Positions 1 to 64,000 are shown, counted from the stretch's first letter. The stretch: 64,000 nt of DNA from Obrimoposthia wandeli (GCA_977020255.1 CDROCS010006560.1:1-64000), one strand, 5' to 3'. Notes: a model not told the origin generated them from the letters alone. Numbers and translations: made by a program.

Positions 1-287
1 ATCATTTGGCCGCGCTTTAAGGTTTCAGTTAACCCACTGACGGAAATAATGCTCATTACACATTTGTAGCTTTCTTGAGTTTGGTACCAGCATTGCTTGT
101 CACATCGCTAACAACGCCTTTGGAATGTGCAGTTCCATGACTAATGTGGCGAAAAACGGCAGCCTTACCTTGAATATTTGTTTTGTTTCTATTGTTAAGT
201 TGGCTTTGGTATTTTTTTATATGCTTTACCCTCTTTCTGTTCAAAATTTCTTGGCACACAGAAGGCTTTAATGGAAACGTTATGCAT
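1..287 (-). CDS. Phage major capsid protein, N-terminal part (runs off the window start; frameshifted)
   Basis: Joining frames gives MHNVSIKAF..NFEQKEGKAYKKYQSQLNNRNKTNIQGKAAVFRHISHGTAHSK. This recalls the N-terminus of the podovirus-type capsid family in alphaproteobacteria (AF..QFE.EVH.AYQ..GSKL...V.G....F.K.G.G.A..K). It follows the portal and scaffold genes. Confidence 0.65.
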
Positions 288-321
288 TTTTAATTATTTT
301 TTTCTATCTCCTCATTTGGAT

Positions 322-795
322 TTACAGAGCGTCAGTTGCATAGAGTCTCCTGAAGCCTGAAGAGACTTTATCAACTATTGCAGGATTTTTAGACTTCCAG
401 TGGCGCCGCTCTCCATGGGGCCCCTGTCAAATCAGGCTCGCTATCAGTAATCTCGTCGCATTGATGCGTGAAATGTCTTATCCGCCCATTGCTGGCCACA
501 TCATCGTGTGCATGAATTTTGTTCCATCACACCTGAGCTCCAGCATACTATATACATCTTGTGGGATATTATTCATCCCCCACTGTTTTACAACTAGTTC
601 GCTGGCGACAGGGGAAAAATCTTTGTTGGTGCTGCTCCGCTTCATTCGCATCGTAAATGCCGTCTGCAATGCCACGACGCCACAGTCTGCACCTGCTCTG
701 CCCGGCTCATCAAAGATTCGGCAATTGTTTACGTTTCTCCCAGTAAGCCCTTTGCCCACATCGGAGATTATCGATATGATTTCATCTTTATTCAT
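322..795 (-). CDS. Phage capsid assembly/scaffolding protein (frameshifted near 480)
   Basis: ORF 478..795 has QWGMNNIPQDVYSMLELRCDGTKFMHTMM. An alternate frame ends RRHWKSKNPAIVDKVSSGFRRLY, matching the recalled family C-terminus RYWRD.DP..V.KV..GF.RLY. It lies between portal and capsid. Confidence 0.65.
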
Positions 796-846
796 ATTTT
801 TTGTTATTTTCTATTTTTGTCAGCAATCCCATCAGAGGCAAGATTG

Positions 847-2170
847 TCATCTTTTTATAATATTGGATGGAAGATTGTTTTGATCAAGCACCCACCTCAG
901 AATTTCAACTGTATCAACTTTGGACACAACCCCGCTATCCAAATCACAAACCTTCTGTATCACAGCAAGCACATTGTTCACTTTTCTCTTTTGTCTATCT
1001 ACACCAATATTCGAAGTATGTCTAACGACTAAATTCCTAATATTGTGATTGATAACCCCTTGGGAGCGCATAATATGAAGCGCCTTATACACCAAAGGAA
1101 TCACCAGTTCATTTTGCAGCCTACAGTACAGCGATTCAATATGCTCTGATGCTTTGTCGTGATATTTTTCAATCTCAGTTGCCGTAACATACCCCCTCCC
1201 CGACCTCGCCGAGGATGATGTCAAAGAAGAAAACGTCAAAGATTTCTCCAGCTTCTGCTGAAATTAACATGGATTTTGATATAATGGTGCTTTACTTGAT
1301 GTCTTGATAGGGGTGATGCCCTTTGAGCCCACTGCCTTACTAATCAAAACCCCTGGAACTAATTTAATATTCTGGATATCAATAACACCATCGTCATCAA
1401 CATGCCACATACCCGAAGTGGATAATGCAGCGCCTTCAATCATCAGAAGCTTGAGCCTATTATAGGACCTAATCTCGTTTAGATTCTGCATAATAGGCGA
1501 AAAGCCATACATAGAACCTGAAAAACACTTCCATCGAAAATTAATAAATGGATTAAACGATATCTGTTTGCGTGAAATCAATTCCGGCTTAGTTAGGGAA
1601 TCATTTGAGGTCGGCGATGCAAACACTATGGATTCATACCCATGACGCCCTTTAATAACCCCCTCAACGACATTGAGGTTGTTCACTTGTTTAGGCGCAT
1701 CACTAAAGCATGAGTCCAACCTCCCATCACTGTCTATATCACATACCAGCTTAACAACTGATACGGCGTGAAAGCGAAATAGGCTATCATTGTCGTTTTT
1801 GGTATTGTGATAAACAGTAAGATTGCTGGTTCCATACATGGCAAGGTCCAAGTATGACTGATGTATCGCGGTGAAAAAATTGGATCTCAGCAGCTCCTTG
1901 TGAAGCTTCTCTTCGATGTCATGTAATCTTTTATTGCTGTTATCGTAAATCTGAACCCACGGCCTTGAATATGGCGTAAATTCGGACCTCTTGTTTACAC
2001 ACTTTCCACTGAATTTTACGCTTGGTAGGTGATCGCTGGCAGCCGGGATTAACGCGCTCTGAAACGGTAAGCGCGCTCCACAGCGGTATCATGTTTCTGT
2101 GTATGGCAACTAATTTTTCATAGCGCCTCTCTATCTTGTCAACTAAGGTCATAATATCACTACAAAGCAA
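847..2170 (-). CDS. Bacteriophage head-to-tail connector (T7-like portal protein), split into 3 ORFs
   Basis: Motifs YLDLAMYGT and YGFSPIMQNLNEIRSYN...HVDDDGVIDIQNIKLVPG are typical of the Head-tail_con family. Fragments 1940..2170, 1264..1851 and 847..1239 are collinear. Confidence 0.8.
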
Positions 2171-2265
2171 TAGCCTTCCAGGTGCTCAATTCAAGAGCAA
2201 GCGTGAGTTCTTCTATCCAGTTGCCGTAAAGCCGCTACATTCTGCCACTACATTCTCCTATATAG

Positions 2266-2847
2266 TTAACAAGGAATAAGCGCCCCATCCTTAAGAAGGA
2301 ATCGTTTCGAAATGGCGTTATACACTTCTGGATTATGTGTAGCAAGAATGATATTTCTCCCCTTACACACTTCAAAGATATACTCAATCACGCTTTTTGC
2401 ATTCTTGGCATCAAGGCTTGCAGTAGGCTCGTCAGCAATCACAAGCTCTGGATTGTGTATAATGGCTCTAGCAACTGCAACACGTTGCTGCTGCCCACCA
2501 GAGAGCGCATTTGGATGCTCACATGTTGAAACGCAAAACTTCTGGCGTCTGTTCTTGACGTTATCTATAACATTCAAATCAGAAATGAGCTTGTGTTTCT
2601 GAAATACAACTGAAGTGCTACTCGCGCCCTGCGCACGGTCTTCTGAAGTCTCTTTCCGGGTAACGCTAACCTCACCGGAGTCTGACCTCTCCAAAAGCCC
2701 TGCAATAGACAACAAGGTGGACTTACCAGAGCCAGACTCACCAACAATACAATTAAACCCCTCAAATTGATGTGTAATGTTATTCAACATATGCGTAAGC
2801 TCACCTCCTTGGGTGTAGCTTTTGCTAATACCTACAAACTCTATCAT
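2266..2847 (-). CDS. lolD: ABC ATPase, LolD-like lipoprotein-releasing system
   Basis: GESGSGKST, LSGGQQQRVAVARA and ADEPTASLD motifs. The true start is MIEFVG (ATG at 2847). It lies downstream of a LolC/E-like permease. Confidence 0.75.
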   Translation of the reverse strand: MIEFVGISKSYTQGGELTHMLNNITHQFEGFNCIVGESGSGKSTLLSIAGLLERSDSGEVSVTRKETSEDRAQGASSTSVVFQKHKLISDLNVIDNVKNRRQKFCVSTCEHPNALSGGQQQRVAVARAIIHNPELVIADEPTASLDAKNAKSVIEYIFEVCKGRNIILATHNPEVYNAISKRFLLKDGALIPC

Positions 2848-3090
2848 AATCCAATCACAAATTAATCCTAGGGGCAAATGATAAACTTTGGCTGGCACCT
2901 TGGTGACTCTATAGGCGGCACAGAACACTGCGGCAATGTTTGATATCTGACATCCCAGAGAGTAAGCTGCTATTATAGCACACCATACGCATAATCCGTC
3001 AGAACACTTTTGGCGGAAATACCATGAATACTCCTCCATGTTTCTAAGTCAATTACCCCAAATTTTGTCAATAATCGCAGCCATCAAGGG

Positions 3091-4095
3091 TTATACGACA
3101 AAAATGCTGCTTGGCTCAACAACGATACCTGTTGCAACCAAACATATAGCCAAACCGATACCAAAGAAGGCACAAAAGCAATCCCATCTGGAAAGGCCAA
3201 GGGCTCTCAATAACACAATCTCGTCCCTCTTTGTAATAACCACAATTGCCACACTCGCAAAAATATTTAACACACAAACACAAAGCAGGCTCACCATAAA
3301 CAAGCCCACTACAAACAGCTGCACCCTGAGAACCTTTAGGTGATTACTGTATCTATCCTGCCAGGTGTTCATGTTATACATCAAGCCAGAATTCAAAATG
3401 TCCTCTTTCTTCTCAGCCGTATTTAAAAAATCACGAAAGAATAGCATCATGTTGTAATGACCTTTATTACCCAGCAATTTCTTCCCAGCAGCGTAATTCA
3501 CTATCACCAACGACTTGTCAACCGCCATGCTACCAACGCTGAAATACCCCGCAACACGAAACTCTTGAAACGGTAATCGGGATTTCCCTACATTCTGACT
3601 TAAATCTGCCATCATCATGCGTACTTTTGAGCCCTTCCCAATGACATCATACGCAGGCCTCCCAAGCAACACTTCATTGTCTTTTAGAGGCGGGTCATAA
3701 GATGTATTCAAAGTGGTGTTAAGCCTAAGATAATCCTTCATACCCTCGGCATCCATGCAAATCACACTAACGCCCTTAGTTTCTTTGTTAAAACCATATG
3801 GAAGTATCACAGTCTCACCACGTATAACCTTAACTGCATATTCATAGTCAGAGGCATCATGAATTGCAGCAAGTGCATTCTTATCGTTGTAAAATCCATG
3901 CACTACAATATGCCCCTCCACTGAAGTAATACTCCGAAAATGGTCACTTAAAAACCCCAACACCAATGATGCACTAAACAGCAACACGCAAACGCTCAGC
4001 GAAATCCCAATGACACACAGTACTATCATAAAAAACGTCTGCGAGTTTTTTCTGAGATTAAACAAAAACCTCTTTGTGAAAAATAACGCAACCAT
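3091..4095 (-). CDS. LolC/E (FtsX-like) ABC permease; C-terminus frameshifted and probably continuing toward about 2880
   Basis: N-terminal TM segment with IGISLSVCVLLF..LVLGF, a periplasmic domain, and the KRDEIVLLRALG motif. Confidence 0.75.
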   Translation of the reverse strand: MVALFFTKRFLFNLRKNSQTFFMIVLCVIGISLSVCVLLFSASLVLGFLSDHFRSITSVEGHIVVHGFYNDKNALAAIHDASDYEYAVKVIRGETVILPYGFNKETKGVSVICMDAEGMKDYLRLNTTLNTSYDPPLKDNEVLLGRPAYDVIGKGSKVRMMMADLSQNVGKSRLPFQEFRVAGYFSVGSMAVDKSLVIVNYAAGKKLLGNKGHYNMMLFFRDFLNTAEKKEDILNSGLMYNMNTWQDRYSNHLKVLRVQLFVVGLFMVSLLCVCVLNIFASVAIVVITKRDEIVLLRALGLSRWDCFCAFFGIGLAICLVATGIVVEPSSIFVV

Positions 4096-4096
4096 T

Positions 4097-5255
4097 TTAA
4101 TTCAACACCTGTGAAATATCTCGATTAACCAACTCTCGCTTGTGTTTAACCTCAAGCTCATCATTCATGTAGTTCTTTTCTGATACCACAACATGCTTAT
4201 GTAATCCAATTAATTCCATATCTACAAATTTACTCCCTGGCGACACATCTCTGTCGTCATACAAAACTTCAATACCCATTGAGACAAGGCGGTTATAAAC
4301 CCCTTCTGCCTTCTCGGCAACTTTGGACTCGTTCCCAATTCTAATGAGCCCTATCTGAAATGGCGCTATAGGCGCAGGCCACTCAATTTGGTTATCTGGC
4401 AACTGCTCAAGTATAGCAGCAATGACTCTGGTAACGCCAATCCCATATGAGCCCATCTCTGGATACACTCTGTGATTTTTACTATCCATAACCGTAAATT
4501 CAAAGGCACGCGAATACTTATCGCCAAGGTTAAAAAGGTGCCCCACCTCGATGCCATCAGCCGGAGACTCTTTCAACCACTCCTCGTTTTTGCACATAAC
4601 ACCATACTCCTCAAAGTCTGCAATAACATCCTGTTTTTGCTGTTTTTGTCTTACACAGAAAAACTCATCGCTCAATTTACCGCCCATCTCCCCGTTATCC
4701 GCAGGCCTGACAGTATAATTAACCCCGAGCTCACGAAAAATATTACAATAGGAATCAAAATATTTACGATACGACACAAGGGATGACCTATGGTCTAAAT
4801 CGCATGAATACGCATCTTTCATTACAAATTCCTTGGATCTAATGACACCACCTTGTGGTCTAATCTCATCTGGTGAGTGCTCTTATGGGTAACTCTCGGT
4901 AGATTTTTAGATTTTGTTTTCAACAAGCGTTACCAGCTCTTCGTTGCTAGGTGCATAAGCCATGCAGTTCCCATGTCGGTCTTTAAATTTAAGCATCTCC
5001 GACCCATAATCAGTAATCCTCCCTGTAGCCTCCCATAATTGAGCGGGCTGGATACACGGCATAGTGAGATAAGACGAAATCTTATCCATATGTTTACGCA
5101 CAATCCCAATAGCTTTATTGAGAACACGCATACCTAGGGGCAACCACACAAATGAACATAAACGAACCAGCCCCAGCCGGGCATGAGGACTTAATCAGTT
5201 CAAGAGCTCCCTCAGATTTAGGTGAATTTATATAAAAAATGTACATGAACCTCAT
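4097..5255 (-). CDS. proS: Proline--tRNA ligase (short alphaproteobacterial type), several frameshifts
   Basis: WLPLG, MPCIQPAQLWEATGR, KDAYS, GIEVGHLFNLGDKYS, MGSYGIGVTR, WPAPIAPFQ and VLYDDR motifs. Confidence 0.9.
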
Positions 5256-5365
5256 AAAGCTTCCCATAGTGAATCTTGCGCAGGTGTTCGACCCTAAGTG
5301 CCAATTTATAAACACAACGAGGCAATCAAAGTATAAAAACAATTCCAATGTAATAACTCAAAAAA

Positions 5366-5436
5366 ATGGGGTGGCAGGAATCGAACCTGCGATCATGGCA
5401 CCAAAAGCCACTGCCTTGCCGCTTGGCTACACCCCA
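5366..5436 (-). tRNA. tRNA-Gln (UUG)
   Basis: Cloverleaf TGGGGTG..GTGGC-TTTTGGT-GCCAT..GCAGG-TTCGATT-CCTGC-CACCCCA. U1-A72 pair; no encoded CCA. Confidence 0.93.
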
Positions 5437-5567
5437 ATATTTGTATCGTAGCTCAACTTGCATCTTTTGTGTTTATCACCCTTGTCTCACTTTACTGCTA
5501 CACCGCACAACTCCCTACGCCGCTCTTTACCCAAGGGTGTAAAAAGAATCGCAAAAATTGCGTGATG

Positions 5568-5639
5568 TGCCTAAGGCGGGAATCGAACCTGCGACACTAC
5601 GATTTTCAGTCGTATGCTCTACCACTGAGCTACTTAGGC
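5568..5639 (-). tRNA. tRNA-Phe (GAA)
   Basis: Cloverleaf GCCTAAG..TACGA-CTGAAAA-TCGTA..TTCGATT..CTTAGGC-A. Confidence 0.95.
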
Positions 5640-5806
5640 AGTTGTGTTTTCAACTAAGATGACACTCATATCTACTTTAGATGTGCTTGAATAAGGATTT
5701 AAAGCTAAACAGCACAAGGATTTAATTACAGATATAAAAGAATATTATAGCAAACAAAGCCGCTCTATTATAACAATATAGCCATACATCAAGACACAGA
5801 CTCAAT

Positions 5807-6385
5807 TCACCATGAACAATATCCCATAAAGCTTTCTCTTTGTGACTTCTTCATATTTATATTCACAATACAATAATCATAGCTCTTAGCATGCTTGACC
5901 TCCATCGCAGCGGTCGCAAGCCTCGTATCTATACTAACATTGCTGTCAAGCCCCCTCAGCTCAAGCCTCTTACGCAAAGTGCGCGCACTCTTTACAGTAA
6001 TAAATATCAGAATACATCTAATGTGCAAATCTCTACATAGCTTTTGGAGTGCAAATGCACCCTGATAGTCTATGTCTATCATTACGCTCTCTCCCCCTTG
6101 CAGCCTATTCAACAGCTCACTCTTGAGTGTGCCGTATCTATACCCTGAAATGGATGCATATTCAACAAAGCTCTGTTTTGCGATGCATTCATCAAATGCA
6201 TGATTATGCATAAAAAAATATTCCTTACCATGAGTTTCGGTATCTCTGGGAAGGCGCGTGGTACACGATACTGTACTCTTCAGGCAATCGACATGCGTAA
6301 TAGCATACCTTAATAACGTAGTCTTACCAGCCCCAGAAGGGCCAGACACTAAAAACAACACGCTCTCATTGTTGGTAGAATTCAT
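5807..6385 (-). CDS. gmk: Guanylate kinase
   Basis: SGPSGAGKTT, TVSCTTRLPRDTE.HGKEYFF and YGT motifs. Confidence 0.93.
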   Translation of the reverse strand: MNSTNNESVLFLVSGPSGAGKTTLLRYAITHVDCLKSTVSCTTRLPRDTETHGKEYFFMHNHAFDECIAKQSFVEYASISGYRYGTLKSELLNRLQGGESVMIDIDYQGAFALQKLCRDLHIRCILIFITVKSARTLRKRLELRGLDSNVSIDTRLATAAMEVKHAKSYDYCIVNINMKKSQRESFMGYCSW

Positions 6386-6441
6386 GATTTAATTCAATCT
6401 GGTAAAACAGCCAATTCGGCTTGCTATAATTCAAAATAATA

Positions 6442-7092
6442 CTATGTGATATAAATTGGCTCCATAGTGCCAAACTGGGCATCGTATATCCTTTGCAAAT
6501 ACCGCTTCTCGTTAACCAGGAACTTTGCACGCATCGTGTCGCTGTCGGATATATCAAACAGGACATCTGACCCAGAAACGCTTGACGTTTTATAGCCATC
6601 ACCAACAATAATCAAATTATCCTGATTATAGCAATGCAGCCTTATACGAACGTCCCTACCTACAATAGACCTACCCCACTGCGGGTAATTATGCGAATTG
6701 ATAGGGCTAACTATCACATACTTCTGCATATCAGGTGAAAGTACGGTGTTATTAACACCCTTATTGTAAGCGCTACTGCCCATTTGGGTGCTAACCATGA
6801 TTCCATCACAGCGAATCGGCCCATGTGGATTTATCATCACATCATTAATGTAAAGGTCTATGCTCGCCATTGAGAAAAATTTTCTACATACAACAATCTC
6901 GTTCCATGCATGAATACCACTGGTGAAAATCGAATTCACGCTCATCTCAACCGACTGACTCACAATATCAGATAGCATCATAATCGGCTCATCGTGCATC
7001 AAAAAACCCAGCTGCGGTGACGATACCAACGATGTGGCATCATGGTTCCATATTTGCGGCATGCCTGACCCGTCGCCACCGGCTTCCGGTGG
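6442..7092 (-). CDS. NAD kinase-like protein (divergent; start codon unresolved)
   Basis: In-frame GGDG just upstream of the ORF-track start, then GFLM, NDVMI and CDGIMVSTQMGSSAYN (the DG..VSTP.GSTAY motif). Confidence 0.65.
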   Translation of the reverse strand, partial: PPEAGGDGSGMPQIWNHDATSLVSSPQLGFLMHDEPIMMLSDIVSQSVEMSVNSIFTSGIHAWNEIVVCRKFFSMASIDLYINDVMINPHGPIRCDGIMVSTQMGSSAYNKGVNNTVLSPDMQKYVIVSPINSHNYPQWGRSIVGRDVRIRLHCYNQDNLIIVGDGYKTSSVSGSDVLFDISDSDTMRAKFLVNEKRYLQRIYDAQFGTMEPIYIT

Positions 7093-8460
7093 TCATCGAG
7101 GGCGCCGGGGCCGCACGGTTTTGTGCGAAGGCGGTATCTATACATAATTAATGTCTAGTTCAATTTTACAACAATATATTTTACAACAATATTATATTAA
7201 GAGCTAGGAATATAAGGGCTAGGGGATATAAGGGCTAGGGCATGCTATTCCCTGTTTAAAATGTAATAACATGGGCCATCTGTGCAGCTGGCGCAAGGGC
7301 AGGATAAATAAAATAAAACGGCGCATACACTCGAGGGGCACTCTGGAAACGCTCTGGGGAACGCCCTGGGATATAGGCAGCCACAGTCAAAAAAATACAA
7401 CCAATCATAAGAGAATGTATCAATGAGATATACACAGAAACCACGGCTTTGGCATCAACACTTAGTAACTAAGACACTTTGTTGGGGACCACTGCACTGG
7501 GCCCCACCACTAGACCCACTACAGGCCTTTAAAACACATGGGGTTGTTATCATGACTAGGCCTGCATGCCATCCATACAACAAGACATTCATGATATAAC
7601 CAATATACCACTGGGGTGCAAAATGATATAATTGTGTTTTCCCGCCCGCCAATAAGGACTGCGAGAATATTCTGGCTGTCAAGTTATGGGCATCAATTAT
7701 GACCTCATTGAATACGCTATTTCATTAAACATCGGAATCAAAGATGGCTAGCTCAGCATAGCATTGCCGTGAAATTTGGCGAGCATTATAGGCAACACCG
7801 TCGATAACTTCTTGGATCTCAAATTCTTCGACGTTTCCAATTCACTATGTGCAAGCTCAAAACCATTACCGAAAAATACTCAAAACCATTCATTAACCAC
7901 AGTTCACGCGAAGCGAATCTAAACCTGCATTAAGAGAGGGGCGTTCCGGGGAATGACACTTGGCAGAAGCTTTACCAGGTGCCCAACAATCATTTACAAA
8001 GGCACGGACGCGTGCGGCGCTGGTTTCGGCATGGAAAGCGGCGTCGTGAATTGGCGGGGTCGCAAAAAGTGCGGGACTCGAATATATAGTCTTAGCCATC
8101 GAAGCGTTAGCGTCGCGAAATGTCAACATTCAAGGCATCGGGTGCGCGCTTCGGTGGTGGCGGCGACAAAAAGCACGCGGAACACCGGAAGAAATCGTCA
8201 TCGGCATGCAATTTGCTGGCGTTGTTACTCAATGCCCAGCTCGAAGCCCCAAAGCTAGATAGGCTACATGCAATTACATGCGGCACAAGCTAAAAAACAC
8301 GGCCCGCCTGAGCCCGGCACACACACAAAGTACACGGGCGCAGGGCACCTGCACACAACACGTCTCATTGCAAAATCATAAATAAATTTAACCTCAATTA
8401 CATTATAAATAAACTATATAAATGAACTTCTATAATGAAGTACTATGTGAGTATTTTTTC

Positions 8461-8495
8461 TTGCTTTTCATCACCAGAGTATGTATCCTTATAAC
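8461..8495 (+). promoter_or_regulatory. Putative sigma70 promoter preceding the structured RNA candidate
   Basis: TTGCTT (8461-66), 17 nt spacer, TATCCT (8484-89); alternatively TTCATC-17-TATAAC. It follows an AT-rich tract at about 8370-8460. Confidence 0.45.
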
Positions 8496-9360
8496 TATGA
8501 CGTGGGACTAATGTCCCCATGCTTGTAATAATAAAGAGGCAGGGAGACCCCAAAAATGTTAAAAAATACTTTGAAATACTAAGCACTGAACCTCTCTGAG
8601 CCTTGTCTGGCAGGGGAATAAGTAAACCGGAATATAGACCGGAAAGCTAACTAATCCCGTAGACCAGGCTTTGACTCCAACCCTTCCAGCCAGGGTACCG
8701 CTGCTATGAGCAGCAGCTCAGTGGGGTAGCCTTCCCTGTTGGTTTCATGAGGAACTGCCCACAGAACTTGCTTGACATGCCAAGAATACTCAAGCTCAAC
8801 CACAGCAACTCATACGAACAAAGCAAAACGCAAGCATTGGTTGCCAACGCGGAAAGACGCTGGAAGCTGGGCTGCGCCGAGGTTGGTCTTGCGTCCTACC
8901 AGGCTCTGGTGTCAAATGGAAAATGTTTTTGAAGCCAGCCCAAAGCTGGAGGCAATCTCAGAGGCAAAGGGGCAATGGGTCTCTTTTGCCTGGCCTAGAG
9001 GGGTGAAGCGCTGCCAAGCAAAAATAACACTTCTTTGGATGTGCTGCCGATTTTTGGCATGCTGAAGCGCTCACATCATCAAGGTCAAAATGCCATCAAA
9101 TTCCCTCTATGATTCGGCTTTACACAACAATCAATCTCAACAAACCTGCAGCCATGCAAGTATGGAATCCGTTCCAGGAACGCCATCCGGAGGCCGGGAG
9201 GCGGAGGAATGATAGTTGGAAGGAACGCATTTAGCCGCCCTCAAGGGGACGCAATCGCGCTCCTAAACGAAGTATGTGAGATACTAAGCCACTAGCACTA
9301 AGAGGTCTTAATTCTCAAGAATGCTTACCACAGAGTCTCAAGAATGCCTCTGGGGGAGCA
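8496..9360 (+). ncRNA. Large structured non-coding RNA candidate (unassigned; possibly a group II intron derivative)
   Basis: No ORF longer than about 100 aa. Nested helices read by eye include 8599-8609/8660-8670, 8686-8695/8734-8742, 8700-05/8709-14, ACGCAAG 8828-34/CTTGCGT 8888-94, 8844-48/8882-86, 8962-72/8981-91, 9003-12/9066-74, 9181-90/9194-9203 and 9271-75/9281-85. Linkers are A-rich and G-U pairs favour the + strand. Confidence 0.55.
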
Positions 9361-9421
9361 AATCATGTTACCCCAACAGCACTAACGAATATCGCCTCAT
9401 GCATCAATCTATGTATCAATC

Positions 9422-11779
9422 TCAAGTATCAATCTCAACAGATGTCAACGCATGCTGTTGAATGAAAGCCTTACGCTGCTCAACCTCTTCACCCATAAGG
9501 TCTCGGAATAATGCGTCAGCTTCCTCAGCATCATCAATCGTCACTCACAGCTTACATACTCTAACCTCTGGGTCCAAAAGTAGTAGACCATAATTCACTC
9601 TGGATTCATTTCACCAAGTCCTTTATATCTACCTACCCTGATGTCTTTGTTACCATAGTCAACCACAGTACTCAAAAGCTGCATTACGCTGGTGCATCTG
9701 TATTCCTTATTGTCAAAATTAAACAACACAGGCATCTCAGGAAGCCTAGCCCTTGACAGCGCACTAAATGCCTCGTATTTTACACTGTAATCCTCAACAA
9801 AGCCCCCACGGGTACGCCGTATCGTGATGCTGTCATCGCATATTTCAAACGTCCAGTCTGCTTCATCAATGGCATGAAACACATTGTCACTGCTCTGCTT
9901 AGCCAAGAAATCCACAATTTTGCGCGCATTCTCTTCTGACCTGCAGACATGAAACATGGAATAATAAATAGCCTCTACAACAATCGGAGGCACGTTATGA
10001 ACATTTGCCAAACGTTTAATAGACATCACCACCTCTGCGGCTTCAATTAAAATTGGCAACCACCTCTCGCTCTCGCCCTCTTGCAGCTTGGATATACCTC
10101 GGTTAATTAAGAAGCTATAAAGGGACTTCTCGTCTTTAAAGTAACTCCTCTTACCTTTTTGCAACACGTGAAACAGGGGTGGCTCCGCAAGGTAAAGATA
10201 CCCACTCTCAATCAACGGAAGCATACATCTGTAAAAGAACGTCAGCAACAGGGTTCTAATATGTGAGCCATCTACATCGGCATCTGTCATAATGACAACC
10301 TTGTGATACCTCACATTCTGCGCGTTAAAGCCATTCTCGCCTTGACCCACAATACCCCCTCCTATAGTAGAAATCAACGCAGCAATCTCTTTAGACGAGA
10401 GAATCTTAATCATCTGTGCTTTCTCAACGTTAAGAATCTTACCACGAAGAGGCAGGATAGCCTGGTTAACCCTGTCTCTGGCCTGCTTAGCTGAACCACC
10501 TGCAGAGTCACCCTCAACGATAAACAGCTCTGAATCAGCGGGCTCCCTGCTCTGACAGTCAGCCAATTTACCTGGAAGGACCGAGGAACCAAAGGCGTCT
10601 TTGCGTTTCACAATCTCTCTGGCTTTCTTGGCGGCCTCCCTTGCACGCGCTGACATTGACATCCTCTCAATCAGTGCGTTCAAATCCTTAATACGAAAGT
10701 CAATAAAAGACCTCAATGCCTTCGAAACCGCAGCATCAATCACAGGACGCACCTCAGAAGAAATCAACTTATCTTTAGTCTGGCTCGAAAATTTAGGGTC
10801 TGGCATTCTAATCGACAAAATACCCATTAAGCCTTCACGCACATCTTCAGGCATCACGCTAACTTTGCTCTTCTCTTTAGACCTAGCCGCAATAGTCTTA
10901 GTAAACGTTTTAGATATCAGCGCCCTGAAAGCCGCAATGTGAGTACCGCCATCCTTTTGGGGAATGTTGTTTGTAAAACACAACACGCTTTCAACATCCT
11001 CCTCGACCCAATTAAAGGCAGCCTCCACCATAATCCCATCTGGTGAGGTATATTTGCACAGAACAGGCGTAAGGCAAATCGTCTTGTGTTTATTGATATG
11101 AAAATCCAAAAACTGCGACACGCCGCCCTCGTAAAAGAATAAGGTGCTGTCCTTATTGTGCTTAAAAGTGATATGCAAACCAGCATTCAAAAACGCAAGT
11201 TCTCTAAGTTTCTTAATAATCACCCTTGGTTCAAACGCAATATTCTTAAAAATCGCACTTGATGGATAAAATCTTATATAAGTACCACTCCTCTTCGAAG
11301 GGCCCACAACCTCAAGCTGCTTAACCCTATTGCCATCACAAAATTCCATCGAATGCTGCTGACCACCCCTAAAGATTGTCAGTTCAAGCTTTGTAGAGAG
11401 CGCGTTGACAACTGAAACCCCCACACCGTGGAGACCACCAGAAATCTTGTACGTAGAGCTATCAAATTTTCCCCCGGCATGTAATTTAGTCATAATCACC
11501 TCCGCCGCAGAGACTCCCTCAGAGTGCAAATCAACAGGTATGCCCCTTCCGTTATCCTCAACGCTAACACTACAGTCATCGTGAAGCTCAACAGTGACAT
11601 GGGTACAATGACCAGCAAGCGACTCATCCACTGCATTATCAACGACCTCAAAAATCATATGATGCAAGCCAGACCCGTCGTCAGTATCGCCAATGGCAGC
11701 AATACGCCACCTGGACGCTTCCCTTACAGCATCAAACCCTTCAAAAACAGTGATAGGAGCGGTATATGGTTTCAGACAT
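9422..11779 (-). CDS. gyrB: DNA gyrase subunit B (frameshifts at both ends)
   Basis: EVVDNAVDE, DNGRGIP, GGLHGVGVSVVNALS, VEGDSAGGSAK, MTDADVDGSHIR and RYKGLGEMNP motifs. The C-terminal DDAEEADALFRDLMGEEVEQRKAFI is in another frame. Confidence 0.97.
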
Positions 11780-11956
11780 AAAAAATTATTTACTGATGAT
11801 TGTTTAGTTAATTATAATACATAACGCGTCGTTATTTCCCGTTTGTAATCATTCCCAAGACTATTGCATCCTATGTTGCATCTTAAAACACATACCCCAG
11901 TAACGCTTATCCGTATCATTGTTTGCAATAAAACATGCGATACAATATATTGATAA

Positions 11957-12967
11957 ATGATAACAGAAATCAACCTAATCAACTTCCGAAACCACAGATA
12001 CATCAACCTCCCCATAGGGCAAGTCAATGCTATTGTGGGGGACAATGGTACTGGAAAAACAAGCATACTTGAGGCAGTCTCACTCATATCCTCCAGCGCT
12101 GGCATCAGGCAGTGTGAGTATAAAGAGCTACAGTTCTCACAAGCCCTTGTTCAAGGGGAAACAGATACATCACTAGTGCTATCCACACCATGGAGCGTGG
12201 AAATTGAATATCTCTACAGCCAACACCCAATCGCCATCAAGCTGGACGAACGAAGTCTCACATTGAATCACGCACCAATCACGCGCGCTCAGCTAATGAA
12301 CCATTTCGTCGCGATTTGGGCTTCCTGTTCACATTGCTCGTCCCAGGGCTCAACTTCCCAGGCGGCGCTTAAGTAGGCCCAACGTCTAGCAAGCACCTCA
12401 CCAACTCATAAGAAAAACCTTGCTATTTACAAACTCCTCTCCAAAAAACGCCTAGATACACTCAAAACCAACGGAGACAGGAGGATAGTAGACATCATTG
12501 AAGAGCACATGTCGCACAACGCATCATCAATCGTATTTGATCGCGAACAATGCATTCAAGACATTTCTCAACACATGGACTTGGGCAACATGACCATCGA
12601 TAAAATCAACCAAACGCCAGAAGAATTTGAAGAAAAATTTGCCTCAAGCCTCCACTCCACAAGAAACGCTGACATGATTACGGGGCGCACAAGCTACAGC
12701 ACCTCAAGAACGATAACCATACTACTTAATGGCATCGAGGCCACATCTTGCTCCACTGGATACAAAAGCGCCTTGCTCTTGGATATGATGCTAGCGTGGG
12801 CAAGGCTAATACTCCAACACATCAATATTCACCCAATTATCCTCCTAGATGACTTCATATGAGCCCCATGGACCAGGGTCGAGTGGACACAATGGTCAGA
12901 TGATGCACAACATGTCATGTCCCAAGTAAGCTCTCAGGCTGGCAACACTGACATGAACATCCTTTAA
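11957..12967 (+). CDS. recF: DNA replication/repair protein RecF (frameshifted)
   Basis: INFRNH, VGDNGTGKTSILEAV, CSTGYKSALL and PIILLDD motifs. It lies between dnaN and gyrB. Confidence 0.85.
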
Positions 12968-12989
12968 CTCTAATAACTACATCTACTCG

Positions 12990-13032
12990 CATCTACTCTA
13001 CACATCTACTCTACACATCTACTCTACACATC
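12990..13032. repeat. 13-bp tandem repeat (CATCTACTCTACA x3) between the converging recF and dnaN ends
   Basis: Direct reading. Confidence 0.9.
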
Positions 13033-14073
13033 ATAGGTACGCGGCATAATCGTATGCATCAACTCAACGTCGTCACAGACCCGCTTTGGCTGCATATTGA
13101 GTGGTTATTCACGAACATTAACGACACACTTTCACAATCAAAAACTGCCAATGCCTCCTTAAGGTACTTAGCGCACATCCCAATGGTCACGTCACCAGTA
13201 AAGTTATCAACGCTGCATTCAATGGTATATCTCGAACTCCCCTTGTTGCTCTTTCCATACACGGTAATCTTGTGTTCAGTAATCTCCAAACACAACATAT
13301 CCCACAAACCCGTAAGTATGTCAGCAACTGTATTTACTCCATGTAAAAACTCTTGACGCCCTACCTTAGCACTGGTCTCATATTCCAAAATCGCAGACTG
13401 ATAATCAATGTACTGCCGGTCCAATTTACTGGAATACAGCTCCAAATTATCACTAGCTGCAATGATATGGCGGTCTGTGCTATAGAGCGTCAGGTTCGTA
13501 ATGCTATTCATGATACGCCTCATAGAATAGATGGACTTTTTCGGCATCACGCATGTATAAAAATCCGGATCATCAAAGCTCAGCTTTGCAACGGCCATAC
13601 GGTGCCCGTCAGTGGCAACCAAATTCATCTGCTCACCAGCATTCTCAAAATAGAGGCAGTTTGCAAACGTCTCAATATGATCACTCAAAACAGCCGCTGG
13701 CAACACCCCATCCAAGGCACGTTTAAATTGATTATTACTCACACCAATGCCTTTGAGCCCATCAAATTGCAAGAACTCAGGAAACAGCTCATTCTCAATC
13801 GCCATTAACTCAATTGAAAGGTTGCCAGCGATCGCAGGAGCGTACCATCAGCTGAGTGAGTCTCATAAAACCTTCGTATTTTAGGGTAAATTTGACATCT
13901 TCAGCATCTGATTCCTCTGTATCGCAAATAAATTTCAGGCTTGACACCCCCTCTTCGATGTAAAACACCACTGAGGACTTCAAAACATTGACATAAACGT
14001 AATTCCCACTGAGAACATTCACGCATTTTGTCACAAGCGACACAGCTTCCTTGTTAATTATAAAATATACCAT
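13024..14073 (-). CDS. dnaN: DNA polymerase III beta clamp (frameshifts)
   Basis: FPEF, LVATDGHRMA, YIDYQ, GMCAKYLKEAL and terminal TIMP motifs. It follows dnaA. Confidence 0.88.
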
Positions 14074-14158
14074 TACTAATTAATTATAAAATCAAATACA
14101 AAATAGGGCTAAATAAAACTCAGTTATCAGCCCCAGTTATCAGTCAAGGCTCACTGGC

Positions 14159-15592
14159 TCACTTTAAGAGCGCATCCTTGAGACGCTCCACATCTTTTAT
14201 AGTTGCAGGATTATTCTGGGTCTTACTGTCAAGCTGTTTCTTGATTATATTGGCAGAACGAATCAGTGAGGCATGACATCTATTAAGCTTTTTCCCAATA
14301 TACTCGCAAGAATGTTGGCTTAGTATCTTTGCTAAATACATCACAACATGTCGAGCATGAGTAATCGATTTTTGTCTCTTACGTGACAAGATATCATCTA
14401 CGCTAACATCGTAATAGAACGACACCCTCTCCAAAATCAGCTCTAAGGTAATCTTTTTTTTGGGCTGTACATATTTGGAAAGCTTCTCCATCACATCATG
14501 CAACGAAACCATCCCATCACCAATCTCGGCATGTATAATCACATTATGAACCGCACTCTGCAGCTCACGCACTGACCCATCAATGTTATTCACCAAGTAA
14601 TCCACAATATCATCGCCTATCTTGAGCTTCATGTTGGAATTGTAGCAATGTGAATCAACTTTGTTCCTTACAAACTCCCTGCGAAACTCACAATCAATCT
14701 GGTCAATAGCAATAAAAAGCCCGCCACTCAAACGACTCCTAAGTGGCTCCACAATCCCCTCAAGGTCATTGAAATGCTTATTACCAACAAACACCACAAT
14801 AGAATGCTGCCCCTGTACAATATTGTCAATAGTGTTAATGAGCTCTTCTTGCGTTTTACGCCACTTATGTTCAATCAGCTGAATGTCATCAACGACCAAC
14901 AGGTCCCTTGTCCTAAAAAGCTCTCTAAATTGCTCCAGCTTACTTTCACCCGAGCATTTAGAAAAATACCTCATAAACGACTCCGACGACAGGTAAGCAC
15001 ATCTCAGGTCTGGCCTGCTTTGTTTAATGCGATTCACAATCGCCTGAGCTAAGTGCGTCTTGCCCATCCCTATAGCCCCATATAGATACAAACTATGGAA
15101 CATGTGGATACCATCAATGATGCTATCAGACGCTATCATAGCTGCTTTATGGGCTGCTTGATTGTATTTACCTATAACAAAACTATCAAAACAAAACTGG
15201 GCGTTAACGTTATACAAACGCGCTTCTAGACTCTTGAAAAAGGCACTTGGAATAGTGTCAGGTGCGTCTTTCCTGTCGTTTCTACTTTCGCCACCATGGG
15301 TGAGTGTGGATTCATGCTCATTGCTGCTGGAGCCTTTGATATTGCGTTTTGCACCCACTTCGCAAGTACGTAATTTCACCTTCTGTGCAACATACTCAAC
15401 CCCTAGAGCATTGCGCGCAACATACACATTCCAGTTACTCAGGACAAAATCCGCAAAGGATTGTGGATATTCCTCATTGGCGCTAATGGCAATACAGAGC
15501 TCTCCACCATCAAAGGATTCAAAGGCAAACTCATCCCTGCTCTGATCACAAAGAAGTTTATTTGCAACCCAATACCATATCTTGTCAAACAC
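14159..15592 (-). CDS. dnaA: Chromosomal replication initiator DnaA
   Basis: FCFDSFVIG, LYLYGAIGMGKTHL, LLVVDDIQ, LRSRLSGG, SVRELQSA and the domain IV ARHVVMYLA..HASLI motif. Confidence 0.97.
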   Translation of the reverse strand: MFDKIWYWVANKLLCDQSRDEFAFESFDGGELCIAISANEEYPQSFADFVLSNWNVYVARNALGVEYVAQKVKLRTCEVGAKRNIKGSSSNEHESTLTHGGESRNDRKDAPDTIPSAFFKSLEARLYNVNAQFCFDSFVIGKYNQAAHKAAMIASDSIIDGIHMFHSLYLYGAIGMGKTHLAQAIVNRIKQSRPDLRCAYLSSESFMRYFSKCSGESKLEQFRELFRTRDLLVVDDIQLIEHKWRKTQEELINTIDNIVQGQHSIVVFVGNKHFNDLEGIVEPLRSRLSGGLFIAIDQIDCEFRREFVRNKVDSHCYNSNMKLKIGDDIVDYLVNNIDGSVRELQSAVHNVIIHAEIGDGMVSLHDVMEKLSKYVQPKKKITLELILERVSFYYDVSVDDILSRKRQKSITHARHVVMYLAKILSQHSCEYIGKKLNRCHASLIRSANIIKKQLDSKTQNNPATIKDVERLKDALLK

Positions 15593-15878
15593 GCTAAATC
15601 AACTCGGAAATCAATCCACTTAAGGGCATAATGCAGCTAGGACACACAGTTAAACGCAGTTAGGCACGGTTAACCATGGTTAAATATAAAAATTGAACCA
15701 GACCCTGAGAGCAAGGGCCCTGAGAACAAGGGCTATATGGACGCCTCAACAACGTTCCTCAACAATGTTTAATGCTCAACTTGCTAGAGTACAACAAAAC
15801 GCTACTATTCGCTACTAATTTCGCTACCTGTCGCCACAAGTTGCCACCTTTTCCACCTTTGCCACTCTCCACTGTGAC

Positions 15879-16151
15879 TTAGGTGCTTGACTCAATTGAC
15901 TTAACAATGGCGTGCATTCTAGAGATTCTGCGACTCGCATTGCTCTTGTAAACTACACCCTTGCCTGCTGCTTTTTGCAGGTTTGATGCAGCCATAACAA
16001 AGCTCGCCATAACCTCATCCTTGCTCCCAGACTTGACAACCTTGTTAAAATTAACTATTAGTGTCCTGCACTTGGCTCTAATGCTGTTATTGATAATCTT
16101 TTTTCTTAGATCCGAACGCACTCTCTTTTTTGCTGATAAATGATTTGGCAT
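15879..16151 (-). CDS. rpsT: 30S ribosomal protein S20
   Basis: MPNHLSAKKRVR...N...AAGKGVVYKSNASRRISRM. Confidence 0.93.
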   Translation of the reverse strand: MPNHLSAKKRVRSDLRKKIINNSIRAKCRTLIVNFNKVVKSGSKDEVMASFVMAASNLQKAAGKGVVYKSNASRRISRMHAIVKSIESST

Positions 16152-16407
16152 AACCTTAATTATACTATCTTGACATATATCAATACAAGCTGCACCCTGT
16201 TTTATAACACGCATGTGTTATCTACTGTGGATTTTATACAAAAACGCTCTAGAGCTTATCAAATTTATAACGAATCTGCAACGGTGTTTATATAATTCTT
16301 AAACTAAATTTTATATAATATCAATAATATAGGGTTAGTCGGGTTCGTATTCGTGTTCGTATTCGTGGCAGATTCGTGTATAACCGCTCTTTAAGGGAAA
16401 TAACCAA

Positions 16408-16926
16408 ATGACAACAATTGGAATTACTGGACAAATATGCACTGGCAAGAGCGCCCTGATATCACACATCTCAGAACTTAACCCCAACATCAAAACATTC
16501 AACTGCGACGCTGTAGCGCAGGATGTTTTACGTAGTAATAAAATCGAAAAAGGCGCCATCAAGGCCATATTGGCTCAAAATCCAGACTTCGCACTCACAA
16601 TCAGACATTTTACCGATGCAAAAATTATGCATGAACTCAAAAAGTTCATAGCATTCCATTCAGGTAAGATAGTCGTTGCAGAGGTCCCCCTCCTCTTCGA
16701 GGCTAATTTTAAACAAATGTTTGACGTCACAATAGCAACATACTGCTCTCAAGCCACACAACAGAGTAGGATGGCAGAATTTCGAGACAACAGCATCATA
16801 TTTCAGCTCTCAAGATGGCAGCTCAGCAGCAACATCAAAATCAATATGTCCGATATAGCCATCAACACAGACATCCCAATTAGTTCTCAGCTCGCCAAAT
16901 ACAATGAGCTATTCAAGCTAAATTGA
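16408..16926 (+). CDS. coaE: Dephospho-CoA kinase
   Basis: IGITGQICTGKS, DAVAQ and VAEVPLLFEA motifs. Confidence 0.88.
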   Translation: MTTIGITGQICTGKSALISHISELNPNIKTFNCDAVAQDVLRSNKIEKGAIKAILAQNPDFALTIRHFTDAKIMHELKKFIAFHSGKIVVAEVPLLFEANFKQMFDVTIATYCSQATQQSRMAEFRDNSIIFQLSRWQLSSNIKINMSDIAINTDIPISSQLAKYNELFKLN

Positions 16927-17373
16927 ATAATTTTGAATAATTGAACGCTGTCCTTAAGAGCAAAGAATATTGCAGGCTAGGCATTGAAACCATCAGAGCC
17001 CATCCACAGCGGCCATTGGCATCCCCCCATTAAATTCCCAAGTGCCCCATTAAAGCCCCCCCCCCCGCGCCTGGAGTATGGTGACTGGACATTGACTGGA
17101 AATGCATTGACTGGAGGTGGTGGTAACTATGTTGGTAACTATGCCAATTGGTAACTATGTAGCTGGTGGTTTGTAGCTAAGCTTCTGTCGCATGTCTGCT
17201 ACTTTTGCCTGCTTAGAACACCGGACTAACGCCTTGGGCTAACACCTTGGGTATGACTAATACAACCTGACTTACACCCTGACTTACACCCTGACTCTCT
17301 TTATCTTTTCAGGGAATCTTTGTGGATTATTCTTTATGCTAGAATCTAATAAGACAAGGGGTTTTAGTATGTA

Positions 17374-18872
17374 ATGCAGGGTATAGCGCAAGTCAAAACA
17401 GTTGCATTTCACGGAACCAAGGTAAGTGAAATATTGGTACAAGCCACTGTCATACCTGGCATACCATCATTCAACATAGTCGGCCTTCCCGGTAAGAGTA
17501 TTTCAGAGAGTAAATACAGAATTAAATCTGCACTATCTAACTCCGGTATAGGCATGCCTTTTGGGTCAATCGTTATCAACCTCACTCCAGCAAACCTACA
17601 TAAGGAGGGTGGATATTTCGACCTACCAATCGCAATTGCGCTCCTATGTGCAATTGGTTGGATAGAGCATCCTGGGGATACAATAATAGCAGGCGAACTG
17701 AGCCTTGATGGAAGCGTGTTGCCAGTCATGGGCATAATGGCTATGGCACAACATTGCCTCACCAACAACTCAGCATTACTCATGCCCAAGGGTCAGCTCT
17801 GTGCCGTACAATTATTAACAGGCCTGCGGACAATACCCGTAAATCACATCTTGGAAATAGACAACGACAAGCTCACCTCGCCAACGACAATCACCACATC
17901 AAACAACAGCTCGACATCAAGCTCGACACCAACCTCGACACCAACCTTAAGCAGGCAATTCGCAACAATCTTTGGCCAGCTGGATGCAAAACGCGCCATT
18001 CAAATATCTGCTGCTGGTTGGCACAACATCTTAATGGTAGGCCCGCCTGGAGTCGGGAAGACAATGCTAGCACACAGGTTATATCAAACCATGCCCCCTT
18101 TAAGCGCCCAAGACATAATCGAGGTCATCTTATATATTCAATGATGCAACACGTCTCTACCCAAGAACAGTTGGTGCATAATATGCCATTTCGTAACCCA
18201 CACCCCAACTGTACCGTATCCTCCATGGTGGGTGGCGGCTGGAGCGGCTTCATACGACCTGGAGAAATATCATTGGCCAACAAAGGTATCCTCTTTCTGG
18301 ATGAACTACCAGAGTTCCAGTCCAAAGTCATAGAATCCCTTAGGGAACCAATTGAGAATCATAAAATATCAATATCTCGCGCCAGGGCATTTGCAGAATA
18401 TAAATGCGACTTCCTACTTGTAGCAGCCATGAATCCATGTAGGTGCTCAAACATCGGCACACATCAATGCATCAATGCACCCGCATGTGAAATATTATAT
18501 AAAAATAAAATATCAGGACCAATCCTAGACAGAATTGATATACACATAACCGTATCAAACACCATTAGCAATAATGCAGGACCCGACATCGGCCACACAG
18601 TCAAGACAATTGAAACCGCCCACAAGAGGCAGCTCGAACGTCAAAAATGCTATAATTCACGAACAACATTTGACCCATCCTCACTCAGCACAGACGCCAA
18701 TTCCATACTCAGCGCAGCGGTCAAAGGAGGTAGAATTTCCTTTAGGGGTCAAAACAAGATACTCGCCATAGCTCGCACAATAGCGGACATTGAGGATATT
18801 GACACCATTTTGTCAGCCCATATACTCGAGGCCATATCATACAGACCTCACACTCAGATGCGCACAACATAA
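17374..18872 (+). CDS. comM: YifB/ComM Mg-chelatase-like AAA+ helicase (frameshift near 18140)
   Basis: FNIVGLP..SESKYRI, INLTPANLHKEGGYFDLPIA, GELSLDG, HNILMVGPPGVGKT, PFRNPH, PGEISLANKGILFLDELPEF and AAMNPC motifs. Confidence 0.92.
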
Positions 18873-18995
18873 GCGGGGTTCACACACATTAACCCCTCGC
18901 CCCAACTCGCCTCCAACTTCGCCTCCAACCCCAATCAACACCTTGAAAATAGTGATTTAAATGCGTTTAATTGTATAATTTCTATATAATTCAAT

Positions 18996-20108
18996 ATGAA
19001 CAAGAAAGTCGTTATCTCGCTTACTTTAGCAGTTGCTTCAGGGGCGCTCGTTGTATTTGCTTTGCTATTTGCTTTGCTTCCTGCACAAGATAACAACAGT
19101 CCATATGCGGTCAACAGCAATCAAATAGTACTGGTTGCAACCAACACTATAATCGCAGACGCGTTAAAGCACATTACTCAGGGCATCAAGGCCAAAGGCA
19201 TCCCATTGTATAGAATACATACAATGGCATCATACGGGCTCGACCCACACAGCTATAGAATAACCAGGCAGGATAGAATCATGGCTATACAGTCATCGGC
19301 CATCTTCTATAGTGGGCTTGGACTGGAAATCAAACTCGCAAACATGCTCACCGCACTAGACTTTAAAGCCATCTGTATGTCCGATGGAATATCATCAAAT
19401 GAATTCATTTATGAACGCTATGGTGCAGACAGCAACAGTGATATTAAGCCAAAATCAGATGAGCACAAACTCAAATTCAACCCCATGAACAAGCACAATC
19501 TGGAGTATGACCCACATATATGGCTAAACCCTGCGCTATGGCAACATGCAATCCAACACGCATCAAGCAAACTCCAACAGCTAGACCAAAAATCTGCCCA
19601 TATCGTCAAAAAAAGGGCCGATGAATACATATCAAAAATGCTCGCAGTACACAATAGATTCAAAGAGATATTTGCCACCCTCAAAAAGCCCATACCTATA
19701 ATCGTGCAGCACAATTCATTTGGATACATCGCAAAGGAATACAACCTGGATATAAGGTATTTACTAGGCGCAAATGCGGATAGTCAGGTAAGCTATAAGA
19801 GGTTAATGGCGGTGGTGCAAGCAATCATCGCAAACAACATAAAGTACATCTTCACCAATACACTCACAGATCGGTATTCGTTCCTGATGCACAACGCTGC
19901 AGAGAGACTTGGTCACAAAACGTATGTTGCTGGACCGTTATTGGTGGATTCAGTAGGAAGGCCACACACGGTCGGCAGCGGCTATATCGGCATGCTTGTA
20001 TATGATTTCCTTTACATTCTTGAGTCAAGCGGCTTTGACACAAAAACGCTCAAACACGACACAGTCTTGGGTGAATACTACGTGGATATACCAATTGCAA
20101 ACAACTGA
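18996..20108 (+). CDS. Mn/Zn ABC transporter substrate-binding protein (TroA-like)
   Basis: N-terminal TM anchor; DPHSY, YSGLGLE, DPHIWLNP and HNSFGYIA metal-binding motifs. Confidence 0.88.
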   Translation: MNKKVVISLTLAVASGALVVFALLFALLPAQDNNSPYAVNSNQIVLVATNTIIADALKHITQGIKAKGIPLYRIHTMASYGLDPHSYRITRQDRIMAIQSSAIFYSGLGLEIKLANMLTALDFKAICMSDGISSNEFIYERYGADSNSDIKPKSDEHKLKFNPMNKHNLEYDPHIWLNPALWQHAIQHASSKLQQLDQKSAHIVKKRADEYISKMLAVHNRFKEIFATLKKPIPIIVQHNSFGYIAKEYNLDIRYLLGANADSQVSYKRLMAVVQAIIANNIKYIFTNTLTDRYSFLMHNAAERLGHKTYVAGPLLVDSVGRPHTVGSGYIGMLVYDFLYILESSGFDTKTLKHDTVLGEYYVDIPIANN

Positions 20109-20134
20109 GCAACAAAACCTGCTTAATAAAGGCT

Positions 20135-20185
20135 GCTGTTGAGGCCGCTGTTGAGGCCGCTGTTGAGGCCGCTGTTGAGGCCGCT
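20135..20185. repeat. 12-bp tandem repeat (GCTGTTGAGGCC x4) just after the TroA-like stop
   Basis: Direct reading. Confidence 0.92.
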
Positions 20186-20386
20186 ATCTTGAGCAACGCC
20201 CAGAGCCATAAATCCAAACCGACCACCGGGGGGCAGGGCTTAGACACCAAAACAAGCCAACAAACCAACAAACCAACAAACCAACAAACGCAAGCAAGCC
20301 AACGCAAACGGTGCACCCTCAGGCCGCACGCGGCGCACAACCCTGCCAACCTATTCAATGTATTATGTATTAACGTGCATGTCGTG

Positions 20387-21201
20387 TTATGTAGATATTT
20401 TAACAAGGGCAGGTCGAATCAGCCTTCCGGAAATGGAATAGCCAACCTGCAGAACCTCTAAAATCGCGCCCGGCTCGTGGTCTTTGCTTTCTTCCTGCAT
20501 GATGGATTGATGTATCCTGGGGTCAAAGGTCAGGCCAGTTGGGTCAATCTTTTCAACGTCACTGTCCCTAAGGAGGGATTCAATCTCCTTTTTAATAAGG
20601 TTAACACCACTAACAAGTGAGGCCTTACTGGTGTCTTTGCTTTCTGCATCAATAGAGCTAAGTGCACGGTCAAAGTTATCCACAATATCAGCAAGTCGCT
20701 TCACAAACGGAACAATCCCCAGCCATTTAGCATCCAGGACCTCCTTTGCGCTCCTAGTACGAAGATTTTGCAAATCAGCAACGCTTCTGAGATGTCTATC
20801 TCTGAGCGCAGAGTTTTGCTCCTTAAGCAGGTCGTATCTTTTGCGTAGTTGCGCTGCTGCGCCGTGTGACTTATTGCGTTGGTCAGCATCATCAGCATCA
20901 TCAGCATCATCAGCATCATCAGCATCATCAGCATCATCAGCATCATCAGCATCATCAGCATCATCAGCATCATGGGCTTTAGGGTTGGTGCCTGTATGCG
21001 GCTCATCAGACCCTGAGTCTGGACGTTGAACAGAAGACAGCCCCTGGTTGCCCGTCTCTTGGCTCGTCTCGTCTTTGCCAGTCTCGTTGCCCCTGCCCTG
21101 GTGTGTAGTATTGTTGTGAGTAATTAAATTTGAATGATCAGCGTCTGTGTTAAAACATCTTCTTATTAATCTTGCTTGTCTTCTGTGTTAGGATCTTGCA
21201 T
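20387..21201 (-). CDS. grpE: Nucleotide exchange factor GrpE with a long acidic N-terminal extension (5' frameshifts)
   Basis: ADLQNLR.R, DNFDRAL, GVNLI, FDPRIHQSI and QVGYSISGRLIRPALV motifs. The frame extends upstream through a (DAD)10 tract; likely start MQDPNTE at 21201. Confidence 0.88.
20884..20973. repeat. Perfect 9-bp tandem repeat (CAGCATCAT x10) coding (DAD)10 in GrpE
   Basis: Direct count: 90 bp. Confidence 0.95.
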
Positions 21202-21294
21202 TCTGATGCCTGCGTCGTGCACATAACTCGATAAATAATAAAATAAGTTTGTATAAATTGGTGTTATAATTAATAATTATATACCCTACAAAAA

Positions 21295-21633
21295 ATGTTA
21301 GCAATTTTTAAAATTAAAAACCAGCAATTTCTAGCGGGCGAGCAAGACATTATTAATGTTGAAACCAGGATAGATGCTATTGACCACACAGAAGAAGACG
21401 GCATTGTGGAAACAACAGATATTCTGTATTCCGAAAATAATGCTACAGTCATCACACTTAAAATCATTAAAAGTGGCCTAAAAAACAGAGTAGTATCCAT
21501 CAAGAAAAGAAGGAGAAAGGCCAGCATGCGTAAATATGGGGGAAGAAACTATTTCACAAGGATGCAAGTCATCTCAATCGCATCACAAAATGAGACCGCT
21601 AAGAATGAAGCGGCTAAGCATGAAACTGTTTAG
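21295..21633 (+). CDS. rplU: 50S ribosomal protein L21
   Basis: MLAIFKIKNQQF...KKRRRK...G.RNYFT motifs. It lies upstream of rpmA. Confidence 0.85.
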   Translation: MLAIFKIKNQQFLAGEQDIINVETRIDAIDHTEEDGIVETTDILYSENNATVITLKIIKSGLKNRVVSIKKRRRKASMRKYGGRNYFTRMQVISIASQNETAKNEAAKHETV

Positions 21634-21636
21634 ATA

Positions 21637-21882
21637 GTGGAGCCAAGCACCCCTCAAGTCAAGGCTGAAGTCAAAGTTAAAAGCGACACCATTACAGCAG
21701 CAGCAACCGTAAAAACAGCAACAACAGCAACGGTAAAAAAGGTCGACGCCACTAACAAGGCTCCTGCAGTCAAGAAAGCGACAAGCGACACGGCGGTAAA
21801 AGCAACAACCAAGGCAACAACCAAGGCGGCAACCAAACCAACAAAGAAGCCACAAAGCCAGCCAACCACAAAGACAATTTAA
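21637..21882 (+). CDS. Ala/Thr/Lys-rich low-complexity ORF in frame with rplU (probable L21 C-terminal tail beyond a single TAG)
   Basis: Same frame as rplU and separated only by TAG-ATA; KATT repeats. Confidence 0.5.
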   Translation: MEPSTPQVKAEVKVKSDTITAAATVKTATTATVKKVDATNKAPAVKKATSDTAVKATTKATTKAATKPTKKPQSQPTTKTI

Positions 21883-21905
21883 TTAAGAATAATTAATATA
21901 AAACA

Positions 21906-22151
21906 ATGGCCACAAAGCGAACAGGAGGTATTAGCAAGAAGACCGGAGACCCTATTGGTAAGAGACTCGGTGTAAAGAAATTTGGAAGCGAGGCTGTGAG
22001 GCCTGGCAATATAATTGTCCGTCAAAGGGGAACTATGTTCAGACCATGCAACAACGTAGGCATAGGTCGTGATCACACAATCTTTGCCCTCAAGGAAGGT
22101 AAGGTACTGTTTCACATACACAGGAGCAAAAAGTATATTTCGGTCGTATAG
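21906..22151 (+). CDS. rpmA: 50S ribosomal protein L27
   Basis: MATKRTGG...[10 protein letters not shown]...[10 protein letters not shown]...GRDHTIFAL. Confidence 0.97.
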
Positions 22152-22427
22152 ACACCCACAAAAATCCCCCAACAGTCCCCAAAAACTCTCCAGCTCTCCA
22201 AATCCAAATCTCCAAAAAAGGCGCGTACACCTGCGCGTCTCTTGCGCACGCGCTATCACCCTAACCTTCGTGTCAGTTTCAATCGATTCGGGCTATTTAT
22301 AACGCATATTTTACATACTTTAACGGCACATCCCATCCATGAGCGGTGCAATCCCATATGCTTTCAAGTGCCCGGCTGGGCTCATATTAAAACACGACCC
22401 CACACAAAAGGCAACCCCCGCTAGACG

Positions 22428-24078
22428 CTAGACAATAGACGCCTGTATGAGGAGCTTGGTATATGGGTCCTTTGCCAGTGAGAGGTCGTGCCCCTCAATC
22501 GTTTCGACGATTTTACTATCCTTCATGGCAATTATCCTATTGGACATAGACTGCACAACACCCAAATCATGGCTGATGAAGATATATGTCGTCTTAAGCT
22601 CTCTTTGTATGTCACTAAGAAGTGATAAAATCTGTTTCTGGATATGGGTGTCTAAAGAGGAAGTGGGCTCATCCAAAATAATCACCGTAGGGCGAAATAC
22701 CAGCGCTCTAGCAATTGCAATCCTTTGTCGCTGACCACCAGAAAATTCATGGGGATACTTACTCAAACAATCAATCGGCATCTTGACACTATCAAGGGAA
22801 TCAATCACCATATTATATCTCTCAAGCCTTGAAAGCTCTGGCATATGTACCTTCAAACCTTCTGATATAATATCCCCAGCGGTAAGATGCGGAGGTAGGC
22901 TGCTGTATGGGTTTTGAAATATCAGCTGAACATTTTTACGTATCTTCAACATCTGTTTGTAGGAGTGTTTTGTATACTTCTCACCTTCAAAAATCACATC
23001 ACCTGATGTAATTGGAACAAGCCTGACAAGTGCTCTAGCAAGGGTAGTTTTACCCGAGCCAGACTCACCAACAATCCCCAAAGTTTCACCAGCCTTCACT
23101 GACAGACTCACGCCGCCAAGCGCCTGAAATGATTCCAACGTCTTGCCCATCGCTGTTCTCTTGGTGGGAAAGCAGACAAATAAGTTTTCACAGCTAATAG
23201 CCATAGTCGCATTGGTATCAGTGGATACGGTGCTATTCCCCAAATGTTGCATTGCATCAACAATTTCACACGCACTTGGATGCTGTGGATTGCTTAACAC
23301 GTCATTGGTCTTGCCACCTTCAACAATTACACCATCAGCCATAACATAAATCCTTTGTGAAACATTTTTCACACATACCATGTCATGGGTAATAAATAGG
23401 ATTGCCGTATTAAGCTTGCTCTGAATCCTCTTCAATAGCTCCAATATCTTCAACTGGACTGTAGCGTCCAATGCGGTAGTTGGCTCATCTGCAACAAGCA
23501 TATCGGGCTCGTTAATTAGAGCCATAGCAATCATAACCCTCTGAAGCTGACCACCAGATAGCTCGTGTGGGTAAGCGCCCATCATCTTATCTATACGTGG
23601 CAACTCTTGAATTTCAACTCGCTAACACCTTCTGTTCAGTCCTTTCACGCGCCTGTTTGTGCGTAATGTTCTTATCGTGAATAAACAGCGGCTCCGACAC
23701 CTGTTTAAAAATAGTTTTATATGGATGCATTGCGGACATCGGTTCTTGAAAAATCATAGAAATCCTATTGCCTCGAATAGCACACATCTCGCGCTCAGAT
23801 AGGTCAAGGACATTAACCCCCTGAAAATTTACCTGAGACTTCTTGCTAAATACAGCAGAATCAGATAACAGCCTCATAATAGACAGCCCAGTTGTCGATT
23901 TTCCGGACCCAGACCCGCCAACCAAGGCGACAGTCTCTCCTTTATTAATATGAATATTGACCCCATTAAGGCAGCTGGTGCTCTTGTTAGTCTGAACAAA
24001 ATCAACTCGAAGGTCTTTTATTTCCAAAAGGGTATTGTTTTTTTTAGTGGTATTGAATTGCGTGTCTTTCATCTTCAA
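22428..24078 (-). CDS. Dual-domain peptide ABC transporter ATPase (YejF/DppD-F type), frameshift near 23610
   Basis: Two Walker A motifs (GGSGSGKST, GESGSGKTT), IFQEPM, YPHELSGGQLQR and YPHEFSGGQRQR. Confidence 0.9.
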
Positions 24079-24125
24079 TCTGTAAGTTATATATATTTTA
24101 ACTAAAGCTCGTGCTTTATATTAGA

Positions 24126-24917
24126 TTATAACGAGAATTCCATGTATATGGAATTTAATAACGAATACGCACGAGCTCTTCCGATAATTACATGATCCAA
24201 GAGGTCTATATCCACAAGCTTTAGGGATTCGCGAATCCTAAAAGTAATCTTTTTATCATCAATAGATGGGGTTGGGTCCCCCGAGGGATGATTGTGGACA
24301 ATTATTACACCCGAAGCAGATGCCAACACAGCCTTCTTAAGTATTTCCGATACATATACCATCGAACTATGCTTGTCACCTGAAGTATGTAAGCTATGCT
24401 CAATCAGCCTATTCTTAGCATTGAGCAAAAACAAATAACAACGCTCTGTAGCATCCAATGCTAAATACTTTTTGCAAAACTGCAACAACGCAGAATCCGA
24501 ATCTATAACAACGGTACTGTTTGTCAGTCTCTCCTTCAGGGCAAATCGCAACACGCAATCATATGTCTTGATGGTTAACGCAGTGGCTTTCCCAACGCCT
24601 GACACTGTCATTAGTTCATCACAAGAGGCATGCAGCACTCCATTAACGGTCTGGAATCTGTCAAGGAGTATTTTTGATACGCCTTTAACGTCTTTACGTG
24701 GTATTGCGGTAAAAAGCAACGCCTCAAGCACCTCATAATGTAACATCGCATCTGGGCTCGCGACAACCCTTCCTTGAACTCGAGATCTGTGTTGTAGGTA
24801 ATGATTTGGCTTATTTGTTATATTGACTGTTGTATTGTCTTGAGGGCTTGTGCCTTCCTCCCTACTGCAACCTTCCAAGCTGACATCTTCGCCAACGAAA
24901 TTTGTTGTATCACTCAT
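24126..24917 (-). CDS. radC: RadC family JAB-domain protein
   Basis: YEVLEALLFTAIPRKDVK, HhH-like VSGVG and VHNHPSGDPTPSIDD..LLDHVII motifs. Confidence 0.93.
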   Translation of the reverse strand: MSDTTNFVGEDVSLEGCSREEGTSPQDNTTVNITNKPNHYLQHRSRVQGRVVASPDAMLHYEVLEALLFTAIPRKDVKGVSKILLDRFQTVNGVLHASCDELMTVSGVGKATALTIKTYDCVLRFALKERLTNSTVVIDSDSALLQFCKKYLALDATERCYLFLLNAKNRLIEHSLHTSGDKHSSMVYVSEILKKAVLASASGVIIVHNHPSGDPTPSIDDKKITFRIRESLKLVDIDLLDHVIIGRARAYSLLNSIYMEFSL

Positions 24918-24983
24918 GATGTGATGTGGGATTCAAAAATCCACTTCAGTTAAAATATATCAAAGGTGCAGGGGTCACAAGGG

Positions 24984-25718
24984 TCACCTCGCCAAGACAA
25001 TAGGGCCATCCTCAGAAATGAATATCTGATGCTCCCACTGCGCAGATAACGACAAATCTCGTGTGACAACAGTCCATCCGTCATTCAAGGTTCGCGACTC
25101 ATGTTTTCCAATGTTAATCATTGGCTCTATTGTAAAACACATCCCAGGCGTAATCTCCTGCCCTTCGCCTTTATTGCCGTAATGGCGAACGATTGGATCT
25201 GTATGAAATTGCGTCCCTATCCCATGACCAGTGTAATCCCTTACCACTGAGTAGTTAAATTGCTCCACAGCAGCCTGTATCGCGTGTCCGATATCGCCAA
25301 TATGGTTACCAGGACGCGCAACTAATACCGCATTCTGTAATGCATCAAATGTAGCCTGCATTAAATTCATAGCACGCCTAGAGGGATTGCCACCATGATA
25401 CATCCTAGAGGCATCGCCAAAATACCCATTCAACCTCAAAGAGATATCAATGTTAAGTATGTCCTTAGGTCCAATTATTTCAGAATAAGATGGTATCCCA
25501 TGACAAATTGTGTGATTCAATGATATGCATGTAGCCTTAGGAAAACCCACCAAAAGTGGGGCTGGCTCAGCATGATGGTCTCGAATGAATTCCTCCAACA
25601 ATGAATCTAGCTTGCCTGTACTAACGCCAGGACGGACATGTGGTGCGATAAAATCCAGCGATTTAATTACCAAATCACACGCTGGGCGAATATTTGAGAG
25701 AAGGTCTTCATTGTCCAT
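24984..25718 (-). CDS. map: Methionine aminopeptidase type I
   Basis: CISLNHTICHGIP, NIDIS, GDASRMY, YTGHGIG, FTIEPMIN and SAQWEHQI motifs. The start was moved to 25718 because the longer ORF overlaps tRNA-Asn. Confidence 0.95.
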   Translation of the reverse strand: MDNEDLLSNIRPACDLVIKSLDFIAPHVRPGVSTGKLDSLLEEFIRDHHAEPAPLLVGFPKATCISLNHTICHGIPSYSEIIGPKDILNIDISLRLNGYFGDASRMYHGGNPSRRAMNLMQATFDALQNAVLVARPGNHIGDIGHAIQAAVEQFNYSVVRDYTGHGIGTQFHTDPIVRHYGNKGEGQEITPGMCFTIEPMINIGKHESRTLNDGWTVVTRDLSLSAQWEHQIFISEDGPIVLAR

Positions 25719-25739
25719 GTCAATAACGGAGGCGCCAAA

Positions 25740-25812
25740 CTCCGGGTGTGGGGCTCGAACCCACGACCTTGCGGTTAACAGCCGCACGCTCTGCCTACTG
25801 AGCTACCCCGGA
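25740..25812 (-). tRNA. tRNA-Asn (GUU)
   Basis: Cloverleaf TCCGGGG..TGCGG-CTGTTAA-CCGCA..GTGGG-TTCGAGC-CCCAC. Confidence 0.95.
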
Positions 25813-25888
25813 ATATAAATTAGATCATTGTGTCTATTATATCATCAAAGATGCATGCCATCAAAACATACATCTATCATGTCAAGTC

Positions 25889-25938
25889 TCCCTTGGCAAT
25901 CCCTTGGCAATCCCTTGGCAATCCCTTGGCAATCCCTT
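25889..25938. repeat. 11-bp tandem repeat (TCCCTTGGCAA x4)
   Basis: Direct reading. Confidence 0.92.
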
Positions 25939-26005
25939 TGAAAGCCCCCCAGCAATCCACTCCATCGTTCCTTAACGGCCAGCAAGCTAGCGGGAAGCAA
26001 GCAGG

Positions 26006-26938
26006 CTAGCTGTACAGCCTTGCCTTACTATCATTATAGGAAAGCATTGCATCAAGCATCACACTAACCAATACACATACACCAAAAAGCGCTGCAACAA
26101 ATCCCGACGTATCCAGAGGCAGTGAATACCCCCACAACACAGGCAACAAACCCGCCATAATATACCCCACTATAGTAATCGTCACCGCAATGACCACCGC
26201 ACCAAGCAGGTATGTCCTGGGGTTGTTATTAAAGAAAACCCCACTAATAACACTGGGACAAACATACAACGCAATAGCTGAAATAATCCCAACAGTGGAA
26301 AACGTCACAACACAAGACATAGCCACAATCGACATAAAGACCAGCTCTATCACATGCCCACGCACCCCAACAGTGCTTGAATAGAGGCGGTCAAATGACG
26401 TCATGATAATCCCGTTAAAGAAGACATAACACGACACACACACATATAAAAATGCAATAAAGAGCTCTAAAATCGGAGCGGGTATATTGCTCCATGTTTT
26501 ATAACTCAGTAGCGCCTCTAGTGAATCCAGCTGAGGCCAAAAAATGGTATCAATGGATCCATAAAGCATATGAATCCCAACTCGACTGTTTGTGAGATGA
26601 AATATATGCAACGCCATCACGCCCAACGCAAAAGAGCCTGTGTAAAAGATGCATATATTGGAAGAAATATCAGCCCCCCTGCGAAAGGCTATCACCAAAC
26701 CATACACTAGAAATGCGGTAGATACCCCCGCAATCAATACTATATCCTTCTCAATATGAATGGATATCACGGTGCCAATAACAATTCCTGGAAAAACGGC
26801 ATGTCCAATTGCATCAACCATCATCGATGATCTCTTTACAACCAAAAACGCCCCCACAAGGCCACACATCAATGCCGCACAAAGCAAAGCAATAAACGGT
26901 GCAAATTCCAACCTAATAATATTATCAATCAACTCCAT
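26006..26938 (-). CDS. Metal ABC transporter permease (TroD-like)
   Basis: CGLVGAFLVVKRSSMMVDAIGHAVFPG, SFDRLYS and VGII motifs; multiple TM segments. Confidence 0.87.
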   Translation of the reverse strand: MELIDNIIRLEFAPFIALLCAALMCGLVGAFLVVKRSSMMVDAIGHAVFPGIVIGTVISIHIEKDIVLIAGVSTAFLVYGLVIAFRRGADISSNICIFYTGSFALGVMALHIFHLTNSRVGIHMLYGSIDTIFWPQLDSLEALLSYKTWSNIPAPILELFIAFLYVCVSCYVFFNGIIMTSFDRLYSSTVGVRGHVIELVFMSIVAMSCVVTFSTVGIISAIALYVCPSVISGVFFNNNPRTYLLGAVVIAVTITIVGYIMAGLLPVLWGYSLPLDTSGFVAALFGVCVLVSVMLDAMLSYNDSKARLYS

Positions 26939-27750
26939 ATGAAATACCCTCTACGTCGCATAATCGCCGCACACGTCGAAATCATAAACAACGAACACAT
27001 CGTGGCTGCAATGATTGCACCAACTGGCAGAGAACAAGCACTCGAAAGCAAAAGAGACACCACACACACGCACCCCCCCATCATAGCTGAGGAAAATATG
27101 AGCAACCTATAAGACGGTATCCAATGCGACAAGGTAGCTGTGGGCACAATCAACAACGACACCATCATTACAGCACCAACTATCATTATCCCCAAAGATA
27201 TAATCAATGTCACCAACAACACCGTCATAAAAGAGAAAAGTGCATTATATCCAAAAGATACACTAGTAAAACCATTGTCAAAAATAGCATATACAAAGGA
27301 CCTATAGAACATAATTAACACAGCGAAGACCCCAAGGCTCACTGTTGTATACCACAAAAATTCTGAGAAAATAAACCCAGGAACCAACGAACCCAAAAAC
27401 GCACTCGAGGCAGAATACTGCACCTCAAGATGTTGCGAAAAGGTAATGAGCACAACATTCAAACCTAAAGTCAAACCCAAAACAGCACCAATGGCAGAAT
27501 CTGGTCTAACGCGCCCCCGTATCAAATAACACAACCCCATAGCAATGAAAGAGGTAATCATCGCACTAATAGATATAAATACGGGGCTCTTGGAATTAAA
27601 TAGCATCACAAACACGGTAACACCAGGCAAGGCACCATGACTTACACAGTCTGACAACATCCCCTGTTGTCGCTGCGCAATAAAAAAACCTACAGCACCC
27701 GAAGAAGCACCAACTAAGAAGTACCCCAAAAAGTCATGGAAGAAAATCAC
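26929..27750 (-). CDS. Metal ABC transporter permease (TroC-like)
   Basis: GAVGFF...MLSDCVSHGALPG, FD and VGAVMMVSLLIVP motifs. Confidence 0.87.
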   Translation of the reverse strand: MIFFHDFLGYFLVGASSGAVGFFIAQRQQGMLSDCVSHGALPGVTVFVMLFNSKSPVFISISAMITSFIAMGLCYLIRGRVRPDSAIGAVLGLTLGLNVVLITFSQHLEVQYSASSAFLGSLVPGFIFSEFLWYTTVSLGVFAVLIMFYRSFVYAIFDNGFTSVSFGYNALFSFMTVLLVTLIISLGIMIVGAVMMVSLLIVPTATLSHWIPSYRLLIFSSAMMGGCVCVVSLLLSSACSLPVGAIIAATMCSLFMISTCAAIMRRRGYFIWS

Positions 27751-28304
27751 TGTATTATCCTACCCTGCTTTAGCTGCATTGCAACATCAAAGCTGTAATC
27801 CAACCTAGACTCATGATGAATACACACCACCAAATGATTTGTATTTCTCAGGTATTTCACGATATCCAGTATCTGCTCCACAGCCTGCATATCGACATTA
27901 TTAAAGGGCTCATCCATGATATATATGGGGGCATCGTTGGCAAGAGCACGGGCAAGGAATACTCGCTGTTGCTGACCATATGACATGCTCCCAATACGCT
28001 TGTAGGCAATCTGAGCAACCCCCATGATATCCATTATCTCCAAGGCACGAGACTTATGTTTTTTAGTGATGAACCCGAAAATGCCATATTCGCGATACAT
28101 CCCCATCAATACCACATCAAGCGCATTGATTGGGAAATCTAAATCCACCTCAACACGTTGAGGAATATAGCTAATGCTCCCTGAATGGGGGCTAAAAGAC
28201 CCCTTATCCATAATGGAAATCACACCAGAATGTGGACTTAAGAGCCCTGTAATCGTCTTCACTAATGTGGACTTTCCAGAGCCATTGTGTCCAATAATTG
28301 CCAC
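27747..28304 (-). CDS. Metal ABC transporter ATPase (TroB-like); 5' end probably frameshifted and extending to about 28400
   Basis: GHNGSGKST, YIPQR..VDLDFPI, SYGQQQRVFLARAL and MDEPF motifs. Confidence 0.87.
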   Translation of the reverse strand: MAIIGHNGSGKSTLVKTITGLLSPHSGVISIMDKGSFSPHSGSISYIPQRVEVDLDFPINALDVVLMGMYREYGIFGFITKKHKSRALEIMDIMGVAQIAYKRIGSMSYGQQQRVFLARALANDAPIYIMDEPFNNVDMQAVEQILDIVKYLRNTNHLVVCIHHESRLDYSFDVAMQLKQGRIIQ

Positions 28305-28603
28305 AGAGGTGCCTAGGTTGAGTTTAAGGTTATCAATCTAGGCTATTTCCTACATATCACACCTTAAGGTCTTTAATGGAAATCGCACAAAAATCGCGTG
28401 GCTTGTTGACTTGGCTGATAATGTCACAAAGCCTTGGATTCTCTTTTACATCCTGAGCGTGACCTGCTGTCACATGGGCTGTCACATGGGAATCTGTGGT
28501 CACATGAGGGTCTGTGGTCACGTTAGGAGTCTTGTTATTATAAATATCGTTATTCATAGGGCCTGTAAGTGTGAAATTGCTACGACAAACCACAGCTCGC
28601 TAC

Positions 28604-30388
28604 CTACAGTGTACCCTTGAGTTCCATGGTGTCATGTATAGTTTTGATTTGATTATACCATGACTTTTTACCTATAGACTTCCCCGACCCCATGATATGC
28701 AAAACGTCACTTGATCTAGTCAGCATAACATACATAAGCCTGTAGTGCTCTTTCATACATCTCTTGCTCAAATACACATCCGTTTTAATACAGTCTGGGG
28801 CAATCACTATAGACGCCTCCATCCCCTTTGCCCCATGCACCGACAGCAACTTCAAACAATCTACATTGTGTACGTTGTTACGAACAACCCCGCTGGGGTT
28901 CGATTGCAAAAATTCTAGCAATGTGTGGCCCTTGTCTATGAGTGAGATAAACTTGTAAATCACAGCGGCGTTGATTTTGTCAAACCCTACAAGCTTATCC
29001 CAATAAGTTGCAATGAGCTCGATATAGAACTCAAATGCACTCATAGTGGGAATGCCTTGGATATACTTCAAGACCCGCTCACCACCATGCTCATTAAGTG
29101 CAACCGCAACTTCGGTGTCGCATAACGGTCCCAGCCTTATGGCGATTTTATAAAACTCATTGTCTGGATATACAGCAAAAATACCAATTGACCTCAAATC
29201 CATCACTACAGATGTATTGTTAATTTCGACTTTTTCATCTGTCACATACTTGATTCCACATGCAAGCAGGCTCCTACAAATAGCTTTGTACAGCACATTC
29301 CTTGTCTGGAACAATATCATTATGTCTTTGTTATTGTCATAGCTCTCAATAACATCCAACACCTGCTTGCACAAAAACTTACCCTGACTACAAGCGGGCC
29401 ATATATCAATGTAACCCTCTAGCGGGCTATTGGTTGAATGCTCAACCCAGTTCGGTGTTACAATACCAACGGTAAAGAGCGTGTTAAGAAGCCTCACAAT
29501 AGCCTTGGGGGACCTGTATGAATGCGGTATTGTGTATTCTCTCCAATGTCCACCACTGGCAACAATGCTACCTTTTAGTATCTCTTTGGATTCTGGCAAA
29601 TATTCAGGAACAGCACCCTGAAATGAGTAAATACTTTGCTTCTTGTCGCCAACAACAAAGCACGTTTTATGGCTCTCGGAAAAACCCTTAACCAAAGTAT
29701 GGATGAGTGCCCATTGCTCCATGTTGGTATCTTGCGATTCATCAACTAGGACATGCTCAAGCTGGTTATCTATCATATCACCAACAGATGAACCCTGTAA
29801 AATAGCATTTGCACTCGTTATAATTTGCGCAAAGGTAAGGATATTCCAGGTCTTCATGACATTAGAGCACGCCTTTTTGACATTAAAAATCAGAGGGTCA
29901 ATCTCTTCCATGCTATTGGCTTCACTAACAAAAGTGCTTTTTAATATACTGAGAATGGATCTGTCCACCTGATAATCATCCATGATGAACATATTCATCA
30001 GCTCTGGATGGGAATCGGCAATCACCTCTTTCACTCGCGCAACAATAAGGCTCTCAAGGCTGGCATCCTCCTCAAAGACAACAAATCCGGGATGTATCCC
30101 TATATCCACTTCGGTGCAATATCTTCTCAGTATACCGTCTGCAAAGGCGTGAATGGTGTTACATTTGACATCCGCTCCGGGGTGCTGATTGTGAACCCTC
30201 TCCAAAATTTCATTGGCTGCATTCTTAGTGTAAGTCAGACAAAGAATCTTCTTAGGCTCCACACCGAGCTCCAATAACTTGGTAACCCTAGCAACCAACA
30301 AGGTCGTCTTACCTGTACCAGCAGACGCCTCAATCCAAATTGAATGCTTACAATCAGTCAGCTGATCAACGCTAAACTTCATATTCAT
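28604..30388 (-). CDS. addA: AddA-like SF1 helicase (helicase core only, no C-terminal nuclease domain)
   Basis: All UvrD motifs are present: ASAGTGKT, LTYTKNAANE, VDESQDT, VGDKKQSIYSFQGA, SYRS, SVHGAKGME and RLMYVMLTR. It lies in tsaE-addB-addA synteny. Start M at 30388. Confidence 0.75.
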   Translation of the reverse strand: MNMKFSVDQLTDCKHSIWIEASAGTGKTTLLVARVTKLLELGVEPKKILCLTYTKNAANEILERVHNQHPGADVKCNTIHAFADGILRRYCTEVDIGIHPGFVVFEEDASLESLIVARVKEVIADSHPELMNMFIMDDYQVDRSILSILKSTFVSEANSMEEIDPLIFNVKKACSNVMKTWNILTFAQIITSANAILQGSSVGDMIDNQLEHVLVDESQDTNMEQWALIHTLVKGFSESHKTCFVVGDKKQSIYSFQGAVPEYLPESKEILKGSIVASGGHWREYTIPHSYRSPKAIVRLLNTLFTVGIVTPNWVEHSTNSPLEGYIDIWPACSQGKFLCKQVLDVIESYDNNKDIMILFQTRNVLYKAICRSLLACGIKYVTDEKVEINNTSVVMDLRSIGIFAVYPDNEFYKIAIRLGPLCDTEVAVALNEHGGERVLKYIQGIPTMSAFEFYIELIATYWDKLVGFDKINAAVIYKFISLIDKGHTLLEFLQSNPSGVVRNNVHNVDCLKLLSVHGAKGMEASIVIAPDCIKTDVYLSKRCMKEHYRLMYVMLTRSSDVLHIMGSGKSIGKKSWYNQIKTIHDTMELKGTL

Positions 30389-32300
30389 AGTGGTACTTCG
30401 TCTCTCGTAAAATAGGCAAAAATGCAGCGGTAATGCTCTTATGTCTCTTTGTGTTGGTATGCCATACCGTAACTTCCTCAGGCGACTCATCATGACAGTA
30501 GGCAATCTCAACTGGAGTAACGGTAATGCTAGGACCATCAACAGAGATTTCATAAATAGCACGCCCCGCTGCCAGCTCGGTGTAGATTGCATGAGCCACG
30601 CTTTGGTCTATATTATAGCTGGACTTCAAAACATACAAATCCCTATCGTTGATAACCCCTACAACAGCTTTGTAAACCATGGCACTATCTACCCTTATAA
30701 AGCACGTCTGATATACCCCCTTCCCCTTCTCAATAATAGCAAGAAGCTCCCTCTTAGCGGACTCAATGTGCGCAGCTCGCATCTTACTATAGAATGCATT
30801 ATTAAACTTAGAGAAGCCCTCCTGAACGTCATACTCCAAACCAAGCGCATGCGCAATTAAAGACTCTTTCATGCATTGGCGATATTGTGACATATCCTGT
30901 CGCCATTGCGAAACGCACTGCCACGGCTTGATGTCTTTGATAAAACGCAAATAATATATCAATCTATCGTTGTGTAAAACCGCAAACTCATATGCACTCA
31001 TAAATCTTGGTAGGGTTATAGTGCGCTCTACTAATAAAGTATTGCTGCGTTTAGGGACTCTAGGGTACTCTATAGCGGCCGGACTTGGGTGCACCGTAAA
31101 GTCAAATATGCTCTCATGTCGGGATATAATACACGTAACATTGTTGTTGTCAAACAAAGACCTCGTCACTGTAACAGAGTTCCTACTGGCAATATCGGTT
31201 AGTATTTCGGCCGTAGAAACGTAACTTGGATGCTGTGAATCCTGCGCAACCTGTGAAATCGCAACTTCACAGTGCACCCCCATAAGGACCGCTGGCGAAG
31301 CATTGAGCCCACCATTGAAGCCTGCCAAGATAACCTTTTGACCCTCTATGCCCGATGCTTGAGTGAGGTTAGATAACACAATCTGTGGCTGTGTGGGATT
31401 CTCGCTCACGCCATCATTTTCATCGAAATCACATTCAAGCGACATAAACGTACTCAACACAGCCTTAGCAAGGTAATGCCGATTGTTGTCTCTAGCTAGG
31501 GTATCTTGATACCTCAATAAGGGGGATGTATCGGGCATCACACCCAGCGCACACGCTATATCATCCACAACTGACAGGCTAAAGCCCCTACCACGATAGC
31601 TATATATAACACTGGTTGCATCCACCCCAGCAAGAAAGCTAACTACCTCGATATCAGATGCCTCCCAGGTGGTAATTGCCTTAATGATTGCCAGAACAGC
31701 CTTGGTAGCAATGTAGCGTGAGCCATGAAGAACGTTCTTATATCCAACCTCGCAGCATTGCAGCCGAGCATACTTGGCATGCAAAATAATGGCATCTTTG
31801 AGCTCCTGATTGGATGTGATGCAAAACACGCGCTTATCTTCGCAGGCAAGCTCGCAGGCAAGCTCGCGGGCAAGCCCCACAATTGCAAGCGCTTCCTGAT
31901 GCACGGAATCGAATGCGAAATAATCCGCGCTATAGGGTGGCCCTTGCTGGCATTCAAAGCTGGACTTGCATATATAATTGTCAATTGCAGCATGAATGGC
32001 AGACTGCTTGGGGTTGGTGTAATTGTGAGTTATATTCACCGCATCGTATGAGTGAACTATGCTCTCCAAAATGACATTAAAATACTCCGCATTCACCCTA
32101 GCTACGCTCCTATTGTACCCAAGGTAACTCAGGTCACCATCCATACAAAAAGCCTTGAAAATCATCTCTTGCATATCATCAATAGTGAGAGATATGCAAT
32201 CAGTTATGAGGGACTCAACACTGGTTATGCCATCTAGGTTGCTCAGTTGATTGTGGCCTGCATACATATGCATGCTCAGTTGGTTTGCAAAGAGTCTCAT
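30372..32300 (-). CDS. Highly divergent AddB-like protein
   Basis: Located between tsaE and addA. LPRFMSAYEF..L.NDRLIYYLRFI..IKP recalls the AddB P..LS.T.I..L..DPY..Y...IL.L.P motif. Confidence 0.5.
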   Translation of the reverse strand: MRLFANQLSMHMYAGHNQLSNLDGITSVESLITDCISLTIDDMQEMIFKAFCMDGDLSYLGYNRSVARVNAEYFNVILESIVHSYDAVNITHNYTNPKQSAIHAAIDNYICKSSFECQQGPPYSADYFAFDSVHQEALAIVGLARELACELACEDKRVFCITSNQELKDAIILHAKYARLQCCEVGYKNVLHGSRYIATKAVLAIIKAITTWEASDIEVVSFLAGVDATSVIYSYRGRGFSLSVVDDIACALGVMPDTSPLLRYQDTLARDNNRHYLAKAVLSTFMSLECDFDENDGVSENPTQPQIVLSNLTQASGIEGQKVILAGFNGGLNASPAVLMGVHCEVAISQVAQDSQHPSYVSTAEILTDIASRNSVTVTRSLFDNNNVTCIISRHESIFDFTVHPSPAAIEYPRVPKRSNTLLVERTITLPRFMSAYEFAVLHNDRLIYYLRFIKDIKPWQCVSQWRQDMSQYRQCMKESLIAHALGLEYDVQEGFSKFNNAFYSKMRAAHIESAKRELLAIIEKGKGVYQTCFIRVDSAMVYKAVVGVINDRDLYVLKSSYNIDQSVAHAIYTELAAGRAIYEISVDGPSITVTPVEIAYCHDESPEEVTVWHTNTKRHKSITAAFLPILRETKYHYEYEV

Positions 32301-32447
32301 GTTCTTTTCACCTTTCTTTTTACCTTTCTTCTCACTTTGCCTTCACCTTAATGTGCTTCACTTTGATAGGTCTATGCTATATTAACACATCAAGGGGAAC
32401 AATCAAGGAACACATCAAGGGGGGGCACAAATCGGACACAGGCTCTT

Positions 32448-32903
32448 CTACGGGCTTCCTTGGGGCTGTGCAATGGAAATAAGCCTCTTGCCATTGACCT
32501 CCTCAATAGAGATGTCAATCCATATATCATAGAAAGACGGTAGCATTTCAGAAAACTTCAGCCACTCAATAAAGACTAAGCCAGACTCGGGAAAGTTGAT
32601 AAATTTCAGCTCTTCTGGGCTTTCAATCCTATACATATCTATGTGAAATATGTTATCAGCATAACAGTTTATAATTGTATAGGTGGGGCTCTTTACATGG
32701 ATTTCAGGATTGATATTGTATATACACCTTGAAATGAAAGTGGTCTTACCAGCACCAACGTCACCTCTAATGCTAACTAGGCTAGCGTTATTTTGTACAG
32801 ATTGCAACATCGAAGTTTCAGACAAAATCCCCTGAGCCAGTTCTTTTGCAACGCTGCAAAGCTGCGACATCTCGCTGACATCGTAAACCCCATTACAAAT
32901 CAT
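32448..32903 (-). CDS. tsaE: tRNA threonylcarbamoyladenosine biosynthesis ATPase TsaE
   Basis: GDVGAGKTTF, VKSPTYTI, HIDMYRI and FIEW motifs. Confidence 0.95.
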   Translation of the reverse strand: MICNGVYDVSEMSQLCSVAKELAQGILSETSMLQSVQNNASLVSIRGDVGAGKTTFISRCIYNINPEIHVKSPTYTIINCYADNIFHIDMYRIESPEELKFINFPESGLVFIEWLKFSEMLPSFYDIWIDISIEEVNGKRLISIAQPQGSP

Positions 32904-32933
32904 TTTCGCTGTTTATTTTCGCTATTTTATATT

Positions 32934-34371
32934 TCACTCATTCGCTATAGTGGTATTATGCATATACCAAAAAGCATAACAATCCGACGGCAACACTGAC
33001 AATTCAATACAGTTACCCATTTGATTGTTGTGTAATAACATGACACAACCTAACCCACCAAACTCCCAAACATTGTCGTTAATTTCAACATGCACCTTGT
33101 TAGAGCTGTGGCGTATTATATTCGCATCTGGAGCAAGGTAGAACCGAAAATATATATAATTGGATACCTTGGCAACTGCCATATCCTTCCCAAAAATACC
33201 CCTTGGTGTAACAATGATGTCACGCATGTGGCGCATATTATACCTCCGACTGTGAGACTTGAATCGCACAATCTCAGCGCCGCTCTCAAGCGCGGCTTTG
33301 GACATCTCAGACTCACGGTCCCATGCTTGGCTCACCTGAATTGTGGAATGATGCTCTACATCCAAGCCAATGCGATTCACAATAATAGGCACCCCCTTGT
33401 GATAGTATTCAAAGCTAGCAATAGCAGGGTTATCACCATAGCTATGACATAAACATAGCACGCTCTCACCGGACCTAGCCTTGACAATGTTACCTAAGGT
33501 AGAGTTGTTAACGTTTGAAATATTTGCAATAATTGCTTTGATATTCTGGATTTCTTTCTTGTGCTCGGGCAACAGGGCTTCCAAATCCCTATCAGAGCCA
33601 AACCTGGCAACGTTACGTCCACAAATAATCTTAGACGCCGTCATCGAGAAAAAATCAATAGCACTAACAAAGAGCGCGTTATCTTTAATTTGCACCACAT
33701 CAAGAAGCACCCTCAACACCAAAAACGCAGTAATAGAAGAAATATTCTTTAACGCTAACAGCTCCTTTAACGTCAGATGTTAATTGAGAAAGCGCTATAT
33801 CCTGCAATTGCCTCACTGGCCTTTGTTGGTCCAACCCAGAAAGTGCCACTATCACACTCCTAGCAACTATCAACTTGTCATCATAAGAGAGAAGGGGACA
33901 TACAGTATTCAGGTATCTTGCATGTAAAATAAAATGACCTATAATGAGTGACTTGAAGTCGTTGCTAGCAGACGCAAAGAACACATCATAGTACATAGCC
34001 CAAAAGTACAACCTATTAGCAGCCACCTCTGGACTCCAAGACAGCGAGCCGAACCTCACTTGCTGTGTTATCCATGTATTGGTAATATTGCGAACATGGT
34101 CAATCACCTCTTGGTTGATAATGTTAGCACCCATCTTGTACGCCATATCTCGCAAAAAGCTAAAATCATGTCGATAATGCTTAAGCGCCTCCTCAGCGCC
34201 CATGGACATAATGCGTTCAAAGTTATAAAAACTAGGCGGTATTGGATCATGTACGCCATAGCGCACATCAAATGTCATCCTATAGGCTACATCTCTGATA
34301 CGTTCAATCTTTGGCACTCTATTGAATATACCCAAATAACGTTTTAAAAATCTAAACATCCTAACTAACAT
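32934..34371 (-). CDS. Heparinase II/III-like conserved alphaproteobacterial protein (split near 33710)
   Basis: W..EVAANRLYFW, SFEYYHKG..IIVN and FYLAPD motifs. Its position next to rpe matches the recalled alphaproteobacterial synteny. Confidence 0.55.
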
Positions 34372-35018
34372 CTCAATTGCCGTATGAAGTCTTTCATCTC
34401 CTGTGCTCCGCGTTGGGAAAATAACGCAGAACCAGACACTATAGAGCTGGCGCCTGCATCTATAACGCGCTTTGCTGTGTCTTTGTTAATGCCACCGTCC
34501 ACAGTAATGCTAACGTGGTTAAATCGCAACTTAATTCCCTTTATGATGTCAATTGAGCTGTCTAAAAAGGCCTGTCCACCAAATCCAGGCCATACACTCA
34601 TCACCAGAGCTTTGCTCATAAGCGTCATCATTTCACCATCAACCTTACTAACGTCAACATCTGGGTTAAATGCAATCCCAACCTCGACACCCATGTCTGT
34701 TAGCTTCGAAATCAACCCCCTGTGGTCTTTGCTAGCCTCATAGTGAAAGTAAATTGCACCCACACCCATTAATCTATAGGCATCAAAAAGCCATATACGA
34801 TTGTCAATATCTCCAACCATAAGGTGAACATCAACGGGGGTATTGATATACCTCATAACCGATTTCAAGACACAGGGGCCAAAGCTGATATTAGGAACAA
34901 AGCAGCCATCCATCACGTCGATGTGAATCCCATCGATACCTGCAGACTGCACATCGTTAACACACTCCTAAGATTCGAAAAAATCAGACGACAGCAACGA
35001 TGCTAAAACATTTACCAT
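34365..35018 (-). CDS. rpe: Ribulose-phosphate 3-epimerase (5' frameshift)
   Basis: IHIDVMDGCFVPNISFGP, DVHLMV, VMSVWPGFGGQ and VDGGI motifs. Confidence 0.95.
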
Positions 35019-35267
35019 AGAGCTTAATTATAATACTTTTGGCATCAATAAATCGGCACAAATAAATTGCTACTCCAGAATTACCACTATCCGAATTGCT
35101 TCCCGCTGCCTCAAGCCACCTGCCTTACTCATCCCCTCACAGCCGCTCTCTCACAACCGCCATTCATCAAAATTCATCAAAGCCCGTTGAGAGAGCCCCC
35201 CTGCTTGACCTTAATACCCCGAGAACCCCCCAGAGAACCCCAAAGAGGACACCATAACAAAACCACC

Positions 35268-35420
35268 CTGCGCCCCCCGGGCCGCCGCCAGGTCGACGGG
35301 TCATGCTGGGTCATAACTGCTCATGATACTGGAAATGGCAAGACACACTCACTTTTTTCTGGACTGCCCCCCCTTTTTTTGGAGGCCCGAGGCCGTAGCA
35401 GATGCACAATCGCCTCCCAC
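35268..35420 (+). ncRNA. GC-rich structured intergenic RNA candidate (6S-like?)
   Basis: Long-range pairs CTGC 35268-71/GCAG 35398-401 and CGGGCC 35278-83/GGCCCG 35384-89, an inner TCATG/CATGA pair, and GACACACTCAC at 35342-52. Confidence 0.3.
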
Positions 35421-35489
35421 ATGTCGCCTAGCATATAGCACGATATTGCTTTAAGTCAGAGCACGAAATGATGGCCTCTTCATTGTGCC

Positions 35490-37034
35490 TCAAGCCCTGG
35501 TTCTTAGTGTATTAATATCGTTACGCCACCTGATAAAACCTTGATACTTGTCACCTCTCAGGGGTTTGACTCTCCAATTTCGTGACAATAAGGGATTTAA
35601 GTTTCTACGGTGCTTAACTATCTCAAAATGCAAATGAGGACCCGTCACCCTCCCCGTAGCGCCAATAAAACCAATAATGGTATTGATTTTGATGTACTTG
35701 CCCTTATATATACCCCTAGCAAACCGGCTAAGATGTAAATAGGCTGAGACATAGCCATCGTTGTGGGTAATCTTAATATAGTTTCCAGAATACTTGTTAT
35801 ATGCCTTGGTCGAAATATAACCCGAAGCTGCCGCTACAACCGGCGTACCAACAGGGCCAGCGTAGTCCACCCCCTTATGCATAATGTGTCGCATAAGAAT
35901 TGGGTGAAATCGCATACCATATCTCGAAGTTACACGCGTTTTGCGCCCTGCAATCGGACGCCTGTTAAAGTATGCCCGATTAACCAAAAAGCCACCACTA
36001 TCAAAGAACGTTGAACCAGAATTATAACCAGAATTATAACTATAGCACTTCGCTGTACGCCCACGATAACTAACCAAAAAGAACGCTGGCACAGACCCCA
36101 CAATCTTGAGGTTTTCCGCATGTCTCCCCCCTTGGTAGGTGTTACGAGTAACCACCTCCACTTTAGCCCCGCTTCTCAACATCCTGAAGATTGTGCTACC
36201 CCTGATTGCATGATAAATCCTCCTGAGGGCCTTTTTGGCAACACCGGCATTGGTTCCATCGGTAATAAGTCCTCTGACAATGGTAAACTTGTACCGACCA
36301 TACATCCTATATCGCTTTGGGGGTATCTTTTTGTATACAAATTTACTACCAATCCTATCAATAACAACGAACTTGTTAGCCAGTGAAAATTCAGCACTGA
36401 CAATGCGGTCATTATCAAACACCATTGAAATACCGACATTGGATCTGAACTTATGTAGACCATATACAAATCCCACAAACTTGTTGGCTTCAAAATAACT
36501 CACACCTTCACGCACCAAATCAAGTGTAAATTTCTTCGAATCCTGTGCTCTAATAAAAATCTGTTTCCCTTGAATTGGCTTGTGGATAAGATATTGCGAC
36601 GTCTTGCTCTTTTTATTTAGGGGTTTCATCAGCTTCTGAAACAGGTCGGCATTCTTACCGATGTCATAGGCGGTACCGCTGTCATAACTCATGTCAACAT
36701 CCACACTCCCTAGGTTTGAACCCGGTGATATGGATGACACTATATATTGCTTTAGCTGCTTAAGATCTGATATTCTAGACTCTAAAGATACTTGACGTAG
36801 GACTGCATATGATGCAACTGCAATAAGAACAAGGACATAGAGAACCAGGAGTAGGTACGTAGATCGCAAGAAATTGTTAAATCTGACGACAAAAATAGCA
36901 TACCTTACAAACGCTGGAGAGATTTTAGCTATTCTGGCAACTAACCTAATGAGGTCAAAAATGTTGTACTTTAAGCTATTCAACCAAGTCATAATCATCA
37001 TCAAGCATGCCGCAAAGGCTGCAATACAATACAC
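35490..37034 (-). CDS. M23 family metallo-endopeptidase (MepM/NlpD-like); start uncertain
   Basis: SRYGMRFHPIL, HKGVDYA, YLHLS and GATGRVTGPHLHFEI motifs; N-terminal TM segment. Confidence 0.9.
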   Translation of the reverse strand: MYCIAAFAACLMMIMTWLNSLKYNIFDLIRLVARIAKISPAFVRYAIFVVRFNNFLRSTYLLLVLYVLVLIAVASYAVLRQVSLESRISDLKQLKQYIVSSISPGSNLGSVDVDMSYDSGTAYDIGKNADLFQKLMKPLNKKSKTSQYLIHKPIQGKQIFIRAQDSKKFTLDLVREGVSYFEANKFVGFVYGLHKFRSNVGISMVFDNDRIVSAEFSLANKFVVIDRIGSKFVYKKIPPKRYRMYGRYKFTIVRGLITDGTNAGVAKKALRRIYHAIRGSTIFRMLRSGAKVEVVTRNTYQGGRHAENLKIVGSVPAFFLVSYRGRTAKCYSYNSGYNSGSTFFDSGGFLVNRAYFNRRPIAGRKTRVTSRYGMRFHPILMRHIMHKGVDYAGPVGTPVVAAASGYISTKAYNKYSGNYIKITHNDGYVSAYLHLSRFARGIYKGKYIKINTIIGFIGATGRVTGPHLHFEIVKHRRNLNPLLSRNWRVKPLRGDKYQGFIRWRNDINTLRTRA

Positions 37035-37860
37035 ATTTCCATATAGTTGCGCGTCATGTTCATCAGAAATGATGAACAGCGCCCTGTTTTGTACAGGCTG
37101 CAGTCAGCACGTACTGAGCACAGGGTATATGTATATAATAACAAATGTAATTATATTGCATAAGAACCAAATACAGAACCAAACCAAGAACCAAATACAG
37201 AGGCGACCCACAACGGCTTTCCATATAAATGACCATGACCCCCATCATGGCAACACCATCTCCACTCAAGCATGGCTCCCATGCAACACCGATAAAATTA
37301 GAACGCTATCGTGCCTACAGTACACCGACCCCACAAGGAATATGGTTTTAAAAATCAAAAAACACAGCATTGCCAACATCGAAATGTCTCTGGCTCTGGC
37401 TCTGTTGTATCACATTTCAAAGCTGTACAGAGAAAGGATAATTCTCATACCAGTACCTAGCAACTTTTCATTCGGCAACAAGAGGGAAAAGGTGCATCTC
37501 AAGCGCATCTGCCACATGGTAAATAAGCGCTCTTATTCCACCAAAATTGAGGTACACAATATACTCAGGCTTAAGCCACAAATCTCACTCAGGCTTAAGC
37601 CACAAATCTCACTCATGCTTAAGCCAAAAACCTCTACAAAGCACAACACATCCTTTGAAGATAAGTTCGCAGATAAGCTCCTCAGGTTATACACAAAAAG
37701 CAAGATACAATACAAGCCAAACGATGTTATAGTAATGGTTGACGACGTGATGACCACTGGCGCAACGCTGTCTGCGTGCTATTGGATATTAAAAAATCAG
37801 CTAAGTGCAAGTGTGGTATATTCGTTTGCTTTCTTAACACCGGCCACTAAACAATATTAA
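36961..37860 (+). CDS. comF: ComF family phosphoribosyltransferase-like competence protein; start uncertain
   Basis: FPYSCASC...FCTGC Zn motif, LIPVP and VMVDDVMTTGATLSAC motifs. Confidence 0.85.
   Translation: MLYFKLFNQVIIIIKHAAKAAIQYTFPYSCASCSSEMMNSALFCTGCSQHVLSTGYMYIITNVIILHKNQIQNQTKNQIQRRPTTAFHINDHDPHHGNTISTQAWLPCNTDKIRTLSCLQYTDPTRNMVLKIKKHSIANIEMSLALALLYHISKLYRERIILIPVPSNFSFGNKREKVHLKRICHMVNKRSYSTKIEVHNILRLKPQISLRLKPQISLMLKPKTSTKHNTSFEDKFADKLLRLYTKSKIQYKPNDVIVMVDDVMTTGATLSACYWILKNQLSASVVYSFAFLTPATKQY
37563..37626. repeat. 24-bp in-frame tandem duplication (about 2.7 copies; LRLKPQIS) inside comF
   Basis: Direct reading. Confidence 0.9.
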
Positions 37861-37922
37861 AATGGGTAACATTAAAATGGGGAGCATTAAAAACATACTC
37901 ATAGCCTTACATCATAAGACAG

Positions 37923-38579
37923 CTATAGAACAAAGGCTGCAATATAATTCACTGAAACATCGTCTTTTGATATTGCCCATGTTTGATGAAACGGTGAGTA
38001 CTTAAGTCCCTTAATATCAACAAGGTTCAGCCCGTGCTCGTCACACATATGAACCAACTCATCTGGCTTAACAAACTTCCCCCACTGGTGAGTGCCAAGC
38101 TTTACAAAGCCACACACCCATTCCGCAAGAACAATCGCAGCAAGAAACGATTTAGCATTCCGATTGAGAGTGCTAAAAAACACTGCTTTCTTTGCCAACC
38201 TACGACAGTGTTTCACAAAATTTTCAGGGTCTTGTGTATGCTCAATCACCTCAAGGGCAAAAACATAGTCATACTCACCCTCCACGTCAGCCACATCCAT
38301 ACAGAGGAATTCAATCTCTGGGTTATGTAGCCTACCCGATTTCAGCGCCTCAATGTCTATATCAATACCGGTAACATCAAAGCCCAGGTTGTACAAAGGC
38401 TCAGTCAAGATTCCACCACCGCATCCAACATCCAACGCAGTGGAGCCCGCTATGCTTCCACCTGTCTTTGATATCACATCCCTAATGAACTCAATCCTAA
38501 TAGGATTCAATGCGTGAAGGCCGTCATAGCCTTTATTAATCTTCCACCACTCCATACAATTTCTCAGCCCTGTTAACAA
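37923..38579 (-). CDS. ubiG: Ubiquinone biosynthesis O-methyltransferase
   Basis: WW...LHALNPIRIEFI, LDVGCGGGILTE, LEVIEH, STLNRN and THQWGKFVKPDEL motifs. Confidence 0.93.
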   Translation of the reverse strand: MLTGLRNCMEWWKINKGYDGLHALNPIRIEFIRDVISKTGGSIAGSTALDVGCGGGILTEPLYNLGFDVTGIDIDIEALKSGRLHNPEIEFLCMDVADVEGEYDYVFALEVIEHTQDPENFVKHCRRLAKKAVFFSTLNRNAKSFLAAIVLAEWVCGFVKLGTHQWGKFVKPDELVHMCDEHGLNLVDIKGLKYSPFHQTWAISKDDVSVNYIAAFVL

Positions 38580-38988
38580 AGGCTTTTGTGAATTTACTCA
38601 GGCCGTTTTTGAGTTTGTTATCAACAATATAGTTATACGGTGAGACAATCTCAAAGCTGCTATTAATCTCTATATGGGTTTTGCCATTCTCAGAGCTAAG
38701 TCTCCAAACATTCTCTAAGTGCCGTAAAAAAACATTCCCCTTGTGTAGCTTTGACACTATAGCATCATCACTCTGGACAACACGACTCACAAAGGTTAGA
38801 CTCATAATCCCAATAGACACACCCAATTCCGCAAGCAAGCTCCCATCGCTGCGCACTTCTAGCACTTGGGATATACTGCAATCTGGCACAAAGTCCTTGT
38901 ATGCATTTATATCCATAATGATATCCTTTATTTGTTTGATGGTATATGACACAACAATGGAGTCATGCACTTCAATCATGAAGCGCAC
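38536..38988 (-). CDS. RatA/Coq10 START-domain protein
   Basis: [12 protein letters not shown] and [11 protein letters not shown] motifs; lipA-ratA synteny. Confidence 0.85.
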
Positions 38989-39955
38989 CCTCTCTTGTGG
39001 CTTTTAACGTGAGGAAGTCGCTATCTGCATGATAAGACGACCTAGTCAGCGGCGACGCAGACACCATCAAGAACCCCTTAGATCGCGCCACCTGTTCATA
39101 TACATTAAAAACACTAGGATGGACAAACCTATCAACCGGACTGTGTTTAGGTGTAGGTTGTAAATACTGCCCTACAGTCAAGAAATCCACACCAGCGCTC
39201 TTTAGGTCATCCATAACCTGATAAATCTCCTGATCTGACTCCCCTAAGCCCACCATCATACCAGATTTGGTGAAAATCACAGATGACCCCTCTTTCACTT
39301 TAGCCAACAGCTGTAATGACCTAAAGTACCTAGAGCCCGGCCTCACGCCTCTATATAACCTTGGGACTGTCTCAATATTATGGTTGAAGACATCAGGTGG
39401 TGCATTGTCCATAATAATGTCAACACTTTTGAGGAAATCCGGCGTCAAAATCTCAATCGTCGTTGCAGGTGACTTGTACCTAATCGAGGCAATGCATTTC
39501 ACAAAATGCCATGCCCCACCATCTTGCAAGTCATCTCGGTTAACCGAGGTGATTACAACGTGCTTTAGACCCAATATCGCAACGGATTCGGCAACGCGTA
39601 TTGGCTCCATTTCATCAACTGGGTTGGGCTTCCCTGTCGCAATATTACAAAAACTACATGCTCTAGTGCAAACATCACCCAATACAATGAATGCAGCGTG
39701 CTTACGTGACCAGCACTCAGACAGATTTGGACATGCGGCCTCCTCACACACGGTGTTGAGCCTGTTGTCCCTCATGGTCTTGATGGTTGCACGCAGCTCT
39801 GGATTGTTCCTCGCTCTCACCCTAATCCAGGGTGGCTTTTTGGAGAAAGTGGACTTGTTGAGCTGCTTCTCAGGGTGCCTAACTCTTGATGCGTCATCAG
39901 AGCCACAGCCTTGGCTTTTTACAGCCTCCAAGTTAACGTTGTTAGTAATTACCAT
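38972..39955 (-). CDS. lipA: Lipoyl synthase
   Basis: [30 protein letters not shown] and SSYHA motifs. Confidence 0.97.
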
Positions 39956-40134
39956 AAAACTATTTTACATATAATATTCAATACCAAATTAGGCATAAGT
40001 CATGATATAAGCGGCATGTACAAGTCATGCATAAGGGTCATATACAAGGGTCAGCAACACAATTAACGATATTTCACATTCTAACAGCGCTGGCCTTAAA
40101 CACAACAGTGGTCTGTGCATAACAGTGGTCTGTG

Positions 40135-41457
40135 TTATGCAAAAATCAGAATCGGGTCCTCAACAAGCTCTTTCAACTTTACAAGAAACTTAGCTGCCTC
40201 CATGCCATTAACGACCCTGTGGTCCACAGACAGGACAAAGTTAATGACCTGAGCAACCCGAATTTCATCGTTCACCACCTTCGGAACCTTAATGGCTCTG
40301 CCTACTGCAAGACTCAATGGCATTGGGAAATTAATAATACTTGTAAATTTATCAACTCCAAACATACCCAAATTCGATAACGTCAAAGACCCGTCATTCG
40401 TATTGGATGAGTAGTCACCTTCTTTTATCTTGGCAATCTCCTGCTTTGTAGTCTTTGCAATCTCCCAAATGCTCTTCTTGTCGGCGCACTCAATGCGAGG
40501 GGTTAAAATCCCAGACTCAACCCCCACAGCAAACGCAATATCCACACTGGACCTCTTGCACATCTGTGAGCCATCAACATAATTTAGATTCACAAAAGGG
40601 CATTGCTTAATAGCCATAGCGCATGCCTTAATCAACAAATCATTGACACTCACTTTAGCCGTACCACTAAGTGACCCCTTCACAAGTAACATTTGGTCAA
40701 CGTCAACTTGCTGCTCGATATAAAAATGCGGTACGGTGCTTTTCGATTGCAGCATTTTTTCAGCAATAACTGACTGCATCGCAGACATGTTAACTATAGT
40801 GCCACTGGAGTTATTGGCATTACTGGCGTTATCAGCACTTCCACCACCACCCAACGTAAGGGATTCGATATCGGCTTTACGAATACGTCCGCTTGGGCCG
40901 GACCCTGACACTGTCAAGATATCAATCTTACGACCATGAGCCATTTTCTTCGCTATTGGGGTAATCATAACCCTGCCTCCCATTGCTTTAGGGGTGACAT
41001 CCCTAAAGACATTCGCAGTGGGGCTCATGTCATCTTGCTGGAGAGGTGCTGTACCTTTTGGCGCTACAGATTCAGAGCCCGCAGTGTCCCTATTCTGGGA
41101 GGCCTGGGGTGCTGCTGCTGAGGCCTGGGGGCCTGGGGGGCCCTGGGGGGCTGGTGCTTGGGGGGCCGGTGCTGCTGCTTGGGTTTGGGACACCTGCTTA
41201 AGCGTCACAAACTCTTCGCCTTCTTTGATAAATACTGCTATCAAATCACCAACCTTAATGCCGGACAAGCCTTCAGGCACCATATCAGATACCACCCCTT
41301 CTTCCATAGACTCCATTTCCATGATGGCTTTGTCAGTTTCGATATCAGCTATATAATCACCAAAGACGACCTTGTCACCTTTCTTCACTATCCACTTTAC
41401 CAACTTACCCGCCTTCATGGTGGGACTCAGAGCAGGCATAAAAACTTTAATAGACAT
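40135..41457 (-). CDS. pdhC: Pyruvate dehydrogenase E2, dihydrolipoamide acetyltransferase
   Basis: MPALSPTM, IETDKA lipoyl site, GSGPSGRI, VPHFY and LSVDHRVVNG motifs; Ala/Pro linker. Confidence 0.95.
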   Translation of the reverse strand: MSIKVFMPALSPTMKAGKLVKWIVKKGDKVVFGDYIADIETDKAIMEMESMEEGVVSDMVPEGLSGIKVGDLIAVFIKEGEEFVTLKQVSQTQAAAPAPQAPAPQGPPGPQASAAAPQASQNRDTAGSESVAPKGTAPLQQDDMSPTANVFRDVTPKAMGGRVMITPIAKKMAHGRKIDILTVSGSGPSGRIRKADIESLTLGGGGSADNASNANNSSGTIVNMSAMQSVIAEKMLQSKSTVPHFYIEQQVDVDQMLLVKGSLSGTAKVSVNDLLIKACAMAIKQCPFVNLNYVDGSQMCKRSSVDIAFAVGVESGILTPRIECADKKSIWEIAKTTKQEIAKIKEGDYSSNTNDGSLTLSNLGMFGVDKFTSIINFPMPLSLAVGRAIKVPKVVNDEIRVAQVINFVLSVDHRVVNGMEAAKFLVKLKELVEDPILIFA

Positions 41458-41535
41458 ACAACCACAACATAATAAATAATACAACAAAAACTAAAGCAAT
41501 AGCTCTAAATAAGCACACTCACTTACCTCGCACCC

Positions 41536-42513
41536 TTACCTATTGAGCAGCTTTTTAACCTGCCGACACAAGGTGCCCTTGTTTGGTAAATACTCAGCCT
41601 CCAAGGTTTTACCGTACGGCACAGGGGTGTCTGCAGACGAAATCACCATGGGTTCAGAATCCAAATAATCAAACGCTATTTCGCACACCTTCATCACAAT
41701 ACTGCACCCCACACTGCAAGAGGGATTGGACATCTGTAATACCACAATATTGTTGGTCTTTTGTAGAGAGCTAACTACGGTATCCATATCAATTGGCCTC
41801 ACACTCCTGAGGTTAATTACCTCGGCGCTAATTCCATCATGCAACAAATCGTCAGCAGCCTCCATTGCAATGCTCACGGCATATGAATATGCAACAATAG
41901 TGATATCGTTTCCGCTTCGTTCAATTTTAGCCTTTGATAAATCTGCCACATCTTCATCGGGGCACATTTCAAATTCCTGACTGTATAGTGTCTCGCTTTC
42001 AAGGAACATCACAGGGTTGGGGTCCCTAATGGCGGCCTTAATCATGCTCTTGGCATCCTGAGCTGACCACGGTGCAAGCACCTTCAATCCCGGAATTGCA
42101 GCATATATTGAGGTGAGGTCCTGAGCATGCTGGGCAGCAATACCACTAGACCACCCATTAGGTCCTCTAAAAACTATTGGAACCTTGACTTCGCCGCCTG
42201 TCATATACAAGCTCTTGCTAGCCGTGCTGATAATGTGATCAATAGCCTGGAAAGAAAAGCATATATTCATATACTCCACAATGGGCTTGAGCCCATACAT
42301 AGCAGCACCAACCGCTACACCAGTAAAACCGTATTCAGAAATTGGGGTGTCATATACCCTATCCTCACCAAATTCCTCGAGCATAGATTTTGTAACCTTG
42401 TATGCTCCATTGTATTTACCAACCTCCTCGCCAATGATGAAAACCGAAGGGTCATTCTTCATCTCTTCGGCAATCCCTTGCCTAATCGCCTCTCTTACAC
42501 TAATTTTTACCAT
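41536..42513 (-). CDS. pdhB: Pyruvate dehydrogenase E1 beta (no N-terminal lipoyl domain)
   Basis: GEEVGKYNGAYKVT, DTPISEYGF, VFRGPNG and EVINLRS motifs. Confidence 0.95.
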   Translation of the reverse strand: MVKISVREAIRQGIAEEMKNDPSVFIIGEEVGKYNGAYKVTKSMLEEFGEDRVYDTPISEYGFTGVAVGAAMYGLKPIVEYMNICFSFQAIDHIISTASKSLYMTGGEVKVPIVFRGPNGWSSGIAAQHAQDLTSIYAAIPGLKVLAPWSAQDAKSMIKAAIRDPNPVMFLESETLYSQEFEMCPDEDVADLSKAKIERSGNDITIVAYSYAVSIAMEAADDLLHDGISAEVINLRSVRPIDMDTVVSSLQKTNNIVVLQMSNPSCSVGCSIVMKVCEIAFDYLDSEPMVISSADTPVPYGKTLEAEYLPNKGTLCRQVKKLLNR

Positions 42514-42540
42514 AATAGAATAATTCTCAACCCTAAAGCC

Positions 42541-43526
42541 CTATAAATATATATCCTCATATAACATTTCTGGATTAGGTAAGCGCTGTTCCAAGAGCTC
42601 CTTGTCAATCTTGGCAACCATGTCATCGATTTTGGTGTCAATCTTCTTTATCTCAATATCATCTGACCCTATTAGGGCAGCTATGTTGTCTATAGCGTCG
42701 TCTTCAGCTTTAACTTTATTAACTTCATCACGCGTCCTATACGAAGTACCTGGATCAGACATGGAATGCCCGCAATATCTGTATGTCATAATCTCAAGCA
42801 GGATGGGTTTTTTATTCTTCTCAACCGTCTTTTTTGCGTACTTCATTGCACTAATCACATCAACAACGCACATTCCATTCACTTGAAAATTAGGTATGTT
42901 AAATGGGTCGCATCTCTTGTGTAGAGCCTCTGGGTTCACGCTTGAACGTTCGCTACTCGTGCCCATTGCATACTGATTGTTCTCAACCACAAAAATGATA
43001 GGCAACCCCCACAGAGAAGCAATATTAAATGTTTCATAAACCTGCCCTTGGTTCATAGCGCCATCACCAATACTGGCAATAACCACACCGGATTCGGATT
43101 TATACTTCTTGCCAAACGCAAGCCCAGCACCTAGAGAGAACGGCGTACCAACAATGCCGTGACCACCCCAAAAATTATTTCCAGGACTTGAAAGGTGCAT
43201 AGACCCACCTCTCCCCTTAGAGCACCCTCTTGTATCAGCTAGTAGCTCTGCTATGGCTGATTTTGGGTCACTTAAGAGCATGTGATAGCCATGCGATCTA
43301 TAAGATGCAATTACATGGTCAGACTTGGTCATCTCGCGACAAATGCCAGCAATGACCGCCTCCTGACCCAGTGAAAGGTGACAAAGCCTTGGATTCTCTG
43401 AGACATATAAAGCTTATATGCAAGGGTCTCCACCTTCCTCACCAAGAGCATGTCACTATACAGCTCTAAAAGAACCTTTCGGTCAAAATCAACCCGTTTA
43501 TATTGATGTTTATTATCCGTTTTCAT
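42541..43526 (-). CDS. pdhA: Pyruvate dehydrogenase E1 alpha (frameshift near 43330)
   Basis: GRGGSMH, GGHGIVG, GDGAMNQGQVYE, ENNQYAMGT and RYCGHSMSDPG motifs. Confidence 0.95.
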
Positions 43527-43589
43527 TTAATCAGCAAGCCCTTATCGGGTCAAAATTCAAAATAGCCCATAGCATCATCGGTGCCATGA

Positions 43590-43820
43590 CTATTGTGTTA
43601 CCTTGTCACATACAAAAACCATCTCATCAGAGAGGCCATATATCATATGATAACGCATCAACGTTTCTAGCGTATCAATAGACAGATTCAACGATTGCAT
43701 ATCTATAGAAGAGTTGCTCAACCTATAGAGCTGCAAGGAGCGATCATTTAAAACATCTTTGGACTCTTGTAGCTTGTTTGTCAAAGCTATATACACCACT
43801 ATACCGCTTTTATTGTGCAA
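43590..43820 (-). CDS. Septum formation initiator FtsB/DivIC-like (5' end uncertain)
   Basis: Coiled-coil ending SIDTLETLMRYHMIYGLSDEMV; canonical position upstream of pdhA. Confidence 0.55.
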   Translation of the reverse strand: MHNKSGIVVYIALTNKLQESKDVLNDRSLQLYRLSNSSIDMQSLNLSIDTLETLMRYHMIYGLSDEMVFVCDKVTQ

Positions 43821-43951
43821 TAAATAAAATGAGGTAAAAATGAGACATATTACAAGAAACGTTCTTTATAGCCTTAGTCATTTCTGTTGTATTATGATTA
43901 AATATTACAGCAAAAATGACCTTTATGTCACGTCTTTGTCATATTTTTGCA

Positions 43952-44008
43952 AACACACTTCCAACACACTTCCAACACACTTCCAACACGCTTCCAACAC
44001 GCTTCCAA
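43952..44008. repeat. 11-bp tandem repeat (AACACRCTTCC x5)
   Basis: Direct reading. Confidence 0.9.
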
Positions 44009-44253
44009 TATGCTCTTAGTGGGCTGCCTCAATAGAGACTTACTGTAGAGCCACTGTAAACCTCTACATACAAGGCTACATACAATGCCTACATACAAAC
44101 TAGACAGTCTCCATGTTTGTCTATCGGTCAGTGGGTACATGACCAACACAAGACCCTTACCCAAGACAAAACACCCAGGACTAAACACCAAGGAGGGCAC
44201 TCAGGACTAAACACCAAGGGGGGCAAGGGTGGAGGCATGTTTATGCTTCAAAG

Positions 44254-44293
44254 CGAACAAAACGAACAAAACGAACAAAACGAACAAAACGAA
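44254..44293. repeat. 9-bp tandem repeat (CGAACAAAA x4)
   Basis: Direct reading. Confidence 0.9.
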
Positions 44294-44621
44294 TAAGCAT
44301 AATATGAACAAGCGTTTAGTTACTAGTATTTATACATCAAACTATATAACGCTTAGTTACTCAAATGGAATACAGGGCTACTTGAGTCAACACGCACTCA
44401 AGAGCTACACCTTGCATCGCTGTTTGTCGTGCGCCATATTACCTTTCACGCTACCTTTCACATTACCTTTCGCGCTACCTTAGGGGAATCCCACTTGGCA
44501 CCTTATTGCTCAACCTAGTGTGACCTAGCTTACTGCACGAACATATAACCATACCAACCCTGAGTCAGCTGAGTGTCTTTAGTCTGCTGACCGTATCATG
44601 TAGTCCCTAAATGCTGCATAG

Positions 44622-45887
44622 TCATTGGGAATCTTGATTGAAGCTTTTGCCATCAATAACCTTTTTAATCTGTGTGGGGATATCGGTAATCTTGCTTTGT
44701 GTGGCCATTTCAACAGATGTCTTGAACTTGGTCGCATGGGCCGTCTCAAGGAATACCCCTACCTCACCTACACCATGCTCAGAAAAGTATTCACGCAATG
44801 CAAGATAACCCAATGCGCCATGCGGATCACACAAGTACCCAAAGTCATTGTAAAGCGATGCAATAGCCTTGTATGTTTGAGTGTCGGTATAGCTATACCC
44901 CTTCACGATACGAGCCATGAATTCAAAATTGTCATCAAACATTCTGGCAATACGTTTAAAGCTCAGTGGGTCGCCTATATCCATCGCATTGGAAATGGTT
45001 GCAACTGTGGGTCGAATTTCGTACTCACCCGTGGCAATGTACCTTGGCACCACATCGTTGGAATTACAGGCCACTAGGAATCTGCCTGCAGGCATGCCCA
45101 TTTTATACGCCAACACGCCCCCACACACGTTACCAAAGTTCCCACTAGGCACGCTAAAGGCAATCTTTTTACCTGTGTGGGCTAGGGCCTTATATGCAAA
45201 AGCGTAATACACCTGTTGTGGTATCCAGCGCGCTATATTAATGGAATTTGCAGACACAATTGGACGCCTTTGAATAAGACCTTCATCAACAAATGCACGC
45301 CTAACCAAAGCAGAGCAGTTGTCAAAGTTCCCATCAACCTCCAGCGCTACAACATTACCACCAAGCGAAGTAAGCTGCAACTCCTGAACGGCAGAAACCT
45401 TACCAGAAGGATACAAGAGAACAACGTCTACCCCTTCAACATTATGAAAAGCGTTCGCAATAGCGCCTCCAGTGTCGCCAGATGTGGACACAAGGACCGT
45501 GTACTTGATGCCAGTTTTATTGGCTAAAACCCGCAAGCAGCCCGCAAAAAACAGCGCAGCAAAGTCCTTAAACGCCATGGTCGGACCATGAAAAAGCTCC
45601 AGTGAGAAAATATTGTCAGCTACCTTCACAGTGGGGATGTCAAATACAAGGGTTTTCGCTATAATATCCTCAAGCTCTGACTTTGGTATGTCACCTTCGG
45701 TGAATTGATTGATTAAAGTAAAAGCAATCTCCCGATCACAATACAGATTAATATTGTCAAAAAAGCTGCGATCTACAGCTGGAATCCTCTCAGGAAACAA
45801 CAAGCCGCCATCGGAGGCCAAACCAGAACTTAATCCACCTAAAAAAGATGTCCAGATTCTGTTGTTTTTCAAACTAATGTATTTCAT
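44622..45887 (-). CDS. thrC: Threonine synthase
   Basis: GLASDGGL, LELFHGPTMAFKDF, TSGDTGGA, SANSINIARW, VPSGNFGN and LETAH motifs. Confidence 0.96.
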   Translation of the reverse strand: MKYISLKNNRIWTSFLGGLSSGLASDGGLLFPERIPAVDRSFFDNINLYCDREIAFTLINQFTEGDIPKSELEDIIAKTLVFDIPTVKVADNIFSLELFHGPTMAFKDFAALFFAGCLRVLANKTGIKYTVLVSTSGDTGGAIANAFHNVEGVDVVLLYPSGKVSAVQELQLTSLGGNVVALEVDGNFDNCSALVRRAFVDEGLIQRRPIVSANSINIARWIPQQVYYAFAYKALAHTGKKIAFSVPSGNFGNVCGGVLAYKMGMPAGRFLVACNSNDVVPRYIATGEYEIRPTVATISNAMDIGDPLSFKRIARMFDDNFEFMARIVKGYSYTDTQTYKAIASLYNDFGYLCDPHGALGYLALREYFSEHGVGEVGVFLETAHATKFKTSVEMATQSKITDIPTQIKKVIDGKSFNQDSQ

Positions 45888-46039
45888 AACAAACCCTTAA
45901 AACAAAGCAAGGAGGGCAAAACTAACGAGACTGGCACATATATTTATTAGGCTGGGGTGAGGCTATAGATATTAATGCTATAGAATTCACCACTACAGAC
46001 CCCACTACAAACCCCACTACAGACCCCACTACAAACCTT

Positions 46040-46960
46040 TCAGCCAGACACAACACATCCATGGGAAATCTTAGTAACATGAACAAAGCACCCCAACCCA
46101 ATGTTGCCATATATCCTCTCCACCTCTGCGCGCATGGACTCAACTAAGCTGCCGTTCTCATGCAAGACAAACATGGTCGGACCGGACCCAGATATCCCAA
46201 TTCCTAGCGCCCCAATGCGCTGGGCTGCGCGTCTCACATCATTAAACCCAGGTATCAATTGGGAGCGATAAGGTTCAGCCACACAGTCATGCAAAGACCT
46301 AGCAATCAAACCAAAGTCCTCTTTAAAAAACCCCGCTATTAATCCTGCCAAATTCCCAGATTGCCTCACGTGGTCACTTAGGGTTATCTTATCCTTGAGC
46401 ACACGTCTTGCATACGAAGTCTCAATGCAAACGTTTGGCTTAACGAGCATCACAACCATGCCCTTTGGGTGGTGAATATTAACAATCTCCAGCGGGTCAT
46501 ACCCCCTAACAATATTGCACCCACCAAAGATAGCAGATGCCACATTATCTGCATGCGCGCTGGATGCAACAGCCTCACCTGCCATGGCAAATTGTGTTAA
46601 CTCAAGGGGTGAAAACCTATTGTCGAGGAGCGCGTTAATACCGAATACGGCGCCTGCCGCACTCGAGGCGCTGCTCCCCATGCCACTTCCAGGCGGTGTG
46701 GTTTTATGTATCTCCATCTCAAAGCCATGCTGAATATCAACCTGTGATATAAGAGCCATGGCAGCAACACCTGCCACGTTCTCACCTGCACCCATAGGGA
46801 GGCTTGCACCAGAAATTGTGGTAATTTTTACCCCAGGTTCATCGGCTTTCTTAATATGTAGGGTATCCCCAAGGCCATCAACCGCAAACCCCATCACGTC
46901 AAAGCCACATGACACATTGGCCACAGTCGCAGGGGCAAAAACGGTAACGCTGTTAATCAT
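46040..46960 (-). CDS. thrB: Homoserine kinase (GHMP type)
   Basis: APATVANVSCGFDVMG, PGSGMGSSASS, HADNVA and GISGSGPT motifs. Confidence 0.96.
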   Translation of the reverse strand: MINSVTVFAPATVANVSCGFDVMGFAVDGLGDTLHIKKADEPGVKITTISGASLPMGAGENVAGVAAMALISQVDIQHGFEMEIHKTTPPGSGMGSSASSAAGAVFGINALLDNRFSPLELTQFAMAGEAVASSAHADNVASAIFGGCNIVRGYDPLEIVNIHHPKGMVVMLVKPNVCIETSYARRVLKDKITLSDHVRQSGNLAGLIAGFFKEDFGLIARSLHDCVAEPYRSQLIPGFNDVRRAAQRIGALGIGISGSGPTMFVLHENGSLVESMRAEVERIYGNIGLGCFVHVTKISHGCVVSG

Positions 46961-49029
46961 CTAACTCTCCGCTTGCTGACTTTGACTTACTGACTTTGAG
47001 TATATCGGCAAAGACCCCTGAGGCCGTCACATCCGCACCAGCGCCCGCACCCTTTAATAATCAGCGGCTGCTCTTTATAGCGGTTGGTATAAAACATGAC
47101 TATATTATCCTTCCCTTCAATGTTGTAAAAATGATGCTCTGGACCCACCTCCTCAAGCTTGACTCGCGCCTTGCCATCCTTAAAAGAGGCTATATGCTTG
47201 AGCTTGCACCCCTTGTGAGACGCAGATGACAATAACCCTTGAAAATGGCTATCCTCTTGATTTAATATCTCCAAAAACTCATCAATTGAACCTGAAGACA
47301 TGGCCTTTTCAGGTAAGAATCCATGATTAACGATATCATCCAACTCCATCTCAACACCCGATTCACGCGCCAAAATCAGGATTTTACGCATTACATCAAC
47401 GCAGCTCAGGTCAATACGCGGATCAGGTTCTGTATATTTCTTCCTTCCATGGCACGTTTAACAACATCAATAAACGAGTCCCAGAAACAAAATTATTAAA
47501 GATAAAATTGAGACTCCCAGACAGCACGGCCTGAATCTCAATAATAGAATCACCCGATGCAATCAGGTCAGACAAGGTGCTAATTATAGGGAGGCCAGCG
47601 CCTACATTGGTTTCAAATAAAAAACTGACATCACGCTCCTTAGCGATGTTCTTGAGCTCATTATACACCGCAAACTCTGATGAGCATGTTATCTTATTGC
47701 ATGCCACAATTGAAATGCCACCTTTAAGAAACTCTATGTACTGAGCTGCAACCTCATGGCTTGCTGTGTTGTCCACCATGACACTGTTAGGCATATTCAA
47801 GCTCTTAACCTTATCCAAAAAGCCCCTTAAGTTCGCATTACCCCCGCTTGCAATCACATCATCCAAATTATTGATATTGATGCCAGCCTTGCGTGCAAAT
47901 GCCATTTTCGAAGTGTTCATAACACCCATAATACGAATATTTAAATTATGGGATTCAGCAAACGCTCAGACTGTGCGCTAATCTGCTCAATAAGCTTGCG
48001 ACCCACGTTCCCAATACCAATCACAAACAAATTCACCTGCCTCTCGGGGGCCTCAAAGCATGGCTCAACCCCTAAGCTGCAAGCCGTAACATCACGCACA
48101 ATGACAGCACCCAAAGAGCTGATATCAAAGATATTCTTGATGTTAATTCTAATATCTTTGGACTCTAAAAGCTGAATCGTACAACGTTTAATGAGCAACG
48201 TATCGATGTTTGAAAGCTTCATAGCTTCTGTGTACGACATTTCCTTAATCGGGGTTGCCTTAGGGGTTGCCTTAGGGGTTGCCTTAGGGGCTAAGTTAGG
48301 GTCGGCATTATATACCACATCGATATCACTCCAGATATCAAAGGAGTCCGCGTTCAGGATGTTTCCAATCACTGCCCCAACGTAATCAGCACACCCTATT
48401 CTGTCTGGCACCCTTGAGGATGCATCTGGGGATATATTTAGGGATATAGAATTCTCGTAATTGAGCCCTGGAACAGATCCAGTTATAATCAATACACTCT
48501 TAGTAGCTTGAAGCTGGATATTGATATTTGATGCTGTAAGGTCGAAGTCAACCTGGGACGTTAAAGAGTCAATTGCAACAATGTCGCTAGCATCCTTGAA
48601 TAGAGCCTCAACGCCTTGACAGCGCAAAACCTCAATCATAATACTTGCACAAATTCGCTCACTGTCAGCAAAGGCACAATCATATACACCTAGAGGTGTC
48701 TCCTGTATGGTGTATAAAGCCTCTGCAAGCGACTCCAGTTTATTAATTGCCTCTTGCAGTATACACAACAGATGCTGCTGTTTATCGTGTGGCAAAAGCG
48801 CCAAAATTAGTTCGGTATAATATAATTGTAGCTTCTGAATATTCTCCTTATACAGTAGCTTCTCTCTCTTGCTGGCTTGCTCACCAATATTCAACACCGC
48901 ATCCAACGTGTCACCAAATGCAGACATCATAACCACAACGCCAGCGCTGGCGGATTTTACAACACTAGCTGCATTCAATATAGCATCTGTTGACTTTAAG
49001 GCCGTCTCTCGAAATCTTAATACCCTCAT
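46953..49029 (-). CDS. thrA: Aspartokinase/homoserine dehydrogenase fusion with a degenerate AK domain and no ACT domains (3 frameshifts)
   Basis: HSDH motifs GIGNVG, VDNTAS, ACNK, FETNVGAGLP, LSGSLNFIF, RKILILARE and GAGAGADVTASGVFAD. The AK domain is recognisable but altered. The stop overlaps the thrB start (ATGATTAA). Confidence 0.9.
48251..48290. repeat. 12-bp in-frame tandem repeat (KATP x3) inside thrA
   Basis: GGGGTTGCCTTA x3. Confidence 0.9.
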
Positions 49030-49498
49030 TTATATATCTATCATTACAACCTTACTCACGCAAATGGAGACGGAGATGGGCTACAACCGTCCAAATATTC
49101 ATCCAGACATTCGCAAAAATATTCGCAAAAATATTCGCACAAAAGCAGCAAAGTATTATTTAAATCCAAACAATTTATCCAAACAATTTATTGTATTGTA
49201 CTACAAAGGCGTCTATCATTGTAGTAGTTTACACCAACCATAACCAAACAGCTCCATTGTGTTGTGGACGCTGGACAGATATCGCTCAATGCATAAAATA
49301 ATAAAATAATATAACAATAAACAATGACAGGCTGGCATTGAGTCTGGCGTTGAGGCTAGCGTTGAGTGTTAATGTCCTGTGTATGCCCCCCATAGGCTTG
49401 CTAGTCTGTGTTTATATCTTGGTGATGGGTTTAATTTACACAAATTAACAACAATAAACCATAATCAACAATATACTAAGCTGTGGTGCACAAAGTTG

Positions 49499-50326
49499 AT
49501 GAAAGTAAAAATATATACAATCTCTGACTCAACTGGAGAAACGGTAAAACAGCTCTGTATAGCAACCCTTGCTGGTATGGGTATGACTTACGACATCTCA
49601 ACCCTCACAATTAAGGCGGATGATGCGCTGGATTTACGTAGTTATATTTCGGAAATCAGGAAAAATCCAGGGCCTATATTCATATCAATTGCAGACCCTG
49701 CACTCGAACAAAAAATCACGACACACCTCGAAACCATAGGGCTACCTGTAGTGGCAATATTAAACGAACCAAGGAACACAATATTAAATTACTACAACAT
49801 AGCACAGCAATCAATCACATATAGGGCATCTGCGCAACATAGCACAGGCACTTGCTACTATAACAGGCGAATAGCCGCAATTGAGTACACAATCTCAGTG
49901 GACGATGGTGTGAACATGGGTAAGCTACCAGAAGCCAACATTATAATAATTGGCCCTTCTCGCTCATCTAAGACCCCCGTTTCAATATACACCGCAAATC
50001 ATGGATATAAAACAGCCAATGTGCCTATATTCTATGGCATGCCAGAATCGATTATCAATACAATCCAACAGCAAAGGTGCGTTATAGGATTCATCATCAA
50101 CAAGAAAGAGCTCCACGCCATCAGGGCGGGAAGGATAGGTCATACAAGCCATGACAACCAATACACAGACATGAGCATTATTCAATATGAATTAAACAAG
50201 GTGCAATCCCTATGTAAAAAGAACATGTGGCCGATTGTGGATGTAACGCGAAAATCAATTGAAGAAACATCTGCTGAGATAATCAAAATATATGAAGCCA
50301 CAGTTACGGAAAAAGAGGACAGCTAA
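49499..50326 (+). CDS. ppsR: PPDK/PEP-synthase regulatory kinase-phosphorylase (DUF299)
   Basis: ISDSTGET, YYNRRIAAIEYT..DDG, GPSRSSKTP.S.Y.AN.G.KTANVP and VDVTRKSIEET motifs. Confidence 0.92.
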   Translation: MKVKIYTISDSTGETVKQLCIATLAGMGMTYDISTLTIKADDALDLRSYISEIRKNPGPIFISIADPALEQKITTHLETIGLPVVAILNEPRNTILNYYNIAQQSITYRASAQHSTGTCYYNRRIAAIEYTISVDDGVNMGKLPEANIIIIGPSRSSKTPVSIYTANHGYKTANVPIFYGMPESIINTIQQQRCVIGFIINKKELHAIRAGRIGHTSHDNQYTDMSIIQYELNKVQSLCKKNMWPIVDVTRKSIEETSAEIIKIYEATVTEKEDS

Positions 50327-50339
50327 AGAGGGCAACAGA

Positions 50340-50375
50340 CCCTCACAATGCCCTCACAATGCCCTCACAATGCCC
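50340..50375. repeat. 11-bp tandem repeat (CCCTCACAATG x3) just after the ppsR stop
   Basis: Direct reading. Confidence 0.88.
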
Positions 50376-50545
50376 CAAGCCCCTTGAACGGCCCCTTAGG
50401 ATGTCTTAAATTAATTGAGGAATAATTTAACGGACCAGCTCTGTGCATGATTACTGTGCGGTGACAGGTTATTTCATGTAAACTTAATAGATAGTTAGTG
50501 AGATAGTTAGTGTAGTTTTTAATAATTTTGGTAATTTAAAGCATT

Positions 50546-51079
50546 ATGAGTATAACAAGCCCTATAACAGACGCAATTCAAACACAGCAGGCAATAGCAA
50601 TGTGGATGATAGACAACACAAGTTTAACCTTTAAACAGATAGCAACCTTTTGTTCTTTGCATGAAATCACTATACGCGCAATTGCAGACCTTGAAATCAA
50701 CACAACGAAAATAGATCCAGTAGTAAACGACCTCGTCACTCAAGAAGAGATTACCAGGTGCCAAAATGACCCAGATGTCATGCTGCAACCCAGTAGAGTG
50801 GTACACCTACCATCAAAAAGAAAGCACGCATCGGCCAAAGACAGGCACAACAAGCCAAATGCAATAGCGTGGATAATCAAACAACACCCACATATCGATG
50901 ATACGAGCATTGCAAAGCTGTTAAAAACGACACAGGTCAATGTGCACTCCATCAGGAACAAAACCCACAGAAACTACAGCGAAATTGTGCCAGTTGACCC
51001 ATGCGAAATCGGTATCACCACAGAGGAAGATTTGATGAAGATGGTACACAAATGCGGCGGCATCTTTAATGAAGGGTAA
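50546..51079 (+). CDS. DUF1013 alphaproteobacterial conserved protein (TrcR-like)
   Basis: AMWMIDNTSLTFKQIATFCSLH, DPV...VTQEEI.RC, KPNAIAWI and IRNKTH.N...I.P.DP motifs. Confidence 0.88.
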   Translation: MSITSPITDAIQTQQAIAMWMIDNTSLTFKQIATFCSLHEITIRAIADLEINTTKIDPVVNDLVTQEEITRCQNDPDVMLQPSRVVHLPSKRKHASAKDRHNKPNAIAWIIKQHPHIDDTSIAKLLKTTQVNVHSIRNKTHRNYSEIVPVDPCEIGITTEEDLMKMVHKCGGIFNEG

Positions 51080-52391
51080 GCTTAATCAAGGGCAAGCTTA
51101 ATGAAGGGTGAACTAATGAAAGGTAAACCCACCTATGCATTATTCCAGCACCCAGCAACTTCAATTGACCTCAGCGCTATCCCAAACACTAACCCAAACA
51201 CTAACCCAAAGGGCTATCCCAACACTATAATTTAGCGCACCCTTGGCGGTAAAACCTTGGGCGGTAACCTAAAAGCCACACCTGTAAAGCGATTTTTATT
51301 TTTTTTTATTTTATTTTTTTTTCAGTAACTCGATTTAAAAGTTCTTGCTCACAACAAAAATAAAAACCTTTTTCAGAGGGTTGGCAGAATTTTCTGGCCT
51401 TGCTTCTCGTTTTGAAACTTGGTAGGTTGCCTTCCCGCTCCTTTTTTCTTGCGGTAAAAAGCGTGTTGGGAATTTTCCTTTTGACTTTGAATTTCAAGAG
51501 TTTTAGGAAATTCTCTATTCTCTCCTCTCTGCTCTTTGTTTCTTTCCACCCACTTGGTAGTTTAGGGCGGCTCTATAGCGCTCATGATCGCACGTGGAAG
51601 CCTCTGCCCCCCTTGCGTGGAAAAAATTTACCTGCCTTCTTTTGGCTTTAAAATCGATAGCGTTCTTCTTTGAATCTTTGAGCCTGATTTCACCCTAATT
51701 TCTGAACATTTGAGAAGAAAAACAAGGTTGGATTTTAGACCTTGAGTTCAGCATTGAAAATTCAAGATTTGAACTTTCCCCCTTCAACCAAACTTGGCAG
51801 GATAGGTGAAAAGGGTTCCTTTTTAAAAATCAGCTTGAATTCGCTGTTTTCGACTTTTTTCCACTGTTAAAAAATAAGCTTCATCCCTTTTGTCAAAAGG
51901 GGGTATCCTGCCTCTCGTAAAAGTGGTTAAAAATTTTTGTAAAAGTTGAGATTGTATTTTGGAGAAATTTGCTTTTCAACATAAGGAAAATATGCTCATT
52001 CACATGATAAACTCTCAAATTGTATGTGGGCAGCATATTTGTCGACCTTGAGTCGTCTAGCGTGTCGACCTTGAGTCGTCTCGCGCCTCTGTAAATTTCT
52101 AGTTACATGACGTTTTATAGCGTTAGTTTAGCTTGAGATATACCTACTGATGATTGGAAAATCCAGACTAGAAAGATTCTTTTTTCCTGATAGTTTATGG
52201 ATTCTCCGTCCTTCCAAGTCAGATATAATATATCACGTTGCATAAATGCTTCAAAATAGTTAACACGGCAGGCCGCACCACAGATTGCATCATACCTTCG
52301 CTGCTCAACGTGAAGGAGCTGCATATCCATCCAACAGACAATTGAATCTATTGATATGTAACATCATATAAATAAATTACGGGAAAATCGC

Positions 52392-52420
52392 TTGACTTAC
52401 CAATCTCCCAGCATTAATAT
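52392..52420 (+). promoter_or_regulatory. sigma70-type promoter of the cassette (also at 54290-54318 and 56193-56221)
   Basis: TTGACT-17-TAATAT, identical in all 3 copies. It is preceded by the inverted repeat ATATG-N6-CATAT; RBS AAAGGAG in copy 3. Confidence 0.65.
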
Positions 52421-52531
52421 AGTTGATAAGTGAAACTATGTACCAAGTGGGTTTTAAATTTGGGTTTTAAGTTGATTTTTTTAATTAATTATAATATCTT
52501 AAAGGTATAGCAGGCTAAAAGGAATAATTTT

Positions 52532-53004
52532 ATAGGAAAATTAAACAAATTATTAATGAGATTAATGTTGTGTACGTTTGCAGTGTCTTCACTATCGTTT
52601 GTCAATGCAGAAACAACAAAAGGAACAACTCACTCAAGTAACGTGGACGCGTTCTTGGCGAGTTCTTATGTCATGAACGATGAGGAGCTTAGCGAATTTG
52701 AAGGCGAGGACACACAGACAGAGATTATAGTGGTAGCACTCGCAACAGCCGCAAGACAGATTCCGCCTGTTAGGATCGCGGTTGCGGCTGATCGAGTCTA
52801 TAATGCCGCTAGTGAGGCTTGCGGATCATACAGAAGATCAAAGAGAGGCTGGCAACGGGTGTGTGGAAATCTACTGTTGAAGCTACGAGAGCGTTGGACG
52901 ATGACTCTGCGGAAGTCCTGGCCCTGGGGGCTGCTGGAGGAGCTGGGGGGAGAAAACTGAATAAAGGGATGGAAGAAGACACTACGAACCACGCGAAGAG
53001 CTAA
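52532..53004 (+). pseudogene. Secreted bacteriocin-like precursor, copy 1 (first ATG altered to ATA; frameshift near 52830)
   Basis: Paralog of 54450..54917. Confidence 0.55.
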
Positions 53005-53044
53005 AAAGCCAAGGTGCTAGCTACAAGTTTATTGCTTAGTTATA

Positions 53045-53566
53045 ATGAAAAAAGAACTAGAGCTTTTGTATAGAAAAAACAAGATAATAGAAATGAAAGT
53101 TCGAACAATAATTTCGGGGCTAGCAGCCAAACTTACAGTATTTAAAAGGTATTTCATTGCCCACAATGACGTTTTTATTGTATATTTTTATAAACGCTGT
53201 ACTTAAGACCTTCTTGCAAGGCGCCCTTAGCATACAAGATACTAGCATGCGTGAAGCTGGCGTCTGGCTTGTCCTCGGAGAAGCGTCCTCGTGCTTGGCC
53301 TCCGGCTTTGCGCCTCGGCACTTGTTGCTGTTATCGTACTCGTAAATCAACTCCGGCCTGGTTTTATCCAGTGGTAGTACGTATATTAAAAGGCATATGT
53401 AAAATGATCACAGCATGTTTTTTATCCTTCGCGCTTCTAGCCTGCGCTGCCTCGTTGTACGATCTTGTTAGGTATGGCATATTCAGCGGATTTATTGCGC
53501 GAGCACCTTTGTGGCTTGTATTGTCTTAGTATTGGTGTAATAGGTGTAATAATTTTTGATGAATAA
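53045..53566 (+). pseudogene. Multi-TM partner protein, copy 1 (frameshifts; TGG to TAG at 53527)
   Basis: Paralog of 56847..57368. Confidence 0.55.
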
Positions 53567-53821
53567 GTTGATTGGTCGGTAGCAACTTTTTGTGATGCTA
53601 GTCTGCTGACACGCATACGATCCACATAAAATCAATTTAACGAATTTCAAGCCTTGTTCGATGTACTTGTAGGTAATTCACAAATCTCTTTTGTAGCAAT
53701 TTCGGATCATGAACAGCAACACTATAGTCGATCGTCCTACAGCAAAGGATTTTTCTGAACAGTTAGTGTTGACGCTCTCCGATCTGAAGCATCAATAGTG
53801 CAACATAGGTGGGGGTATATA

Positions 53822-53848
53822 TAACATATGGCTGTCTGCCATATGTTA
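53822..53848. other. Perfect 11-bp inverted repeat TAACATATGGC-TGTCT-GCCATATGTTA (8-bp core conserved in copies 2 and 3)
   Basis: Direct reading. It lies near the end of each unit; terminator or element-end role unknown. Confidence 0.6.
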
Positions 53849-54449
53849 CACTGCTGATTTCACCATATTTCAGGCCGGAGATGGCTTTAAGTCATTCACG
53901 CGATAGACTTACCTTATGTATGTGGGCAGCATATTTGTAAATCGACCTTGAATCCGTTACAGGACTTCCTTGAGTCGTCTCGCGCCTCTGTAAATTTCTA
54001 GTTACATGACGTTTTATAGCGATTGGTTTAAGCGAGATATACCTACTGTAGATTGGAAAATCCAAGCCAGGAAGATTTTTTTTTCTGATAGTTTATGGAT
54101 TTTCCGTCCTTCAGGTCGAATTATAATATATCACGTTGCATAAATGCTTCAAAATAGTTAACACGGCAGGCCGCACCACAGATTGCATCATACCTTCGCT
54201 GCTCAACGTGAAGGAACTGCATATCCATCCAACAGACAATTGAATCTATTGATATGTAACATCATATAAATAAATTAGGAAAAAATCGCTTGACTTACCA
54301 ATCTCCCAGCATTAATATAGTTAATGGGTGAAACTATGTACCAAATTGGGTTTAAATTTTGGGTTTAAAGTTGATTTTTATTAATTATAACTATCCTTAA
54401 AGGTACTATCTTAAAAGGTAATATAGCAGGCTAAAAGAGAGTAATACTT

Positions 54450-54917
54450 ATGAGAAAATTAAACAAATTATTAATGGGTTTAATGTTGTGTACATTCGCA
54501 GTGTTTTCACTATCGTTTGTCAATGCAGAAACAACAAAAGGAGCTACTCACTCAAGTAACCTAGACGAGTTCTTGGCAAGCTCTTATGTCATGAATGATA
54601 CAGAGCTTGGTGCATTTGAAGGCGAGGGCGGCGGTAAAGAAGCTGCATTGGCAGCCTTAGCAGCCGCAAGACAAATTCCGCCTGTTAGGATCGCGGTTGC
54701 GGCTGATCGAGTCTATAATGCCGCTAGTGAGGCTTGCGGATCATACAGAAGATCAAGAGAGGCTGGCAACAGTGTGTGGAAATCTACTGTTGAAGCTACG
54801 AAAGGCGTTGGACGTGGTCTCGCGAGTCCTGGCCCTGGGGAGAGACTGCTGGAGAGACTGGGGGAGAAACTGAATAAAGGGATGGAAGAAGACACTACGA
54901 ACCACGCGAAGAGCTAA
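54450..54917 (+). CDS. Secreted bacteriocin/toxin-like precursor, copy 2 (intact, 155 aa)
   Basis: Sec-type signal MRKLNKLLMGLMLCTFAVFSLSFVNA, pro-region ending MNDTELGAFEGE, then an Ala/Gly-rich amphipathic core. Confidence 0.7.
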   Translation: MRKLNKLLMGLMLCTFAVFSLSFVNAETTKGATHSSNLDEFLASSYVMNDTELGAFEGEGGGKEAALAALAAARQIPPVRIAVAADRVYNAASEACGSYRRSREAGNSVWKSTVEATKGVGRGLASPGPGERLLERLGEKLNKGMEEDTTNHAKS

Positions 54918-54951
54918 AAAGCCAAGGTGCTAGCTAAAGTTTGTAGTTATA

Positions 54952-55467
54952 ATGAAAAAGAACTGAAGCTTTTGTATAGAAAAAACAAGATAATAGAAAT
55001 GAAAAAAGTTCAGACAATAATTTCGGGGCTAGCAGCCAAGCTTACAGTATTTAAGGTATTTCATTGCCTTACAATGACGTTTTTTGTGTATATTTTTATA
55101 AGCGCTGTACTTAAGACCTTCTTGCAAGGCACTTATAGCATACAAGATACTAGCATGCGTGCGCTTGTCGTCTGGCTTGTCCTCGGGCTTGTCCTCGTGC
55201 TTGGCTTCCTGCTTTGCGCCTCGGCACTTGTTGCTGCTATCGTACTCTGCGTCAACTCAAGGCGCTAGGTTTTATCCAGTGGTAGTACGTATATTAAAAG
55301 GCATATGTAAAATGATCTGTATGTTTTTTATCCCTTTAGCGCTTCTAGCCTGCGCTGTCGCGTTGTACGATCTTGTTAGGTATGGCATATTCGGATTTAT
55401 TGCAGTACCGTTGTGGCTTGCATTGTCATGGTATTGGTGTAATAGGTGTAATAATTTTGATGAATAA
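54952..55467 (+). CDS. Multi-TM partner (immunity-like), copy 2 (one frameshift near 55250)
   Basis: ORFs 54927..55268 and 55159..55467 together equal the copy 3 protein. Confidence 0.6.
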
Positions 55468-56335
55468 GGATTGATTGGTCGGTAGCAACTTTTTTGTGAT
55501 GCTAGTCTGCTGACACGCATACGATCCACATAAAAAATCAATTTAATTTCAAGCCTTGTTCGATGTACTTGTAGGTAATTCACAAATCTCTTTTGTAGCA
55601 ATTTCGGATCATGAACAGCAACACTATAGTCGATCGTCCTACAGCAAAGGATTTTTCTGAACAGTTAGTGTTGACGCTCTCCGATCTGAAGCATCAATAG
55701 TGCAACATAGGTGGGGGTATGGTTAACATATGGCTGTCTGCCATATGGTTATACTACTGATTTCACCATATTTCAGGCCGGAGATGGCTTTAAGTCATTC
55801 ACATGATAGACTCTCAAATTGTATGTGGGCAGCATATTTGTAATTCGTCCCTTGAGTCCGTTACAGGGCTTTATTGAGGCGTTTAGCGCCTCTGTAAATT
55901 TCTAGTTACATGACGTTTGTATAGCGTTAATTAGCTTGAGATATACTTACTGATGATTGGAGAGTCCAGCTAGAAAGATTATTTTTTCCTGATAGTTTAT
56001 GGATTCTCCGTCCTTCAGGTCGAATTATAATATATCACGTTGCATAAATGCTTCAAAATAGTTGACACGGCAGCTGCACCGCAGGTTACATCATACCTTT
56101 GCTGCTCAACGTGAAGGAACTGCATATCCATCCAAGAGACAATTGAATCTATTGATATGTAACATCATATAAATAAATTACGGGAAAATCGCTTGACTTA
56201 CCAATCTCCCAGCATTAATATAGTTATTAGTGAAACTATGTACCAAATTGGGTTTAAATTTTGGGTTTAAGTTGATTTTTTAATTAATTATAACTATCTT
56301 AAGGTATATAGCTTGAGCTAAAAGGAGTAATACTT

Positions 56336-56806
56336 ATGAGAAAATTAAACAAATTATTAATGGGTTTAATGTTGTGTACGTTTGCAGTGTCTTCACTATC
56401 GTTTGTCAATGCAGAAACAACAAAGGAACAACTCACCCCTCATAACGTGGACGCGTTCTTGGCGAGTTCTTTATGTCATGAACGATGAGGAGCTTAGCGA
56501 ATTTTGAAGGCGAGGGCACAAAGACAGAGATTATAGTGGGAGCACTCGCAACAGCCGCAAAGGATTCCGACTGTTATGATCGCTGGTGCCGTTGATCGAG
56601 GCTGTAATGCCGCTAGTGAGGCTTGCGGATCATACAGAAGATCAAGAGAGGCTGGCAACAGTGTGTGGAAATCTACTGTTGAAGCTACGAAAGGCGTTGG
56701 ACGTGGTCTCGCGAGTCCTGGCCCTGGGGAGAGACTGCTGGAGAGACTGGGGGAGAAACTGAATAAAGTGATGGAAGAAGACACTACGAACCACGCGAAG
56801 AGCTAA
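56336..56806 (+). CDS. Secreted precursor, copy 3 (several indels)
   Basis: ATG at 56336 after AAAGGAG; paralog of copy 2. Confidence 0.6.
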
Positions 56807-56846
56807 AAAGCCAAGGTGCTAGCTACAAGTTTATTGCTTAGTTATA

Positions 56847-57368
56847 ATGAAAAAAGAACTAGAGCTTTTGTATAGAAAAAACAAGATAATAGAAATGAAA
56901 AAAGTTCAGACAATAATTTCGGGGCTAGCACCCAAGCTTACAGTATTTAAGGTACTTTATTGCCTTGCAATGACGTTTTCTACGTCTATTTTTATAAGCG
57001 CTGTACTTAAGACCTTCTTGCAAGGCACTTATATCATACAAGATACTAGCATGCGTGAGCTTGGCGTCTGGCTTGTCCTCGGGCTTGTCCTCGTGCTTGG
57101 CCTCCGGCTTTGCGCCTCGGCACTTGTTGCTGTTACTATCGTACTCGTAAATCAACTCAAGGCCTTTAGGTTTTATCCAGTGGTAGTACGTATATTAAAA
57201 GGCATATGTAAAATGATCTGTATGTTTTTTATCCCTTTAGCGCTTCTAGCCTGCGCTGCCTCGTTGTACGATCTTGTTAGGTATGGCATATTCGGATTTA
57301 TTGCAGCACCTTTGTGGCTTGTATTGTCTTGGTATTGGTGTAATAGGTGTAATAATTTTGATGAATAA
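56847..57368 (+). CDS. Multi-TM partner (immunity-like), copy 3 (intact, 173 aa)
   Basis: Basic N-terminus and about 4 hydrophobic segments; starts 40 bp after the precursor stop. Confidence 0.7.
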   Translation: MKKELELLYRKNKIIEMKKVQTIISGLAPKLTVFKVLYCLAMTFSTSIFISAVLKTFLQGTYIIQDTSMRELGVWLVLGLVLVLGLRLCASALVAVTIVLVNQLKAFRFYPVVVRILKGICKMICMFFIPLALLACAASLYDLVRYGIFGFIAAPLWLVLSWYWCNRCNNFDE

Positions 57369-58246
57369 GGATTGATTGGTCGGTAGCAACTTTTTTGTGA
57401 TGCTAGTCTGCTGACACGCATACGATCCACATAAAATCAATTTAACGAATTTCAAGCCTTGTTCGATGTCCTTGTAGGTAATTCACAAATCTCTTTTGTA
57501 GCAATTTCGGATCATGAACAGCAACACTATAGTCGATCGTCCTACAGCAAAGGATTTTTCTGAACAGTTAGTGTTGACGCTCTCCGATCTGAAGCATCAA
57601 TAGTGCAACATAGGTGGGGGTATGGTTAACATATGGCTGTCTGCCATATGGTTATACTACTGATTTCACCATATTTCAGGCCGGAGATGGCTTTAAGTCA
57701 TTCACATGATAGACTTACCTTAAATTGTATGTGGGCAGCATATTTGTAAATCGACCTTGAATCCGTTACAGGACTTCCTTGAGTCGTCTCGCGCCTCTGT
57801 AAATTTCTAGTTACATGACGTTTTATAGCGTTAGTTTAGCTTGAGATATACCTACTGATGATTCGAGAGTCAAAGCTAGAAAGGTTATTTTTTCCTGATA
57901 GTTTTATGGATTCTCCGTCCTTCAGGTCGGAGAGGATGTCAACTGAGCTGGAGCTAGTGAACATTTTGGCTCATTGATCTACCATCCCCAAAAGCTAGCC
58001 ACAAACCCTGGAAGCCCTTTGGAGGCCCCTTGGAAGCCCTTGAATCAATGTTTATCAACGCTTATCGGTGTTTATATGGCTAAAATCCCCACGACAATCC
58101 CTACGAGTAATACTTAAAAACTTAATGTGACAATAAGGAATTAATCAAGGGACTAATCCGTATCTGTATGACTAACAGTGGGTGTGGGAAATATTATCGG
58201 ATACTAAATACAGGAAAGCAAATGCATGAAAGCAAATGCAGGAAAG

Positions 58247-58320
58247 CGCGCCCGGGAGGATTCGAACCCCCAACCTCTTGATCCGTAGTCAAACACTCTG
58301 TCCAGTTGAGCTACGGGCGC
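58247..58320 (-). tRNA. tRNA-Arg (ACG)
   Basis: Cloverleaf GCGCCCG..TTTGA-CTACGGA-TCAAG..GGGGG-TTCGAAT-CCTCC-CGGGCGC. Confidence 0.95.
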
Positions 58321-58339
58321 ATGCTTTATAAATGTGGGT

Positions 58340-59113
58340 TTATCGTTCTAAGTCCCACTTTGAAATCGCATTGCTTGAAAAACCAGAATCAACATTTATC
58401 ACCTCAGCCGTGATAGCTGATGACAAATTGGAAATTAAGAATGCTGTAACACCTGCCACTTCATTTTGGAGCGCTGGAGCCTGAATAGGTGTGCTGTCAT
58501 ATGTGTATTTGTAAACAGCACGACCAGTCGACACCCCTGCACCAGATATGGTTCTTAGCGGCCCAGGTGAGATAGCATTAACCCGTATCCCCTTAGCGCC
58601 ACAATCCATTGCTAAATACATCAAAGAGCTCTCAAGGGCTGCCTTAGCAACGCTCATGATGTTATATCCGTAAACAGACTTTTGGCTTCCAACATATGAC
58701 ATGGTGACATACGACCCTCCAGTGTTGGTGTATGGCAAGAACTCTTTAATCAACGCTGTGAAAGAAAAACATGACACGTTCATTGCCGCCATGAAGTCTT
58801 CATAAGATACATCGGTCAGGCTGTCATATTGCATATTTGCAAATGCAACAGAATGCACTATAAAGTCTATAGTGTCAAACCTTTTGAGTACATAGTCTCG
58901 AAACTGAGCTATACTGGCATCATCTGAAACATCGCATACGACTGCTGGTATGTCCAGCTTTTCACAGATTGTATCATTCTGTGCCGATGCGATAACGTCA
59001 GCCCCATGACTAATAAGCTCTTTAACGACGCTGTATGCAACTGACCTGTGGTTAATCGCACCCAGCACAATCCCCCTTTTCCCTTCAAGCATCTTATTTG
59101 ACATAATTCTCAA
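58340..59113 (-). CDS. fabI: Enoyl-ACP reductase
   Basis: G..NHRSVAY, HSVAFA, YNIMSVAKAALES and RVNAISPGPLRT motifs. Confidence 0.93.
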   Translation of the reverse strand: MRIMSNKMLEGKRGIVLGAINHRSVAYSVVKELISHGADVIASAQNDTICEKLDIPAVVCDVSDDASIAQFRDYVLKRFDTIDFIVHSVAFANMQYDSLTDVSYEDFMAAMNVSCFSFTALIKEFLPYTNTGGSYVTMSYVGSQKSVYGYNIMSVAKAALESSLMYLAMDCGAKGIRVNAISPGPLRTISGAGVSTGRAVYKYTYDSTPIQAPALQNEVAGVTAFLISNLSSAITAEVINVDSGFSSNAISKWDLER

Positions 59114-59134
59114 TACCTTACTCTATACCTTACT

Positions 59135-60343
59135 CTATACCTTACTAAACGCAAGTGTGCAATTTGTTCCACCAAACCCAAAAGAATTTGACATCACACA
59201 AGAAAGCGCCGCTTCTCGGCTTTGTTTGGTTACTATGGGAATAGGAGGCAATCCAGAATCGAGGTTAAAAATATTAATCGATGGTGAGATAAAATTGTTG
59301 TTCAACATAATCAGCGAAAATACCGCCTCAAGTGCCCCAGCAGCCCCCTGAGCATGACCGGTCATTGACTTAGTGCTGCTAATATAGGGTACATCGTGCT
59401 TGAAGAGTGAATATAATGCATTTGCCTCAGATATATCCCCAATTGGCGTTGATGTGCCATGCACATTTATGTAGTCCACTTGACGACCACACTCGTTAAG
59501 GGCCATTTGCATGCTCCTCATTGCGCCATCTTGACTCGGTGCAGTCATATTACCGCTCCCATCAGAGGCAGAGCCATATCCCACGAGCTCGGCAATAATA
59601 TTGGCACCACGTTGCTTGGCAGACTCGTATTCCTCCAAAGCAAGTATTCCGCTACCACCAGAAATAACAAAGCCGTCTCTATCCGCATCGAATGCCCGTG
59701 AGGCAACTGTAGGATTGTCGTTGTATTTACTTGACAGGGCACCCATGGCATCAAACAAAGCCGTAAGGGTCCAATGTACCTCCTCACCTCCACCGGCAAA
59801 GACTCTTTTTGTACGTCCCATCTTAATCATATCTGATGCTATTGCGATACAATGCGCAGACGTGGCACACGCAGACGAGATACAAAAACTTGAGCCCAGA
59901 ATCTTGAATGCGGTACTCAGGTTCGCGGCAATACCCGAGGACATGCATCGAGGCACCATAAACGGCCCAATGCGCTTGACACCTTCGCTCCTAGCAATGT
60001 CAATTGCCTTGACCTGATTCGATGTGGACGGACCCCCTGAGCCTACTACGACGGAGGAATCGCTTACCTCATCCTCGGTCAACCCTGCCATTGCAATGGC
60101 TTCGTTCATTGCAACATAGGCATATGCTGCACCTTCCCCCATAAATCTCATAACCCTGCGAGGTACAGACTCAAGCACGGTGGGGTCTATCAAACCTGCA
60201 ACATGACTTGCAAGCCCATTGTCTCGCTGTTCAGGGTTGAATCTTACCCCAGACACGCCTTTTACAAGGGACTCATGGACTTTTGCTACATTCGAACCTA
60301 TGCTGGATACAACACCATATCCGGTAACTACAACACGCAACAT
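59135..60343 (-). CDS. fabB: 3-oxoacyl-ACP synthase I
   Basis: RVVVTGYG, SSACATSAHCI, RAFDADRDGFV, HGTSTPIGD, KSMTGHAQGA and SNSFGFGGTN motifs. Confidence 0.96.
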   Translation of the reverse strand: MLRVVVTGYGVVSSIGSNVAKVHESLVKGVSGVRFNPEQRDNGLASHVAGLIDPTVLESVPRRVMRFMGEGAAYAYVAMNEAIAMAGLTEDEVSDSSVVVGSGGPSTSNQVKAIDIARSEGVKRIGPFMVPRCMSSGIAANLSTAFKILGSSFCISSACATSAHCIAIASDMIKMGRTKRVFAGGGEEVHWTLTALFDAMGALSSKYNDNPTVASRAFDADRDGFVISGGSGILALEEYESAKQRGANIIAELVGYGSASDGSGNMTAPSQDGAMRSMQMALNECGRQVDYINVHGTSTPIGDISEANALYSLFKHDVPYISSTKSMTGHAQGAAGALEAVFSLIMLNNNFISPSINIFNLDSGLPPIPIVTKQSREAALSCVMSNSFGFGGTNCTLAFSKV

Positions 60344-60396
60344 AATAAAAATAAATTAGGATAAAAAATCAATCAGGTGGTCAATCAAGTAATCAA

Positions 60397-60903
60397 TCAA
60401 GTAATGGGTGCTTTAATAACACACACCTTCATCTCAGAACACGTAGCTGCAACCTCGTTGTCAACTATTACTTCACCTGTTGCAACCGCAACAGTCATGG
60501 CCTTAAGGTTCACAATCTTGCGAATAGACACCTTATATTCAAGCAGTTTCGCTTCAGGGGTGACCTCTTTGGATAATTTAAAGCTCTCCAAACTTATTGC
60601 ACGCCCCCTACCTTCATAACCCAGATGGGAGAGATAGAAACCAACTGTCTGCCATAAACCATCAAGCATTAGGCATCCTGGCATAACTGGATCCAAGTGG
60701 AAGTGACAATCAAAAAACCATAAATCCTTATTAATGGCCATATTACCGTGTATATAACCGTTGTTAAAGGTGCCACCGTTCTCTATAGCTTCGACAATGT
60801 TATCAATCATTAACATGGGTGGGGTTGGCAATTTTGGTGAACCAGGCTTGTTCAACGTTCCCATTGCGCAACTCAAAAGCTGCTTTCTTGTGTATAACAC
60901 CAT
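60397..60903 (-). CDS. fabA: 3-hydroxydecanoyl-ACP dehydratase/isomerase
   Basis: LPTPPMLMIDNI, WFFDCHFHLDPVMPGCLMLDG and GRGRA motifs. Confidence 0.95.
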   Translation of the reverse strand: MVLYTRKQLLSCAMGTLNKPGSPKLPTPPMLMIDNIVEAIENGGTFNNGYIHGNMAINKDLWFFDCHFHLDPVMPGCLMLDGLWQTVGFYLSHLGYEGRGRAISLESFKLSKEVTPEAKLLEYKVSIRKIVNLKAMTVAVATGEVIVDNEVAATCSEMKVCVIKAPIT

Positions 60904-60961
60904 GGTATTTATTTTACTATATAAAGGGATGATTTATGCGCAAGGTTGGCTAAACAAAACA

Positions 60962-61013
60962 AGGGCCGCAATCAAGGGGTGTTGTCAAGGGCCGCAATCA
61001 AGGGGTGTTGTCA
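60962..61013. repeat. 26-bp direct tandem duplication at the gatB stop
   Basis: AGGGCCGCAATCAAGGGGTGTTGTCA x2. Confidence 0.9.
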
Positions 61014-62477
61014 GCGCTTTTCCTGGGCAATTGCCTTGAGAACCTCACCAACGTCTTTAGGGTTGGCTTTGCCACGCGTGGCCTTCATTGCCTGCCCTAC
61101 AAACCATGAGACAATCTTGGCTTCACCATTGAGGTACTTTGCAACCTCTTCCTCGCTCTTCTCCCAAACCTCCATCAATGAGGCGCGCAAAAGCTCTTTG
61201 GAGTCAGACGCAATCTCATTGTCTGCAAGGGCGCTCTTTAATCGCATTCCATATTACAGCTCTTTCTCTTTATCTTCTACAATCTTGACAATGATATTTT
61301 GGATGTAACATTTGTAATTTTCTCACTATAGAGCCACCATGCAATTTCCTTCAGGAGCTCACCGGGAATGTCGTTACCCATGCGCGCGCCGGCATATGTA
61401 TTAACAATAAAATTGGCCCAAAACACAATTGCTCCTGCATCACAAAAGTGCTGCAAGGCACCCTCAAAAGGCGCAGCCTCGCTCAAATGCACCGTAGCTG
61501 CAGTGGCCTAATCTAACCAAGCGTGACATACCTCCCCATAATCTCCCAAAGGCGGGGATTTCTTGCCTTATCTTGTCAATAGCCTCCTGCTTAACAGTAA
61601 CAATGGGCATGTCCATCTCAGGAAAGTAACAGTAATCTTCAACGGTCTCTTTGATTCGCATGAACTTTGTAGACTTGGTCTTGGCGTCAAATAGTCTGGT
61701 GTGCTTGACAATTGTGTCACCCCCCGCTATATGTTCAACCTGTCTCTTGAATTCATACTCCAGCGCCACTTTAATGAACCCAGGTGAGTTGATATTCTTA
61801 ATCTCCACTGGTATCTGAGGGTCGCTATCATCCCTAAAGACAGAGACATTCACGTCGCACCTAATTGAACCGTTCTCCATGCTTCCGTCACACACATCCA
61901 GTGCCATCAATATGGCTCGTACAAACCTAACATATTCCACCGCTTCATCGGATGAAGATATGTCTGGCATGCTCACAATCTCCATGAGCCCAACCCCGCT
62001 CCTGTTAAAGTCAATTGAGGAACCGCTGTTATCATGAATCAGTTTGGCCGCATCTTGCTCAAGGTGCATCTTAATCAATCCAACCCTCTTACCGCTTGTA
62101 AGCGTAACGTGGCCACCTAGAGCAATAGGGAAAAAATTCTGTGTAATTTGGTATCCTGACGGCAGGTCGGGATATTTATAGTGCTTCCTGTCAAAGCTAA
62201 TGTTCTGGTTAATTGTACAATTCAGGGCTAAGCCAGCCTTAATGCCCATGTAAACACACTGCGGATTTAGTACTGGGAGTGCGCCTGGCATGCCAATGTC
62301 CATAATGTCTACATTGGTATTCGGTAACGCGTTACAATTGGGTGCGAACGATAAAATTTTATTCGCAGACCTAATTTGGGAATGCATCTCAATGCCTACT
62401 TTCATATACCATGTTTCACCTAGGTGTAACATACTTTGGGTGCTTTGGGTGCCCGTGCCATGTGTGCCCTGGGTCAT
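61011..62477 (-). CDS. gatB: Glu/Asp-tRNA amidotransferase subunit B (frameshifts in the C-terminal third)
   Basis: VGIEMH, FDRKHY.YPDLPSGYQITQ, HLEQDA, DFNRSGVGLMEIVS, GSMENGSIRCDVNVS, YCYFPE and WFVGQAMKATRGKANP motifs. Confidence 0.95.
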
Positions 62478-63998
62478 GATTTTATTCCCTGACTACTGCG
62501 ATTTTCGTTTGTTAGTCCAAGTGCAACACTTGAATCTATTACCTTATCCAGTGCTGCTGCAATCTTATGTTTTACCTGATAGTCAGACTCAAGCGCTCCT
62601 TGGGCATGAAGTGCAAAATCAAACATTTTGTCATCACATTTTGGCTTTGCCATGACATGGAGAGACTGCGGAATATTGTCAACAATGCCAGAGGGTATGC
62701 TAATAGCCGGTGCGTACACATGCGCCGCCAATGTAAGGTAAAGGTCCAATGAGGAATACAGACTTTGATTCGTGACTCCGGAATTAACATCAAGCGGAAT
62801 ACCTCCACTGCTCACAACACTAGGATTAACCACAAAGTCAAACTCACTCCAGACCTTGTCAAAAAACTTCACCATTTCAAGCCTTATTGCCGAGGCTTTG
62901 TTATATACATGCCTCCCGTGCTCCGACATGAAGTATGCACCAATAGTGATTCTAGATTGAACAACGTCTCCAAGGCTTTGAGTCCTGTAATCCATCATAT
63001 TCTCAATATAATCATGTTTATCAAAGCACATCTCGTTCTTGTATCGCACATGGTCATATCTGGCAAGGTTGGATGCAGCCTCTGTAAAGGTGAGCACCTT
63101 GTACAAATGACTCATGATGCCAATGTATTTACATTCAATCTGCTGGATTTGGCAATACGGCTCTAAGGATGAAATCACACGACTCATGTTCTCTTGACAA
63201 ATCTCATCTTCCTCAATGCATCTAATCAATGCAATTTTAGGCCTGTAATCCAGTGCATTACATCCCTTATCTGGCCATACTAGCATCATGCATGGTAACA
63301 AAGTCACGAGGGTCGTGTCCAACAATCTTGCTGGCAACTGTGCGTGTACCCTGTACATCAAGCGCCATCACCCCAACCTGGTCATATGATGAAGCATATG
63401 ATATCACCCCAAAGCGTGAAATATAACCATAGCTTGGACGGTACCCAACAATGCCGTTAACAGATGCTGGAAGCCTAATAGAGCCACCCGTATCAGACCC
63501 TAACGCAGCAATACACATACCAGCCACAACAGCAACCGCAGACCCAGATGACGAACCCCCTGGTGAATATTTCACGTTTTTGAATTTTGAATTTGCAAAT
63601 GGTGTCGTGGTCGCGCCAAAGATACTACTGCTACCATCAAAGCCCATACAAAACTGGTCGCAGTTGGCTTTCCCAATAACGGTTACACCGCTATCAACCA
63701 AAGACCGCGCTACGGTTGCATCGTACTCAGGCACGAACTCTTTCAAGACAGTAGAAGCTGTGGTAGTGGGGCCAAAGCATATATTGTCTTTTAACACCAT
63801 GGGGAGGCCTGCTAGCGCGGTATTGGTATTGGTATTGGTATTGGTATTGGTGTCGGTAAATGTTCTAATAAGCGCATTAAAGGCTTGGTATTTCCTTGTG
63901 TTGGCAAAGCACTGACTAATGATGCCACGCTTATCTTGAGCCTTAATAAATTGGGACACTGTTATGTGCCTGGGGTTTTGCATGTCTGGGTTTTGCAT
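62474..63998 (-). CDS. gatA: Glu-tRNA amidotransferase subunit A (frameshift near 63330)
   Basis: KDNIC, GKANCDQFCMG, PGGSSSGSA, GSDTGGSIRLPA, RPSYG.ISRFG, SNLARYD and PAISIPSG motifs. Confidence 0.95.
63819..63851. repeat. 6-bp in-frame repeat (GGTATT x5; NT x5) inside gatA
   Basis: Direct reading. Confidence 0.88.
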
Positions 63999-64000
63999 AT

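Follow-up and report, generated by a model that had tools for sequence, protein, structure and literature searches.

Class II bacteriocins and microcins are encoded by a small signal-bearing precursor with a membrane immunity gene downstream, and where Sec is used no dedicated exporter is needed. Polymorphic-toxin loci, CDI and Rhs among them, feature arrays of orphan toxin/immunity cassettes, a large delivery protein and a constant N-terminal, variable C-terminal design. Host-associated bacteria provide a third point of reference, the segmental gene-conversion cassettes of msp2/p44 (Anaplasma) and vls (Borrelia), classical systems in which a single expression site is served by promoterless donors. 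A fourth comes from reduced alphaproteobacterial genomes, such as that of Ehrlichia ruminantium, with their tandem duplications of lineage-specific genes and their variable-copy repeats (Collins et al. 2005, cited in PMC3851785).

Does any of these accommodate the tandem array of Table 1? A sequence-only reading had taken the array for an amplified and diversifying set of secreted-peptide and membrane-partner cassettes, a candidate toxin/immunity system. The explanation favoured here, probable though well short of certain, is that a lineage-restricted two-gene operon, once amplified in tandem, is at present being eroded, in a genome where gene decay is general.

Table 1. The tandem array and its immediate surroundings; positions are those of the window, i.e. 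the whole 64,000-nucleotide stretch of DNA that was analysed
Feature	Position	Strand	Remarks
ORF-poor stretch, trcR to array	51080-51995	.	short tandem repeats; no recognisable gene remnant
Whole tandem array	51996-57929	+	3 full units and truncated fourth, head-to-tail, 3.1 units in all
Unit 1	51996-53891	+	1896 nt
Promoter-like site, unit 1	52392-52420	+	TTGACT-N17-TAATAT; ~130 nt upstream of gene A; consensus scan
Gene A, unit 1	52532-53004	+	broken; homologous start codon lost; 5 frame-disrupting indels vs intact copy
Gene B, unit 1	53045-53566	+	broken; 5 frame-disrupting and 4 in-frame indels vs intact copy, giving premature stops
Unit 2	53892-55794	+	1903 nt
Promoter-like site, unit 2	54290-54318	+	TTGACT-N17-TAATAT; consensus scan
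Gene A, unit 2	54450-54917	+	sole intact A copy, 155 aa (ORF list)
Gene B, unit 2	54952-55467	+	broken; 3 frame-disrupting and 1 in-frame indel vs intact copy; two ORF pieces left
Unit 3	55795-57700	+	1906 nt
Promoter-like site, unit 3	56193-56221	+	TTGACT-N17-TAATAT; consensus scan
Gene A, unit 3	56336-56806	+	broken; 3 frame-disrupting indels vs intact copy, giving early stop
Gene B, unit 3	56847-57368	+	sole intact B copy, 173 aa, pI 9.5, 7 Cys (ORF list)
Conserved non-coding segment 3' of gene B, unit 3	57369-57700	+	equivalents 53567-53891, 55468-55794
Truncated fourth unit	57701-57929	+	first ~229 nt of unit; stops short of promoter
tRNA-Arg(ACG)	58246-58320	-	316 nt right of array; ARAGORN, Rfam

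The three units of about 1.9 kb first noticed by eye are real, and the beginning of a fourth accompanies them: repeat families recur at spacings of 1896-1906 nt, the units align with MAFFT, and unit 3 used as a blastn query against the window returns matches at 90.8%, 90.6%, 100% (itself) and 90.2%, with no further copy elsewhere in it. The full units are mutually 90-91% identical, and the claim of an amplified locus is upheld. So is that of the layout, each unit having a promoter-like site, then gene A and then gene B, i.e. a single promoter ahead of a small signal-bearing protein and, next to it, a small multi-TM protein, with an A-B spacing that the alignment puts at 34-40 nt (35-40 bp in the original estimate). 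What had been called an identical sigma70 promoter is a site predicted by consensus scan at the equivalent place in every unit; its two hexamers have an equal offset in all three, and the columns flanking them are among the least variable. The near-constancy ascribed to promoter and signal regions was also correct, promoter core and signal-peptide region both being among the least variable parts. The best Shine-Dalgarno-like sequence, AAGGAG, precedes the start of gene A in unit 3. Best conserved of all is the non-coding segment (~330 nt) 3' of gene B, at 97-98% identity across units; it holds a palindrome with a stem of ~11 bp, lacks a conserved ORF or an Rfam match, and gives fold z-scores of only -1.97 and -1.23. 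A third gene or RNA was likewise sought in the 870-nt non-coding part of the unit, which yielded no conserved ORF, no Pfam or Rfam match and a weak fold signal.

By hydropathy and inspection the A precursor has a positively charged n-region, a hydrophobic core at residues 6-26 and a VNA|E site, and simple hydropathy rules predict a Sec-type signal cut after residue 26. The mature protein would have 129 aa (13.5 kDa, pI 5.75, GRAVY -0.53, one Cys) and by its hydropathy and composition is acidic and hydrophilic, amphipathic or hydrophobic stretches being absent. AlphaFold models it as all-helical, with a pLDDT of 43 that makes the model unreliable and unusable for a fold search. B has four regularly spaced hydrophobic segments that obey the positive-inside rule, which would place its N-terminus, with 9 K/R, on the cytoplasmic side; a single-sequence AlphaFold model gives four long helices at pLDDT 71, for which a Foldseek search of the PDB found nothing below E = 0.5. 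On the window's codon usage each annotated frame outscores the other five, and this, together with the signal and TM features, is the reason for holding that A and B are, or were, real genes. The sequence-only reading had envisaged a 155-aa exported precursor and a 173-aa partner with about four TM segments in each unit: the predicted signal and the four predicted helices stood, but the frame of A is intact in unit 2 only and that of B in unit 3 only.

No unit retains an intact A-B pair, four of the six gene copies being frame-disrupted, and the working cognate pairs that had been supposed find no support. In unit 1 the start codon of gene A was lost by substitution, and a shorter ORF persists from an internal start with the C-terminal part out of frame. 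The copies had been said to differ by in-frame blocks; instead each broken copy carries 3-5 frame-disrupting indels, rather than the single frame-switching simple-sequence tract of a phase-variable locus. Indel blocks that are not multiples of three make up 9/10 in gene A and 7/12 in gene B (16/22 for the coding parts together), and 16/17 in the upstream non-coding part. Variable columns are spread over the codon positions as 23/28/30 in A and 21/23/17 in B, a flat distribution (p about 0.6), and dN/dS, computed for each pair of units on 60-123 codons, lies at 0.47-1.02. Gene A has diverged by 10-13% and gene B by 5-10%, and the figures for the non-coding DNA are 11-13% upstream and 2-3% downstream; the coding parts have thus diverged no more than the non-coding DNA upstream. 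Taken together these values lend no support to the proposed diversification by selection, for which dN/dS above 1 and preserved frames would be the signature. Since dN/dS is ~0.5 for some pairs, and 5/12 indel blocks in B are in-frame as against 1/17 in the upstream non-coding part, purifying selection acted in part of the history. Local positive selection may have touched the N-terminal mature part of A, where codon counts are small.

Copy relationships along the unit are mosaic, as gene conversion would have them: the 321 sites at which one unit is the odd one out form no more than 79 runs, a degree of clustering reached by 0 of 5000 permutations, and which two units are closest switches along the unit among 2-3, 1-3 and 1-2.

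How might such a locus have arisen? In the favoured reading, that of an eroding operon, A would be exported via Sec and cut after VNA to give a hydrophilic protein of 13.5 kDa, either periplasmic or secreted, while B, as hydropathy and the single-sequence model suggest, would be a four-helix inner-membrane protein with both termini cytoplasmic, the two presumably acting jointly at the cell envelope. An envelope or host-interface role is judged the likelier, ahead of that of an active, diversifying toxin/immunity array. Unequal recombination between units would have produced the array, and gene conversion between them would keep the units alike in promoter and 3' segment and yield the ‘blocks’ that had caught the eye. 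With selection on the copies relaxed, redundant ones would be lost, so that A and B could each still be made from one copy at the most, these two lying in different units. Conservation is higher in the promoter and the 330-nt downstream segment than in the genes, and selection on expression, beyond conversion alone, could have contributed. One intact copy each of A and B and a good promoter-like site mean that, judged from the DNA, the array may still function.

The surroundings are in keeping with decay. In the window gatA, comM and an ABC ATPase gene are split, and gatB, dnaN, hom and an aminoacyl-tRNA synthetase gene are probably truncated, judged from ORF length and profile span, with alternative starts possible; gyrB, fabB and the PDH E2 gene have long, uninterrupted reading frames. 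The genome is that of a divergent Rhodospirillales-like alphaproteobacterium, not of a member of the Rickettsiales, and is probably host-restricted. Its non-coding DNA here has ~40% GC, that of Candidatus Endolissoclinum faulkneri about 25% (PMC3851785), a difference on which this species was rejected as the source. The array itself is slightly below its flanks in GC. The nearest genomes, with FabB 57-62% identical, have only fabA-fabB-fabI as common synteny and so are no guide to whether the array was inserted. No integrase-like remnant was found near the array, and no repeat of the tRNA of at least 10 nt, as a tRNA-linked island would have, lies on its left side. Within ~10 kb there are housekeeping genes and neither an exporter nor a modifying enzyme, in agreement with the earlier remark that no ABC/C39 exporter or modifying enzyme is adjacent.

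Neither family had been recognised by eye, and in every database searched both A and B are without relatives. For the two together these were Pfam, NCBIfam, PADLOC, PHROGs, PDB sequences and 5.8 billion protein clusters, along with plasmids and phages by tblastn, and IMG/VR. Exact look-ups of B, and of FabI, FabB and TrcR from the flanks, likewise retrieved no record. A full HMMER scan of 1.84 billion representatives, which covered B alone, gave no relative, nor did GTDB genomes for B or JGI metagenomes for A. A 27-mer of the conserved 3' segment had no match in JGI metagenomes, and the whole unit none among plasmids by blastn. The one hit, a weak match of B to the acidic protein P0001, owed its score to ten copies of a 58-aa repeat added together and was set aside as spurious. 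The homologue and fold comparisons that had been suggested as a check end with two proteins lacking relatives and a B model lacking a meaningful PDB neighbour.

The alternative that survives best, unlikely as it is, would make A a secreted or surface-exposed protein at the interface with a host, B its membrane partner, and the tandem copies a conversion reservoir that varies what is exposed. It would account for the strong mosaic signature of inter-unit conversion, for variability that clusters towards the N-terminus of mature A, between a constant signal peptide and a constant C-terminus, and for the short in-frame 12-nt repeats inside both genes; gene decay of the kind typical of host restriction would suit it as well. 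However, every unit has its own promoter-like site where a cassette system should have one promoter-bearing site and promoterless donors, the donors number just three, each broken gene has several breaks, and dN/dS is not above 1.

More doubtful again is a bacteriocin-like array, in which A would be a Sec-exported antibacterial protein from which B protects the producer, with variant cassettes and orphan immunity genes accumulating. There is a resemblance to a Sec-dependent class II bacteriocin or microcin in layout: A bears an N-terminal leader by hydropathy and inspection, the multi-TM B follows within 40 nt in a single transcription unit, the pairs stand in tandem, and B, with its 34-40 nt spacer, 173 aa and four predicted TM segments, could by position and size be a small downstream immunity gene. 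With its B intact and its A broken, unit 3 looks like the site of an orphan immunity gene, and absence of homologues fits fast-evolving antagonism genes. Yet in unit 2 it is the intact A that has a broken cognate B. Mature class II products are <10 kDa and cationic or hydrophobic, whereas mature A is larger, acidic and hydrophilic, with no stretch that is amphipathic or hydrophobic. Searches of Pfam and NCBIfam matched neither protein to a family of bacteriocins or immunity proteins, PADLOC gave no match either, and no family or fold relationship emerged from PHROGs, PDB sequences or, for B, Foldseek. Codon positions are hit evenly with dN/dS not above 1, the non-coding DNA varies as well, no unit has an intact pair, and competition loci are usually lost from decaying, probably host-restricted genomes.

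Improbable too is a previously unseen module of secreted protein and membrane partner, antagonistic or host-directed, with variants reshuffled by gene conversion among tandem promoter-bearing cassettes and with a single active A and a single active B currently supplied from different units. If true, there would be two new protein families, and such a system would have been retained and amplified despite genome decay.

Could the breaks be indel artefacts of assembly or sequencing, with three intact pairs in reality? This is quite improbable. Many housekeeping genes in the window look split too, as an error-prone assembly would leave them, and 4/16 frame-disrupting indel blocks in A and B lie in homopolymer runs of at least 4; but most lie elsewhere, neither of two housekeeping break junctions inspected is a homopolymer, the long frames of gyrB, fabB and the PDH E2 gene are uninterrupted, and the start loss in unit 1 is a substitution. 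Very improbable indeed is a repeated non-coding element with two long ORFs by chance: a want of homologues, the absence of a third-position substitution excess and the superior conservation of the 3' part would suit it, but both ORFs share a strand, follow a promoter-like site in the order expected and are best of six frames on the genome's codon usage, the signal-peptide architecture of A is clean, the four hydrophobic helices of B are regularly spaced and obey the positive-inside rule, and in-frame indels in B exceed those of non-coding DNA.

For the eroding operon, then, the array mainly illustrates how redundant copies of a lineage-specific amplified operon break while conversion keeps their regulatory ends alike, with one working copy each of A and B perhaps surviving in different units. 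It also makes clear that what the eye takes for an array of variant ‘cassettes’ can turn out to be a set of pseudogenes.

Set against the systems described at the outset, adjoining tandem variant cassettes, some truncated or orphaned, recall the orphan arrays of CDI and Rhs loci. Unlike these the array has no large delivery protein, the C-terminus of A is among its most constant parts, each unit has a promoter-like site, and there is no sign of positive selection. With msp2/p44 and vls it shares copies that differ in mosaic blocks, consistent with conversion; it departs from them in having just three copies, all promoter-bearing and mostly with several breaks of the frame, and in encoding proteins unrelated to those families. 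The case of Ehrlichia ruminantium differs in that the array genes here have no relatives and the organism is Rhodospirillales-like, not one of the Rickettsiales, but it offers a likeness in kilobase head-to-tail repeats of a decaying, probably host-restricted genome, with copies part homogenised and part eroded.

The tandem array picked out in the sequence-only reading is genuine: three full units and a partial fourth lie on the + strand (table below), the units can be aligned end to end, the spacing of repeat families across the array is 1896-1906 nt, and unit 3 as a blastn query against the window finds matches at four places only, all in the array, at 90-91% identity. Each unit has, in broad agreement with that reading, the same promoter-like TTGACT-N17-TAATAT site, followed after ~130 nt by gene A, a small signal-bearing ORF, and after a further 34-40 nt by gene B, the ORF for a four-helix membrane protein; in the ~870 nt between gene B and the following unit's gene A no conserved ORF was found. 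What did not hold is the presence of three intact A/B pairs: no unit of the three has one, and four of the six gene copies are broken, all four reaching premature stops (breaks were counted relative to the intact copy of the same gene). On the minus strand a stop-free stretch begins just upstream of the promoter (52392-52420) and heads away from gene A; its equivalent has 46 codons in unit 2 and is broken in unit 3. No family match was found for it, and it is perhaps what is left of a small divergent gene.

Features of the array, its surroundings and the rest of the window
Feature	Position	Strand	Remark
Unit 1	51996-53891	+	full repeat unit
Unit 2	53892-55794	+	full repeat unit
Unit 3	55795-57700	+	full repeat unit
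Fourth unit	57701-57929	+	initial 229 nt only
Gene A, unit 1			5 frame-disrupting indels, homologous start codon lost
Gene A, unit 2	54450-54917	+	sole intact A, 155 aa (ORF list)
Gene A, unit 3			3 frame-disrupting indels
Gene B, unit 1			5 frame-disrupting indels
Gene B, unit 2			3 frame-disrupting indels
Gene B, unit 3	56847-57368	+	sole intact B, 173 aa (ORF list)
12-nt in-frame tandem repeats, gene A	54838-54872, 56727-56761		about 3 copies
12-nt in-frame tandem repeats, gene B	55163-55214, 57059-57120		3-5 copies
330-nt non-coding segment 3' of gene B	53567-53891, 55468-55794, 57369-57700	+	97-98% identical, best-conserved part of unit
Stop-free stretch, unit 1	52118-52363	-	82 codons
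Short tandem repeat clusters, both flanks	51066-51322, 58009-58247		periods 10-16 nt, ORF-poor DNA
T-rich run, left flank	51293-51322
Broken or short housekeeping genes	61464-63998 (-), 17374-18872 (+), 22428-24078 (-), 13059-13805 (-), 47423-47929 (-), 4097-4822 (-)
dnaA, truncated dnaN, gyrB	9595-15592	-	grouped
Portal-type ORF	1264-1851	-	195 aa
Short CoaE-like ORF	16408-16926
Eleven-C run	17056-17066		between CoaE-like ORF and comM
ORF	30372-32300	-	642 aa, overlaps start of addA-like ORF
Two ORFs	32934-34371	-	262 and 223 aa

The array is probably a lineage-specific envelope operon, pairing an exported protein A with a membrane protein B, that has been amplified and partly homogenised and is losing redundant copies in a decaying genome. 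Amplification would have proceeded through unequal recombination and the partial homogenisation by gene conversion, with redundant copies now presumably being lost amid the general decay. Pairwise divergence between units is 10-13% in gene A, 5-10% in gene B, 11-13% in the upstream non-coding part and 2-3% in the 330 nt downstream of B. The blocks of difference noticed in the sequence-only reading are real, their cause being a mosaic between units rather than diversifying selection. At 321 sites one unit is at odds with the other two, and the odd unit switches just 79 times along the unit, a figure matched by none of 5000 permutations; the closest pair alternates along the way (2-3, 1-3, 1-2). 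This patchwork is the mark left by gene conversion or recombination among units. The likeness of the 330-nt segment, whose near-perfect palindrome has a stem of ~11 bp, is kept either by recent conversion or by function; no Rfam match was found for it and its folding signal is weak (z = -1.97). The 12-nt in-frame repeats add length variation within both genes; in B they encode a hydrophobic motif of four residues that recurs within the second membrane helix. Conversion is also what would vary a module acting at the interface with the host, a reading that seems unlikely.

Is there selection for variety among the copies, as had been supposed? The three codon positions hold similar numbers of variable columns (23/28/30 for A, 21/23/17 for B), dN/dS between copies, computed on codons in frame in both (Nei-Gojobori), is 0.47-1.02, and most indel blocks have lengths that three does not divide (A 9 of 10, B 7 of 12, upstream non-coding DNA 16 of 17). 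All of this points elsewhere: it indicates that constraint is relaxed and that purifying selection acted to some extent in the past, most clearly on B. A toxin/immunity array, as first proposed, fits the gene layout and the 'orphan B' of unit 3, but the intact A of unit 2 adjoins a broken cognate B, mature A is large, acidic and hydrophilic (129 aa, 13.5 kDa, pI 5.75, GRAVY -0.53, one Cys), neither protein has a family match in the databases searched, and positive selection is not seen; we hold it distinctly unlikely. Within ~10 kb no dedicated exporter or modifying enzyme was found, in agreement with the sequence-only reading, nor a peptidase, the more distant ABC genes of the window being of zinc-uptake and Lol/FtsX type. 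A new secreted-protein/membrane-partner module for antagonism or for use on the host, reshuffled by conversion, is quite improbable.

The source genome is that of an alphaproteobacterium; FabB of the window has 57-62% identity to its nearest proteins, from marine Rhodospirillales (among them Minwuia, Rhodovibrionaceae and Kiloniellaceae). Four proteins encoded in the window, looked up by exact match, had no entry in the assembly collection. gatA, comM and an ABC ATPase gene are each split over two ORFs. Short, and probably truncated, are gatB, dnaN, hom (homoserine dehydrogenase) and the gene of a class II aminoacyl-tRNA synthetase, as judged from ORF length and matched profile span, though start-codon choice may be the explanation. 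These split and short genes, together with the low ORF coverage (66% of the window in ORFs of at least 150 aa), suggest a genome in active reductive decay. Homopolymers are absent from both housekeeping break regions inspected, which favours real decay over sequencing error and argues against an assembly artefact making the array copies look broken, a very improbable explanation.

Since dnaA, dnaN and gyrB are grouped, the replication-origin region is probably inside the window; GC skew is negative throughout, the array excepted. The portal-type ORF matches Pfam PF12236, phage head-to-tail connector (E 3.5e-19), over the profile middle only (positions 238-330 of 489), and by this match resembles a leftover of a prophage or gene-transfer agent. 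The eleven-C run is unique of its sort in the window (chance expectation 0.03). No Pfam or NCBIfam match was found for the 642-aa ORF, and no Pfam match for those of 262 and 223 aa.

To the left of the array are the PPDK regulatory kinase gene, trcR and then 900 nt poor in ORFs; on the right, 316 nt away, is tRNA-Arg(ACG), beyond which fabI, fabB, fabA, gatB and gatA lie on the strand opposite to the array. Neither an integrase remnant nor a repeat of the tRNA end was found around the array, and its GC is only slightly lower than that of the flanks, so that a genomic-island origin is possible but unsupported.

For the intact A and B ORFs the annotated frame is the best of six on codon usage, under a model trained on housekeeping genes of the window, at 0.08 and 0.025 bits per codon, below the 0.12-0.27 of those genes. 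Protein A has the features of the exported precursor first described, with a basic n-region, hydrophobic core and VNA|E site; its AlphaFold model is unreliable (pLDDT 43). The multi-membrane-spanning partner is likewise borne out: B has four hydrophobic segments, modelled by AlphaFold as four long helices (pLDDT 71), and the distribution of K/R, nine among the first 35 residues, four in the second inside loop, predicts an N-in/C-in topology. On the frame scores, signal and membrane features and B model we regard both as genes, real now or until recently, that encode an exported and an inner-membrane protein respectively, and their being non-coding, with ORFs arising by chance, is highly improbable.

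Neither family was recognised at the outset, and relatives of A and B were not found in Pfam, NCBIfam, PADLOC, PHROGs, PDB sequences or 5.8 billion clusters (word-seeded HMMER), nor among plasmids, phages and IMG/VR, nor for B alone in GTDB species genomes, nor in JGI metagenomes queried with protein A and a conserved 27-mer. Exhaustive HMMER of B alone against 1.84 billion representatives gave one match, rejected as spurious, its score being summed over repeats of a 58-aa repeat protein; Foldseek of the B model against the PDB yielded no match with E under 0.5. Judged by these comparisons, A and B are two protein families new to all databases searched. It is in them that the novelty sits and not in the type of array: tandem arrays of lineage-specific genes eroding within reductive genomes are familiar objects.
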